32,000 nucleotides of DNA, taken from Vibrio tubiashii (lineage in GTDB: Bacteria; Pseudomonadota; Gammaproteobacteria; Enterobacterales; Vibrionaceae). The DNA lies in the NCBI GenBank assembly GCA_000775715.1, contig JRWQ01000001.1, forward strand, positions 510,225 through 542,224, read 5' to 3'. Below, in pieces: positions 1 through 32,000 of the stretch. Position numbers and translations under genes: made by a program. Under the pieces are notes generated by a model. It worked only from the letters and a program-made list of their open reading frames with translations, was not told where the DNA came from and searched no databases. Numbering within the stretch: position 1 is the stretch's first letter; each line of letters opens with the position of its first letter.

Positions 1-646
1 GATTAAAAGTCACTTGTTCAGCCTTACCTTGTCTTTCAAATGTGAAGGTACTTGTTCGTACATTGCGATGAGAAATGAACTGATGATTAGTCAACTCAGC
101 TGCCGTTTTGGGGTGCCCGTACTCAGCCAAATACTCCTGTGAGGCCATCAAGTGAATCCCCAAGTCACCGATTCGTTTATAGATGAGCGAAGAATCCGGA
201 AATTCTGCACTGGCCCGAACACAAATGTCATAGCCTTCTTCGACCATATCAACAAACCGATCTTCAACCGAAATATCGAGCTCAATCTCAGGGTACTGTT
301 TTAAAAAACCAGCACATAGATTAGCGCTATCATGATCGCCCAGAACACTCGGCATACTCACTCGCAGTAACCCTGAAGGTGTTCCTCTCAGCTCAGCGAT
401 TTCACTTTCCGCGATCGACAATTGAGTGATTATTTTTCGACAATGTTTTAGAAATGACCGACCTGACTCTGTCAATGTCAGCACACGCGTAGTTCTTTGC
501 AATAACCGAGTACCGAGTGATTTCTCCAAGGCCGAGATCTGCTTACTCACATAAGAAGGTGTGGTGTTTAACTCATCGGCTGTTTTTGAAAAGTTTCCCG
601 TTTCTGTCACCCGAATGAATATCCGCATTGCGTTGAGCTTATCCAT
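1..646 (-). CDS. LysR-family transcriptional regulator, C-terminus truncated by window edge
   Basis: Not in the ORF track. Minus strand reads MDKLNAMRIFIRVTETGNFSKTADELNTTPSYVSKQISALEKSLGTRLLQRTTRVLTLTESG..., open to position 1; classic LysR N-terminal HTH. ATG at 644-646. Confidence 0.9.
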   Translation of the reverse strand, partial: MDKLNAMRIFIRVTETGNFSKTADELNTTPSYVSKQISALEKSLGTRLLQRTTRVLTLTESGRSFLKHCRKIITQLSIAESEIAELRGTPSGLLRVSMPSVLGDHDSANLCAGFLKQYPEIELDISVEDRFVDMVEEGYDICVRASAEFPDSSLIYKRIGDLGIHLMASQEYLAEYGHPKTAAELTNHQFISHRNVRTSTFTFERQGKAEQVTFN

Positions 647-760
647 GCTTACCATTCCTTGATTTATTCCAATATGGAAAAACTGTTAACCATCAAGGTA
701 TATTTATCAATCAGATAGGAATAAATACTATAACTCTCGATTCGTAAATGGAGAGACATC

Positions 761-1681
761 ATGAAAGCTGTTCAACTTAATGAAACAGGACAAGTAGAAA
801 TTCGAGATATCGCCGTTCCAAAACCAGAGCACGATGAGATTCTGATTAAAGTCTTAGCGGTCGGTATCAACCCTGTCGATTGGAAGATTGCATCAGGGCA
901 ACTTGATCAGTTGATTAATCAACCTCTACCTCTCACCCTTGGCTGGGATGTAGCGGGTGAAGTGGTTCATTCAGGCAAAGGCTACCTTGCAGGAGATAAA
1001 GTCTACGGCATGAAAACCATCGGCCAAGAGGGTACACTCTCAGAATACTGCACCGTCAAACGTTCAGAAATTACCCTCGCGCCGAAGACCTTAGATATTT
1101 TAAAAGCAGCCTCTGTCCCCATGGTTAGCTTAACTAGCTGGCAAGCCTTGTTCACCGCAGGAAATATTCGTCGCCATCAGCGTGTTCTAATTCAAGCTGG
1201 TGCCGGTGGGGTAGGTTCAATCGCTATTCAATTGGCCAAAATTATGGGAGCTTATGTCATTGCCACCACCTCAGCGAAAAATAGAGAGTACGTGCTTAGC
1301 CTCGGTGCAGATGAAGTGATTGATTATCAGACAAGCAACATCATCGATGCCCTAAAAGACAACCCCGTTGATTTGGTTCTAGAGTCTCAAGCAGGTGAGT
1401 TTCAGCTCGAAGCGATTGAAGTGCTAAAACCGAAGGGAAAGCTGGTGAGTATTTCATGGATCCCTCCAGAAATAGTGAAAGCCGCAGAGCAAAAAGGCGT
1501 CGAAACGGAGTTTGTTTTCGTTCAATACAATGCAGAACATTTACGCCACATTACTGACCTAATCGATGACGATCAGCTTAAAGTGACCCTCAGCGGTCAA
1601 TATCATTTCGAGGACATTGCTGAGGCTTACGATGAGAGCAAACAAGGTCGAGTACGAGGTAAACTGGTCGCCACATTCTAA
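761..1681 (+). CDS. NAD(P)-dependent alcohol dehydrogenase / quinone oxidoreductase (MDR, zinc-type fold)
   Basis: GWDVAGEV, IQAGAGGVGSIAIQLAK nucleotide-binding motif, whole-length MDR appearance. Confidence 0.9.
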   Translation: MKAVQLNETGQVEIRDIAVPKPEHDEILIKVLAVGINPVDWKIASGQLDQLINQPLPLTLGWDVAGEVVHSGKGYLAGDKVYGMKTIGQEGTLSEYCTVKRSEITLAPKTLDILKAASVPMVSLTSWQALFTAGNIRRHQRVLIQAGAGGVGSIAIQLAKIMGAYVIATTSAKNREYVLSLGADEVIDYQTSNIIDALKDNPVDLVLESQAGEFQLEAIEVLKPKGKLVSISWIPPEIVKAAEQKGVETEFVFVQYNAEHLRHITDLIDDDQLKVTLSGQYHFEDIAEAYDESKQGRVRGKLVATF

Positions 1682-1740
1682 CTCTTCTGTCACATAATCT
1701 GTAGATGATTGCCCTATTTCTCTGATGAATGGAACCACAA

Positions 1741-1773
1741 AAGAAAAACGCAGTGATTGGCCATCACTGCGCT
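1741..1773 (-). terminator. Rho-independent terminator-like hairpin reading on the minus strand
   Basis: CGCAGTGAT-TGGCC-ATCACTGCG (9-bp perfect stem, 1751-1773), flanked on the plus strand by aaaagaaaaa, i.e. TTTTTCTTTT after the stem on the minus strand. Confidence 0.5.
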
Positions 1774-2009
1774 CTGCCATCAAAGATACGGTGCCGCCCG
1801 TAAAAGAAATGGACAGTTCCTATCACCTTCAATCTGTGGTTTCAGGTTTGCTTTATGCAGGTTTATTCATCACGTATGGAATACCTAGTTAATACCCGAA
1901 GAGAAAGAAAACGCTCTTAAAATAGTTACTTCTTGAGATTCGGAGACACTAATCTGGTAATGGTTTATCTAGGGTTGAGTTTAAAACTAATTATTGTTAG
2001 CTTGTCGGC

Positions 2010-2063
2010 ATGAAATGTATCACAACACCTTCATCATTTTTCTTTTGGTGGCGCTCTAACTAG
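2010..2063 (+). CDS. Putative Trp leader peptide MKCITTPSSFFFWWRSN*
   Basis: ATG AAA TGT ATC ACA ACA CCT TCA TCA TTT TTC TTT TGG TGG CGC TCT AAC TAG; tandem Trp codons at 2046-2051 upstream of a TrpRS gene. The TGGTGGCGC tail resembles the E. coli trpL WWR tail. Weak point: no strong Shine-Dalgarno before the ATG. Confidence 0.7.
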   Translation: MKCITTPSSFFFWWRSN

Positions 2064-2155
2064 AGCGGCACGGGATTCTCACATTCTTAAGCTGCTGGAA
2101 GGTGGCTAGGACTGTGTTCTCATTATCTCCAGTAGCGATCTATTTACTAGGAGAT
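2048..2155 (+). promoter_or_regulatory. Structured leader with competing hairpins ahead of trpS-like gene
   Basis: Hairpin A:B GTGgCGCTCT-aact-AGAGCGgCAC (2048-2071); C:D GCTGCTGG (2091-2098) with CCAGTAGC (2129-2136); D':E ATCTCC-AGTA (2125-2134) with TACT-a-GGAGAT (2145-2155), the latter holding the SD GGAG at 2150-2153. Confidence 0.65.
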
Positions 2156-2161
2156 TAAATC

Positions 2162-3184
2162 ATGAACACTAATCAACCCTCTAATAAATCAGAAATTATT
2201 TTAACAGGCGACAGAGCGACAGGTCCCTTGCATCTTGGCCACTATGTCGGCTCTCTGAAGCAGCGTGTCTCTTTGCAACATGCTCACGACCAGACTATTC
2301 TTGTCGCTGATATGCAAGGTCTAACAGATAACGCTCACAATCCCTCAAAAGTATCTTCTAATATACTTAATGTCGTCGCAGATTATCTTGCGGTAGGTAT
2401 CGACCCGAGTAAAACAACCATTTGTCTTCAGTCGCAATTACCCGCATTAGCTGAGCTAACGATGTATTACAGTAATCTTGTGACGATAGCGCGATTGGAG
2501 CGAAACCCTACCGTGAAAAGTGAGATTCAAAATAGAGGCTTTGAACGCTCTATCCCTGCTGGCTTTTTAACATACCCAATTTCTCAGGCCGCAGACATCA
2601 CAGCTTTCAACGCGACTCTCGTTCCTGTTGGGGATGACCAACTGCCTATGCTTGAACAAACAAATGAGATTGTAAGAAAAATAAATGCCCTCGCAGGAAA
2701 AACAGTTCTCAATGAATGCCGCCCACTACTAAGTAACGCACCGCGTCTACCTAGCACAGATGGAAAGAACAAGATGTCAAAATCAATGGGCAATGCAATC
2801 AACCTTGGTTTTTCTCAGAAGGAGATCAGTGCTGCTGTAAAATCAATGTATACCGACCCAAATCACTTGAAAATTGAAGATGCAGGTTGTGTTGAAGGAA
2901 ACGTTGTTTTTACCTATCTTGATGCATTTCACCCAGATTCAGACTACATCACCCAATTGAAGGAGCACTACCAACGAGGAGGTCTTGGTGATGGAACCAC
3001 AAAAAAAATCCTTGATGAATGTCTGCAAGAACTACTTCGACCTATTCGAGAGAAAAGAGCTGAACTATTAAATGATAAAGCTCAGTTAATCAACATTTTG
3101 GCTAAGGGAAGTCAGGTATCTAGAGAGAAAACTGAGAAAGTACTTTTTGATATCAAAGATATATTCGGGCTGAATATCCTCTGA
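2162..3184 (+). CDS. trpS: Tryptophanyl-tRNA synthetase (possible auxiliary/second copy)
   Basis: Class I aaRS signatures PLHLGHYVGSL and KMSKS, LVPVGDDQLPMLEQT, GIDPSKTTICLQSQ. SD GGAG 8 nt before ATG. Confidence 0.93.
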   Translation: MNTNQPSNKSEIILTGDRATGPLHLGHYVGSLKQRVSLQHAHDQTILVADMQGLTDNAHNPSKVSSNILNVVADYLAVGIDPSKTTICLQSQLPALAELTMYYSNLVTIARLERNPTVKSEIQNRGFERSIPAGFLTYPISQAADITAFNATLVPVGDDQLPMLEQTNEIVRKINALAGKTVLNECRPLLSNAPRLPSTDGKNKMSKSMGNAINLGFSQKEISAAVKSMYTDPNHLKIEDAGCVEGNVVFTYLDAFHPDSDYITQLKEHYQRGGLGDGTTKKILDECLQELLRPIREKRAELLNDKAQLINILAKGSQVSREKTEKVLFDIKDIFGLNIL

Positions 3185-3474
3185 ACTGAACAGACTATGC
3201 TTCGGGAGCCTCAACTCAAACTAGTGAGTAATGCTCCCGACCTGATCCGAGTTGCATTGGCATGCAACAACCCACCACAAGCAGGCAACAAGTATGTTTA
3301 ACCGCTACAAACATCATTTCCAGTCTTTTTTGAACGTAACTTGCTGTCAATTGCAAGGTTAAGCAAAGATAACGCCATCAGGTTATCACTTAACTCAAGT
3401 AGAGTTCTGACTCACCAGATTTCCTCTAGTCTAAATGGCTTTTTGACACCTGTGTCTCTACCTTTTTTAGTCAT

Positions 3475-4278
3475 TTACTGAGGCTGACGTTTCATATCGT
3501 CATGAACCATGGCATTGTCCAGTTCGTGGATTGTACCGATACGCACACGTTTTTCCGGTGCCAGCTTTTCGTACTCAGTGAGATAGATATCGCTGTGAAT
3601 GTGCTCGGCAATCATTTTCACCAACAGGCGATTGTTGGTATATAAGCCTACCGTCTCTTCTCGATGTGAGAACATTAAGCCCTGCTTCATATCGGCAACA
3701 ATCATAAAGCGGTGGGAAGGATACTCAGTCTCTTCATTATCTGAGCGAGCGTAGAGCTCAATTTTTGGATGAGGTACCGCGATGCGATTAAATGAGAAGG
3801 CGATAATTCGCACTCCACGCTCAGCCGCCTCAATCAATTCTGCCGAGAATCTTGGGTCAAGTTGGAAGTCGGTGTTGAGGTAGATTTCGACTTGAGCTAA
3901 CTCGATCACCTCTTTGGCTTTCTGGACTAAGTTGTCGATACCAGTGACGTTGTACACAAACTCTTTTTCCTCAGTGAGCATCATTCGTGACAACTCTTTC
4001 TTAAGGATATGGATGTTTTCTACGGTACTCTTTTCGATCTGGTTAAAGATAAGCTCTGGAGATTTGGCTTCGTACTCTTTAGTGTCTCCATCGGACATAA
4101 AGATATAACCATTTTTGTATAGATTATCGATAGAAGAGTAGACAGAAGAACGCGACAGAGAGATATCTTTCGCGATTTTGTAGCCACTGGCACAACCGTT
4201 TTTGAGAAGGTTGATATAGACCAAGGAATCCGTTTTCGTAAAACCAAAATTCATCAACTTAGTAACCAAGTCTGACAC
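3475..4278 (-). CDS. TrmB-family transcriptional regulator (sugar-responsive type)
   Basis: N-terminal TrmB-type wHTH (LMNFGFTKTDSLVYINLLKNGCASGYKIAKDISLSRSSVYSSIDNLYKNGYI) plus helical linker and PLD-like effector region. Track ORF extends to 4302; GTG at 4278 has a good RBS (AGAGGA-caaacc-GTG). Confidence 0.82.
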   Translation of the reverse strand: MSDLVTKLMNFGFTKTDSLVYINLLKNGCASGYKIAKDISLSRSSVYSSIDNLYKNGYIFMSDGDTKEYEAKSPELIFNQIEKSTVENIHILKKELSRMMLTEEKEFVYNVTGIDNLVQKAKEVIELAQVEIYLNTDFQLDPRFSAELIEAAERGVRIIAFSFNRIAVPHPKIELYARSDNEETEYPSHRFMIVADMKQGLMFSHREETVGLYTNNRLLVKMIAEHIHSDIYLTEYEKLAPEKRVRIGTIHELDNAMVHDDMKRQPQ

Positions 4279-4335
4279 GGTTTGTCCTCTAAAATTATTC
4301 AATATTGTGTTCCACTTTGGTTAGATTATCACTGG

Positions 4336-5235
4336 TTAAGCTCTAAGCCTAACTTGACGTGCAAGTAGTTGCGCTTTTGTTTGAGCTGCTCCGTGAGCAA
4401 TAGAAAAATCCTCGTAGGGCAGAGCCAGCATTGCTGGCCGCGGGGAGAGGTTGCAATAGCGACTAAGGGCAACTTTTAGGTCACTCGAGATCTGTGCATA
4501 GCGCGACGCGCTGCCAAGTATTAGCAAGCTTCTTGGCAAGCTATTTTCGATATGTGGCTTTAGCGCGCGAGCCAGTTGATCGATGTAGCGTCGATAGGTA
4601 CGTGCGGCAATAGGGTCTCCAGATTCTAATGCGCAAAATATCTCTTTTACATTGGCGCGTTTAAGCAGGATCTGCTCATACTGTCGCTCCAATCCTGAAA
4701 CCGAAACAAACTGTTCAGTACACGCTTCACTGGCACAACTGCAGCTAGTAACGAGGCCATCAAGGACGAAGTCATAGTCCGGAAGAGCGACATGCGCCCA
4801 GGGTATCGAGCGCATGGTGCGTTGAGAAATACCGCGACGAGTTCTACTGCAAGAGTAAAGCTCGCATTCGTTATCGAGTACAACGCACAGCACTTCTCCG
4901 AGTTTTATCTGCGATAAGACATCAGGTGAACTCTGTAAACCAGCTTCGACAAAGTTGCTCTTGCTGCAAGGGATTCGATAGTGCTGTTCAATCAGGGTGG
5001 GTAACGCCAATTGATGACGCTCAAGCCAGACTTGAACTTCCTCAGTCATCGCCAACCCAATCGAACAGAATGTACTGTATGCCCATTGGAAGTTGTCCAC
5101 CAACTGAAACACCTGCTGTTTAACTTCCAGCGCGGTCTGATTGAGGCTTTGCTGACTCGTATATACGGTATTGAGCTGCTCATCAAGCACCGTCGCCTTG
5201 AGTTGAACTTTGTCTATCGAGATCCCCAGATGCAT
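4336..5235 (-). CDS. ROK-family-like protein (sugar kinase/regulator-like), divergent
   Basis: MHLGISIDKVQLKATVLDEQLNTVY... and C-terminal RSLLILGSASRYAQ...FSIAHGAAQTKAQLLARQ give an ROK-like layout. Preferred start at 5235 with upstream GAGGGGAA; track ORF extends to 5289. Confidence 0.6.
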   Translation of the reverse strand: MHLGISIDKVQLKATVLDEQLNTVYTSQQSLNQTALEVKQQVFQLVDNFQWAYSTFCSIGLAMTEEVQVWLERHQLALPTLIEQHYRIPCSKSNFVEAGLQSSPDVLSQIKLGEVLCVVLDNECELYSCSRTRRGISQRTMRSIPWAHVALPDYDFVLDGLVTSCSCASEACTEQFVSVSGLERQYEQILLKRANVKEIFCALESGDPIAARTYRRYIDQLARALKPHIENSLPRSLLILGSASRYAQISSDLKVALSRYCNLSPRPAMLALPYEDFSIAHGAAQTKAQLLARQVRLRA

Positions 5236-5248
5236 GCTTTCCCCTCGC

Positions 5249-7018
5249 TTAGTCGTACCAGTAACCGTAAGCCGGTAAACTGATGTCACGATTATCTAGC
5301 GTTACGTTGGCCGGAGAGTCGCTGTTGTTGATCAGGAAGCGTCTTGAGCCGCGTTGATAGCCGACAACGGTAGGATGATGAGTCTCTATCCAGTCGATGT
5401 ATGGTTGATTAAAGCTGTCATCGCCTTTTCTTAGCTCGATCAGTTGTTCAATGAAGGCTTTGAAATCGAGTTCTGTCTGGTTTGGAGACCAGTTCATACA
5501 GCGGCGGTTATCTTCAAGTCCCATGCCTTTTCTCCCTTCCATCGCGACTTCGCCGCCATAGTAAATGCAGGGAGCACCAGCTTGAGTGAACATAAACAGA
5601 TAGGCGAGTTTCGCCCGACGAAGATCGTTACCGCAAAGACTAATTAAGCGAGTGGTATCGTGGCTTTCTAGCAAGTTAAACATCGCTTCGTTAACGTTGC
5701 GTGGATAGGCCAGATAAGCGCTTGTGACAGTCTCCATAAACTGCTGTTTGTTCTGGGCATCAAGGGCAAAGTAATCGGTAATGGCCTGAGTCATTGGGTA
5801 GTTCATTAACGAATCGTACTGATCACCACGCAACCATGGCATACCTTCGTGCCAAATCTCCCCCAAAATGTAGCAGTCTGGTTTTACCTGCTTAACTACG
5901 TTGCGAAACTCGCGCCAGAACTGGTGGTCAACTTCATTGGCGACATCCAGTCTCCAGCCGTCGATGTCGAACTCTTCTACCCAGTAGCGAGCGACATCTA
6001 ACAGGTATTCACGACATGGCTGATGTTCAGTGTTGAGCTTTGGCATCTCAAGCACGTTGCCAAACGTTTCGTAGTTGAAGTTCCAGCAGTCCCACTCCGA
6101 TTTATCAGTGTCGGGATAAACGGGGAACTGATTGATCCAAAACCAGTCTGCGTATTGAGATTTTTCGCCGTTCTTAACCACGTCTAACCAGAACGGATGT
6201 TGATCGCCGATGTGATTGAACACCGCGTCGAGCATCACTTTCATGCCTCGATCATGCGCCTCTTTAATCAGAGCTCTGAATGCTTCATTGCCGCCAAAGT
6301 GAGGATCGACATTGAAGTAATCAACTGTGTCGTACTTATGGCTGGTATTGGCAGTAAAGATTGGGCACAGATAGAGTCCGTTGACCCCCAAATTTTTAAG
6401 GTAATCGAGATGTTCAATTACGCCCCACAAATCACCGCCCATAAAGTTGCTTGAGGTAGGAACGCTTCCCCATGGCTCAGCATTTTTCGGGCTTATTTCT
6501 GGTCTTCCGTTGGCAAATCGTTCAGGAAAGATCTGATACCAAACGGTCGACTTGGTCCATTGTGGAGTGACCAGAACATCTTTTGGATTGATATAAGGGA
6601 AGCAGAAGAAATTGCTCAGATTGCTCAGCTCAGTTTCTTCCGCTGCCTTGCTGTGTAAATCAACGGTGCGTTTCTCGCCAAACAGTATTTTTTCACCATC
6701 TTTGCCGTAGAGAATAAAACCGTAACGACTGCGGCGTTTAGGCGGTGTAAACTCCGCAAACCAGTGGTCGTGATGTTCGGTGACACCTTCTCGTTCCATT
6801 GGAACTTCGTTGCCACCGACCCAGCCATGAGCATCGCTGCCGCCCAGGTTACCACCGTCCAAGCCTCCTTCCGCCCAGCGGTAAGGGTCACCTATCCATA
6901 AGCTAACGCGCTCAACTTCGTCTTTGGCACATTTAAGTCTCAGGTGCAGAGTCTGCTCATCGTAAGCGTAGCTGTCCGCACTTTTAACTGTGTGTGTTAG
7001 TGAGCTTCGGGTAATCAT
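5249..7018 (-). CDS. GH13 cytoplasmic cyclomaltodextrinase/neopullulanase-type glycosidase
   Basis: DAVFNHIG, EFDIDGWRLDVANEVD, YILGEIWHEG, NLLESHDTTR (catalytic D/E/D), MPKLNTEH and an N-terminal beta-sandwich domain as in GH13 cyclodextrin-hydrolysing enzymes; no signal peptide. Confidence 0.88.
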   Translation of the reverse strand: MITRSSLTHTVKSADSYAYDEQTLHLRLKCAKDEVERVSLWIGDPYRWAEGGLDGGNLGGSDAHGWVGGNEVPMEREGVTEHHDHWFAEFTPPKRRSRYGFILYGKDGEKILFGEKRTVDLHSKAAEETELSNLSNFFCFPYINPKDVLVTPQWTKSTVWYQIFPERFANGRPEISPKNAEPWGSVPTSSNFMGGDLWGVIEHLDYLKNLGVNGLYLCPIFTANTSHKYDTVDYFNVDPHFGGNEAFRALIKEAHDRGMKVMLDAVFNHIGDQHPFWLDVVKNGEKSQYADWFWINQFPVYPDTDKSEWDCWNFNYETFGNVLEMPKLNTEHQPCREYLLDVARYWVEEFDIDGWRLDVANEVDHQFWREFRNVVKQVKPDCYILGEIWHEGMPWLRGDQYDSLMNYPMTQAITDYFALDAQNKQQFMETVTSAYLAYPRNVNEAMFNLLESHDTTRLISLCGNDLRRAKLAYLFMFTQAGAPCIYYGGEVAMEGRKGMGLEDNRRCMNWSPNQTELDFKAFIEQLIELRKGDDSFNQPYIDWIETHHPTVVGYQRGSRRFLINNSDSPANVTLDNRDISLPAYGYWYD

Positions 7019-7034
7019 AAATTAGATCCTGTTA

Positions 7035-7868
7035 TTATTCTTTTACTGCACCACTCACTAAGCCTGTGGTGATGTGTTTTTGAGTCGCAACAAAAAGCAG
7101 AGTGATCGGTATTGCTACCAGCAGAGAGCCTGCGGCAAACAGAGTGAAGTTTTCTGCCGAGTTAGAGGTGATCCAACTGAAAATACCAATAGCCAGAGTC
7201 ATTTTCTCTTCACTGCGTAAGATCAGAGTTGGCAGAATGAAGTCCATCCACGGGCCAGTAAATGACACCAGAGCGACAAACACCAAGATAGGTCTCGCCA
7301 GAGGTAAGATGATCTCGATAAAAATAGTCATATGCCCTGCACCGTCGATTTTTGCTGCCTCATCGAGCGAAGTCGGAATCGCGTCAAAGTAACCCTTCAC
7401 TAGCCAAGTCATAAACGGTAGCGAGCCAGCGACGTAGACAAACAACAGACCGGCGTAGGTATCGATCATATTAAGTTTCGATAGCAGGATATAAATCGCT
7501 GTCATCGATAAGAACGCAGGGAACATCTGCAATACCAGCACACCCATCAAGACATTGCGTTTGCCTTTAAATCGATAGCGTGAGAACACGTAAGCGGTCA
7601 TGGTGACCACCACCAGAGAAATCAGCATATTCGCCGTTGCCAGAGCGAAGGTGTTGAGATACCACTGCAAATAAGGGGTATCCTGAAACAGCGCCACATA
7701 ATGCTCTAGTGAAAAGCTCCAACCGGAAAACGAGGAGCTGAACATATTGCTGCCCGGTTTGAAGGACGCCAATACTGTCCAGATAACCGGCCCTAAAACC
7801 AGTAATGCATTGGTTAACAGGAACAGATAGACCAAACCTGTGGCTAATTTTTGCAACAGAAACTTCAT
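7035..7868 (-). CDS. MalG-like ABC sugar permease
   Basis: Multi-TM; EAAKIDGAGHMTIFIEIILPLARPI EAA loop; MalG-like C-terminus. Confidence 0.92.
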   Translation of the reverse strand: MKFLLQKLATGLVYLFLLTNALLVLGPVIWTVLASFKPGSNMFSSSFSGWSFSLEHYVALFQDTPYLQWYLNTFALATANMLISLVVVTMTAYVFSRYRFKGKRNVLMGVLVLQMFPAFLSMTAIYILLSKLNMIDTYAGLLFVYVAGSLPFMTWLVKGYFDAIPTSLDEAAKIDGAGHMTIFIEIILPLARPILVFVALVSFTGPWMDFILPTLILRSEEKMTLAIGIFSWITSNSAENFTLFAAGSLLVAIPITLLFVATQKHITTGLVSGAVKE

Positions 7869-9154
7869 TACTTCATCCCCACATCATCGCTAAACGAAGA
7901 CATCCGTCGGAACTGCCAGATCGCAATCACTGACAAAAACAAGAAAATAATTATCGAAATCACAGAGGCGATTTGGTACTGCTGGAAGTCGAGTGTGAGT
8001 TTGTAAATCCAGGTAATTAAGATGTCGGTATGCCCTGCAAATCGGTACTCAGGGTTGATCGGTCCGCCTTCGGTTAACAGGAAGATTGCGCCAAAGTTAT
8101 TGAAGTTATGGGCAAACGTCATCACCAGAGAAGGAGCGACCTGATGCAACACCATCGGTAGGGTGATTTCCCTGAACTGCTGGAACTTGTTGGCGCCATC
8201 GACCTCACTAGCCTCATAAAGATCTTGAGGTATGTTGGTTAAGGCTCCTGAAATAAGCAGCATGAAGTAGGGAGCACCGACCCAGACGCTGACCGCTATC
8301 ACCGTGACTTTCGCCATCCATGGATCGGAGAGAAAAGCAACGGAATCAAAGCCCCAGCTATTCAGGGTTGCATTGACCGGACCGACACCATTTAATAGCA
8401 GTCGGAACATCAGCAGAGTAACGAAAGCAGGAATCGCATAAGGTAAAATAAAAACGAAACGCCACGCTTTTTTCGCTTTGATGTTCTTGTTGGACAACGC
8501 CAGTGCCAGCACAAAACCAAAACCACAGGTACATATAGTCGCCAGAATCGCCCACATCACTGTCCAGGTTGCTACGCCAACAAAGGTATTCGACCAAATT
8601 CGCAGTTCAAACAGGGCGATAAAGTTCTTAAACCCGACCCAGTCAACCAAGTTCCTTGGCGGAATATGATGAGGCGCTGAGTAGTTGGTAAATGAGACCA
8701 GTACGGTGATGACAATCGGCATAATGATAAAGGCGATACTGGTTAACATTGCTGGAGAAAGCACCAGAAAAGCAAACTGTCGGTCATATATCGCTTTGAT
8801 CTGCTCGGACGCTGACATCTGACACGGCTGGCAGGATTTGGCATCATTGATGTTAAGTGCATAAAGGCACAGAAAAACAAACACCGCGATCAGAGCAATC
8901 ACACCTTCAACCAACAGGAAGACAGAGTGATCGCCCTGAATGATGGTGAAGCCTTCGCGTGTCTGAGCCACATCGCCAAGAGTAATGAGCTGCTTTAACG
9001 CCAGGCTAAGCTCTGGAATGCTAAAGATAAAAAGTAGCTGAATGAGCAACCAGACCAAGCCTTTTACCCAATGGCCCTGACGCATTTGCGTCAGGCCCAT
9101 GATAAGAACTGAAGCGTTGATCATTGGTTGCATTCGAGTTTGAGACAACAACAT
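7868..9154 (-). CDS. MalF-like ABC sugar permease
   Basis: Multi-TM; EASEVDGANKFQQFREITLPMV EAA loop; overlaps the MalG start by 1 nt. Confidence 0.9.
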   Translation of the reverse strand: MLLSQTRMQPMINASVLIMGLTQMRQGHWVKGLVWLLIQLLFIFSIPELSLALKQLITLGDVAQTREGFTIIQGDHSVFLLVEGVIALIAVFVFLCLYALNINDAKSCQPCQMSASEQIKAIYDRQFAFLVLSPAMLTSIAFIIMPIVITVLVSFTNYSAPHHIPPRNLVDWVGFKNFIALFELRIWSNTFVGVATWTVMWAILATICTCGFGFVLALALSNKNIKAKKAWRFVFILPYAIPAFVTLLMFRLLLNGVGPVNATLNSWGFDSVAFLSDPWMAKVTVIAVSVWVGAPYFMLLISGALTNIPQDLYEASEVDGANKFQQFREITLPMVLHQVAPSLVMTFAHNFNNFGAIFLLTEGGPINPEYRFAGHTDILITWIYKLTLDFQQYQIASVISIIIFLFLSVIAIWQFRRMSSFSDDVGMK

Positions 9155-9157
9155 CTC

Positions 9158-10384
9158 TTACTCCTGTAAACTGATCTGTTCTTTGATCACTGACTCAGCA
9201 CGCTTTAACACCTTCTCTGGTGACTTGTCATTGACCCATAATGAAGTCATGGCACTTGCCATTGGTGACCACAAGTAACCCATTTCAGGAATTGACGGCA
9301 TAGCATCGGCGAAGTAACCCTGACCAATGATCGCATAAGTCGCTTCATCAGCATCGACGATTATCTCCTCCATAACAGCCTGAACTGGCGGAATCGATTT
9401 CGTCATCTCGTAGCGTTTTTTAAGCATCTTGTCGCTACTTAGGTAGCTGGCAAACAGTTGAGCGGCTTTAGGGTAGTTGGTGAAAGAAGAAACGACCGCC
9501 AGACGAACTGTTGAGAAAGTTCGCGGTTGCTTGCCATCCAGAGTGGGAATTGGAATGACGCCATAGTTCACTCCAGAAGCCTCGTAGCCCTGAATTGCCC
9601 ACGGGCCATCGATGATTGCTGCAACCTTACCTTCACTGAACAAACCTCGTCTTACCTGAGGGTTACGCATATCCATTGGGTTAGCACTGTTTGCAGCCTG
9701 TAGCTTTTTCATCGCTTGTAAGCCTTGCTGTGCTTGCTCCGAGGCGATGCCGATATCTTGGGCATTGGTGCCGTTATCGCCAAATTCGTAAGCTCCATAT
9801 AGGGTCAGGAACATGCGTGATTCATAGTAATTCTGCACGTCCCAAAGCAGAGCATATTTGTGTTCTTTGTTGTCATTAAATGACTTAGAGAACTCAATGA
9901 TCTGTTCAAAAGACTCGGGAGCCTGTGGAAGAAGATCCTTGTTGTAGAACAGAGCGGTTGTGGCAAAACTTACCGGGAAGCCGTAGCTTTTCCCCTCAGA
10001 ATTTGCTGCGTTGACAGCACTTTGTAAGAAGTGAGCGTTGATGTGATCAGCAGAGACCAGATTTTCCATCGCACCACCAGCTACGACTAAGCGACCAAGC
10101 AGGTCATGCTCAATTTCAGCCACATCAGCGACTCGAGCTGAGCCTCCATCCTGGATTAATCGTGAAGCGGCATCAATCGGTGCCAGTCCACGGAAAGTGA
10201 ACGCCACCTCATAACCCGAATCCTGATTGAACTGGTTGGCGGCGTACTTCATATAATCGACGGTTGTGTGATCGGTCCAGACTAACAGATTTGCACCTGG
10301 TTCCGGTTCAATCGGCTGTGCCATGGCAGTGGCGCTAACAAGAGTGGTGAGCAGTATTTGACTGGTCAATAACTTGGTTTTCAT
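9158..10384 (-). CDS. Maltodextrin/cyclodextrin periplasmic binding protein (MalE-like)
   Basis: Signal peptide MKTKLLTSQILLTTLVSATAMAQP, binding-protein sequence ANLLVWTDHTT...EGKVAAIIDGPWAIQGY. Start M5 of track ORF (10384) more plausible than 10396. Confidence 0.88.
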   Translation of the reverse strand: MKTKLLTSQILLTTLVSATAMAQPIEPEPGANLLVWTDHTTVDYMKYAANQFNQDSGYEVAFTFRGLAPIDAASRLIQDGGSARVADVAEIEHDLLGRLVVAGGAMENLVSADHINAHFLQSAVNAANSEGKSYGFPVSFATTALFYNKDLLPQAPESFEQIIEFSKSFNDNKEHKYALLWDVQNYYESRMFLTLYGAYEFGDNGTNAQDIGIASEQAQQGLQAMKKLQAANSANPMDMRNPQVRRGLFSEGKVAAIIDGPWAIQGYEASGVNYGVIPIPTLDGKQPRTFSTVRLAVVSSFTNYPKAAQLFASYLSSDKMLKKRYEMTKSIPPVQAVMEEIIVDADEATYAIIGQGYFADAMPSIPEMGYLWSPMASAMTSLWVNDKSPEKVLKRAESVIKEQISLQE

Positions 10385-10393
10385 TGCTGCATC

Positions 10394-10426
10394 CAATTTA
10401 GTAGTTCACGATATACTACTAAATTG
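10394..10426. promoter_or_regulatory. Perfect 11-bp inverted repeat, candidate operator or 5'UTR hairpin
   Basis: CAATTTAGTAG (10394-10404) - ttcacgatata - CTACTAAATTG (10416-10426). Confidence 0.6.
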
Positions 10427-10474
10427 AGGCGAATGGAGATTTTAGTCAATTGAAAACTGCTTAAAATAGCGTCT

Positions 10475-10496
10475 AAATGTGATCTAAATCGACTAA
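10475..10496. promoter_or_regulatory. Candidate CRP site in the divergent sugar promoter region
   Basis: AAATGTGATCTAAATCGACTAA compared with CRP consensus AAATGTGATCTAGATCACATTT: left half perfect, right half weak. Confidence 0.5.
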
Positions 10497-10774
10497 ATTG
10501 CTTATCTCACAACGAATTAAAGCCGGTTTCGGCTTGCTTACATTCTTATTGTTAGTTTTATTTTTAATGGCTATTAACTCGAATCAATCGCTGTTTTTAG
10601 TGACGCTCTTCAAATTATCACCCGAATTCGAGTGACCAAGATCTCATTTAAATCCCATTCAGCGAGCAAATAATATTCAGATACAGAACAATGACTAGGC
10701 GTTCAGGCTGAACTACTACTTTTAAATCCGATTAATATCAATAGAATCCACCTCTATGAGGTTAAGGAAACACT

Positions 10775-11812
10775 GTGAACAGGACTGTACTCTCGCTCAG
10801 TATTGCTTGCGCTCTGAGCTCTGCACCTGCTGCTTTTGCTGCGGAAAAAGGACCGGCTCCCCAACAAATGGGCGGTAATATTCTGACTCAAGCCTTAGAT
10901 TTTGGCGGCCACGTTGGAACGTCGATTGAAATTGAAGACAAAGATATTACCAACTACAAAACCTGGGGTGGGCAAACAGAAAATGAACGCACTACCACCC
11001 ATGAAGTGATTGGACTGTTTTATAAAAACGCCCACTGGAACTTCTCGTCTTTGTACGCTTTTAAGTTGACTGACCGTGTTAAACGCAGTCAGGATCGCTC
11101 GTACACGGAAACGGAAGATGGCTATAAGCACCTGATTTCAATTGATAAAAAGTTCTCATTACCGAACGGTTTTGAAACTGGCGTTATCTATGACCTTGAA
11201 TACTCACTAGGTACTATTGCTACCACTGCTGGCGTGAGCAACCTGCGTACTACCAATGCAGAACACAGCATTCGCCCTTATCTCAACTTTTACAGCAATG
11301 AGTACGATGCAGGCTTCCAATCCAACCTTGAATACCTCTACAACGACGAAGATAAATCGGCGTGGGGCACTCGAGTTGAAGAAGGTTACTCGGTGTTAGT
11401 TAAGCCCTATAAACGTTTTGGTAACTGGGAGCTGGGTGTAGAGTTCTACTACCAGATTAAAGACAACAAAGCGCATAACAGTGATGGCTCAATTAACGAA
11501 ATTAGTGACTTTACTGAAAAGTATGTTGAGCCAATCGTACAGTACAGCTTTGAAGATGCTGGTACCTTATACGTTCGTGCCCGTTACGGTGAAAACGAAA
11601 CCAAACATACACAAGGTTGGGCTGCAGGAGAGCAGTACTTCAAAGATATTCGTAAAGCCACTATGGGTTACGAACAGTCTGTCGGTGATAACTGGTTGCT
11701 GAAAGGTGAGTACGAGTGGGCCAAAGATACTGAAACCTTCACTCAGCTTGCTGGAGAGGAGAAGGTCGTTGAGCAGAACACCTTCTTGCTCCAGGCTATT
11801 TACCGTCTGTAA
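10775..11812 (+). CDS. OmpG/CymA-like monomeric outer-membrane porin
   Basis: GTG start with AAGGA RBS; signal peptide MNRTVLSLSIACALSSAPAAFA; alternating amphipathic strands, terminal NTFLLQAIYRL. Confidence 0.8.
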   Translation: MNRTVLSLSIACALSSAPAAFAAEKGPAPQQMGGNILTQALDFGGHVGTSIEIEDKDITNYKTWGGQTENERTTTHEVIGLFYKNAHWNFSSLYAFKLTDRVKRSQDRSYTETEDGYKHLISIDKKFSLPNGFETGVIYDLEYSLGTIATTAGVSNLRTTNAEHSIRPYLNFYSNEYDAGFQSNLEYLYNDEDKSAWGTRVEEGYSVLVKPYKRFGNWELGVEFYYQIKDNKAHNSDGSINEISDFTEKYVEPIVQYSFEDAGTLYVRARYGENETKHTQGWAAGEQYFKDIRKATMGYEQSVGDNWLLKGEYEWAKDTETFTQLAGEEKVVEQNTFLLQAIYRL

Positions 11813-11840
11813 AAATCGTTTATTTGCTTAAGGAAATCCT

Positions 11841-12866
11841 ATGATCACAGTTTCAGAAATTGCCCAGTTAGTTGGCGGCCAGATAGATGGTGACCCGAGT
11901 TTAACTGTGGATACGATTGTGCCGCTGTATAGCCCTGATGAAGGGGGATTAGCTATCGTATTTTCTAAATCTGATCTCAAAATGATCGAAAGTTCAAAAG
12001 CGGATGTGATCATAGGACCTGATAGCATTTTAACCAGCAACGCCAGATGTAAGATAGTGATTGAGTCGCTTAAAGCGCAAACACTGAATGCCCTACTACG
12101 TTATTACAAAGTACATAAGTATCAACTGTTTGAGCAGGGTAATACCTCAGACAATCCCGATGTCTATATCGGCAAGCACTGCACTATTGGCAACAACTGC
12201 CACTTTATGCCTGGCGTAAAAATCATGAATGGTGTGACCATTGGCGACAATGTTGCAATTCATGCCAATACGGTGATTAAAGAGGGCACGGTGATTGGCA
12301 ATAACGTTACTATCGACTCCAACAACGCCATCGGTAATTTCAGCTTCGAATATATGAATGGCCAACATGGCGAGTTCGAACGAGTGGAAAGTGTCGGACG
12401 AGTTATCATCGAGGACGATGTTGAGATCGGCTGTAACAACACTATAGACCGTGGCACTCTGGGAAATACCGTGATTGGCAAAGGGACTAAGATAGATAAC
12501 CTAGTCCAGATTGGTCATGACTGTAAAGTGGGCCAACATTGTCTGCTGGTTTCTCAGGTAGGCTTAGCCGGACACACCGTTCTTGGCCAACATGTCATTG
12601 TTCACGGACAGGCTGGCACCGCTGGCCATATCACTATCGGTGACCACTCAGTCATCAAAGCTAAATCAGGCGTCAGCCAGTCATTTCCTGCTCATAGCGA
12701 CCTATTTGGTTACCCAGCCAAAGATGCTCGTGCTTATTACAAAAACCTGGCGGTGCTTAACAAGCTTACCCGCCAGTTTGATAGCAAAAAACACTCTAAA
12801 ACTACGCAAAAATCTGACCAGCCTAGCCACTGGCTTAAACGCTTATTCACTGGCTGTAAGGCCTAA
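11841..12866 (+). CDS. LpxD-like UDP-3-O-acyl-glucosamine N-acyltransferase paralogue (left-handed beta-helix)
   Basis: LpxD-like N-terminal domain; hexapeptide repeats; [31 protein letters not shown] matches the LpxD core; C-terminal helices with [15 protein letters not shown]. Confidence 0.85.
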
Positions 12867-12884
12867 TTCAATCGTTAAGGATTT

Positions 12885-13370
12885 ATGATGAAAAAAGTCA
12901 TTCTACCTCTATTACTCAGTGCTCTTGCTGCTGGCTGTTCCAGCACCAGTGAAAATACCAACCAAGTTATCCCGACCAATGCGGATAGTCTGCTGGCGAA
13001 ATGTGATTTGCCAACGGTTGAGGATCGCGGTCCGATTCGTCCGTCACTGTTTGTCGTCGGAACCTTTGATGAAGGTCAGTGGATTCACCTGGAAGACCGC
13101 GAAATGAGCCATAAGGGCGATGGCATCTATCAGGTTGTTCATCAAGAGAAAGCCGGTGTGGTTAATGTCCAGTTTGCAACTATGAACTGGAACCCGCAAT
13201 TCACAGTGTCGGGACGCAAAATGGGCGTCAATCAGGAAATCGCTCTGAAGCGCGGTGGTTTTGCTAAAAACACCCGAGTCGAAATCCCTGCTGATGGCGA
13301 GTATGTCTGGTCAATTCAGATTGGCGAAGATAAAAAGCCAATTCGCGCCATGATTGCCACTTGTCAGTAA
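12885..13370 (+). CDS. Small lipoprotein, possible glucan-binding beta-sandwich
   Basis: Lipobox LSALAAGC; SLFVVGTFDEGQWIHLEDREMSHKGDGIYQVVHQEKAG...VNVQFATMNWNPQFT resembles modules of starch enzymes. Track ORF 12885 start MMKKVIL or next Met. Confidence 0.7.
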   Translation: MMKKVILPLLLSALAAGCSSTSENTNQVIPTNADSLLAKCDLPTVEDRGPIRPSLFVVGTFDEGQWIHLEDREMSHKGDGIYQVVHQEKAGVVNVQFATMNWNPQFTVSGRKMGVNQEIALKRGGFAKNTRVEIPADGEYVWSIQIGEDKKPIRAMIATCQ

Positions 13371-13376
13371 TACCGT

Positions 13377-13399
13377 GCCGCCAGAGTTATTCTGGCGGC
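13377..13399 (+). repeat. Intercistronic hairpin between lipoprotein and malK-like gene
   Basis: GCCGCCAGA-gttat-TCTGGCGGC, 9-bp perfect stem, no T-run. Confidence 0.6.
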
Positions 13400-13472
13400 G
13401 TTAAGTTCATAGCTTAATGCACAAAGGTTGTGTCGTAAGTTATGAGTTTATAAAGCTTTATTTGGAGTACCC

Positions 13473-14612
13473 ATGGCAACAGTTAGCCTAAAACAAGTAG
13501 AAAAACAGTATGACAACGGCTTCAAGGCGGTACAAGGGATTGATCTCGAGATTAATGAAGGCGAATTCATGGTGTTTGTCGGCCCATCAGGCTGCGCTAA
13601 ATCGACCACACTAAGAATGATTGCTGGTCTTGAATCGATTTCATCTGGTGATGTTCATATTGGTGATCGCAGAGTCAACGATTTACCACCGAAAGATCGC
13701 GGAATCGCGATGGTGTTTCAAAACTACGCTCTTTACCCGCACAAGACAGTTTTCGACAACATGGCTTTCGGTCTAAAGATGGCGAAGAAACCCAAAGATG
13801 AAATTAAGAGAAGGGTTGAAGAAGCGGCAGAGAAATTAGAAATCACTGATCTCCTCTACCGTAAACCAAAAGAGATGTCTGGTGGTCAGCGTCAGCGTGT
13901 GGCGGTTGGTCGCGCTATTGTTCGTAAACCGGATGTATTTCTGTTCGATGAGCCACTATCGAATCTGGATGCCAAGCTGCGTGTCTCTATGCGGGTGAAA
14001 ATCGCCCAACTTCATCAGTCTCTTAAGGATGAAGGCAATCCGGCAACCATGATTTATGTTACCCACGATCAGACTGAAGCTTTGACGCTCGGTGACCGTA
14101 TCTGTGTTCTGAATCAGGGCAAGATCATGCAAGTTGATACGCCAGCGAACCTTTACAACTACCCAGCTAATCGTTTCGTTGCTAGCTTTATCGGCTCTCC
14201 GGCAATGAACCTAGTCGATACAGCGCTGCGTCGTGATGGTGAGAATCTTATCGTCGAAATTGCTCCGTCTGCCCGCATTCTGATCCCGAAAGCAATGCAA
14301 GCGGAGCTTGAGCAGTACGTCGACAACCCAGTCTGCTTTGGTATCCGTCCGGAGCATATCTCACTGGCACAAGAGGGTGAAACATTGAATACCTTCGAAG
14401 GCAAGCTGTCAGTCGTTGAAAATCTGGGGAACGAAAAATACCTCTATTTCACTGTTGGTGGCAAAGAGCTGATTGCCCGAGTGCAAGATCAGTCGATCAC
14501 GACAGCAGATATTGGTCGAACTTTCCGTTTCAACCTCAATACTGAATTCTGCCATATCTTCGATTTTTACAATGAAAACAACCTAATTCACAGTCGACCC
14601 TACTCGGCTTAG
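13473..14612 (+). CDS. malK: MalK/UgpC-type ABC transporter ATPase
   Basis: GPSGCAKSTTLRMIAG Walker [37 protein letters not shown], MalK-type C-terminal regulatory domain. Confidence 0.93.
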   Translation: MATVSLKQVEKQYDNGFKAVQGIDLEINEGEFMVFVGPSGCAKSTTLRMIAGLESISSGDVHIGDRRVNDLPPKDRGIAMVFQNYALYPHKTVFDNMAFGLKMAKKPKDEIKRRVEEAAEKLEITDLLYRKPKEMSGGQRQRVAVGRAIVRKPDVFLFDEPLSNLDAKLRVSMRVKIAQLHQSLKDEGNPATMIYVTHDQTEALTLGDRICVLNQGKIMQVDTPANLYNYPANRFVASFIGSPAMNLVDTALRRDGENLIVEIAPSARILIPKAMQAELEQYVDNPVCFGIRPEHISLAQEGETLNTFEGKLSVVENLGNEKYLYFTVGGKELIARVQDQSITTADIGRTFRFNLNTEFCHIFDFYNENNLIHSRPYSA

Positions 14613-14638
14613 TTAATGACAATAACGGGGAACCTCTA

Positions 14639-16603
14639 ATGATAAAACGGACACTGATTTGCAGCGCTCTGCTTGCGACAATGGCCATCGGAGGCGGATT
14701 TTCTGCACCAGCAATAAGTGCAGAAACCGCGGCTGACAGTAGCTACGATTTCAGGCAGGAGACTATCTATTTCGTCTTCTTAGATCGATTTAGTGATGGC
14801 GATGCGACAAACAACAGTGGCAATAACCCGTTGACGTACGACCCTAACAACCTCAAAAAGTATGTGGGTGGTGACATTAGAGGTTTGATCAACAAGCTGC
14901 CGTATCTCAAATCTCTCGGTATCACGGCGATATGGATTACTCCGCCGGTAGATAATGCCGACAACCTTGATGTTAATGGTGGGGCTGGTTACCACGGCTA
15001 CTGGGGTAAAGACTTCTTCCGCGTTGATGAGCACTTAGGCACCATGGACGACTTTAAAGAGTTGAGCCAGTTGATGCACAGCCCTGAATACAACATGAAG
15101 CTAGTACTGGATTATGCGCCAAACCACTCGAATGGTAACGATGAAAATGAGTACGGCGCCCTGTACCGTGACGGCCAGTACATTACTGATTACACCACTG
15201 ACGTTGCTGCTGGCACCAACTGGTATCACCACAATGGCGGTGTAACCGACTGGAATAACTGGTATCAGGTTCGTAACCACAATCTATTTAACCTTTCTGA
15301 CTTCAACCAGTCTAATGCTCAGGTTTACAACTACCTGTTGGATGGCGCTAAATTCTGGATTGATGCAGGTGTTGATGCCATTCGTATTGATGCGATTAAG
15401 CACATGGATAAAGCGTTTATCCAGCAATGGACAGGTGACATCTACAACTACGCATCGACTATTGGCCGCGATGGGTTTTACTTCTTCGGCGAGTGGTTTG
15501 GTGCCAGCGCAACGACAACCATAGGTATTGATGGTTATGCGATCGATTATGCCAATACTTCAGGTTCGGCACTGCTCGATTTTGGCTTCCGTGACACCTT
15601 AGAACGTGTGCTAGTTGGTCGCAGAGGCAACACCATGCAGACGTTAAACAGCTATCTGGAAACTCGCAGCAATGTGTTCACCAGCGATGACTGGCAGGTG
15701 GTATTTATGGACAACCATGATATGGCTCGTATCTCGACCGCGCTGCGTTCGACAGCCAGCACGTTCGGCCCAGGTAACAATGAAGAAGGGGGCGGCCTGT
15801 CAGAAGCGTTTGCCAAAAAACGCGTCGACCTGGGCTTGGTTGCGACTATGACGGTGCGTGGTATACCAGCCATCTACTACGGCACGGAACATTACAGCGC
15901 AAACTTCTCGACCAATGCGTTTGGTCAGGTTGGTAGCGATCCATACAACCGCGAAGTCATGCCAAGCTTCGCTCAGGACAGTGAAGCATTTAAGATCATT
16001 CAAGCTTTGACTGAGTTGAGAAAAACCAGTCCTGCGATTCAGCAAGGTAGCTACAGTCAGAAGTGGCTCAACGACGACATTCTGGTTTACGAACGTAAGT
16101 TTGAAGATGACGTTGTGCTAGTGGCTCTAAACCGAGGTGCTGCAACCTCAATTAATGTCTCTGCATTGTCTCTGGCGGACAACTACTACACCAGCCTGGT
16201 TGGTAGCGATGGTGTGACGGTATCTCAGTCTTCTGCGACGCTGAACCTTGACCAGAATGAAGCGATTGTCCTGCATGGCAAGACAACCAGTGGTGGCGGT
16301 AACACAGATCTTATCGACGTGACTTTCACTTGCAGTAACGGTTACACCCAGTGGGGACAAAACGTTTATGCAGTTGGCAGTGCTAGCCAGTTGGGTAGTT
16401 GGGCGCCAGCGCAAGCAGTGAAACTGGATCCAGCCGTTTACCCAACATGGCAAGCAACCATTCAGGTTCCAAGTGGCGAGTCCTTAGAATGGAAATGTCT
16501 GAAGCGTTCAGAAAGTGATAGCAGTGCGCTGATTGAGTGGCAATCGGGTGGCAACAATACGGTGAATACCAGCACACAAACTCAAACCAGCGGCGCATTT
16601 TAA
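14639..16603 (+). CDS. Secreted GH13 cyclodextrin glucanotransferase-like enzyme with C-terminal CBM20
   Basis: Signal peptide; GYHGYWGKDFFRVDEHLGTMDDF, DAGVDAIRIDAIKHM, FFGEWFG, VFMDNHDMARI; C-terminus DVTFTCSNGYTQWGQNVYAVGSASQLGSW...LEWKCLKR (CBM20). Confidence 0.88.
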   Translation: MIKRTLICSALLATMAIGGGFSAPAISAETAADSSYDFRQETIYFVFLDRFSDGDATNNSGNNPLTYDPNNLKKYVGGDIRGLINKLPYLKSLGITAIWITPPVDNADNLDVNGGAGYHGYWGKDFFRVDEHLGTMDDFKELSQLMHSPEYNMKLVLDYAPNHSNGNDENEYGALYRDGQYITDYTTDVAAGTNWYHHNGGVTDWNNWYQVRNHNLFNLSDFNQSNAQVYNYLLDGAKFWIDAGVDAIRIDAIKHMDKAFIQQWTGDIYNYASTIGRDGFYFFGEWFGASATTTIGIDGYAIDYANTSGSALLDFGFRDTLERVLVGRRGNTMQTLNSYLETRSNVFTSDDWQVVFMDNHDMARISTALRSTASTFGPGNNEEGGGLSEAFAKKRVDLGLVATMTVRGIPAIYYGTEHYSANFSTNAFGQVGSDPYNREVMPSFAQDSEAFKIIQALTELRKTSPAIQQGSYSQKWLNDDILVYERKFEDDVVLVALNRGAATSINVSALSLADNYYTSLVGSDGVTVSQSSATLNLDQNEAIVLHGKTTSGGGNTDLIDVTFTCSNGYTQWGQNVYAVGSASQLGSWAPAQAVKLDPAVYPTWQATIQVPSGESLEWKCLKRSESDSSALIEWQSGGNNTVNTSTQTQTSGAF

Positions 16604-16681
16604 TTCATTGTTAACCAGTCTCGCTTCTAGGGACTCTATACCCAGCTAGGGGTATTTCAGGTAGCGACACGCTGCCACTTT

Positions 16682-16713
16682 AAGGCCTTAGGTAACTATC
16701 TAAGGCCTTTTTT
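16682..16713 (+). terminator. Rho-independent terminator of the porin-lpxD-like-malK-CGTase operon
   Basis: AAGGCCTTAG-gtaactat-CTAAGGCCTT followed by TTTT. Confidence 0.9.
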
Positions 16714-16747
16714 ATGAAGGCAGGAATGTTGCTCCTCCAATTCAAAG

Positions 16748-17830
16748 TTAAGCAACACAAATTCCGTACTTCGGCAGCACATCTCTGATAATCGTTAGCC
16801 TATAAGTTTTCAGTGCATCATGGAAAAGCTTCCAATCTGAATTTAAGAACGACTCTTTATATTTATACGTAACCAAATCCGCTGACTGAGGCGATGCCAT
16901 AGCTTTGCCTCTGGCTATTTCTTTCCAGCTATTTTTTCCGCTCACCTCAAAAGTCAGTTCTACAGCAGGAAAACCAAACTCGCCACGAGAAATGCGTTTC
17001 AGCCATTCCTTATGACGATCTTCACCATCTTCATGTTTAATATCTTGAAATGCTGCCTTCAAAATGAGCTGCTTGTCATTGGGTAAATCCGCTTGAGCGT
17101 CAATATCCATGTTTTGATCTTCCTTGATAAAGCACTTAATTGCCTTGTACATTTGATTCGCCGCACTCAAGAAATCCTCAGTATTGTTTCTTGTAACCTT
17201 ATCACCCCTCCCGTTAACATAACTCCACTCGGCATAAGGACGGTCAGGAAAAGAGAGTGCGGGACCATGACCCAGAGGAGAAATTGTAGAGATACTCCAG
17301 TTAACAATATTGTCTCTTACTCTAGCCAATAAGCTACTATCTGAATTTGATTCGATTTGTTCTACCTGGTTAATCTCATGACTTACGCCAGCAAACCCCT
17401 GATGAGCAAAGGTATCGGCGTAGACGTGCATTGCAATACCCATCATGTGCAGCCCAAAAGAAGAATTCCTATACGCTGCCACTGCTTTTAGCATATCTCG
17501 AGCTACTGGGCTGTCAGGTGTACAGACCAAACGCTGAATAAAACCACCCTCAGGAATAGTGTCAGAGGGTTTACCTTGATTACCTGGGAGGAAGTGAAAA
17601 GGAATCCATGCTAGGTGATTAGCAAGCTCATTGCCATTTCGATAATCGAGCATTTTATGAGCGGAAGAGATACGATTAAACATCGCCCCGTTATCAAACC
17701 GCACTGGATCTGAATTGGTTGCTTCGTCAACGTATTGAGCACAGTAAGCTAACTTTTCTGCATCGCTATGTGTCATTCCAGCGTATCTAGCAACAACATA
17801 AGTGAGTGAATGGTGTCCATCTATTTGCAT
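16748..17830 (-). CDS. DUF6765-like protein of unknown function, metal-rich helical fold likely
   Basis: MQIDGHHSLTYVVARYAGMTHSDAEKLAYCAQYVDEAT..., FGLHMMGIAMHVYADTFAHQGFAGVSHE (many conserved-looking His/Asp). ATG 17830 has GGGAG RBS; track ORF begins at 17863. Confidence 0.65.
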   Translation of the reverse strand: MQIDGHHSLTYVVARYAGMTHSDAEKLAYCAQYVDEATNSDPVRFDNGAMFNRISSAHKMLDYRNGNELANHLAWIPFHFLPGNQGKPSDTIPEGGFIQRLVCTPDSPVARDMLKAVAAYRNSSFGLHMMGIAMHVYADTFAHQGFAGVSHEINQVEQIESNSDSSLLARVRDNIVNWSISTISPLGHGPALSFPDRPYAEWSYVNGRGDKVTRNNTEDFLSAANQMYKAIKCFIKEDQNMDIDAQADLPNDKQLILKAAFQDIKHEDGEDRHKEWLKRISRGEFGFPAVELTFEVSGKNSWKEIARGKAMASPQSADLVTYKYKESFLNSDWKLFHDALKTYRLTIIRDVLPKYGICVA

Positions 17831-17866
17831 TTTAGCGTCTCCCATTGAGCAATATTTGTTCAATAT

Positions 17867-17901
17867 AACCTTTTATAAAATGGCGTTATTTTATATAGGT
17901 T
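17867..17901. promoter_or_regulatory. Inverted repeat in divergent intergenic region
   Basis: AACC-tttt-ATAAAAT-ggcgtt-ATTTTAT-ata-GGTT. Confidence 0.4.
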
Positions 17902-18037
17902 GGAGTTTGGTAAATTTAGTTATGACGCTCAGCGTTAAACCCTAATTAAGTGATTCCAATCAATACACCATGCGAATGTTGAGTGCACAATATGTTCACA
18001 CCAAGAATTTCTAATAAAACGAACGACAGGCCTGTTT

Positions 18038-18604
18038 ATGCATCACCTCCTCATTGTCTTGTTGTCTCTCTCAGCTCTATTCGCCGAATCCGCGATTGCG
18101 GCAAGATATTGCACAGAGAAAAACTGGCAAACTGCCACTGATTATTACAAGAAACAAGAAGCGAGGTTCAACAGAAACATCAATGAGCTAAATGAAGTTA
18201 CCGAGCTTTATAATGATTATGTGTTCCTTCAGGATCAATATCCTTCAGACGTGTTAGTTGGTATCTGGCGGAGCGATAACATTGAAGCTAAACGTGCTCT
18301 AGCTACACAGAAGGATTTATTCATCGAGGAAATATCAAAACTAGACCAGACAAAACAAACACTTCTCAAAACATTTTCAAAACTAAAAACAGCCAAAGAA
18401 CTATGGGAAAAACTCGCAGACTATTGCTATGACGAGGATAAATATCAGGATTACAAAACTGGTAGGGACAATATGCGCAAAGTCATTTCAGTCCAAAAGC
18501 GAAGCGATGAACTGTTATCAAAAATTGAGAGGATGAGGCTTAAATACGCTAGCGAGATTGAGCTCATCAATGACTCCAAGCGAAAGGCTAGTGCAGTGAA
18601 ATAG
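18038..18604 (+). CDS. Small secreted helical/coiled-coil protein of unknown function
   Basis: Signal peptide MHHLLIVLLSLSALFAESAIA; remainder charged and helical; two Cys (ARYC, YCYDED). Confidence 0.65.
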   Translation: MHHLLIVLLSLSALFAESAIAARYCTEKNWQTATDYYKKQEARFNRNINELNEVTELYNDYVFLQDQYPSDVLVGIWRSDNIEAKRALATQKDLFIEEISKLDQTKQTLLKTFSKLKTAKELWEKLADYCYDEDKYQDYKTGRDNMRKVISVQKRSDELLSKIERMRLKYASEIELINDSKRKASAVK

Positions 18605-18680
18605 CCACTTGTGTCTAAACGCCGCGATAGATATCAACTATGCAAGGATAACCAGCGTGAAGAAGAGCCGTGACTGGGCT

Positions 18681-19415
18681 TCAACCGTGCTGACGGCGTA
18701 AGTTATCCAAAATAATGCCCGTCGCCATCGCCACGTTTAACGATTCTGCGCCACCAAATGCAGGGATGGTTATTTTATCAGTTACGAACTTAGCAGCTTG
18801 CTCACGAATGCCATGAGATTCACTCCCCATCAGCAAAATGCCTTCAGGCGAAAACTGGGTGTTATGTACACTTTCACCGTCAAGGAATGCGCCATAAACT
18901 GGTAAGTTTGATTTCTCTAGGTAGCTTGGCAGATCAAGCTGAGTCACGGTGACACGACCAAAGCTGCCCATAGTGGCGCTAATGGTTTTTGGGTTGTAAG
19001 GATCGGCGCAGTCGCTGCTAGCGACAATGTGCTTAATACCATACCAATCAGCAACTCGGATGATGGTGCCAAGATTACCCGGATCAGAAACACCATCAAG
19101 CGCAATCATCAAACCTTGTGCTTTTGGCATCTCCGCACTTGGAATTTCAACCACCGCAATGGCAGCATTGTTGCTCACAAGCGTGCTTGCTTTGGTGAGA
19201 TCATCTAAAGACGCTTCAATGCACTCAAAGTTGCCCAGCTCAGAACAATACTGGGCAAGAAATTCAGCCGTGGCAAAGACTTGCTTTACCGTTAATGAGC
19301 TATTCGCCAACTCAAGCACGTTCTTCTCTCCTTGCACCAAAAATAGCCCCTGCGCTTTACGCTGCTTCTTTTGGCCAAGTGCTCGAAGTTGTTTAAGTTG
19401 GTTTTTTGAAATCAT
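18681..19415 (-). CDS. SpoU/TrmH-family RNA 2'-O-methyltransferase
   Basis: KKQRKAQGLFLVQGEKNVLE substrate-binding domain, LDGVSDPGNLGTIIRVADWYGI, LMGSESHGI, LNVAMATGIIL SPOUT motifs. Confidence 0.93.
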   Translation of the reverse strand: MISKNQLKQLRALGQKKQRKAQGLFLVQGEKNVLELANSSLTVKQVFATAEFLAQYCSELGNFECIEASLDDLTKASTLVSNNAAIAVVEIPSAEMPKAQGLMIALDGVSDPGNLGTIIRVADWYGIKHIVASSDCADPYNPKTISATMGSFGRVTVTQLDLPSYLEKSNLPVYGAFLDGESVHNTQFSPEGILLMGSESHGIREQAAKFVTDKITIPAFGGAESLNVAMATGIILDNLRRQHG

Positions 19416-19608
19416 AATCTTTCCACGATAAAGGGATAACCCAGATAAAAGCGCGGCAATTATAGAGTAAAGCCCAGTTGAGCTAAAGAGGCGAGTAAAG
19501 AATAGTCGTGTCGTAGGTGAATTATCTCATTTTGATAGCATCTGATTTTTGACCTTACTACAGGCCCCTCGTGCTAGAATACCCAAGGCAAATATAGCGG
19601 ATAGAAAA

Positions 19609-20244
19609 ATGCAGATTTTTGAACAATTTGAAGCTCAATTTTTGGAATTTATCAACACAGAGATGACCCAAGATCCGGCCCATGATCTTAGCCACGTAAA
19701 ACGGGTGGTAAAAACAGCTAAAACGCTCTGCATACAAGAGAATGCCGAGTTGAACATCGTCGTGCCTGCTGCCTACCTTCACGACTGTTTTACTTTCGCC
19801 AAAGACCATCCTGAACGAGCCAAAAGCTCGGTTATAGCAGCAGATAAAGCGGTCAAACTTCTCGAATCAATAGGCTACCCAGAGAAATATTTCAGCGCCA
19901 TTCATCACGCCATTATGACTCACAGTTACAGTGCGAATATCACTCCAGAAACTCTAGAAGCTCAAATCGTTCAAGATGCAGATCGCCTCGATTCACTTGG
20001 TGCCATTGGCATAGCCCGCTGTATACAAGTAAGTACTAGCTTCGGTTCAAGCCTCTACAACACCGAAGACCCATTCTGTGACAGTCGAGTGTTGAATGAC
20101 AAGCGCTACACTATCGACCACTTCTACAACAAGCTATTCAAACTAGAAGCTTTAATGAACACTCAAGCCGCCAAAACAGAAGCGAACAAACGTACTCAAT
20201 ACATGCGAGCATTCTTAGCTCAACTAGAGTGTGAAATATACTAG
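19609..20244 (+). CDS. HD-domain phosphohydrolase
   Basis: [38 protein letters not shown]. First Met after upstream extension at 19609. Confidence 0.88.
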
Positions 20245-21200
20245 CTATATAGGTTTTTAATCGTCTCTCTTAACCACTGAATTCTTGGGTTGCGGTTATT
20301 GCGTTTGTGCCAAATCATGGTGAATGGAATGTTCAGTTTTTCTTGCTGAACGTCATCCAATGGAATGGGTAGAGCCACCAAGTCTGGATGCAGTTGCTGA
20401 CAATAGCGTTGGCAATATTTAGGAGCGGTTGTAATCATTTCATGGCCCGATTTTTCAGCAACAAACAGCGCCTGCTCGAACCCCGACATGGTCAAATTCA
20501 CATTACGACTTAACCCAAGCTCGATCAATATTTCATCGAGTGCCCAGCTCTCGCTTTTCTCCCACGTCACATTGATATGCGGATAACTAAGGAACGTCTC
20601 TAAGCTCCACTCTCGTTGTAATGCAGGATGGTCTTTACGCAGATAGACCATTGGTAAATCGGTAAACAACACTTCATAGTTGATATAATACGGCAGCAAG
20701 TCGAGCGACTCTCGTGAGCGCGGATGGCTCTCTCTGCCTGTGAAGCCAATATCCACATCACCTCGGGCTATCGCCTCAAGTGAGTCGTAATCCCAGTTAA
20801 TGAACTTAATCTTTGAATCTGGATAAGTTTGGTGGATTCGAGTAGTGAGTTCATCAACCATGATCAGTGACAATGGCGACTCTACTCCAAGGTTAAAATG
20901 CACACCCGATGGCGCTTCTCCGCCTCGCCTCGACACTATCTGACTACCGATTAGCAGCCAATCAGATAAGCTCTCTTCCATGCTGCTCGCAAGCGTCGTA
21001 GGCTGTAATCCTTGTGGCGTGTTAACAAACAAAGGATCATCAAACCAATCACGCAGTTTACTCAGTGATTTGCTAACTGTAGACGGCGTAACGTTAAGCT
21101 TTTTAGCCGCTTTGGTAACACTCTGTTCTTGCAGTAGCAATTGCAGAGTGAACAATAAATTCAGGTCAAGGCGTGCAAGAGACTTCTTCATTACTAACAT
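20241..21200 (-). CDS. LysR-family transcriptional regulator
   Basis: [61 protein letters not shown]. Confidence 0.93.
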
Positions 21201-22365
21201 TACGTGATTGATTTGAAACTAATAGTATTAGAGTGATGCCGATTGCGCCACCAGCAACGAGTGCGAACAACAACATATTTACCGCAGAGACACCAAGCCA
21301 CGCCATAAACCAGATATACAAGGCTGAACCGCACACCTGTGAGATACCGAGTACCGAACTCGCCAAACCCGCTTTCTTCGAGAATGGGCTTAGTGCTTGG
21401 CTCATCGCAACACCAAACCCCATTGAAAAACCCATGCTAATCAAAGCAAAACCAAACATGTAAAGGGTCGAGCTATCGCCATGCAAGTGAGCCGCAAGGA
21501 TGACGATAGCCGACGTTAACGTAATAATTTGGGAGCCAAGTAATAAAGTGCCTTGTTTAAAATATGACAGTGCCAATGGAGCAGAAAACGATGTCGACAT
21601 CCCGACCATAGCCAAAAGAGCCATGGCCGTTGAATATTCGCCTCGGCTGAAGTTTAAAAGTTCCATCACTATCATAGGCGAGGTGTTTACATAGGTTAAA
21701 ATAGCTATTACCCCTAAAGACGTAAACGCAACGCGAGACAAGAAATAGCGATTAAATAGCGACTCGTGCGAGTCAGAAATGTGACTGCCTGAAAAATCGT
21801 GAGTCTGTTTTGATAATGACTCTTGCAACACAAATGTTGCGATAATTAAAACCACTACCCCCATAGCCGCCATTGCACTAAACAGCACTGGCCAAGGAAA
21901 CTTAAGCATAATCAGGTGACCAATCACAGGAGCTAGGACCGGAATCATACAAGTAATGCCGTTAAGCATAGACAGCACCTTAGCCCGCTTTTGGTCGTCT
22001 AACGTGTCACGTAAAATGGCAAACGCCACCACATAGCAACAGCCCGCGCCAACACCTTGGAAAAAGCGCATCAGTAAAAAGGCATTGCTGGTTTGCGCTT
22101 CACCACCAAGCCAAGAAGCAATGGCAAAAACAATAGCGCCTACTATCGCCACTGGTTTGCGGCCAAAGCGATCAGCAATCCGACCAACAAACAACATGGT
22201 CACAGCCATACCCGATAAGTAGATAGAAAACGCCATATGGAGCTGTGATTCTGTCGCTGCAAGGTCGGCCGCTATCTGAGGTAAACCGACTAAGTAAAGA
22301 TCGATGGCTGTTGGATAGAGCAGCACAAAAGAAAATGCACATAGAAGATATCGGGACATAGCCAC
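21166..22365 (-). CDS. MFS transporter, Bcr/CflA-like drug/metabolite efflux
   Basis: [41 protein letters not shown]; 12-TM pattern. Overlaps the LysR start, suggesting co-transcription. Confidence 0.9.
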
Positions 22366-22533
22366 CTCACAAAAGAAATCGTTTGCGAAGATAGTATTCG
22401 AGAAGAGATCATTTAGCTTGTTGCCATTTTGACAACAAGCATTTCCATTTACGACACACTAAAGCAACAGGTTGTTAGCAACCGTTCATTAACACTATCA
22501 GCATCACTGAAATTCTGAGTAAACACTCATAAT

Positions 22534-23352
22534 ATGAGTAGTCTGGCTCAACTACTATCGACAACCACAATGCAAAACTTACTTTCAAAGGAGTGGAAGT
22601 CTATCGAATGGGTCTTAACTGACGTCGATGACACTCTTACTTGGCAAGGAAAACTTCCAACAGAAACACTAGTCGCGCTCAGCCAACTACAGCAACATGG
22701 AATTAAAGTTGTTGCCGTTACTGGAGCGTGCGCGGGTTGGTGCGACCATATTGCTCAACTGTGGCCGGTTGATGCTGTTCTAGGAGAAAATGGCGCGTTT
22801 ACCATAGAAAACGGTTGCAAAGGAGTAACCCTCACGAGTTCAGTTCCAATTGATGAAATGCGGTCTCTACAAGCCAAACTCAAACATCAGGTGGAGGCGA
22901 TACTCACCGAGTACCCAGATGTGAACCTTACTCTCGATCAAGCTTATCGCCTATGTGAAGTCGCCATTGACATTGGTCAGAACCGCGAACCTTTAGCAAG
23001 TGATGTGGTCGATCAAATAGTAAGAGAAATACACGCTTTAGGCGCACACGCGACAGCAAGCTCAATCCATATTAATGCGTGGTATGGCGCTCACTCTAAA
23101 CGAGCTAGCACTTACTCGTTTCTCAAAAGTAAAGGGCTATTAGAGCAAGATATCTTGAATAAATGCTGTTATGTCGGTGATTCACTCAATGATCAGCAAA
23201 TGTTTGAAACACTGCCATTTACCGTTGGAGTCGACAATATACGTCAATACTGGGATAAACTGACCCACAAGCCATCGAAAGTCATGTCACTACCCGGAGG
23301 GTTTGGTTTTGCTGAGTTTACCCGACAGTTACTGATACAAAAGGCGACATAG
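22534..23352 (+). CDS. HAD-superfamily hydrolase (HAD-IIB-like)
   Basis: WVLTDVDDTLTWQGKLP, VVAVTGACAGW, GENGA, CCYVGDSLNDQQMFE. Confidence 0.87.
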   Translation: MSSLAQLLSTTTMQNLLSKEWKSIEWVLTDVDDTLTWQGKLPTETLVALSQLQQHGIKVVAVTGACAGWCDHIAQLWPVDAVLGENGAFTIENGCKGVTLTSSVPIDEMRSLQAKLKHQVEAILTEYPDVNLTLDQAYRLCEVAIDIGQNREPLASDVVDQIVREIHALGAHATASSIHINAWYGAHSKRASTYSFLKSKGLLEQDILNKCCYVGDSLNDQQMFETLPFTVGVDNIRQYWDKLTHKPSKVMSLPGGFGFAEFTRQLLIQKAT

Positions 23353-23390
23353 CAAGTTGGTCAGCTATGTCTCTTTTGCTTGATACCCCT

Positions 23391-23585
23391 TCACCCTTCG
23401 TCATCAGATATCGCCAATCGCTTATCTTTTAGATGAGTGTAGAGATGGGCCTGATTACGCTCAATCAGAACCATAGCCATAAGAGGGTTGAGTGCCCGTA
23501 CTTCGCCTTTACGGTAGGGTACGGGAACATCCCACGAATTGTTCTGATACACACCCTCTTCATCAAACTGGACTAGAAACTCCAT
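23391..23585 (-). CDS. Small conserved-looking hypothetical protein (64 aa)
   Basis: MEFLVQFDEEGVYQNNSWDVPVPYRKGE...; strong RBS CTGGAGGTATGC-ATG. Confidence 0.65.
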   Translation of the reverse strand: MEFLVQFDEEGVYQNNSWDVPVPYRKGEVRALNPLMAMVLIERNQAHLYTHLKDKRLAISDDEG

Positions 23586-23678
23586 GCATACCTCCAGAGC
23601 AACATCATGTACCTCTTAAGTTTAGCCTAATTGACAAACCCATTAATAAAAACACGCATGCTGAAATACGGCTTGATC

Positions 23679-23703
23679 AAAAAAGGCAGATTTCTCTGCC
23701 TTT
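23679..23703 (-). terminator. Rho-independent terminator after phn-type operon
   Basis: AAAGGCAGA-tttc-TCTGCCTTT with A-run at 23679-23684 (U-run on the minus strand). Confidence 0.85.
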
Positions 23704-23732
23704 GATATTGAACGCTTGGAACTTTTTGAACA

Positions 23733-24536
23733 TTAAATCAATTTCTTACGTACATGTACTACCAGCGCTTCGGCCAAAATAACGACCGCAAAAATGCTGA
23801 CTAGAACCATCGACACCTTTTGCCACTCGAATAGGTTTTGTGCGTCGTTAAGCACCACACCAATGCCGCCAGCGCCCACTAAACCAAGTACTGCTGACTC
23901 ACGTACATTAATGTCCCAACGGAACAACACAATCGAGAAAAAGGCTGGCATCACTTGCGGCCAGTACCCTTTGAACAAAATACTCATCCAAGGTGCGCCT
24001 GTTGCCTTTAGCGCTTCAATCGTTCCCATGTTCACTTCCGCAATCGCTTCTGCGAGTAGCTTGCCGACAAAGCCAACGCTTCGAACGGCAATCGCCATTA
24101 TCCCAGCTAGAACACCCGGACCAAACAGCGCAATGAACAACAACGCCCATACCAGCGAGTTAACGGAGCGCGACGACACTAAAAAAAACTGTGCAATCCA
24201 GTTCAACGTTTTGCTCGGGGTAATATTCGGCGCATTCAGTAATGCCAATGGAATAGCCAGTCCCAATGTGAACAAAGTACCCAAAGTGGCAATATGCAGG
24301 GTTTCAATCATTGCTGCGTGAATGGTTTGTGGGTAAAACGCGTAGTCTAGCGGTACCATTCGACCAAACATATCTGCAAACTGAGCAGGTGCGTCATAAA
24401 GAAACTCTGGAATGATCTCAACAGTCTGCCAAGACCAAACAATCGCCGAAACAAAACACAAATAAGCAGCGAACCTCGCGAGACGCTCGTTGAACGTAAA
24501 ACGTTGCCATTCTTTATCAATAGAAGCGGTTGTCAT
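23733..24536 (-). CDS. phnE: PhnE-type ABC permease (second)
   Basis: SRSVNSLVWALLFIALFGPGVLAGIMAIAVRSVGFVGKLLAEAIAEVNMGTIEALKATGAP. Confidence 0.9.
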   Translation of the reverse strand: MTTASIDKEWQRFTFNERLARFAAYLCFVSAIVWSWQTVEIIPEFLYDAPAQFADMFGRMVPLDYAFYPQTIHAAMIETLHIATLGTLFTLGLAIPLALLNAPNITPSKTLNWIAQFFLVSSRSVNSLVWALLFIALFGPGVLAGIMAIAVRSVGFVGKLLAEAIAEVNMGTIEALKATGAPWMSILFKGYWPQVMPAFFSIVLFRWDINVRESAVLGLVGAGGIGVVLNDAQNLFEWQKVSMVLVSIFAVVILAEALVVHVRKKLI

Positions 24537-25336
24537 CAGAAGATTCTCCTTACTACATTAGACAAAAACTCACCGACAAGAATCAGCGCAATAATGGTGA
24601 TCAGAATAGCTGCAACAAAGTCGTAATCAAAACGCTGAAATGCTGAGAACAGTGTGCCGCCCAAGCCCCCCGCACCTACGATGCCGACCATAGTTGAATT
24701 ACGTAGATTCGAGTCTAACTGGTAGCTAGCAAAACCAATGAAGCGAGTGAAAACCTGCGGCATCACCGCAAACAAAATAACCCCAACAAAGCTTGCGCCA
24801 GTAGCTCTAATCGCTTCAACTTGCTTAAAAGAGATCTCTTCGATAGCTTCAGCAAACAGCTTGGCAATAAAGCCAATCGACGCAAACACTAAGGTCAAAA
24901 TCCCTGCTAACGCTCCAAATCCCACCGCTTTAACAAATAAAATGGCGATAATCACTGGGTGAAATGAACGACACAGAGCAATAAAGCCACGCACTGGGCT
25001 AGATACCATTGAGGGCATCATATTTCTTGCCGCCAACAGGCCTAAAAACAAGGAGATGACAATACCAAAAAAACTCGAGATGATGGCTATCTGCAAACTC
25101 TCAGCTAAGCCGCTAAGAAGTAGGTTAGAGCGAGAAAAGTCCGGCGGGAACATCCTAGAAAGCAAGCGCTCACTTTCACCAAAACCTATAATTAAACGGT
25201 CAAAACTAAGATTGAGTGTCGAGAAGCTGTAAAACAGATACGCAATAACAGCAACGACTCCCAGTCGGCTCGCCCAGGAAGCTTTAAATGGATTTTCTAC
25301 ACTTGTCGATGTCGGGGATGAACTTAATCCAGCCAT
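24536..25336 (-). CDS. phnE: PhnE-type ABC permease (first)
   Basis: [59 protein letters not shown]. Confidence 0.9.
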
Positions 25337-26109
25337 GATTCACCCCCATAGATAATCTTAAGATCTTCCTCACTGATTCCCTCAGGGCTACCATCGTAGT
25401 GAACTTTGCCGTTACACATACCTATGATGCGATTGGCGAAACGTTTAGCTAAGTTCACGTCATGAATATTGACTAGTACAGGGATCTGTTTGTCTTTGGC
25501 AAATGTCTCCATCAACTCCATGATTTCTACTGCTGTCTTAGGGTCAAGAGAAGAGGTTGGCTCATCGGCCAGTAAGATATATGGGTCTTGCATGACTGCA
25601 CGCGCAATACCAACACGCTGACGCTGACCACCAGAAAGGCTATCTGCACGCTGATTAGCGAAATCCTGTAGCCCAACGAATTCCAGCAGTTCAAATGCTT
25701 TCTTTAGGTCTTCTGCCGAGTAATTACGTCGCCATGCGTTCCATGAAGACATGTAACCTAAACGCCCACTAAGTACGTTTTCAATCACCGTCAGCCTTTC
25801 GACCAAGTTGTACTCTTGGAAAACCATACCGATATGACGACGCTGTTTACGCAATGCTTGGCCTTGTAGCTTAGTTAGGTCTTCACCTTCAAATAAAATT
25901 TCCCCACTGGTTGGGTCATTCAAGCGGTTGATACAACGCAGTAAGGTACTTTTGCCTGTACCGGAAGGGCCAATGATGGCGATGATGCCCGGCTGATCGA
26001 TATCAATATCGATGCCTTTAAGGATTGGCTTGCCTGCTACATATTCATGAAACAGGTTATTGATCTTTATTCCGTCGTATTTTGTTTCGTTACAGCTTGC
26101 TACGGCCAT
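25324..26109 (-). CDS. phnC: PhnC-type ABC ATPase
   Basis: [51 protein letters not shown]. Confidence 0.93.
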
Positions 26110-26152
26110 ACTACTATTCCTTGTTTTCTTATATTGAGCCTGAATTTTGGGT

Positions 26153-26189
26153 GTACGGTGCCCTATGCCCTACACATAGGGCACCGTAC
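26153..26189 (-). repeat. Strong 15-bp intercistronic hairpin between phnD and phnC
   Basis: GTACGGTGCCCTATG (26153-26167) - ccctaca - CATAGGGCACCGTAC (26175-26189); no T-run. Confidence 0.85.
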
Positions 26190-26211
26190 TTCTGCCGTTG
26201 TTAGAGAGTTA

Positions 26212-27252
26212 TTATTGGCTGGTTGCTTGCTTCGCTAGTTCAGCCGCTTTTTTCTTAGCACGCTTCGCTGCGTCTTTTTCAGCAAGCTTCTTCAGGCCAG
26301 TTTTGGTGTAAGCCGTGCCTGTTGCATGCGCGATATCGCGAATTACAGACCAGTCTTCTTGGTAAGTGATTGGAGAGAAACGATCCGCGCCTTTAAACGC
26401 TTGGCTCATTTCTGGAGTAAATCGGTAGCTAAAGAAAGCTTCATTAATTTTCTCTACCAACTCTGGTTTAAGGTTGTGTGCATAGCCAAATGCAGAAGTA
26501 GGGAAACGTGGACTGCGATAAATGATCTTAAGCTCAGAATCATCAACACGACCTGCGGCTACCATACGGTCATACACATCAGATGCAACTGGAGCTGCGT
26601 CGTAGTCTCCGTTATATACACCTAAAATAGATTGGTCATGTTTGCCTGAGTAAAGTACTTTATAGTCTTCATCAGGAACGAGACCTTGAGCAGGAAAGAG
26701 TGCACGCGGCGCTAAGTTACCTGAGTTGGATGAAGCAGAAGTATGAGCAACTCGCTTACCTTTAAGATCTGCCATATCGTTGATACCGCTATCTTTACGT
26801 ACAATGGTCACTAGGTTATAGCCTTGGAAGCCCGCTTCATCACCTTTAACCGCAATTGGCACGTAGCCCGCTAAGTTTACGGCATATCCTGTAGGTCCAG
26901 TGGAGAAGCCTGCTACATGCAAACGACCTGAGCGCATTGCTTCAACCTGAGCAGAGTTTGAGTGAACCGTGTAGTAAATGACCTTTTTACCCGTGATCTT
27001 GCTTAGGTGTGCTTGAAAGTCAGCAAAAGCATCTTTATAAAGCGCTGGGTCTTCTACTGGTGTATAAGTAAATACTAGCGTACTTGGGTCTATCCATTCA
27101 CTTGCATCTTTTGGTGCGTCAGCGACCAAGTCTTGGTTTTCATCACAGTATCTTTCATCCAGCACCCCGCGATTTGCACACTCACTTGCCATTACCATCG
27201 ATGGAAGCAGCAAAGAGCCAGCGATTAACAATCCTTTTACACTGTTTTTCAT
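26212..27252 (-). CDS. phnD: PhnD-type periplasmic binding protein
   Basis: Signal peptide MKNSVKGLLIAGSLLLPSMVMAS; FTYTPVEDPALYKDAFADFQAHLSKITGKKVIYY; DLKGKRVAHTSASSNSGNLAPRALF. Confidence 0.92.
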   Translation of the reverse strand: MKNSVKGLLIAGSLLLPSMVMASECANRGVLDERYCDENQDLVADAPKDASEWIDPSTLVFTYTPVEDPALYKDAFADFQAHLSKITGKKVIYYTVHSNSAQVEAMRSGRLHVAGFSTGPTGYAVNLAGYVPIAVKGDEAGFQGYNLVTIVRKDSGINDMADLKGKRVAHTSASSNSGNLAPRALFPAQGLVPDEDYKVLYSGKHDQSILGVYNGDYDAAPVASDVYDRMVAAGRVDDSELKIIYRSPRFPTSAFGYAHNLKPELVEKINEAFFSYRFTPEMSQAFKGADRFSPITYQEDWSVIRDIAHATGTAYTKTGLKKLAEKDAAKRAKKKAAELAKQATSQ

Positions 27253-27298
27253 ATTAGAACCTTACATTCACGTTATTGTTGATGTTCACTCTTCGTAT

Positions 27299-27314
27299 AG
27301 CAGGGGACGTGCCA
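27299..27314 (-). promoter_or_regulatory. Sigma-54 promoter for phnD operon
   Basis: Minus strand TGGCACG-TCCC-CTGCT matches TGGCACG-N4-TTGCW with invariant GG/GC at correct spacing. Confidence 0.85.
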
Positions 27315-27373
27315 ATTATTTTAATTATTATTTTCAATAACTTACTCTACATACCACTCTCTTAGATTTCATT

Positions 27374-27422
27374 TGGGTCATTTCTGTCTAGCTGATGTGA
27401 TTCTATTTGGGTCATTTCTGTC
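27374..27422 (-). promoter_or_regulatory. Tandem upstream activator-type sites for phnD promoter
   Basis: TGGGTCATTTCTGTC at 27374-27388 and 27408-27422 (identical, 34-bp period); each is an imperfect dyad GGGTCA-N4-TGTCyy. Confidence 0.75.
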
Positions 27423-27440
27423 CCAGTACCTTTGATGCTC

Positions 27441-27462
27441 AAAAAAGGGCTCGAAAGCCCTT
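27441..27462 (-). terminator. Rho-independent terminator of the GDPD gene
   Basis: AAGGGCT-cgaa-AGCCCTT with plus-strand aaaaaa at 27441-27446 (U-run on the minus strand). Confidence 0.85.
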
Positions 27463-27503
27463 ATATTATTTCGAAAAACATACGCGCTGAGACGTTGGTT
27501 CCT

Positions 27504-28715
27504 TTAGATATCCATACAGTTAGCGTAGTAAGTCACGGTAGAAGGCCAATCACTGAACACGCCCAGCACTCCAACATCTTGTGCCAAAACATCAAGTACG
27601 TTCATCATGTCACCATCTTGATTGATCTGTTCAGTCACCGTTTGATAGTACCAACCACCACCTTGCGCAAGCGGCCCTGAACGCTCCAACGTCCAAGCAA
27701 TAATGTCGAGATCAGCTTGTTTTGCCAGCTTGGCGTACTCAGACGCGACAATCGAATTGTTATCATCAAGCTGTATCAACGCATAAAGTGGCGGAGCGAT
27801 GATCTGCACGCCCTGTTTTGATAACGCTTTCATATTTTCTAAGGTTGCTGTGAAACCTTCTAAGTTGTACACGCGATCATCGAGATACACTGCTTGTTTG
27901 CCAAACTCAGGTTCATTGTTGATCCAGTACTTCACATCGTCGAGATTGAATGACTGAACATACGCATCTTTCGCAGAGAACCCTGCTGCTTTCAGCTCAT
28001 CAACCAGTTTCTGAGCGTACATCTCTTGGCTAAAGCCTTGATAAGGCATCTCAACTTTTGCTGACTTAAGCTCTGGAGTGACCTTTACGCCATGCTTTTT
28101 GAATAGTTCAGCACTTTCTGCATGGGTCATTAACGTACCTGTCTGCGAGTACAAATCAGTTCGCCAACCAGGTGTGCCACTCATGTACTCTTCAATAGTG
28201 GTCGCTTTCGGGTTTGCGCCATCCATTTTACCTTTAAGAGTTTTAAACTCCGCCAAAGTAAAATCAGAAGTACGGCACTCAACTTGCGCATCTTCACCCG
28301 TTTCTGGGTTAGCTGGCTTAAATGGTACCGAGCATTTCTTCGCTAGCTCTGGGTGAGCAAGAACATCCGTGGTGGTATGCAAGTCACTTTGTGAATGACG
28401 ACAGACAAGCTGTTTATCTTTAGTAAACGTAACATCGCACTCCAAAACCCCTGCCCCCATTGCAATCGCAGCCAAATAAGACTCCTTAGTATGCTCAGGA
28501 AATTGCATCGCCGCGCCGCGGTGGCCAATTGAAAAGTCACTGCGATAGAATGGGCCATCACTACAGCTTTCAAGCTTAGTTTTGAGCGGACTCTCTTCCA
28601 TATCACTCACGAGATAGATAGGGCGAGGGCCAACCTGCGCCGGTTCATTACCCGCCATGGCTATTGCGCTAACACCTAACAATAGAGCGATACTACTGGT
28701 TAAGATATGCTTCAT
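27504..28715 (-). CDS. Periplasmic glycerophosphodiester phosphodiesterase (GlpQ/GDPD-like)
   Basis: Signal peptide [21 protein letters not shown]; [47 protein letters not shown]. Track start 28853 is upstream of the promoter; start 28715 has GGAGAAAC RBS. Confidence 0.92.
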
Positions 28716-28825
28716 CTGTTGTTTCTCCTTGCAGCAAATAGTTATTAGTTTATGTCGCTCTGGCTTTATGAAGTTCTTACGCGTTAATGCAACTCCCTGA
28801 CTTCTCGCCAGAACCATAAGCAATT

Positions 28826-28841
28826 TGCACGCAACGTGCCA
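28826..28841 (-). promoter_or_regulatory. Sigma-54 promoter for GDPD gene
   Basis: Minus strand TGGCACG-TTGC-GTGCA; -24 element perfect, -12 GC at correct spacing. Confidence 0.87.
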
Positions 28842-28900
28842 AAAACTTTTCACTTACAATTCAATCAGATAAACATCACAGGATTATTTAACTTCTGTGA

Positions 28901-28915
28901 TGGGTCAATTGTGTC
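28901..28915 (-). promoter_or_regulatory. Upstream activator-type site for GDPD promoter
   Basis: TGGGTCAATTGTGTC, 13/15 identical to the phnD upstream sites and at the identical 60-bp offset from the sigma-54 element. Confidence 0.7.
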
Positions 28916-30263
28916 TTGCGGTTTGCGACTTAAAACTGTCTTTGTCTAGTTGATGCTTTTTCATCTTTCGATACAGGGTTTTACGTGGCAGATTTAACCG
29001 CAGCGAAACCTCATTGATGTTGCCCGCAGTCTCAATCAGAGCTTCTGTTAGCACATTTAGCTCGTACTGCTCCATCTGCTGCTCAAAAGCAAACGCCTCA
29101 CTGCCTTGAGTTGAAGGTGCTTGGAGGTCAAAACCCTCACCCACAATACCTAAGACGAATCGATCAGCAACGTTTCTTAGCTCTCGGACATTCCCCGGCC
29201 AGTCATGACGACATAACTGCTGAATTTGTTCAGCATAGAGTGTCGAAGCTCGCGTTTTATATTTTTGACTCGCTTGAACCACAAAATGCCTAAACAGAGA
29301 TTGGATATCCTCTTTTCGCTGGCGCAAAGGCGGTAAATTCAAGCTAGCGATATTGAGTCGATAGAAGAGATCGGCCCTAAACTCTCCACGCTGACTTAAC
29401 TCAGCTAAGTCAGCTTTGCTCGCGGCAACGACAACAATATCGACAGGAATGAGGGTATTGCCTCCCACACGTTCAATCACACGTTCTTGGATAACTCGCA
29501 GCAGTTTAATTTGCACCGAAATTGGCATGCTTTCTATTTCATCGAGGAATAGTGTGCCACCATGCGCTTGCTCAATTTTGCCAATTCGCTTCTTATTGGC
29601 GCTGGTAAATGACCCGGCCTCATGACCAAACAGTTCGCTCTCAATGATGCTCTCTGTCATACCACCGCAGTTGATGGCAACAAACGGTTTATCGCGGCGC
29701 ATCGAGTAGCGATGTAAGGCACGCGCTATCACCTCTTTGCCCGTGCCAGTCTCTCCGTTGATGATGGTATCAACGCCGGTTCGAGCCAGAGCCAATACTT
29801 GACTGCGCACCATCTCCATCTGATTAGAGACACCAATAACGACATTCTCTATAGGTAGCTCAGGAGATTCCGAAGCCTGGCACGAAACACTCTGGACATG
29901 CGTCGAGGCTAAGTTGAGCTTTTCAAGTAACTCATCACTTTGCAATGGCTTCTCGATAAAATCAAAAGCACCCAACTTCATCGCTTCAATCGCCATGGGT
30001 ATATCACCATGACCACTCATCAAAATAACTTCACAAGCAGGCGCACGGCTTTGAATCGCATCCAGCATTGATAATCCATCAAGCTGAGGCATACGAACAT
30101 CGCAAAGCACAACTTGTTTGCTGTCGGGTACGAGCGACTTTAATCCCGCTTTAGGGTTGGTAAAGCTAGTTACGTGAAAGCCTTCAAGCTCTAACATTTC
30201 TCTCAGCGCCTCCACCACATCAAACTCATCGTCTATCAGGGTAACTTGCTTTTCCATTGTCAT
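28905..30263 (-). CDS. DctD-like sigma-54-dependent response regulator (REC-AAA+-Fis HTH)
   Basis: LIDDEFDVVEALREML...VVLCDVRMPQLDG; GETGTGKEVIARALH; GSFTSA in place of GAFTGA; C-terminal ETAGNINEVSLRLNLPRKTLYRKMKK HTH. Confidence 0.93.
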   Translation of the reverse strand: MTMEKQVTLIDDEFDVVEALREMLELEGFHVTSFTNPKAGLKSLVPDSKQVVLCDVRMPQLDGLSMLDAIQSRAPACEVILMSGHGDIPMAIEAMKLGAFDFIEKPLQSDELLEKLNLASTHVQSVSCQASESPELPIENVVIGVSNQMEMVRSQVLALARTGVDTIINGETGTGKEVIARALHRYSMRRDKPFVAINCGGMTESIIESELFGHEAGSFTSANKKRIGKIEQAHGGTLFLDEIESMPISVQIKLLRVIQERVIERVGGNTLIPVDIVVVAASKADLAELSQRGEFRADLFYRLNIASLNLPPLRQRKEDIQSLFRHFVVQASQKYKTRASTLYAEQIQQLCRHDWPGNVRELRNVADRFVLGIVGEGFDLQAPSTQGSEAFAFEQQMEQYELNVLTEALIETAGNINEVSLRLNLPRKTLYRKMKKHQLDKDSFKSQTARHN

Positions 30264-32000
30264 GATTTCACGCCTTTTAAATAAACTACAAACTCACTGC
30301 CCTGCTGTGGCTGCGAGCTCACCCGAATTGAACCGCCAAAATCCTTAATGATGTTAAAAGCGATAGAGAGCCCTAACCCCAAACCCTTGCCCACCTCTTT
30401 TCGGGTATAAAATGGGTCAAAAATATGGGGAATATCATCAGCTAAGATACCTTTGCCATTATCTTTGACCGCAATGGTGACTGACTCTTCCGATCGAGAA
30501 ACGGAGACCGAAATAACAGGTTCAGGGGTCATCTCAACAGCATCAATCGCATTACTGATGAGATTCACCAACACTTGCTCTAAGCGGATTGGATTGGCGC
30601 GAACACTTTCATTTGCTGAAAGGTTGCAGTCTAGAACGATAGGAACTTGCTTATTGGCAAACAGTTCGATGGCGTCATTCACGACAGGCATTACCGCAAC
30701 GGAAGAAATCTTCCCATCACTTTTACGTGAGAAAGCTTTCAAATGATGGGTTAACGCGGCCACCTTACCGAGTAAGGTTTCAATCTTATTTAAGTTATCG
30801 GTCGCTTTATCTAAACGATCTTGCTCCAACCACTTCTTCGCGCTGCGAGTATGGCTACTGATAGCAGTTAGAGGCTGATTTATTTCATGGGTGATACCAA
30901 CACTCAACTGCCCCAACGCAGCCAGTTTCCCTGCCTGAACGAGCTCATCTTGCGTCACTCTCAATCTCTCTTCTGCCAATCTTCGCTCTACCACCTCTGC
31001 TTCAAGTTTTAAGTTAGTTTTCTTAACCGCTTTCGCCGTAGCCTGAAACACCTGTAACGACTTTGCCATCTGGGTAATCTCATCCTGCCCTTTCACAACA
31101 ATGTTCGTATGTAAGTGCCCAGTGGAAATCGCGAACATATCGTCTTTAAGGTTGAGCAAACGCTCTAGTATATTTTTACGCACATAAAACCAAGCAATCG
31201 CGGCCGCCGCAATCAGACTGAGCATGGAAAGGACAAGTGAAAAGGTACGATTTGAAGCTAGTGACGCTTGTACATGAGCGATAGACGAGTCTATTTCTAA
31301 ATTCACGTTAGACGTATTGCGCTCGATCTGAACCGAAAGTTGGTGCAAATACTTTCGGCTATTTTCTAGCAAAAATTCCTGTTGATAATGATGCTCCAAC
31401 GCTTGATTTTTTAGTTGCACTAACCGACTTGAACGAGAGGCAAGGGTGTAAATAACCGAAAGCTTTTCATCCAATGCAGGTAAAGACTCCGCTAACCCAC
31501 TGGCTAGCCACAAGTTAAACCAGTCTTGCCCAAGCTGCTCCAATCGATAAGTGGTGTAATCCAACTCATTAAAACTGCCATCGTTATACAGCTTTTCAAC
31601 TAAACCTAACTGATAAAACAATAACGCTTTCAACTGACTATATTGCAGACGTGACTTTTGTTCTTCAGGTAGGCGATCTAGCTCTTCACTCACCTGCTGC
31701 AACAGAGGATAAAAACCTTCGAGCAAATTTCTTAGCTGCTTATTGAGCTCACGTGACTCTTCGCCACTTTGATAAAGCAAACTCAAACTGTTACTCACCT
31801 GCATGATCAGGTCTTTAAAGTAAGCGTGATACTCAGGAAAATGCGCAAGCACTCGGTTCATTTCATCGATGCTGTCTTCAATCCTCACCATAGAACTGCG
31901 CCTTTCAAGGTTTGAGTCCGCAGCCACAAGTTGAGAAGAGTCAGTAATCACCAAACGCACCATGTCATTCAATCTAGCGGCCTGCTCCAACGCAGGAATT
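30260..32000 (-). CDS. DctB-like sensor histidine kinase, N-terminus beyond window
   Basis: HAMP and HisKA (LAALGQLSVGITHEINQPLTAISSHTRSAKKWLEQ), HATPase (NLISNAIDAV, DNGKGI, GKGLGLGLSIAF). Frame open past the track start 31990 to the window end. Confidence 0.92.
   Translation of the reverse strand, partial: IPALEQAARLNDMVRLVITDSSQLVAADSNLERRSSMVRIEDSIDEMNRVLAHFPEYHAYFKDLIMQVSNSLSLLYQSGEESRELNKQLRNLLEGFYPLLQQVSEELDRLPEEQKSRLQYSQLKALLFYQLGLVEKLYNDGSFNELDYTTYRLEQLGQDWFNLWLASGLAESLPALDEKLSVIYTLASRSSRLVQLKNQALEHHYQQEFLLENSRKYLHQLSVQIERNTSNVNLEIDSSIAHVQASLASNRTFSLVLSMLSLIAAAAIAWFYVRKNILERLLNLKDDMFAISTGHLHTNIVVKGQDEITQMAKSLQVFQATAKAVKKTNLKLEAEVVERRLAEERLRVTQDELVQAGKLAALGQLSVGITHEINQPLTAISSHTRSAKKWLEQDRLDKATDNLNKIETLLGKVAALTHHLKAFSRKSDGKISSVAVMPVVNDAIELFANKQVPIVLDCNLSANESVRANPIRLEQVLVNLISNAIDAVEMTPEPVISVSVSRSEESVTIAVKDNGKGILADDIPHIFDPFYTRKEVGKGLGLGLSIAFNIIKDFGGSIRVSSQPQQGSEFVVYLKGVKS

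Follow-up and report, generated by a model that had tools for sequence, protein, structure and literature searches.

The sequence and folding analyses presented here point to a ribosome-mediated attenuator upstream of an auxiliary tryptophanyl-tRNA synthetase (TrpRS) gene in the window, by which we mean the whole 32,000-nt stretch of Vibrio tubiashii DNA that was analyzed. In the reading that we favor and hold to be fairly probable, the element reads charged tRNA-Trp through two adjacent Trp codons (WW) in a short leader ORF and controls the TrpRS II-type gene downstream, trpS, through a relay of six RNA segments. On this model, trpS would most likely be switched on when charged tRNA-Trp runs low. 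The attenuator would have a second output besides transcription termination, namely access to the Shine-Dalgarno sequence (SD) of trpS.

Table 1 Features of the trpS leader and gene in the window.
Feature	Positions	Strand	Description
-35-like hexamer TTGAGT (orthologue consensus GTTGAG)	1975-1980	+	conserved in ungapped alignment
Extended -10 TGtTAGCTT	1995-2003	+	17 nt past the -35; ends exactly 6 nt before the leader ATG
Leader ORF, MKCITTPSSFFFWWRSN and stop	2010-2063	+	17 codons plus TAG; ATG at 2010, TAG at 2061-2063
Tandem Trp codons UGG UGG, putative sensing site	2046-2051	+	segment 1 runs to 2057
Hairpin I (1:2)	2048-2071	+	2048-2057 with 2062-2071; stop codon within loop and 3' arm
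Antiterminator hairpin 2:3	2064-2096	+	AGCGGC 2064-2069 with GCUGCU 2091-2096; GGGAU 2072-2076 with AUUCU 2083-2087
Hairpin II, terminator homologue	2080-2116	+	16 bp, GGAA loop 2097-2100
U-rich tail UUCUCAUUAU past hairpin II	2117-2126	+	degraded in the window's clade
Segment 4, anti-SD UAUCUCCAGUAGC	2124-2136	+	pairs with the SD (hairpin III) or the hairpin II apex
Hairpin III, SD sequestor	2125-2155	+	AUCUCCAGUA 2125-2134 with UACU-a-GGAGAU 2145-2155; A2149 bulged
trpS paralogue, TrpRS II type	2162-3184	+	340 aa, zero Trp residues

An auxiliary TrpRS gene and its leader ORF

Judged by its sequence, the gene encodes an auxiliary TrpRS and belongs to a mobile cassette that is self-contained. 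Its product scores 234 bits against the NCBIfam equivalog TIGR00233 (cut-off 176.75), matches Pfam tRNA-synt_1b and has a complete class I catalytic core. The best solved relatives, 1yi8 and 2a4m (the latter named TrpRS II), reach 354 bits over residues 12-331; other bacterial TrpRS chains reach ~99 bits (8i1w and 5v0i) and 93 bits (3sz3). We take 1yi8 and 2a4m to be Deinococcus radiodurans TrpRS II, 8i1w and 5v0i to be the E. coli enzyme and 3sz3 that of Vibrio cholerae. The protein appears closer to TrpRS II than to housekeeping-type TrpRS (354 versus ~99 bits), in support of an auxiliary character. Trp residues are absent from the enzyme in 86 of 89 loci.

Copies of this second TrpRS sit on Vibrio chromosomes and, in E. 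coli, Klebsiella and Shigella, on IS-flanked parts of plasmids; a distant match was present in one of 5,426 E. coli genomes, on a plasmid. The tRNA genes upstream of the Proteus homologue were set aside, being for Ser and Thr, not Trp. The Salmonella homologue (L089) adjoins isrQ, an sRNA gene that maps between STM4508 and STM4509 (PMC2330248). The mRNA of this locus, Salmonella trpS2, is up alongside the trp genes in biofilm (PMC2805695), and a tolC mutant has less of it as well as of trpABCDE and mtr mRNA (bioRxiv 10.1101/2025.04.07.647610); a repressor such as TrpR, instead of the leader, could account for this co-regulation.

The pattern of conservation indicates that the leader ORF is real and that the tandem Trp codons are the sole invariant part of its peptide. 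The ORF is unannotated, and the adjacent Trp codons that an earlier note on this DNA saw in it do lie at 2046-2051, 111 nt upstream of the trpS ATG at 2162. A WW leader ORF precedes orthologous trpS at 79 of 80 loci (from Vibrio, Alteromonas, Paraglaciecola, Psychromonas, Pseudoalteromonas, Photobacterium, Shewanella, Colwellia and others). When orthologous leaders were aligned, as that note had proposed, WW was invariant (73/73) and the complementary segments described below were kept in 74 leaders. Eight distant homologues also carry WW, in leader peptides that are otherwise unrelated. FFWWRS is well conserved inside the Vibrio-type group, and the residues past WW vary by lineage (RSN, LPA, CCF, RFI, RAL, HG, HSLL, LPS). 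Codon-position entropies of 1.16, 0.96 and 1.38 across the 73 leaders form a coding-like pattern; stops occur in frames 0, 1 and 2 of 1, 61 and 16 of these sequences, respectively, with frame 0 thus kept open, and indels in the ORF are multiples of three.

Promoter-like elements lie upstream of the leader ORF (Table 1). In an ungapped alignment of the 60 nt upstream of the leader ATG, comprising the window and 76 loci, similarity across all loci starts at ~1971-1974. The -10 motif and its 6-nt gap to the ATG are conserved, whereas the sequence of the gap is variable and contains no SD; inspection by eye shows an equal gap in the plasmid homologues from E. coli and Klebsiella. Only three of the six positions of the -10 hexamer, TAGCTT, agree with the consensus, and a promoter scan of the window called neither the -35 nor the -10 element, both being below threshold. 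Transcription is predicted to start, probably, at or beside A2010, and the leader ORF would then be leaderless.

Alternative pairings in the leader RNA

We propose to divide the leader RNA into six segments: 1, the Trp codons and CGCUCU; 2, AGAGCGGC; 3, GCUGCU; 3', GGUGGC and the lower stem of hairpin II; 4, the anti-SD; and 5, the SD. The RNA from 2010 to 2165 folds better than chance would give: its minimum free energy (MFE) is -44.9 kcal/mol (z = -2.71), a value reached by 2 of 200 shuffles. Helices 1:2, 2:3 and 3:3' are mutually exclusive, as in attenuators of the trp type, and all helices are compatible with the 74 leaders.

Hairpin I folds with -15.3 kcal/mol. Among the 74 leaders 98.4% of its cells are paired, with a compensatory change of C-G to U-A in 11 sequences; inspection of the alignment also revealed a change of U-A to A-U together with a UGA stop in three sequences. 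For the 2:3 hairpin (-10.5 to -10.9 kcal/mol), the lower helix is 99.1% paired in the same leaders and the 6-bp helix varies on one side only. Hairpin II is built from a lower stem (2080-2088 with 2108-2116), the pair A2090:U2107 and a top in which GCUGCU (2091-2096) pairs with GGUGGC (2101-2106). Its energy is -15.0 kcal/mol in the window and -10.6 to -18.8 (mean -15.5) in orthologues, where both sides have changed at five pairs.

Segment 3 can also pair with segment 4 (GCUGCUGG at 2091-2098 with CCAGUAGC at 2129-2136). This 3:4 helix is 97.4% paired over the 74 leaders, with a compensatory change present. In what we call the AS helix, the anti-SD pairs with the hairpin II apex at 2091-2099 and 2101-2104 (97.2% paired); it is part of the RNAalifold consensus of the 74 leaders, which consists of hairpin I, a small hairpin and the 3:4 helix. 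Hairpin III, in turn, buries the SD (GGAG, 2150-2153), with -10.5 kcal/mol in its local context and -9.2 for the specified helix; 90.3% of its cells are paired in the 74 leaders, and its foot pair occurs as UA, GU, GC and AU.

The earlier note had proposed, from the letters of the window, hairpin I at 2048-2071, the pairing of AGCGGC (2064-2069) with GCUGCU (2091-2096), and an SD-burying hairpin (2125-2134 with 2145-2155) in competition with the pairing of 2091-2098 and 2129-2136. Hairpin I and the AGCGGC pairing are borne out, and the SD-burying hairpin and its competitor, helix 3:4, prove to be conserved. The covariation that it had suggested looking for is seen as compensatory changes in hairpin I, hairpin II, 3:4 and the SD hairpin. 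A hand search for direct pairing of segment 3', or of the 3' arm of the lower stem, with segments 4 or 5 found none that is conserved, the exception being GGA-a-GGUx with xAUC-UCC, which belongs to the AS helix. Also rejected were a pairing of GAGCGGCACGG with CUGUGUUCUC, seen in the "stalled" MFE structure, which is window-specific and not conserved in orthologues, and a mini-ORF (UUG UAU CUC CAG UAG) over segment 4, whose UUG is absent at many loci.

A proposed six-segment relay

When Trp-tRNA is plentiful, the translating ribosome would reach the UAG and cover segment 2, or hairpin 1:2 would re-form. With segment 2 unavailable, segments 3 and 3' would fold into hairpin II. In RNA that is read through, hairpin II would persist, so that segment 4 would pair with segment 5 and bury the SD. 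A ribosome stalled on UGG UGG would leave segment 2 free to pair with segment 3 as the antiterminator, a state that leaves the GGAA loop and 3' unpaired. Segment 4 could then nucleate on this unpaired RNA and take the place of 2 on 3, which would form the AS helix of 9+4 bp. As this helix would form ahead of the transcription of segment 5, the SD would stay open and TrpRS would be made. Footprint geometry read from the sequence is consistent with this: a ribosome with UGG in its A site would reach ~2058-2061 and leave segment 2 (2062-2069) free, and one at the UAG would reach ~2073, with segment 2 covered.

Termination and SD access as probable outputs

In most relatives hairpin II qualifies as an intrinsic terminator, and in the window it is probably a weak one. 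Terminator scans called canonical intrinsic terminators at the equivalent position in L081 and L083 (E. coli plasmid and Aeromonas homologues), and folds of the Klebsiella and Salmonella homologues show GC-rich stems and U-tracts there. The tail past hairpin II is UUUCUUUUGU in most Vibrio-type orthologues, with 6-8 U within 9 nt. In the window's clade it is UUCUCAUUAU or UUCUGAUUAU; five of the eight window tail bases are still U, and the stem has a bulge and a mismatch in its AU-rich base. Scanning the window for terminators did not call hairpin II and its tail, the bulge putting the hairpin below threshold. Because the U-tract is degraded and no terminator is called, translational control may be dominant in the window's clade. 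The earlier note had reported no U-tract terminator and had argued for translational attenuation over termination of the trp-operon style. The first statement was incomplete, for it missed the 16-bp hairpin at 2080-2116 and its U-rich tail; the second gains partial backing from the weak tail and negative scan of the window, but as worded is not supported, hairpin II occupying the place of the canonical terminators of the relatives.

Carried to its end, this line of thought, the earlier note's reading with a corrected sign, makes control purely translational: in the window's clade hairpin II would have lost its terminator function and would only lock segment 3 away, and all regulation would pass through SD access by the same relay. 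The degraded tail, the AU-rich, bulged and mismatched stem and the negative scan would all fit such a scheme, and the relay would function without termination. We nonetheless consider it unlikely, since distant relatives have a canonical terminator for their homologue of hairpin II, most Vibrio-type orthologues keep their run of U, and most of the tail bases in the window itself are still U.

The second output would run through the SD, which is sequestered in hairpin III with the AS helix as a competing pairing, the arrangement of translational attenuation. In all nine lineages examined the design is three-way, with an anti-SD that can pair with the SD or with the terminator apex. Complementarity between apex and anti-SD arm is found in 9/9 lineages with differing sequences (duplex energies of -20 to -28 kcal/mol; shuffle fraction 0.000-0.030), and in each of them the anti-SD arm is the stretch most complementary to the apex, beyond shuffles. 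AGC 2134-2136, which lies in segment 4 and in the loop of hairpin III, is conserved, whereas its hairpin III partners are not.

These observations weigh against classical transcription attenuation as the only mechanism, a scheme in which hairpin III and 3:4 would damp translation constitutively or would be by-products of similarity among the segments. Segments 2, 3' and 4 do share an RGYRGC-like motif complementary to segment 3, and covariation in 3:4 is slight (one pair, in four related sequences, among 74 leaders). We regard the scheme as quite improbable all the same, given apex/anti-SD complementarity that is maintained beyond shuffles by different sequences in every lineage and an AGC that is conserved though its partners in hairpin III are not.

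Folding order and the sign of regulation

At equilibrium the SD has an unpaired probability of ~0.01 with a free 5' part, and also when that part is masked as by a stalled or by a terminating ribosome. Folding with such masks had been suggested in the earlier note; the SD was indeed buried, but the masks did not separate the states. With the SD closed at equilibrium in every mask state, the switch would rest on folding kinetics.

Folding order was probed with direct-path barriers from a nested-structure model. For a transcript ending at 2140, that is, without segment 5, AS has -21.9 to -22.7, hairpin II -15.0 and 2:3 -10.9 kcal/mol. In the window, the path to AS has a barrier of 4.8 kcal/mol from 2:3 and of 19.8 from II (medians for 62 leaders, 4.9 and 18.8), and the way back from AS to II+III one of ~21, the value of ~20 kcal/mol being an upper bound in a nested model that forbids pseudoknotted intermediates. 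The 2:3 and 3:4 helices have six nucleotides in common. At full length, the energies of II+III and AS differ by only 0-2 kcal/mol in several orthologues, and in the window 2:3+III (-18.3 to -19.7) is at least as stable as AS with the small hairpin (-16.6).

The sign of regulation depends on which segments are counted. A five-segment model (1:2 and 3:4 versus 2:3 and 4:5) turns the gene off on stalling, because 2:3 and 4:5 result, and the earlier note had met this problem of repression on stalling. Its prediction holds for five segments only: the 3' arm of hairpin II would reverse the sign, and we dropped the five-segment model as giving the wrong sign in view of that arm and of the terminators in relatives. 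The corresponding biology would be an inverse logic, with stalling repressing through 2:3 and 4:5 and TrpRS made only when charged tRNA-Trp is plentiful. Favored by the five-segment reading and by the stability of 2:3+III, it is nevertheless highly improbable. The 2:3 helix of the relatives prevents a canonical terminator, and a stall that raised mRNA yet blocked translation would be self-defeating; Salmonella trpS2 mRNA tracks the trp operon, the enzyme is Trp-free, and the step from 2:3 to AS meets a low barrier as long as segment 5 has yet to be made.

Relation to known regulatory systems

No Rfam match was found in the whole window at gathering thresholds, including to Trp_leader (RF00513) and T-box, nor for the leaders of ten related loci. 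At E-values up to 10, the region 1650-2300 gave only two weak, unrelated minus-strand matches upstream of the leader. By this search the leader is therefore neither a Trp_leader nor a T-box, and our literature searches turned up no description of it.

The trpS leader is most likely a variation on classical attenuation, and its principle is not new. In the E. coli trp leader peptide, tandem UGG codons are followed by CGC, and the layout of stalled and stopped ribosomes is the same and is established knowledge. Common to trpL and the window are the tandem UGG and CGC in a short leader ORF (here ...FFFWWRSN), the alternative helices 1:2, 2:3 and 3:terminator, a stop codon at a position where a terminating ribosome would hide segment 2, and a terminator more stable than the antiterminator, hence a kinetic outcome. 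In contrast to trpL, the window leader fails the Rfam Trp_leader model, controls an aminoacyl-tRNA synthetase instead of biosynthetic genes, adds an anti-SD/SD pair coupled to the terminator apex, has a leader ORF without an SD that starts 6 nt past a conserved -10 and is probably leaderless, and has what is probably a weak terminator.

An auxiliary TrpRS behind a Trp-codon leader peptide has a counterpart in trpRS1 of Streptomyces coelicolor, which Vecchione and Sello reportedly described in 2010 as controlled by transcriptional attenuation at a Trp-codon leader, with induction when charged tRNA-Trp falls. Compared by description, that leader differs in being actinobacterial and transcriptional only; to our knowledge, neither an SD-sequestering output nor apex/anti-SD pairing belongs to its description. 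Attenuators upstream of Streptomyces trpS have been predicted, and the pheST attenuator of gamma-proteobacteria has a leader peptide rich in cognate codons (PMC1262725). Like the window leader, the latter places an aminoacyl-tRNA synthetase operon under a cognate-codon leader peptide, but for a different amino acid and a housekeeping enzyme. We know of no SD-sequestering stage in pheST.

Two outputs from one signal are also found in the trp leader of Bacillus subtilis, where TRAP-dependent termination and a hairpin blocking the trpE SD are said to have been described by Merino, Babitzke and Yanofsky in 1995 and by Du and Babitzke in 1998. The likeness lies in combining termination with an SD hairpin in the "repressed" read-through fold, whereas in B. 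subtilis an RNA-binding protein activated by Trp takes the part of the ribosome as sensor, and the sequences and helices are unrelated. In ermC/cat, too, a ribosome stalled on the leader causes the RNA downstream to change its pairing, so that a sequestered SD becomes accessible. That ribosome stalls right beside the SD hairpin, and needs a drug and the nascent peptide to do so. The window's stall site (2046-2051), in contrast, lies 74 nt upstream of hairpin III (2125) and would act via the relay, and its peptide is conserved at WW only. Across lineages this conservation of WW alone also sets the leader apart from arrest peptides of the TnaC type, which go with Rho-dependent termination, have free Trp as ligand and conserve the residues for arrest at the stop codon.

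A sensor other than codon starvation (a TnaC-like arrest peptide for free Trp, a T-box-like RNA, or TrpRS binding hairpin II) could be argued from the conservation of FFWWRS in the Vibrio-type group, but is scarcely credible, as conservation of WWRS is explained by CGCUCU sitting in hairpin I, distant homologues share WW only (WWLPA, WWCCF, WWRFI, WWRAL, WWHG, WWHSLL, WWLPS) and no T-box or other Rfam family matches.

A possible widespread attenuator family with two outputs

More broadly, and tentatively, we suggest that the element may represent an undescribed, widespread RNA family of gamma- and beta-proteobacteria, with members on IncF plasmids of clinical enterics. Such a family would combine a leaderless Trp-codon ORF with a terminator whose apex is an anti-SD decoy, so that only antiterminated transcripts are translatable. 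It would travel in a self-contained, inducible cassette whose TrpRS II-type enzyme is Trp-free and has no His43 equivalent, a mobile means of getting round TrpRS inhibition (by compounds such as indolmycin or chuangxinmycin) when the need arises.

The trpS leader adds a well-conserved family, sampled here in about 80 close loci and 8 distant ones and absent from Rfam, to the small set of leader-peptide attenuators. In it one stall could be wired to two outputs, with the terminator apex competing with the SD for a single anti-SD strand. The apparent gradient from canonical terminators in enterics and Aeromonas to the degraded U-tract of the window offers a natural system for the shift from transcriptional attenuation toward translational control. 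If the enzyme is insensitive to TrpRS inhibitors, the cassette would be an inducible resistance determinant for a drug class under development.

A conserved tandem-Trp leader upstream of a TrpRS II-like gene

Direct reading of positions 1700-2400 bore out the claim of an earlier note that an open reading frame (ORF) carries tandem Trp codons 111 nt before the TrpRS start. The closest solved structures to the encoded enzyme are 1yi8 and 2a4m (354 bits), both of the Deinococcus radiodurans enzyme, the 2a4m entry being named TrpRS II. Other bacterial TrpRS chains scored far lower (8i1w and 5v0i, from E. coli, ~99 bits; 3sz3, from Vibrio cholerae, 93 bits). Gln52 of the window's enzyme aligns with Bacillus stearothermophilus His43. 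Because His43 contacts indolmycin and H43N confers resistance, we hypothesize that this TrpRS paralogue may be insensitive to indolmycin.

Features of the leader-trpS unit in the window
Feature	Position	Strand	Description
-35 element	1975-1980	+	TTGAGT in the window; conserved GTTGAG
Spacer		+	17 nt; conserved in the ungapped alignment
Extended -10 element	1995-2003	+	conserved TGtTAGaTT
Leader ORF	2010 (ATG) to 2061-2063 (TAG)	+	encodes MKCITTPSSFFFWWRSN
Tandem Trp codons	2046-2051	+	
Hairpin I	2048-2057 with 2062-2071	+	98.4% paired in 74 aligned leaders
Hairpin II	2091-2096 with 2101-2106; A2090:U2107; 2080-2088 with 2108-2116	+	GCUGCU with GGUGGC, GGAA loop; 16 bp, -15.0 kcal/mol
Segment 4	2124-2136	+	UAUCUCCAGUAGC; 5' arm of the SD hairpin, also complementary to the hairpin II apex across the loop
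trpS	2162-3184	+	340 aa tryptophan--tRNA ligase; Pfam tRNA-synt_1b; NCBIfam TIGR00233, 234 bits (cut-off 176.75)

Relatives were sampled at one genome per species; 272 were returned and 80 loci retained at 75-96% protein identity, from Vibrio, Photobacterium, Alteromonas, Paraglaciecola, Psychromonas, Pseudoalteromonas, Shewanella, Colwellia and other genera. An ORF of 16-20 codons, ending in ...WW(R/C)S-x-stop, was found at the same upstream distance in 79 of the 80. The sole exception, from an uncultured Vibrio (L007), lies near a contig end, has unrelated upstream sequence from residue 2 onward and carries no WW leader. In 73 leaders compared, both UGG codons were unchanged, codon-position entropy was lowest at the second and highest at the third position (1.16, 0.96 and 1.38), and stops occurred in one sequence in the leader frame and in 61 and 16 sequences in the other two frames. 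Eight more distant homologues (~61-71% protein identity; E. coli IncFIB plasmid, Klebsiella, Salmonella, Aeromonas, Proteus, Salinivibrio, Photobacterium DA100 and the beta-proteobacterium Variovorax) all had a WW-bearing leader ORF, with WW as the sole common feature (ends include ...RRWWLPA, ...NYWWCCF, ...QNWWRFI, ...TQWWRAL, ...FSWWHG, ...LSWWHSLL and ...LRWWLPS). It is the Trp codons rather than the peptide that are conserved. No WW ORF was found in the upstream region of the Acinetobacter baumannii homologue, which is AT-rich.

Promoter elements were compared in an ungapped alignment of the window and 76 loci anchored at the leader ATG. Exactly six variable nucleotides, with no Shine-Dalgarno sequence (SD), separate the extended -10 element from the ATG; by eye, the promoter-ATG spacing is the same in the plasmid homologues from E. 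coli and Klebsiella. A promoter scan of the window did not call this -35/-10 site. The six-nucleotide gap predicts a transcription start at or beside A2010, and thus a leaderless leader ORF, which, if true, would be unusual for a gamma-proteobacterial attenuator.

A classical attenuator layout

The 156-nt leader has a minimum free energy (MFE) of -44.9 kcal/mol (z = -2.71 against dinucleotide shuffles), and all pairings named in the earlier note were found where it had placed them. We number the segments 1 (Trp codon region), 2 (2062-2069), 3 (GCUGCU), 3' (GGUGGC and lower stem), 4 (anti-SD) and 5 (SD). They can form hairpin I (1:2), an antiterminator (2:3), hairpin II (3:3'), the SD-sequestering hairpin III (4:5) and a helix between the hairpin II apex and segment 4 (the AS helix, which includes 3:4).

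An alignment of orthologous leaders, suggested in the earlier note as a check, left the WW pair invariant (73 leaders) and retained all candidate helices (74 distinct leaders). In the latter set the lower 2:3 helix was 99.1% paired, the 3:4 helix 97.4% and hairpin III 90.3%. In hairpin I, a C-G to U-A double change occurs in 11 sequences, an Arg-to-Cys codon change being matched by a compensating G-to-A change on the 3' side; the 3:4 helix changes from U-A to C-G in four Photobacterium sequences. Both sides changed at five pairs in hairpin II and at five in hairpin III, whose foot pair varies among UA, GU, GC and AU. The 74 close leaders are mutually similar and most of these covariation counts represent few events; the proposed architecture is best supported by the distant lineages, in which it recurs with other sequences.

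Hairpin II averages -15.5 kcal/mol in orthologues (range -10.6 to -18.8), and in most a U-rich run follows within 0-3 nt, typically UUUCUUUUGU, the run in the window's own clade being UUCUCAUUAU. Its counterpart in distant homologues is a textbook intrinsic terminator, e.g., CAAAGCCGCC-GGAA-GGCGGCUUUG followed by UUGUUUCU. It is called by a terminator scan in the E. coli plasmid and Aeromonas homologues, and the Klebsiella and Salmonella folds have a like stem and U-tract. The earlier note saw no U-tract terminator, and the scan of the window indeed does not call hairpin II, because a bulge and a mismatch break up its stem, but that view overlooked the hairpin with its U-rich run. The layout is therefore homologous to that of a classical attenuator, with 1:2, antiterminator 2:3 and terminator 3:3'. 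One Vibrio clade (L017, L026-L028, L031, L035, L041, L048, L049 and L051; alignment columns 163-176) repeats ~12 nt of the lower stem's 3' arm in tandem (AAGAAUGUCAUC AAGAUUGUCGUC), which splits hairpin II from the U-rich run and provides an alternative 3' partner.

Proposed coupling of the terminator apex to the SD

The AS helix joins GCUGCUGGA with UCCAGUAGC and GGUG with UAUC (9+4 bp), and was 97.2% paired in the 74 leaders. This three-way relation was present in all nine lineages tested, in unlike sequences (GCCGGAAGGC with GUCUUUCGGC in Klebsiella; GCCGaGAGGCG with CGCCUCcCGGC in Aeromonas). The SD-pairing stretch is the best complement of the terminator, with duplexes of -20 to -28 kcal/mol matched by 0.0-3.0% of shuffles. 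The RNAalifold consensus of the 74 leaders consists of hairpin I, a small hairpin and the 3:4 helix.

Folding with and without ribosome masks, likewise suggested in the earlier note, did not separate the states: whichever part of the 5' region was masked, the SD stayed buried (equilibrium unpaired probability ~0.01). Equilibrium folding therefore cannot account for the switch, as is likewise the case in classical attenuators. In the full-length leader, the combination of hairpins I, II and III and that of hairpin I with the AS helix lie 0-2 kcal/mol apart in the window, L009, L018, L052 and L076, and further apart in L042, L016 and L069. For a transcript ending at 2140, with segment 4 present and segment 5 absent, the MFE structure is the AS helix (-21.9 to -22.7 kcal/mol; hairpin II -15.0, 2:3 -10.9). 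Direct-path barriers, estimated without pseudoknots or the polymerase footprint, were 4.8 kcal/mol from 2:3 to AS (median 4.9 in 62 leaders) and 19.8 kcal/mol from hairpin II to AS (median 18.8), the latter an upper bound since the nested model bars pseudoknotted intermediates; a pseudoknot route would, by reasoning alone, still cost more than strand displacement from 2:3. Leaving the AS helix costs ~21 kcal/mol towards hairpins II and III and ~11 kcal/mol towards 2:3 with hairpin III.

A ribosome covers ~12-15 nt on the 3' side of its A or P site. Stalled at either UGG, it would leave segment 2 exposed; at the UAG, it would cover that segment. In replete cells, hairpin II would form, with termination where the U-tract permits, and read-through RNA would shut its own SD. 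In starved cells, 2:3 would form with the loop and 3' arm single-stranded; segment 4 could then bind both and oust segment 2, and the SD would remain open. The sign problem of the earlier note, whose pairings implied repression on stalling, disappears once the model includes the 3' arm of hairpin II. For the window, we infer both the sign of regulation and the split between termination and translational control.

The enzyme lacks Trp residues in 86 of 89 loci (the other long ORFs of the window would predict ~4.6), weak evidence for the sign since TrpRS enzymes are generally Trp-poor. In the Salmonella locus (L089), Rfam isrQ lies divergently upstream (RF01399, 203 bits; 171-332, minus strand). 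As isrQ is an sRNA mapped between STM4508 and STM4509 (PMC2330248), this locus is very likely STM4508, annotated trpS2. The trpS2 mRNA rises with trp genes in biofilm (PMC2805695), and a tolC mutant has less of it along with less trpABCDE and mtr mRNA (bioRxiv 10.1101/2025.04.07.647610). This co-regulation is a further hint at the sign, and repressor control could also explain it. The 5' end of isrQ, an Hfq-binding sRNA, at 332 (minus) overlaps the leader ATG at 329 (plus) by 4 nt, so that both start sites would be back to back.

A self-contained, probably mobile cassette

At the nucleotide level, the window resembles each related locus only over ~1971-3185 (1805-3292 in the closest relatives), from the -35 element to just past the trpS stop. 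Flanks are unrelated, and neighbouring genes differ even among the closest relatives. Promoter, leader and trpS therefore form a self-contained unit that, in its varied genomic contexts, behaves as a mobile cassette. On the E. coli IncFIB plasmid pB379_2 (1212-6473), the WW leader and trpS lie between IS26 and IS1 transposases; a diguanylate cyclase gene adjoins the unit. Near-identical protein matches occur on Shigella and Klebsiella plasmids. Among complete E. coli genomes, only 1 in 5,426 has a DNA match.

Two cassettes per genome were seen in Vibrio sp. MA40-2 (L001/L046, one per chromosome) and Vibrio sp. HN007 (L002/L004, both on chromosome 2). In Proteus mirabilis (L084, 596-1184), a duplicated tRNA-Ser(UGA)/tRNA-Thr(UGU) pair, a typical integration hotspot, lies directly upstream of the leader; neither is a tRNA-Trp. 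In the window, a strong terminator-like hairpin (minus strand, 1745-1775; 13 pairs, U-tail TCTTTTGTGG) lies between a dehydrogenase gene and the trpS promoter, overlapped by a sub-threshold Rfam Aar sRNA match (1726-1866; 25.9 bits, E = 0.13); it may represent a divergent small transcript or a bidirectional terminator. The adjoining cyclodextrin/maltodextrin-type utilisation cluster (3475-11812; TrmB-like regulator, ROK protein, alpha-amylase family enzyme, two ABC permeases, solute-binding protein and CymA-type porin, PF16941, E = 7e-160) is unconnected with the leader switch.

Comparison with known systems

The element would act in the manner of the trp attenuator of E. coli and the trpRS1 leader of Streptomyces. 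In having two outputs it is similar to the TRAP system of B. subtilis, in which the trpE SD-blocking hairpin arises in read-through RNA. It differs from ermC-type attenuation in geometry, the stall site being 74 nt from the SD hairpin. Predicted attenuators precede Streptomyces trpS (PMC1262725). The leader matched no Rfam family (window at gathering thresholds; 1650-2300 at E up to 10; ten related loci), and we found no description of it in the literature, where our coverage of subscription journals was limited and an earlier comparative-genomics mention is possible. The regulatory principle itself is classical; what is new is the way in which terminator apex, anti-SD and SD are coupled, together with a leader ORF that is probably leaderless and a TrpRS II gene as mobile cargo.

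Follow-up and report, generated by a model that had tools for sequence, protein, structure and literature searches.

The open reading frame at positions 11841–12866 of the window, the 32,000-nucleotide stretch of Vibrio tubiashii DNA analysed here, encodes a relative of LpxD that is probably not LpxD itself. We propose that the protein is a cytoplasmic, probably trimeric acyltransferase that derives from LpxD, has lost the LpxD job, and would now serve a non-nucleotide acceptor, most likely a sugar hydroxyl. Judging from its sequence, we put the probability of this reading at roughly 45%. The enzyme would keep taking a (3-hydroxy)acyl chain from acyl-ACP and would hand it on, for example to an imported α-glucan, a cyclodextrin or a derived sugar, making it an acyl-sugar-forming counterpart of the acetyltransferases LacA and Maa that are found with other sugar-uptake systems. 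As the layout of the window matches that of the Klebsiella oxytoca-complex cym cluster, the gene is, on this positional evidence, the cymB orthologue. The letters cymA–J are used here for what we take to be the corresponding cluster positions, and the name cymB presumably goes back to Fiedler, Pajatsch and Boeck in 1996.

The window holds an 11-gene cyclodextrin cluster in a divergent arrangement, and its gene order is throughout that of the K. oxytoca-complex cluster. Its genes and signals are as follows.

3475–4302, minus strand: TrmB-family transcriptional regulator at the cymJ position (Pfam TrmB and Regulator_TrmB)
4336–5289, minus strand: ROK-family sugar kinase-like protein at the cymI position (Pfam ROK)
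5249–7018, minus strand: cytoplasmic GH13 cyclomaltodextrinase-like hydrolase at the cymH position (Pfam Alpha-amylase_N and Alpha-amylase)
7035–7868, minus strand: MalG-like ABC permease at the cymG position (Pfam BPD_transp_1)
7868–9154, minus strand: MalF-like ABC permease at the cymF position (Pfam BPD_transp_1)
9158–10396, minus strand: periplasmic sugar-binding protein, MalE/CymE-like (Pfam SBP_bac_1 and SBP_bac_8)
10647–10674, plus strand: promoter-like site upstream of cymA in the 378-nt divergent intergenic region (weak, consensus scan only)
10775–11812, plus strand: CymA cyclodextrin porin (Pfam PF16941, E = 7e-160, full length)
11841–12866, plus strand: LpxD-family acyltransferase paralogue, the cymB orthologue, 341 aa (homology, linkage, clade and purifying selection)
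12885–13370, plus strand: lipoprotein with a predicted starch/cyclodextrin-binding β-sandwich at the cymC position (lipobox and fold match)
13473–14612, plus strand: MalK-like ABC ATPase at the cymD position (Pfam ABC_tran, OB_MalK and TOBE_2)
14639–16603, plus strand: secreted GH13 and CBM20 enzyme, cyclodextrin glucanotransferase-like, orthologous to the cgt-position gene of the Klebsiella oxytoca complex (Pfam Alpha-amylase and CBM_20)
16682–16709, plus strand: terminator-like hairpin, a 12-bp stem followed by a T run, closing the cymA-to-cgt unit (sequence scan)

The LpxD-like gene has an ATG start with a Shine-Dalgarno-like AAGGAA about 11 nt upstream. It was correctly placed by the preliminary description between a porin gene and a lipoprotein gene of a cyclodextrin operon, and these can now be given as cymA and the lipobox-bearing cymC-position gene; the spacers, put there at 29 and 19 bp, are 28 and 18 nt by the coordinates. 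Along the plus strand between 10775 and 16603, we found no terminator comparable to the hairpin at 16682–16709. The same description held that the gene lies outside the housekeeping lpxD context, and we agree: in E. coli K-12 this context is bamA-skp-lpxD-fabZ-lpxA-lpxB, and none of bamA, skp, fabZ, lpxA or lpxB is found within the window. The same position and 11-gene layout are seen in K. grimontii, K. michiganensis and a K. pneumoniae plasmid, and the protein shares 65% identity with Klebsiella CymB, with no structural difference.

Each of the remaining operon genes has an obvious part in glucan capture, uptake or breakdown. The TrmB-family regulator occupies the same position in most related loci, and the ROK gene is found in the cgt-carrying Vibrio and Klebsiella clusters but not in the E. 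coli type. For the GH13 hydrolase, the NCBIfam cyclomaltodextrinase and maltodextrin glucosidase models both match below their cutoffs. The MalK-like ATPase gene lies directly 3' of the LpxD-like gene or of the lipoprotein gene in all loci but the Fusobacterium MAG L044, and the cgt-position enzyme is 67% identical to the product of the same-position gene in K. grimontii and K. michiganensis. The lipoprotein has the lipobox LAAG↓C, with a nearly invariant Cys18. Its AlphaFold model (pLDDT 79) gives as top structural match the starch-binding domain of AmyP (5x5s; 35% identity, E = 3e-11), followed by the binding domains of amylases and pullulanases and by SusE. The idea that it is a diverged PUD domain like that of the Fusobacterium neighbour was rejected, as there is no sequence similarity and the fold search led instead to a starch-binding module.

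The association with the porin holds well beyond this genome. All 40 genome loci of the LpxD-like gene are cym-like clusters, and the gene stands beside a CymA-family porin gene in 39 of the 39 that are informative: CymA is adjacent in 38 by tblastn, the Fusobacterium locus has a remote CymA recognised by hhalign, and one locus is cut at a contig end. A reverse search with CymA as query recovered the LpxD-like gene in 29/29 informative metagenome loci. Adjacency also holds in surroundings that show no sugar ABC transporter, the most distant clade member forms a divergent pair with a remote CymA homologue, and no cym-like cluster examined lacks the gene. On a conjugative plasmid of K. pneumoniae, the whole cym cluster lies between IS1 copies. 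A role in the envelope would explain the strict porin adjacency no less well than cytoplasmic sugar modification. An acylation/deacylation cycle involving the esterase and amidohydrolase of the E. coli cluster was also considered and given little weight, since these genes, also present in the Fusobacterium cluster, are absent from those of Vibrio and Klebsiella and so fall outside the conserved core.

In the phylogeny, the cym-linked group forms a distinct clade in 194/200 bootstraps, and all proteins with the SFEY loop described below (one member of this set reads AFEY) group together in 177/200. A clade tied to CymA-like porins, which the preliminary description had proposed to look for, is thus present; as the tie appears in both search directions, linkage across genomes is conserved. 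The tree marks the clade as an offshoot of LpxD. A recent duplication of the host lpxD was rejected as its origin, as E. coli LpxD is more distant from the clade (2.02) than are LpxD representatives in general (1.43). The sister group of the clade stands in an operon with dynamin-like membrane GTPases, a possible sign that the wider family has to do with lipids or membranes. Another near relative, P0121, lies on a 3.5-kb contig between radical SAM and DEAD helicase genes, an uninformative context.

The gene is an accessory paralogue, an extra copy beside housekeeping lpxD: among 5,426 E. coli genomes, 476 carry it and 5,424 carry housekeeping lpxD. In some E. coli strains it is a pseudogene with an internal stop, and E. 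coli also has variants of 286 aa without the SFEY loop, as might be expected if the protein were a decaying relic carried along with the cym cluster, or had a regulatory or scaffolding part and no acyltransferase activity. We regard such a passenger role as very improbable, because the gene is under purifying selection (dN/dS 0.06–0.19), is present in all the cym-like clusters examined, and has catalytic residues that stay invariant in about 100 clusters from Gammaproteobacteria and Fusobacteria, with identities as low as 47%.

Kinship to LpxD is clear over the whole length of the protein, which has an N-terminal domain, a left-handed β-helix and a C-terminal helix, the same three-part layout as the LpxDs of E. 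coli (3eh0/4ihf) and C. trachomatis (2iu8), with which it aligns from end to end. The best match among solved structures is Chlamydia trachomatis LpxD (2iu8, E = 1e-47), and a profile-profile alignment by hhalign against 32 ordinary LpxDs gave a probability of 100% over 317 columns. Between the N-domain and the helix, the protein is about 10–14 residues shorter than LpxD. The Pfam LpxD N-terminal domain PF04613 was undetected in every clade member, but was detected in the ordinary LpxDs ranked just under them in the match list. A predicted structure reached a TM of only about 0.23 against LpxD structures, a quality that does not allow the geometry of the active site to be read. The preliminary description had listed a TIDRG core, a His-containing QIGHD segment and a further GH, all of which are present: TIDRG at residues 201–205, QIGHD at 223–227, and two further GH pairs, in LAGH at 242–245 and TAGH at 260–263.

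The protein scores 259.1 bits against the NCBIfam lpxD equivalog model TIGR01853 (cutoff 242.5, residues 6–312) and 260 bits against NF002060 (cutoff 207). That it still lies above the cutoff of a curated NCBI equivalog model speaks against a non-LpxD reading. The gene product might indeed be a true LpxD isozyme that, on cym induction, N-acylates UDP-3-O-acyl-glucosamine, perhaps with another chain length, so that lipid A is fitted to CymA or the outer membrane is guarded against lipid extraction by cyclodextrins. The strict link to an outer-membrane porin gene, and not to the transporter genes, is also in keeping with this. A second LpxD-family gene per genome, reportedly used conditionally, is likewise found in Francisella and Leptospira, whose LpxD1 and LpxD2 are true lipid A enzymes differing in acyl-chain preference; we know of no link between these pairs and a sugar operon. 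We nevertheless consider an isozyme unlikely. The clade is no recent copy of host lpxD, its N-terminal domain escapes the Pfam LpxD model, and Pajatsch et al. in 1999 reportedly found that CymA expressed by itself is functional in E. coli. Further evidence against an isozyme comes from the acceptor pocket.

Residue frequencies were compared between 106 clade sequences and 155 ordinary LpxDs in E. coli LpxD numbering, with the same mapping of positions obtained by two methods, MAFFT and hhalign. The sites concerned, together with a C-terminal motif, are listed here.

11955–11975, plus strand: N-domain segment I39 to D45, at the positions of E. coli F41 and Y47 (MAFFT and hhalign mapping)
12339–12353, plus strand: F167-S168-F169-E170-Y171, the clade signature at LpxD D181-G-F-G-Y185 (clade frequencies)
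12516–12521, plus strand: H226-D227, in which Asp replaces the LpxD Asn after the catalytic His, E. coli H239 (aligns with LpxA H125-D126)
12570–12575, plus strand: G244-H245, in which His replaces the LpxD Ser after the oxyanion Gly, E. coli G257 (aligns with LpxA G143-H144)
12831–12848, plus strand: WLKRLF motif, C-terminal, after a variable basic linker (absent from housekeeping LpxD)

On the donor side, the clade is LpxD-like. The catalytic His (H239 in E. coli LpxD) is present in 105/106 sequences and the oxyanion-hole Gly (G257) in all 106, as are both D232 and Q236, the pair that binds the β-hydroxyl of the R-3-hydroxyacyl donor in LpxD (PMC6286764). The C-terminal helix, the docking place for ACP in LpxD, is also kept. 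Retention of these residues agrees with an LpxD isozyme, and also with our proposal that acyl-ACP would still be the donor.

The acceptor side differs. In E. coli LpxD, uracil is stacked between F41 and Y47, pyrophosphate is contacted by N44 and H276, and ribose by position 240 (PMC6286764). In the clade (n = 106), position 41 is an aliphatic residue (I90/V8/L4), compared to F112/Y14 in ordinary LpxDs (n = 155), and position 47 is acidic (D93/E12), compared to Y92/F17/H10. Position 44 is S, A, Q or T in place of N, D or S, and position 276 varies (H65/N23/G15) where ordinary LpxDs have H144. Asn240, found in 145/155 ordinary LpxDs, is always Asp or Glu in the clade (D104/E2). The uracil, ribose and pyrophosphate contacts thus all differ, two of them having become invariant acidic residues that would lie near the pyrophosphate, and the UDP-binding residues of LpxD are not kept. 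In E. coli LpxD, F41A raises the Km for the acceptor only 29-fold and Y47A has little effect (PMC6286764), so the loss of these residues is by itself no proof that use of a UDP-linked substrate is lost. Of the two roles offered in the preliminary description, remodelling of lipid A to suit the porin becomes the less likely one, since the clade has lost the residues with which LpxD holds the UDP moiety of its lipid A precursor; acylation of another glycan would fit better.

The preliminary description also took the GADGFG(Y/F) loop of LpxD to have been replaced, and based on this its suggestion of altered specificity. We see instead that the loop, [20 protein letters not shown] at residues 164–183, keeps its normal length, can be aligned position by position with Chlamydia [23 protein letters not shown], and differs from E. 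coli LpxD by three substitutions, D181 to F/Y, G182 to S and G184 to E, turning GFGY into SFEY. F183, whose backbone touches the acyl groups in the active site of E. coli LpxD (PMC6286764), and Y185 are kept. Clade frequencies at the last four positions are S103, F104, E103 and Y104 of 106, compared to G154, F136, G149 and Y102 of 155 in ordinary LpxDs. Substrate specificity has very probably been altered, but the stronger signs of this lie outside the loop, at the positions of F41, Y47, N240, S258 and H276.

Position 258, following the oxyanion Gly, is His or Trp in the clade (H89/W16 of 106), where ordinary LpxDs have Ser (S140 of 155). Together with position 240 this gives two LpxA-like pairs by alignment: H-D/E in 106/106 sequences, and G-H in 89/106 or G-W in 16/106, with the clade GHDC and LAGH segments aligning with H125-D126 and G143-H144 of LpxA. 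In LpxA, H125-D126 is the catalytic dyad and H144 binds the sugar 6-OH (PMC6286764). Because His-Asp and Gly-His are as in this O-acyltransferase, and because three residues are new in the acceptor pocket (an invariant Glu, another acidic residue that is also invariant, and an aromatic one), we infer a sugar hydroxyl as acceptor; the switch from N- to O-acylation would be read, by analogy, from two residue identities likened to LpxA, and the Trp beside the oxyanion Gly in 16/106 sequences speaks against it. LpxA is likewise a left-handed β-helix acyl-ACP transferase, but it lacks the N-terminal domain, has another C-terminal domain, and is much less similar to the clade overall (E = 1e-23, compared to 1e-77 for LpxD models).

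LacA and Maa offer a different comparison. These left-handed β-helix sugar O-acetyltransferases accompany sugar-uptake systems and have a physiological role peripheral to the main pathway, but they are small, depend on acetyl-CoA and lack the N- and C-terminal domains of LpxD. They show no specific kinship to the clade, and weak matches to the hexapeptide family reflect the shared repeat only.

The new acidic residues D45, E170 and D227 in the acceptor region would also suit a cationic acceptor. This brings up a second unlikely reading, in which the enzyme would move a 3-hydroxyacyl chain from ACP onto an acceptor other than a sugar, for instance a small molecule with an amine or the head group of a lipid, and porin function, porin assembly or membrane integrity would depend on what is made. 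Such an envelope lipid or amphiphile would agree with the conserved donor-side residues for a long 3-hydroxyacyl chain, with the porin gene being adjacent in all arrangements, and with the membrane-remodelling GTPases beside the sister group. The C-terminal hydrophobic-basic motif could touch the membrane; WLKRLF-like forms occur in about 61/103 clade clusters, with the enterobacterial proteins lacking the tail. Against this, the cluster encodes no candidate acceptor pathway, all its other genes handle α-glucans, and the idea is purely inferential.

A bolder form of the sugar-hydroxyl proposal appears doubtful to us. CymB would be the first LpxD-fold enzyme to O-acylate a sugar (cyclodextrins, maltodextrins or a derived sugar) from acyl-ACP, in place of a UDP-amino sugar; an as yet unseen acyl-glucan or glycolipid would be required alongside CymA-family porins; and the sister family would perform a related function together with bacterial dynamin-like proteins. 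If true, the required acyl product would account for the adjacency of porin and enzyme from Vibrio to Fusobacterium. More generally, CymB would be a plain example of how an enzyme essential for lipid A can be re-tooled, with the donor side kept and the acceptor side rebuilt.

The present model of the cyclodextrin pathway consists of CGTase, CymA, CymEFGD and cyclodextrinase (PMC8760340). The pathway is treated as understood, yet CymB has no place in this model although it is present in every cluster examined. A literature search for cymB and cymC, and for cyclodextrin together with lpxD or acyltransferase, found no paper on the function of the gene, and one for fitness data on K. michiganensis M5al gave nothing relevant. 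Thousands of database entries name the clade protein LpxD, among them PGAP annotations that carry the GO term "lipid A biosynthetic process", and every entry found for the Klebsiella cymB orthologue does so. This probable misnaming touches metabolic reconstructions, lpxD copy counts and drug-target surveys. Members may be found and reclassified by a short diagnostic signature comprising I/V at position 41, D/E at position 47, SFEY, H-D/E and G-H/W.

The LpxD-like gene lies within a divergent cluster of 11 genes, listed here with its predicted signals.

Genes and signals of the cluster in the window
3475-4302, minus strand: TrmB regulator
4336-5289, minus strand: ROK kinase-like protein
5249-7018, minus strand: GH13 cyclomaltodextrinase-like enzyme
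7035-9154, minus strand: two ABC permeases
9158-10396, minus strand: sugar-binding protein
divergent intergenic region: promoter-like site
10775-11812, plus strand: CymA porin (PF16941, E = 7e-160)
11841-12866, plus strand: LpxD-like protein (341 aa, good ribosome-binding site)
12885-13370, plus strand: lipoprotein (161 aa)
13473-14612, plus strand: MalK-like ATPase
14639-16603, plus strand: secreted GH13 + CBM20 enzyme
16682-16709, plus strand: sole strong terminator on this strand, 3' of the last cluster gene

As the only strong plus-strand terminator follows the last gene, cymA through the GH13/CBM20 gene are probably read as one transcript. The preliminary description placed the LpxD-like gene between porin and lipoprotein genes in a sugar operon, away from the usual housekeeping context, and both points are borne out by the CymA match, the glucan-type neighbours and the E. 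coli K-12 order bamA-skp-lpxD-fabZ-lpxA-lpxB; the spacings of 29 and 19 bp that it gave are in fact intergenic gaps of 28 and 18 nt. No lipid A or outer-membrane-biogenesis genes were found in the remainder of the window. Just past the operon terminator, the minus strand (16748-17863) encodes a DUF6765 protein (371 aa, E = 8e-100), with no sign of membership in the cym cluster. The locus is 99% identical to that of Vibrio sp. M260118 and 96% identical to that of V. brasiliensis, and the same 11 genes occur in the same order in K. grimontii and K. michiganensis (K. oxytoca complex) and on one K. pneumoniae plasmid. Fiedler et al. reportedly described ten cym genes plus cgt in 1996, and because the layout matches, we take the LpxD-like ORF to be cymB.

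By homology, the ORF is a clear, full-length LpxD relative. It scores 259.1 bits against NCBIfam TIGR01853 (cutoff 242.5) over residues 6-312, matches Chlamydia LpxD 2iu8 with E = 1e-47 and E. coli LpxD with E = 2e-21, and aligns to 32 ordinary LpxDs in hhalign with 100% probability over 317 columns. Pfam detects only hexapeptide repeats, and not the LpxD N-terminal domain PF04613. All the motifs quoted in the preliminary description are present, and a Vibrio tubiashii database entry has the identical protein sequence. As it has no signal peptide, it is predicted to be cytoplasmic, like LpxD. A C-terminal WLKRLF-type motif follows a variable basic linker (12831-12848) in about 60% of clade clusters; housekeeping LpxD and the shorter enterobacterial clade forms lack this motif, which may serve to bind a membrane or a partner.

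Searching 5.8 billion proteins returned about 100 clusters that share 48-96% identity with the ORF product. Their members belong to Vibrio, Photobacterium, Salinivibrio, Thaumasiovibrio, Endozoicomonas, Klebsiella, Escherichia and Salmonella, and none matches PF04613. Below these, identity falls sharply to about 37-40%, where ordinary LpxDs with PF04613 appear; the same picture emerged when 1.84 billion cluster representatives were searched exhaustively. The LpxD phylogeny proposed earlier was run by neighbour-joining (186 sequences, 200 bootstraps) and did recover a separate clade, with the cym-linked group and two near relatives uniting in 194/200 bootstraps and the wider group carrying the SFEY motif in 177/200. 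A recent copy of a host lpxD is ruled out, since the distance from the clade to E. coli LpxD (2.02) exceeds that to LpxD representatives overall (1.43).

Residues at LpxD functional positions in 106 clade sequences and 155 ordinary LpxDs (E. coli LpxD numbering; roles from the review PMC6286764)
D232, Q236, bind acyl beta-hydroxyl: clade D106, Q106; ordinary D154, Q124
N233, role absent from the review: clade N106; ordinary N149
H239, catalytic base: clade H105; ordinary H153
G257, oxyanion hole: clade G106; ordinary G153
F183, Y185, active-site loop: clade F104, Y104; ordinary F136, Y102
F41, uracil stacking: clade I90 V8 L4; ordinary F112 Y14
Y47, uracil stacking: clade D93 E12; ordinary Y92 F17 H10
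N44, pyrophosphate and sugar: clade S/A/Q/T; ordinary N/D/S
D181, loop: clade F53 Y47; ordinary D137
G182, loop: clade S103; ordinary G154
G184, loop: clade E103; ordinary G149
N240, ribose contact (Gln in Chlamydia): clade D104 E2; ordinary N145
S258, beside oxyanion Gly: clade H89 W16; ordinary S140
H276, pyrophosphate: clade H65 N23 G15; ordinary H144

These frequencies, with an N-domain mapping on which MAFFT and hhalign agree, indicate that the predicted donor and catalytic machinery is intact and that the whole UDP-contact set is gone. The GADGFG(Y/F) loop had been described as replaced; there is no wholesale replacement, only three substitutions (181, 182 and 184), but these do sit at the acceptor site, as they flank F183, whose backbone touches acyl groups in LpxD-ACP complexes (PMC6286764). 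In alignment, the H125-D126 dyad and G143-H144 of E. coli LpxA, where H144 binds the sugar 6-OH (PMC6286764), coincide with GHDC and LAGH of the clade, whereas LpxD has AHN and AGS. The acyl group goes to a hydroxyl in LpxA and to an amine in LpxD, so this match hints at, but does not prove, hydroxyl acylation by the clade.

On the best-supported reading, the protein would be an acyltransferase that descends from LpxD, still depends on acyl-ACP and has a new acceptor that is not a nucleotide. Three observations favour a sugar hydroxyl as the putative acceptor: the residue pairs resembling those of LpxA, the Glu, Asp and aromatic residues newly present in the acceptor region, and a setting in which the other genes all deal with glucans. 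Such an enzyme would be a counterpart of LacA and Maa. A true LpxD isozyme is less likely, although the NCBI LpxD model is still passed and single F41 and Y47 mutations only mildly impair E. coli LpxD (PMC6286764).

The tie to CymA porins is seen in both search directions. In a scan of one genome per species, all 40 loci (40 species) lie in a cym-like cluster, and CymA is immediately upstream in 38 of them (tblastn). One locus ends at a contig edge, and in a Fusobacterium MAG the 336-aa neighbour is a remote CymA homologue (hhalign 97.5%), with an esterase gene in between. When a CymA alignment was searched against metagenome contigs, 31 loci were found, and the LpxD-like gene follows cymA within about 20-30 nt in all 29 that extend beyond it. 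The most distant placeable clade member, P0312, is divergently paired with a remote CymA homologue (95.7%), and its contig, as far as available, shows no sugar ABC transporter. The conserved unit is therefore the porin-enzyme pair. Two facts speak against purely cytoplasmic sugar modification and leave room for an envelope-related role: however the locus is rearranged, the gene keeps its place next to the porin gene, and a sister group adjoins dynamin-like membrane GTPases.

This sister group of LpxD-like proteins has SFEY, H-E and G-W motifs but retains an aromatic residue where LpxD has F41. On metagenomic contigs (L047:3657-6157; L050:328-2852; L084:1818-4314; L085:902-3398), its gene overlaps the end of the upstream gene or is separated from it by no more than 2 nt in 3/3 distinct cases. 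A dynamin-like GTPase (371-505 aa) is encoded upstream, directly or, in L050, one small gene away, and a protein of about 243 aa with no Pfam match downstream. The arrangement resembles a conserved module in its own right.

The lipoprotein matches no family library and is named "glycosidase" or "hypothetical" by NCBI. Its model (pLDDT 79) is a beta-sandwich whose best structural match is the AmyP amylase starch-binding domain 5x5s (35% identity, E = 3e-11), followed by amylase and pullulanase binding domains and SusE. Given this resemblance, it is probably no enzyme but a lipid-anchored glucan-binding module, a cyclodextrin/starch-binding partner of CymA. Every cluster gene except the LpxD-like one has a clear role in glucan capture, uptake, breakdown or regulation. 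The lipoprotein gene is missing from nine loci (L036-L041, L043, L044, L046). A His after the oxyanion Gly (H245, 12570-12575) accompanies an encoded lipoprotein in 58/58 loci; Trp there, plus Gly for a later His (H263, 12627-12629), accompanies its absence in 9/9. The correlation is perfect yet phylogenetically confounded. In the Fusobacterium MAG (L044), a PUD-domain protein takes the lipoprotein's place.

Database records of the gene go back to the sequencing of the cym cluster, and everywhere it is annotated as LpxD. Our literature search found no description of its function, of a separate clade, of obligate pairing with CymA-family porins, or of a rebuilt acceptor site.

By its distribution and sequence, the gene appears accessory but functional. 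Of 5,426 complete E. coli genomes, 476 have the cym cluster, in each case on the chromosome between pyk and lpxM, and 5,424 have housekeeping lpxD; dN/dS against three close orthologues is 0.06-0.19, with cymA and cymC similar. A few E. coli carry damaged copies, which either contain an internal stop or are 286 aa long and without the SFEY loop (L005:10057-11013, AMSCJX03; P0092, P0095), which suggests loss in parts of the species. A second cluster flavour (L001 and L005 in E. coli, between pyk and lpxM; L044) lacks the secreted CGTase-like and ROK genes and adds a PF00756 esterase, an Amidohydro_2/TatD-like amidohydrolase and a GH38 alpha-mannosidase, with GH127 too in E. coli. Vibrio and Klebsiella have neither the esterase nor the amidohydrolase gene, and since the same additions occur in E. 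coli and Fusobacterium, the substrate may not be cyclodextrin. On the conjugative IncFIA/IncFII K. pneumoniae plasmid NZ_CP028479.1 (66708-85658), the complete 11-gene cluster lies between two IS1 transposase genes, so that the whole pathway is mobile as one unit. At this locus (L086), the GO term "lipid A biosynthetic process" has been assigned to the LpxD-like gene by electronic inference.

Follow-up and report, generated by a model that had tools for sequence, protein, structure and literature searches.

Several described systems resemble parts of the locus analyzed here. At glnAp2, the NtrB/NtrC system relies on an NtrC-family two-component activator with receiver, AAA+ and Fis-type helix-turn-helix (HTH) domains, and its dyad sites lie upstream, about 100-140 bp from the -24/-12 promoter, with a separation of 32 bp. 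The DctB/DctD system at dctA comprises a membrane kinase and a sigma-54 regulator encoded beside the transporter that they induce, with tandem upstream sites. In Salmonella, PgtB/PgtA(/PgtC) at pgtP is an NtrC-family two-component system that induces the uptake of three-carbon organophosphates. TorS, which functions with TorT in TMAO sensing, senses its ligand via a periplasmic binding protein, and the helical bimodular chemoreceptor domains (McpS, PilJ) bind their ligands directly. The E. coli glpTQ and ugpBAECQ systems pair a scavenging or periplasmic glycerophosphodiesterase with a glycerol-3-phosphate importer. Their sigma-70 promoters are regulated by PhoB or by the GlpR repressor together with CRP. 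A report from December 2025 introduced GpxB as the first transporter known for archaeal glycerol-1-phosphate (G1P), and GpxB is reportedly found in roughly 5-10% of surface-ocean cells; in Phaeobacter it is induced by both G1P and G3P, and the authors leave its regulation to future work (PMC12718374).

We analyzed a 32,000-nucleotide stretch of Vibrio tubiashii DNA, hereafter the window, in which genes for a sensor histidine kinase, a response regulator, a glycerophosphodiester phosphodiesterase (GDPD) and a four-gene ABC transporter are all encoded on the minus strand (Table 1). We consider it quite probable that this locus is a self-contained two-component, sigma-54-dependent regulon, which is organized into two transcription units, one of them monocistronic and encoding the secreted GDPD, and driven by the adjacent regulator.

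Table 1. Genes and regulatory elements of the locus, with positions in the window
Feature	Position	Strand	Description
ABC transporter ATPase and two permeases	23733-26109	-	ATPase 25324-26109; permeases 24536-25336 and 23733-24536
Periplasmic substrate-binding protein gene	26212-27252	-	PhnD family by sequence; GpxB-type by closest characterised relative
Sigma-54 promoter of transporter operon	27299-27314	-	TGGCACGTCCCCTGCT; predicted transcription start near 27288
IHF-like block, transporter promoter	27329-27343	-	gene strand TAAGTTATTGAAAAT; core ATTGAA 27333-27338
Putative proximal activator site, transporter promoter	27374-27391	.	gene strand CTAGACA-GAAA-TGACCCA; centre about -94.5
Putative distal activator site, transporter promoter	27408-27425	.	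gene strand TGGGACA-GAAA-TGACCCA; centre about -128.5
Intrinsic terminator after GDPD gene	27441-27462	-	AAGGGCUUUCGAGCCC then U6
GDPD gene	27504-28715	-	periplasmic glycerophosphodiester phosphodiesterase, 403 aa, N-terminal signal peptide
Sigma-54 promoter of GDPD gene	28826-28841	-	TGGCACGTTGCGTGCA; predicted transcription start near 28815
IHF-like block, GDPD promoter	28856-28870	-	core ATTGAA 28860-28865; conserved alignment columns T.A....TTG.AAT
Putative upstream activator site, GDPD promoter	28901-28918	.	gene strand CAAGACA-CAAT-TGACCCA; centre about -94.5
Sigma-54-dependent response regulator gene	28905-30263	-	NtrC family, 452 aa, presumed activator of both promoters
Sensor histidine kinase gene	30260-32000	-	5' end cut by window edge; full protein about 650 aa in L001

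Regulatory proteins and transport cargo

The regulator contains the Pfam domains Response_reg (2.5e-28), Sigma54_activat (6.2e-64), AAA_lid_14 and HTH_8 (1.9e-9), and reached no equivalog cut-off in NCBIfam. It shares with NtrC the receiver, AAA+ and Fis-type HTH arrangement, as well as dyad sites upstream of a -24/-12 promoter, which at the Vibrio transporter promoter are 34 bp apart and thus, as at glnAp2, about three helical turns. However, the Vibrio kinase is membrane-bound with a periplasmic sensor, the signal and the regulon differ, the Vibrio site has the form TGGGACA-N4-TGACCCA compared to TGCACC-N5-GGTGCA for NtrC, and the regulator scores 384 bits against the NtrC equivalog, for which the cut-off is 559. 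In an alignment to the GAFTGA loop of Aquifex NtrC1, the corresponding loop of the Vibrio regulator reads GSFTSA, with F and T retained. The same variant is found in 25 of the 27 regulator orthologues, the other two having GSFTGA and GAFTSA. Judged from sequence, this departure from the canonical GAFTGA would count against the predicted sigma-54 activation. The HTH segment LN(L/I)PRKTLYRKMKKH is identical in the 27 orthologues read, apart from a single L-to-I change (L029).

The kinase contains the Pfam domains HAMP, HisKA and HATPase_c, and its periplasmic domain of about 270 aa had no Pfam match. An AF2 model of this sensor was all-helical (pLDDT 72.7). Its best PDB match by Foldseek, a marginal one, was the TorS sensor of V. 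parahaemolyticus (3i9y; E 1.4e-4, TM 0.57/0.71), and McpS and PilJ domains matched the model almost as well. A homologue search with the sensor retrieved 12 proteins, mostly fragments; since all of them belong to Vibrionaceae, Moritella or Veronia, this search provided no informative distant relatives.

A preliminary description of this DNA had labelled the regulatory pair as DctB/DctD-like. The likeness is real with respect to the membrane kinase and sigma-54 regulator genes located beside a transporter that they would induce, the tandem upstream sites, and the kinase H-box, which is of the HE(I/L)NQPL type. Nevertheless, DctB/DctD identity was rejected: a Pfam search of the full-length kinase gave no match of the Cache type, the sensor is predicted to be all-helical and TorS-like rather than of the Cache/PDC type, and the pair would control a phosphodiesterase and an ABC importer instead of a DctA-type C4-dicarboxylate carrier. 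Orthology with PgtB/PgtA was also rejected. PgtB was the best NCBIfam match for the kinase, though over its C-terminal, transmitter half only and with 224.4 bits against a cut-off of 1000; the corresponding value for the regulator and PgtA was 300.6 against 650. The sensor domain does not match that of PgtB, and the partner genes pgtC and pgtP were not found in the window nor upstream of the kinase in L001 and L003, the Vibrio locus carrying an ABC system and a GDPD instead. With regard to TorS, the predicted sensor fold of the Vibrio kinase is closest to this protein, including TorS-TorT complexes, and the Vibrio regulon encodes a binding protein of the GpxB type as a candidate partner. In contrast to the Vibrio kinase, TorS is a hybrid kinase that acts with an OmpR-family regulator at sigma-70 promoters, and the Vibrio locus has no TorT homologue.

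The GDPD protein matched the Pfam GDPD domain with an E of 1.2e-23. Its homologues, which are 402-406 aa long, cover the query fully and share its start. Based on these lengths and on a GGAG ribosome-binding site, the ATG at 28715 was identified as the true start, and the GTG at 28853, where the mechanical open reading frame begins, was rejected. Because translation starts at 28715 and not at 28853, the predicted sigma-54 promoter is genuinely upstream of the gene. The pairing of a phosphodiesterase with a glycerol-phosphate importer is reminiscent of E. coli glpTQ and ugpBAECQ, from which the Vibrio locus differs in its predicted control by a sigma-54 activator and in its GDPD, for which the closest solved relatives, GlpQ of E. 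coli and Haemophilus, are distant (E 1e-9).

The transporter had been described as Phn-type, and its ATPase and permeases did match the NCBIfam PhnC and PhnE models above cut-off. The binding protein, however, scored 133.9 against the PhnD equivalog, under the cut-off of 261. Its best PDB match was the crystallised Marinobacter GpxB (9lf9_A; E 1.3e-83, 48% identity), followed by PtxB (1e-27) and E. coli PhnD (3e-15). The GpxB ligand is contacted by T111, G112, Y138, S168, N169, S170, H199, R223 and T247, of which the R223/T247 pair replaces E177/D205 of PhnD (PMC12718374). Eight of these nine contacts are identical in the Vibrio protein, and the ninth, Thr247, is replaced by Ser with the hydroxyl kept. 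The Phn-type label was thus abandoned in favor of a GpxB-type glycerol-1/3-phosphate binder, as indicated by the closest characterised relative, and the whole transporter is predicted from its sequence to be a GpxB-type importer of these compounds. Its four-gene layout is the same as that of the GpxBACD (gpx) operons of Marinobacter and Salinivibrio (PMC12718374), although the Vibrio binding protein has an extra Lys/Ala-rich C-terminal tail. A HAD-IIB hydrolase gene (22534-23352) is convergent with the transporter operon and was not assigned to the regulon, since it has neither a site nor a sigma-54 element.

Promoter architecture in the window

Two matches to TGGCAC-N6-TGC were found in the whole window (27300-27314 and 28827-28841, both on the minus strand), compared to a chance expectation of 0.28 in 32 kb; two matches were reached in 5 of 100 shuffles. 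Both are correctly oriented upstream of minus-strand genes, at 110 bp from the start codon of the GDPD gene and at 47 bp from that of the binding-protein gene ("phnD"), and in both the GG and GC doublets are exactly 10 bp apart within a TGGCAC-N5-TTGCW-like sequence, as expected for a sigma-54 (RpoN) promoter. There are three exact matches to the motif TGGGTCAWTTSTGTC, at 27374, 27408 and 28901, each of them on the plus strand. When up to two mismatches were allowed, 0.25 matches were expected in the window, and none of 100 shuffles reached four. One further match, with two mismatches, falls within an HD-domain gene at 19656, and there is no sigma-54 element in its vicinity.

At both promoters, 60 bp separate the -24 end from the start of the site (27314 to 27374 and 28841 to 28901), and the transporter promoter has a second site 34 bp beyond the first. 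The complete site spans 18 bp and reads on the gene strand as an imperfect palindrome, TGGGACA-N4-TGACCCA; the distal transporter site is the best palindrome among the three, and at the GDPD promoter conservation of the left half-site is weak. The sigma-54 elements and the three repeats reported in the preliminary description were therefore confirmed as the only exact matches of their kinds in the window, with the repeats at the positions given there, while the repeat as it had been delimited turned out to be part of a longer, inverted-repeat site.

Each promoter region also contains an ATTGAA block, located at the same offset from the activator site in both. At the transporter promoter, the plus strand TTTCAATAACTTA agrees by direct reading with the IHF consensus WATCAANNNNTTR at 12 of 13 positions, and the TAA-N4-TTGAA columns are kept in nearly all species; the block at the GDPD promoter is an imperfect match to the same consensus. 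We infer that these blocks may be IHF sites.

The terminator that had been noted after the GDPD gene has a folding energy of -12.1 kcal/mol (RNAfold). Its hairpin and T-run are kept in 16 aligned species, with the compensatory stems GGGC/GCCC, GAGC/GCUC and GGGU/ACCC, which bears out the original assignment. A simple scanner saw the hairpin only on the plus strand, because the stem had absorbed two T residues. An Rfam search of the leaders and intergenic regions found no known RNA element at E up to 1.

Conservation across loci and alternative explanations

The order kinase-regulator-GDPD-transporter defined a syntenic set of 29 loci, consisting of the window and 28 other genomes of Vibrio, Moritella, Photobacterium and Alginatibacterium, across which regulator identity goes down to 68% and kinase identity to 53%. 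Each of the 29 loci has the three sites and the two -24/-12 elements, in the midst of diverged intergenic DNA: apart from these, conserved blocks in the intergenic alignments are limited to the terminator, the ribosome-binding-site region and the IHF-like block. The GDPD promoter keeps TGGCA(C/T)-N6-TGC throughout, as the transporter operon keeps its sigma-54 promoter, and the site at the GDPD promoter (29/29) has the consensus aaGACAnnAaTGACCCAt. The distal transporter site is 109 bp upstream of TGGCA in every locus, and the proximal site 75 bp upstream in 27 of the 29 and 76 bp in L030 and L031. Two details of the preliminary description had a narrower range. Equal spacing at the two promoters is a property of the window and other Orientalis-clade genomes, since the GDPD-promoter spacing differs in other clades by +2, +3 or -10 bp. 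The -10-bp variant belongs to V. penaeicida-like genomes and suggests that a shift of this size can be tolerated. Likewise, the overlap between the GDPD site and the 3' end of the regulator gene, in which the TGA inside TGACCC is the regulator stop codon, occurs only in the window, L001 and L005, and the regulator gene ends earlier elsewhere.

To assess how the sites are distributed, we searched 397 kb of syntenic and 595 kb of non-syntenic GDPD loci for GGACA-N4-TGACCCA, tolerating one mismatch at most. The syntenic loci had 94 matches, 87 of them at the three expected positions; the remaining seven all lie within the GDPD coding sequence, at a single position (about 6578-6581). The non-syntenic loci had 6 matches, including 3 in a relic locus of Aliivibrio kagoshimensis (L028). 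Sites are missing from 51 of the 52 GDPD loci that lack the regulators, and among 80 GDPD loci the presence of the sites goes with that of the regulator pair almost without exception. In V. bivalvicida, which has a 94% identical GDPD and has lost the regulators and the transporter, the site has decayed, and so has the -24 element. More distant GDPD homologues, from Shewanella, Cellvibrio and others, have no accompanying regulators, sites or sigma-54 elements.

These distributions bear on the possibility that the conserved sites serve a different activator, for instance another enhancer-binding protein or a global regulator, and that the adjacency of the regulator genes is coincidental. The A. 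kagoshimensis relic speaks for it: an intact site and a sigma-54 promoter precede the GDPD gene, with no regulators within 6 kb in this 13-kb locus, so that either the regulators are encoded elsewhere in the genome or another activator is able to use the site. We nevertheless regard a different activator as clearly unlikely, given that the sites accompany the regulator pair across the 80 loci and decay where it is lost, that invariance of the HTH goes along with invariance of the TGACCCA half-site, and that sigma-54 promoters require an enhancer-binding protein, one of which is encoded immediately upstream.

Alternatively, GDPD and the transporter could form a single operon that is transcribed only from the promoter in front of GDPD, in which case a duplication would have left the second promoter and its sites behind as non-functional relics. 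The genes are indeed on the same strand, 250 bp apart, and the promoter regions are alike in architecture, with spacers that are 45% identical (27/60 positions, shuffle p about 0.02). This identity is concentrated in the ATTGAA block, and the spacers are dissimilar outside the functional blocks; for these reasons a recent duplication was also rejected as the source of the equal spacing. Of the two promoters, that of the transporter is the more strongly conserved, its two sites varying hardly at all in spacing across the 29 loci, and the conserved terminator with its compensatory stem changes lies between the genes. Furthermore, in V. ouci (L002) a peptidase gene on the opposite strand separates GDPD from the transporter, and the transporter has kept its own sites and promoter; this arrangement indicates two transcription units. 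We therefore consider a single operon very improbable. The original proposal of a single regulon with two distinct sigma-54 promoters is supported by the conservation of these promoters and their sites, the co-occurrence of the sites with the regulators, the terminator, the V. ouci insertion, and the domains and invariant HTH of the regulator.

Membership in the PhoB (phosphate-starvation) regulon, as for E. coli ugp and phn, would make the TGTC/GTCA motif a variant Pho box. It would suit a cargo for organophosphate scavenging, and the gpx operons of Marinobacter and Salinivibrio, which have no adjacent two-component system, GDPD or sigma-54 elements, do have Pho-box-like upstream sequences, e.g., CTGTCATTAAGTTGTCAC in L083. 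In the window, however, the best match to the Pho box (CTGTCAT-N4-CTGTCAT) in either promoter has 6-7 mismatches in 18 positions. What is conserved is a pair of inverted half-sites separated by 4 bp, not a set of 11-bp direct repeats, and this pattern is located about 70 bp upstream of a -24/-12 element rather than beside a -10 box. The lone sigma-70-like match (9/12, gene strand), which overlaps the GDPD -24 element, is at shuffle level. PhoB control of the Vibrio locus is accordingly very unlikely. Finally, conservation of the motif through shared ancestry alone, without function, is scarcely credible even though related Vibrio species account for many of the loci, because the sites keep their sequence and spacing where the intergenic DNA cannot be aligned between clades, the conservation reaches Moritella and Alginatibacterium, and the motif decays rapidly after regulator loss.

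Proposed regulatory circuit and its implications

We infer binding of the regulator to the sites, dependence on rpoN, involvement of IHF and the identity of the signal. In the proposed circuit, the membrane kinase would detect a periplasmic cue through its predicted TorS/HBM-like helical sensor domain. The cue would most likely be a glycerol-phosphate or a glycerophosphodiester, sensed either directly or via the loaded binding protein. The kinase would then phosphorylate the NtrC-family regulator, which would bind the 18-bp imperfect palindromes, one at the GDPD promoter (-94.5) and two at the transporter promoter (-94.5 and -128.5). Oligomerisation of the regulator, with a bend at the IHF-like site near -45, would help it to contact the sigma-54 RNA polymerase at -24/-12, and ATP would be spent by the regulator to open the promoter. 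Since the regulator would act at both promoters, we propose that the GDPD, which would free glycerol-phosphate from lipid headgroups, and the glycerol-phosphate importer are induced together.

A more specific version, which we offer as a tentative idea with a small chance of being correct, is that the kinase in Vibrionaceae, rather than sensing its ligand directly, reads the occupancy of GpxB by glycerol-1/3-phosphate through its TorS-like sensor. This would constitute a positive-feedback, Pho-independent sigma-54 circuit that gives these bacteria access to lipid headgroups of bacteria and archaea as carbon and, if true, would be the first regulatory mechanism described for the GpxB transport system.

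Literature searches for a description of the regulator, the motif or the regulon found nothing. The circuit thus seems to be undescribed, though it is of an ordinary kind; because its type is textbook, it is of value for annotation and physiology, not for its concept. The contrast between the Pho-box-like sequences upstream of the Marinobacter and Salinivibrio operons and the sigma-54 arrangement in Vibrionaceae suggests that the same transporter has come under the control of phosphate starvation in some lineages and of substrate availability in others. For Vibrionaceae GpxB, the locus provides a testable regulatory model, with a dedicated kinase and activator, a putative 18-bp operator and two sigma-54 promoters, in which a secreted phosphodiesterase would be coupled to an importer.

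Layout of the two promoters

The preliminary description of this stretch placed the glycerophosphodiester phosphodiesterase (GDPD) gene and the transporter operon under two sigma-54 promoters of one regulon, driven by the adjacent activator, and all of the sequences it quoted were confirmed on reading positions 25800-30400. The sigma-54 elements (TGGCAC-N6-TGC at 27300-27314 and 28827-28841, both on the minus strand) are the only two matches to this pattern in the 32-kb window, with a chance expectation of 0.28. The repeated site, TGGGTCAWTTSTGTC, is exact at 27374, 27408, and 28901. When up to two mismatches are allowed it has four matches in the window, a number reached in none of 100 shuffles; the fourth (19656, two mismatches) lies within an unrelated HD-domain gene. 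Also as described, 60 bp separate the -24 end from the start of the site in both promoters, the extra transporter site lies 34 bp further, and the GDPD gene ends in a terminator hairpin at 27441-27462 (minus strand AAGGGCUUUCGAGCCC, then U6). If the GG and GC doublets are taken as -24 and -12, transcription is predicted to start at about 28815 (GDPD) and 27288 (transporter). On this numbering, one 18-mer in each promoter has its center at about -94.5, and that of the distal transporter site lies at -128.5. Both promoters also share an ATTGAA core at an equal offset, 36 bp beyond the site and 18 bp ahead of TGGCAC. Apart from this, the spacers show only 45% identity, which indicates that the shared layout is architectural rather than the product of a recent duplication.

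Genes of the locus, all of which lie on the minus strand
Feature	Positions	Strand	Remarks
Sensor histidine kinase	30260 to beyond 32000	-	cut by window end
Regulator, NtrC family, 452 aa	28905-30263	-	receiver, sigma-54 AAA+, and HTH_8 domains
GDPD-family phosphodiesterase	27504-28715	-	signal peptide present
PhnD-family binding protein	26212-27252	-	
Transporter ATPase and two permeases	23733-26109	-	

The source Vibrio belongs to the Orientalis group, and the proteins of locus L001, from Vibrio sp. M260118, are 98-100% identical to those of the window. The true start of the GDPD gene is the ATG at 28715, preceded by a GGAG ribosome-binding site, and its homologues have 402-406 residues and cover it in full. 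Immediately 5' of this start codon, the leader contains a block, TTTGCTGCAAGGAGA (about 28718-28741, minus strand), that is kept from Vibrio to Photobacterium and Aliivibrio, exceeds the length needed for a ribosome-binding site, and has no match in Rfam. Elsewhere in the window, 10775-16603 holds an unrelated cluster for cyclodextrin/maltodextrin use (CymA-type porin, hexapeptide transferase, MalK-like ATPase, and CBM20 alpha-amylase).

Conservation of the sites and co-occurrence with the regulator

The comparison set comprised 80 fetched loci encoding GDPD relatives. The order kinase-regulator-GDPD-binding protein-ATPase-two permeases is found in 28 of them, from many Vibrio clades, Moritella, Photobacterium profundum, and Alginatibacterium, with identities down to 68% for the regulator and 53% for the kinase. 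In every syntenic locus, GDPD is preceded by a sigma-54 element and one site, and the binding-protein gene by a sigma-54 element and two sites. In both intergenic alignments, conservation is limited to a few blocks surrounded by diverged DNA, namely the sites, an IHF-like TAA-N4-TTGAA, the -24/-12 element, the ribosome-binding-site region, and the terminator, whose stem shows compensatory changes among the aligned loci. The site itself is an 18-bp imperfect inverted repeat (half-sites TGGGACA/TGGGTCA, 4-bp spacer) with a nearly invariant right half; its gene-strand consensus is tgGGACA-nAaa-TGACCCAAA for the distal transporter site, tGGACA-nnaa-TGAC(C/T)CAaa for the proximal one, and aaGACA-nnAa-TGACCCAt for the GDPD promoter.

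A search for GGACA-N4-TGACCCA with at most one mismatch returned 94 matches in 397 kb of syntenic loci, of which 87 fall where the three sites are expected. The remaining seven, one-mismatch copies in L002, L007, L010, L015, L016, L025, and L027, all lie at about 6578-6581 within the GDPD coding sequence; we read them as a coding coincidence of the conserved peptide GTLMTH rather than as regulatory sites. The same search in the 52 non-syntenic loci (595 kb) gave six matches, half of them in a single locus, L028.

The spacing reported earlier as exactly conserved is so in the window lineage, where both promoters measure 60 bp, and this equality is lineage-specific, since the GDPD-promoter spacing varies between clades: by +2 bp in the Splendidus clade, Moritella, Photobacterium, and Alginatibacterium, by +3 bp in V. 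barjaei, and by -10 bp in V. penaeicida-like genomes, the last of which would fit a face-of-the-helix constraint. At the transporter promoter, 27 of 29 loci share one spacing, and in L030 and L031 the proximal site lies 1 bp further away. Similarly, the noted overlap of the GDPD site with the 3' end of the regulator gene holds in the window, at the stop codon, and is specific to its lineage.

Among the fetched loci, GDPD genes without the kinase/regulator pair lack the sites, with one exception. The V. bivalvicida locus (L004, 5750-5900) lacks the kinase, regulator, and transporter but encodes a GDPD that shares 94% identity with that of the window; in the homologous upstream DNA the site has decayed to GGTATAAATAACTCAA and the -24 element to TGGTAT. 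In V. ouci (L002, 7274-8389), an opposite-strand M28-family peptidase gene lies between GDPD and the transporter operon, and two sites and a sigma-54 element remain with the transporter. The exception is Aliivibrio kagoshimensis (L028), in which an intact site and sigma-54 promoter (5857-5950) precede an orphan GDPD gene; beyond its terminator are two relic sites at a distance of 32 bp from each other (7286-7340) with no transporter operon after them, and neither regulators nor transporter were found within 6 kb. The regulator HTH segment, LN(L/I)PRKTLYRKMKKH, does not vary among the 27 orthologues read, apart from one L-to-I change, and this constancy parallels the invariant half-site.

One regulon with two promoters and an adjacent activator is the best explanation, and it is probable that the two sigma-54 transcription units are co-activated by the adjacent response regulator from conserved enhancer sites. 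The circuit is of the standard NtrC type. Binding of the sites by the regulator, a requirement for rpoN, a part for IHF, and the nature of the signal are inferred. Literature searches for this regulator, operator, or regulon returned no description.

The regulator and its kinase

Neither the kinase nor the regulator reached an equivalog cut-off in NCBIfam, and the best match of the kinase, PgtB, covers the transmitter half only. In the full-length kinase of L001, two transmembrane segments flank a periplasmic domain of about 270 residues that has no match in Pfam and for which homologues were found only in Vibrionaceae, Moritella, and Veronia. Its AlphaFold model is all-helical (pLDDT 72.7), and the best PDB matches of the model are TorS sensor domains, with helical bimodular chemoreceptor domains ranking next. 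These results exclude a DctB-type Cache sensor and with it the DctB/DctD-like label initially given to the pair. The kinase may sense its ligand either directly or via a binding protein. The sigma-54 contact loop of the regulator (29610-29630, residues ~212-224) reads GSFTSA, as opposed to the canonical GAFTGA; GSFTSA occurs in 25 of 27 orthologues (L001-L034), the other two having GSFTGA and GAFTSA.

Predicted cargo of the transporter and comparison with GpxB

The nearest solved relative of the binding protein by far is 9lf9, the Marinobacter structure of the glycerol-1/3-phosphate (G1P/G3P) binding protein GpxB (E 1.3e-83, 48% identity). Eight of the nine ligand-contacting GpxB residues named in PMC12718374 are identical in the window protein, including Arg223, which separates GpxB from the aminoethylphosphonate-binding PhnD; the ninth, Thr247, is replaced by Ser. 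This match and the retained residues suggest that the transporter, previously labeled Phn-type, is most likely a glycerol-phosphate importer, and the secreted GDPD would release its substrate from glycerophosphodiesters. Beyond the GpxB-aligned region, the last ~25 residues of the binding protein (26212-26290) form a Lys/Ala-rich C-terminal tail (…AEKDAAKRAKKKAAELAKQATSQ), which the Marinobacter GpxB homologues (315-316 aa) lack.

A HAD-IIB hydrolase gene (22534-23352, plus strand) converges on the transporter operon, and about half of the related loci keep it in synteny; neither a site nor a sigma-54 element was found upstream of it. Since a different HAD-like hydrolase gene ends the Marinobacter gpx operons, a role of the window enzyme as a glycerol-phosphate phosphatase is conceivable.

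Unlike the window locus, the gpx operons of Marinobacter and Salinivibrio have no adjacent two-component system, GDPD gene, or sigma-54 element and are preceded by Pho-box-like sequences, which suggests that they may be under phosphate-starvation control; a Pho box was sought in the window promoters and none was found. The Pho-box-like sequences (e.g., CTGTCATTAAGTTGTCAC) lie at 7926-7943 in the Salinivibrio locus (L083) and at about 7929-7947 in that of Marinobacter (L081). Both G1P and G3P induce GpxB in Phaeobacter, and its regulation was left for future work by its authors (PMC12718374). The V. tubiashii locus bears on the question of how this newly described glycerol-phosphate transporter is controlled.
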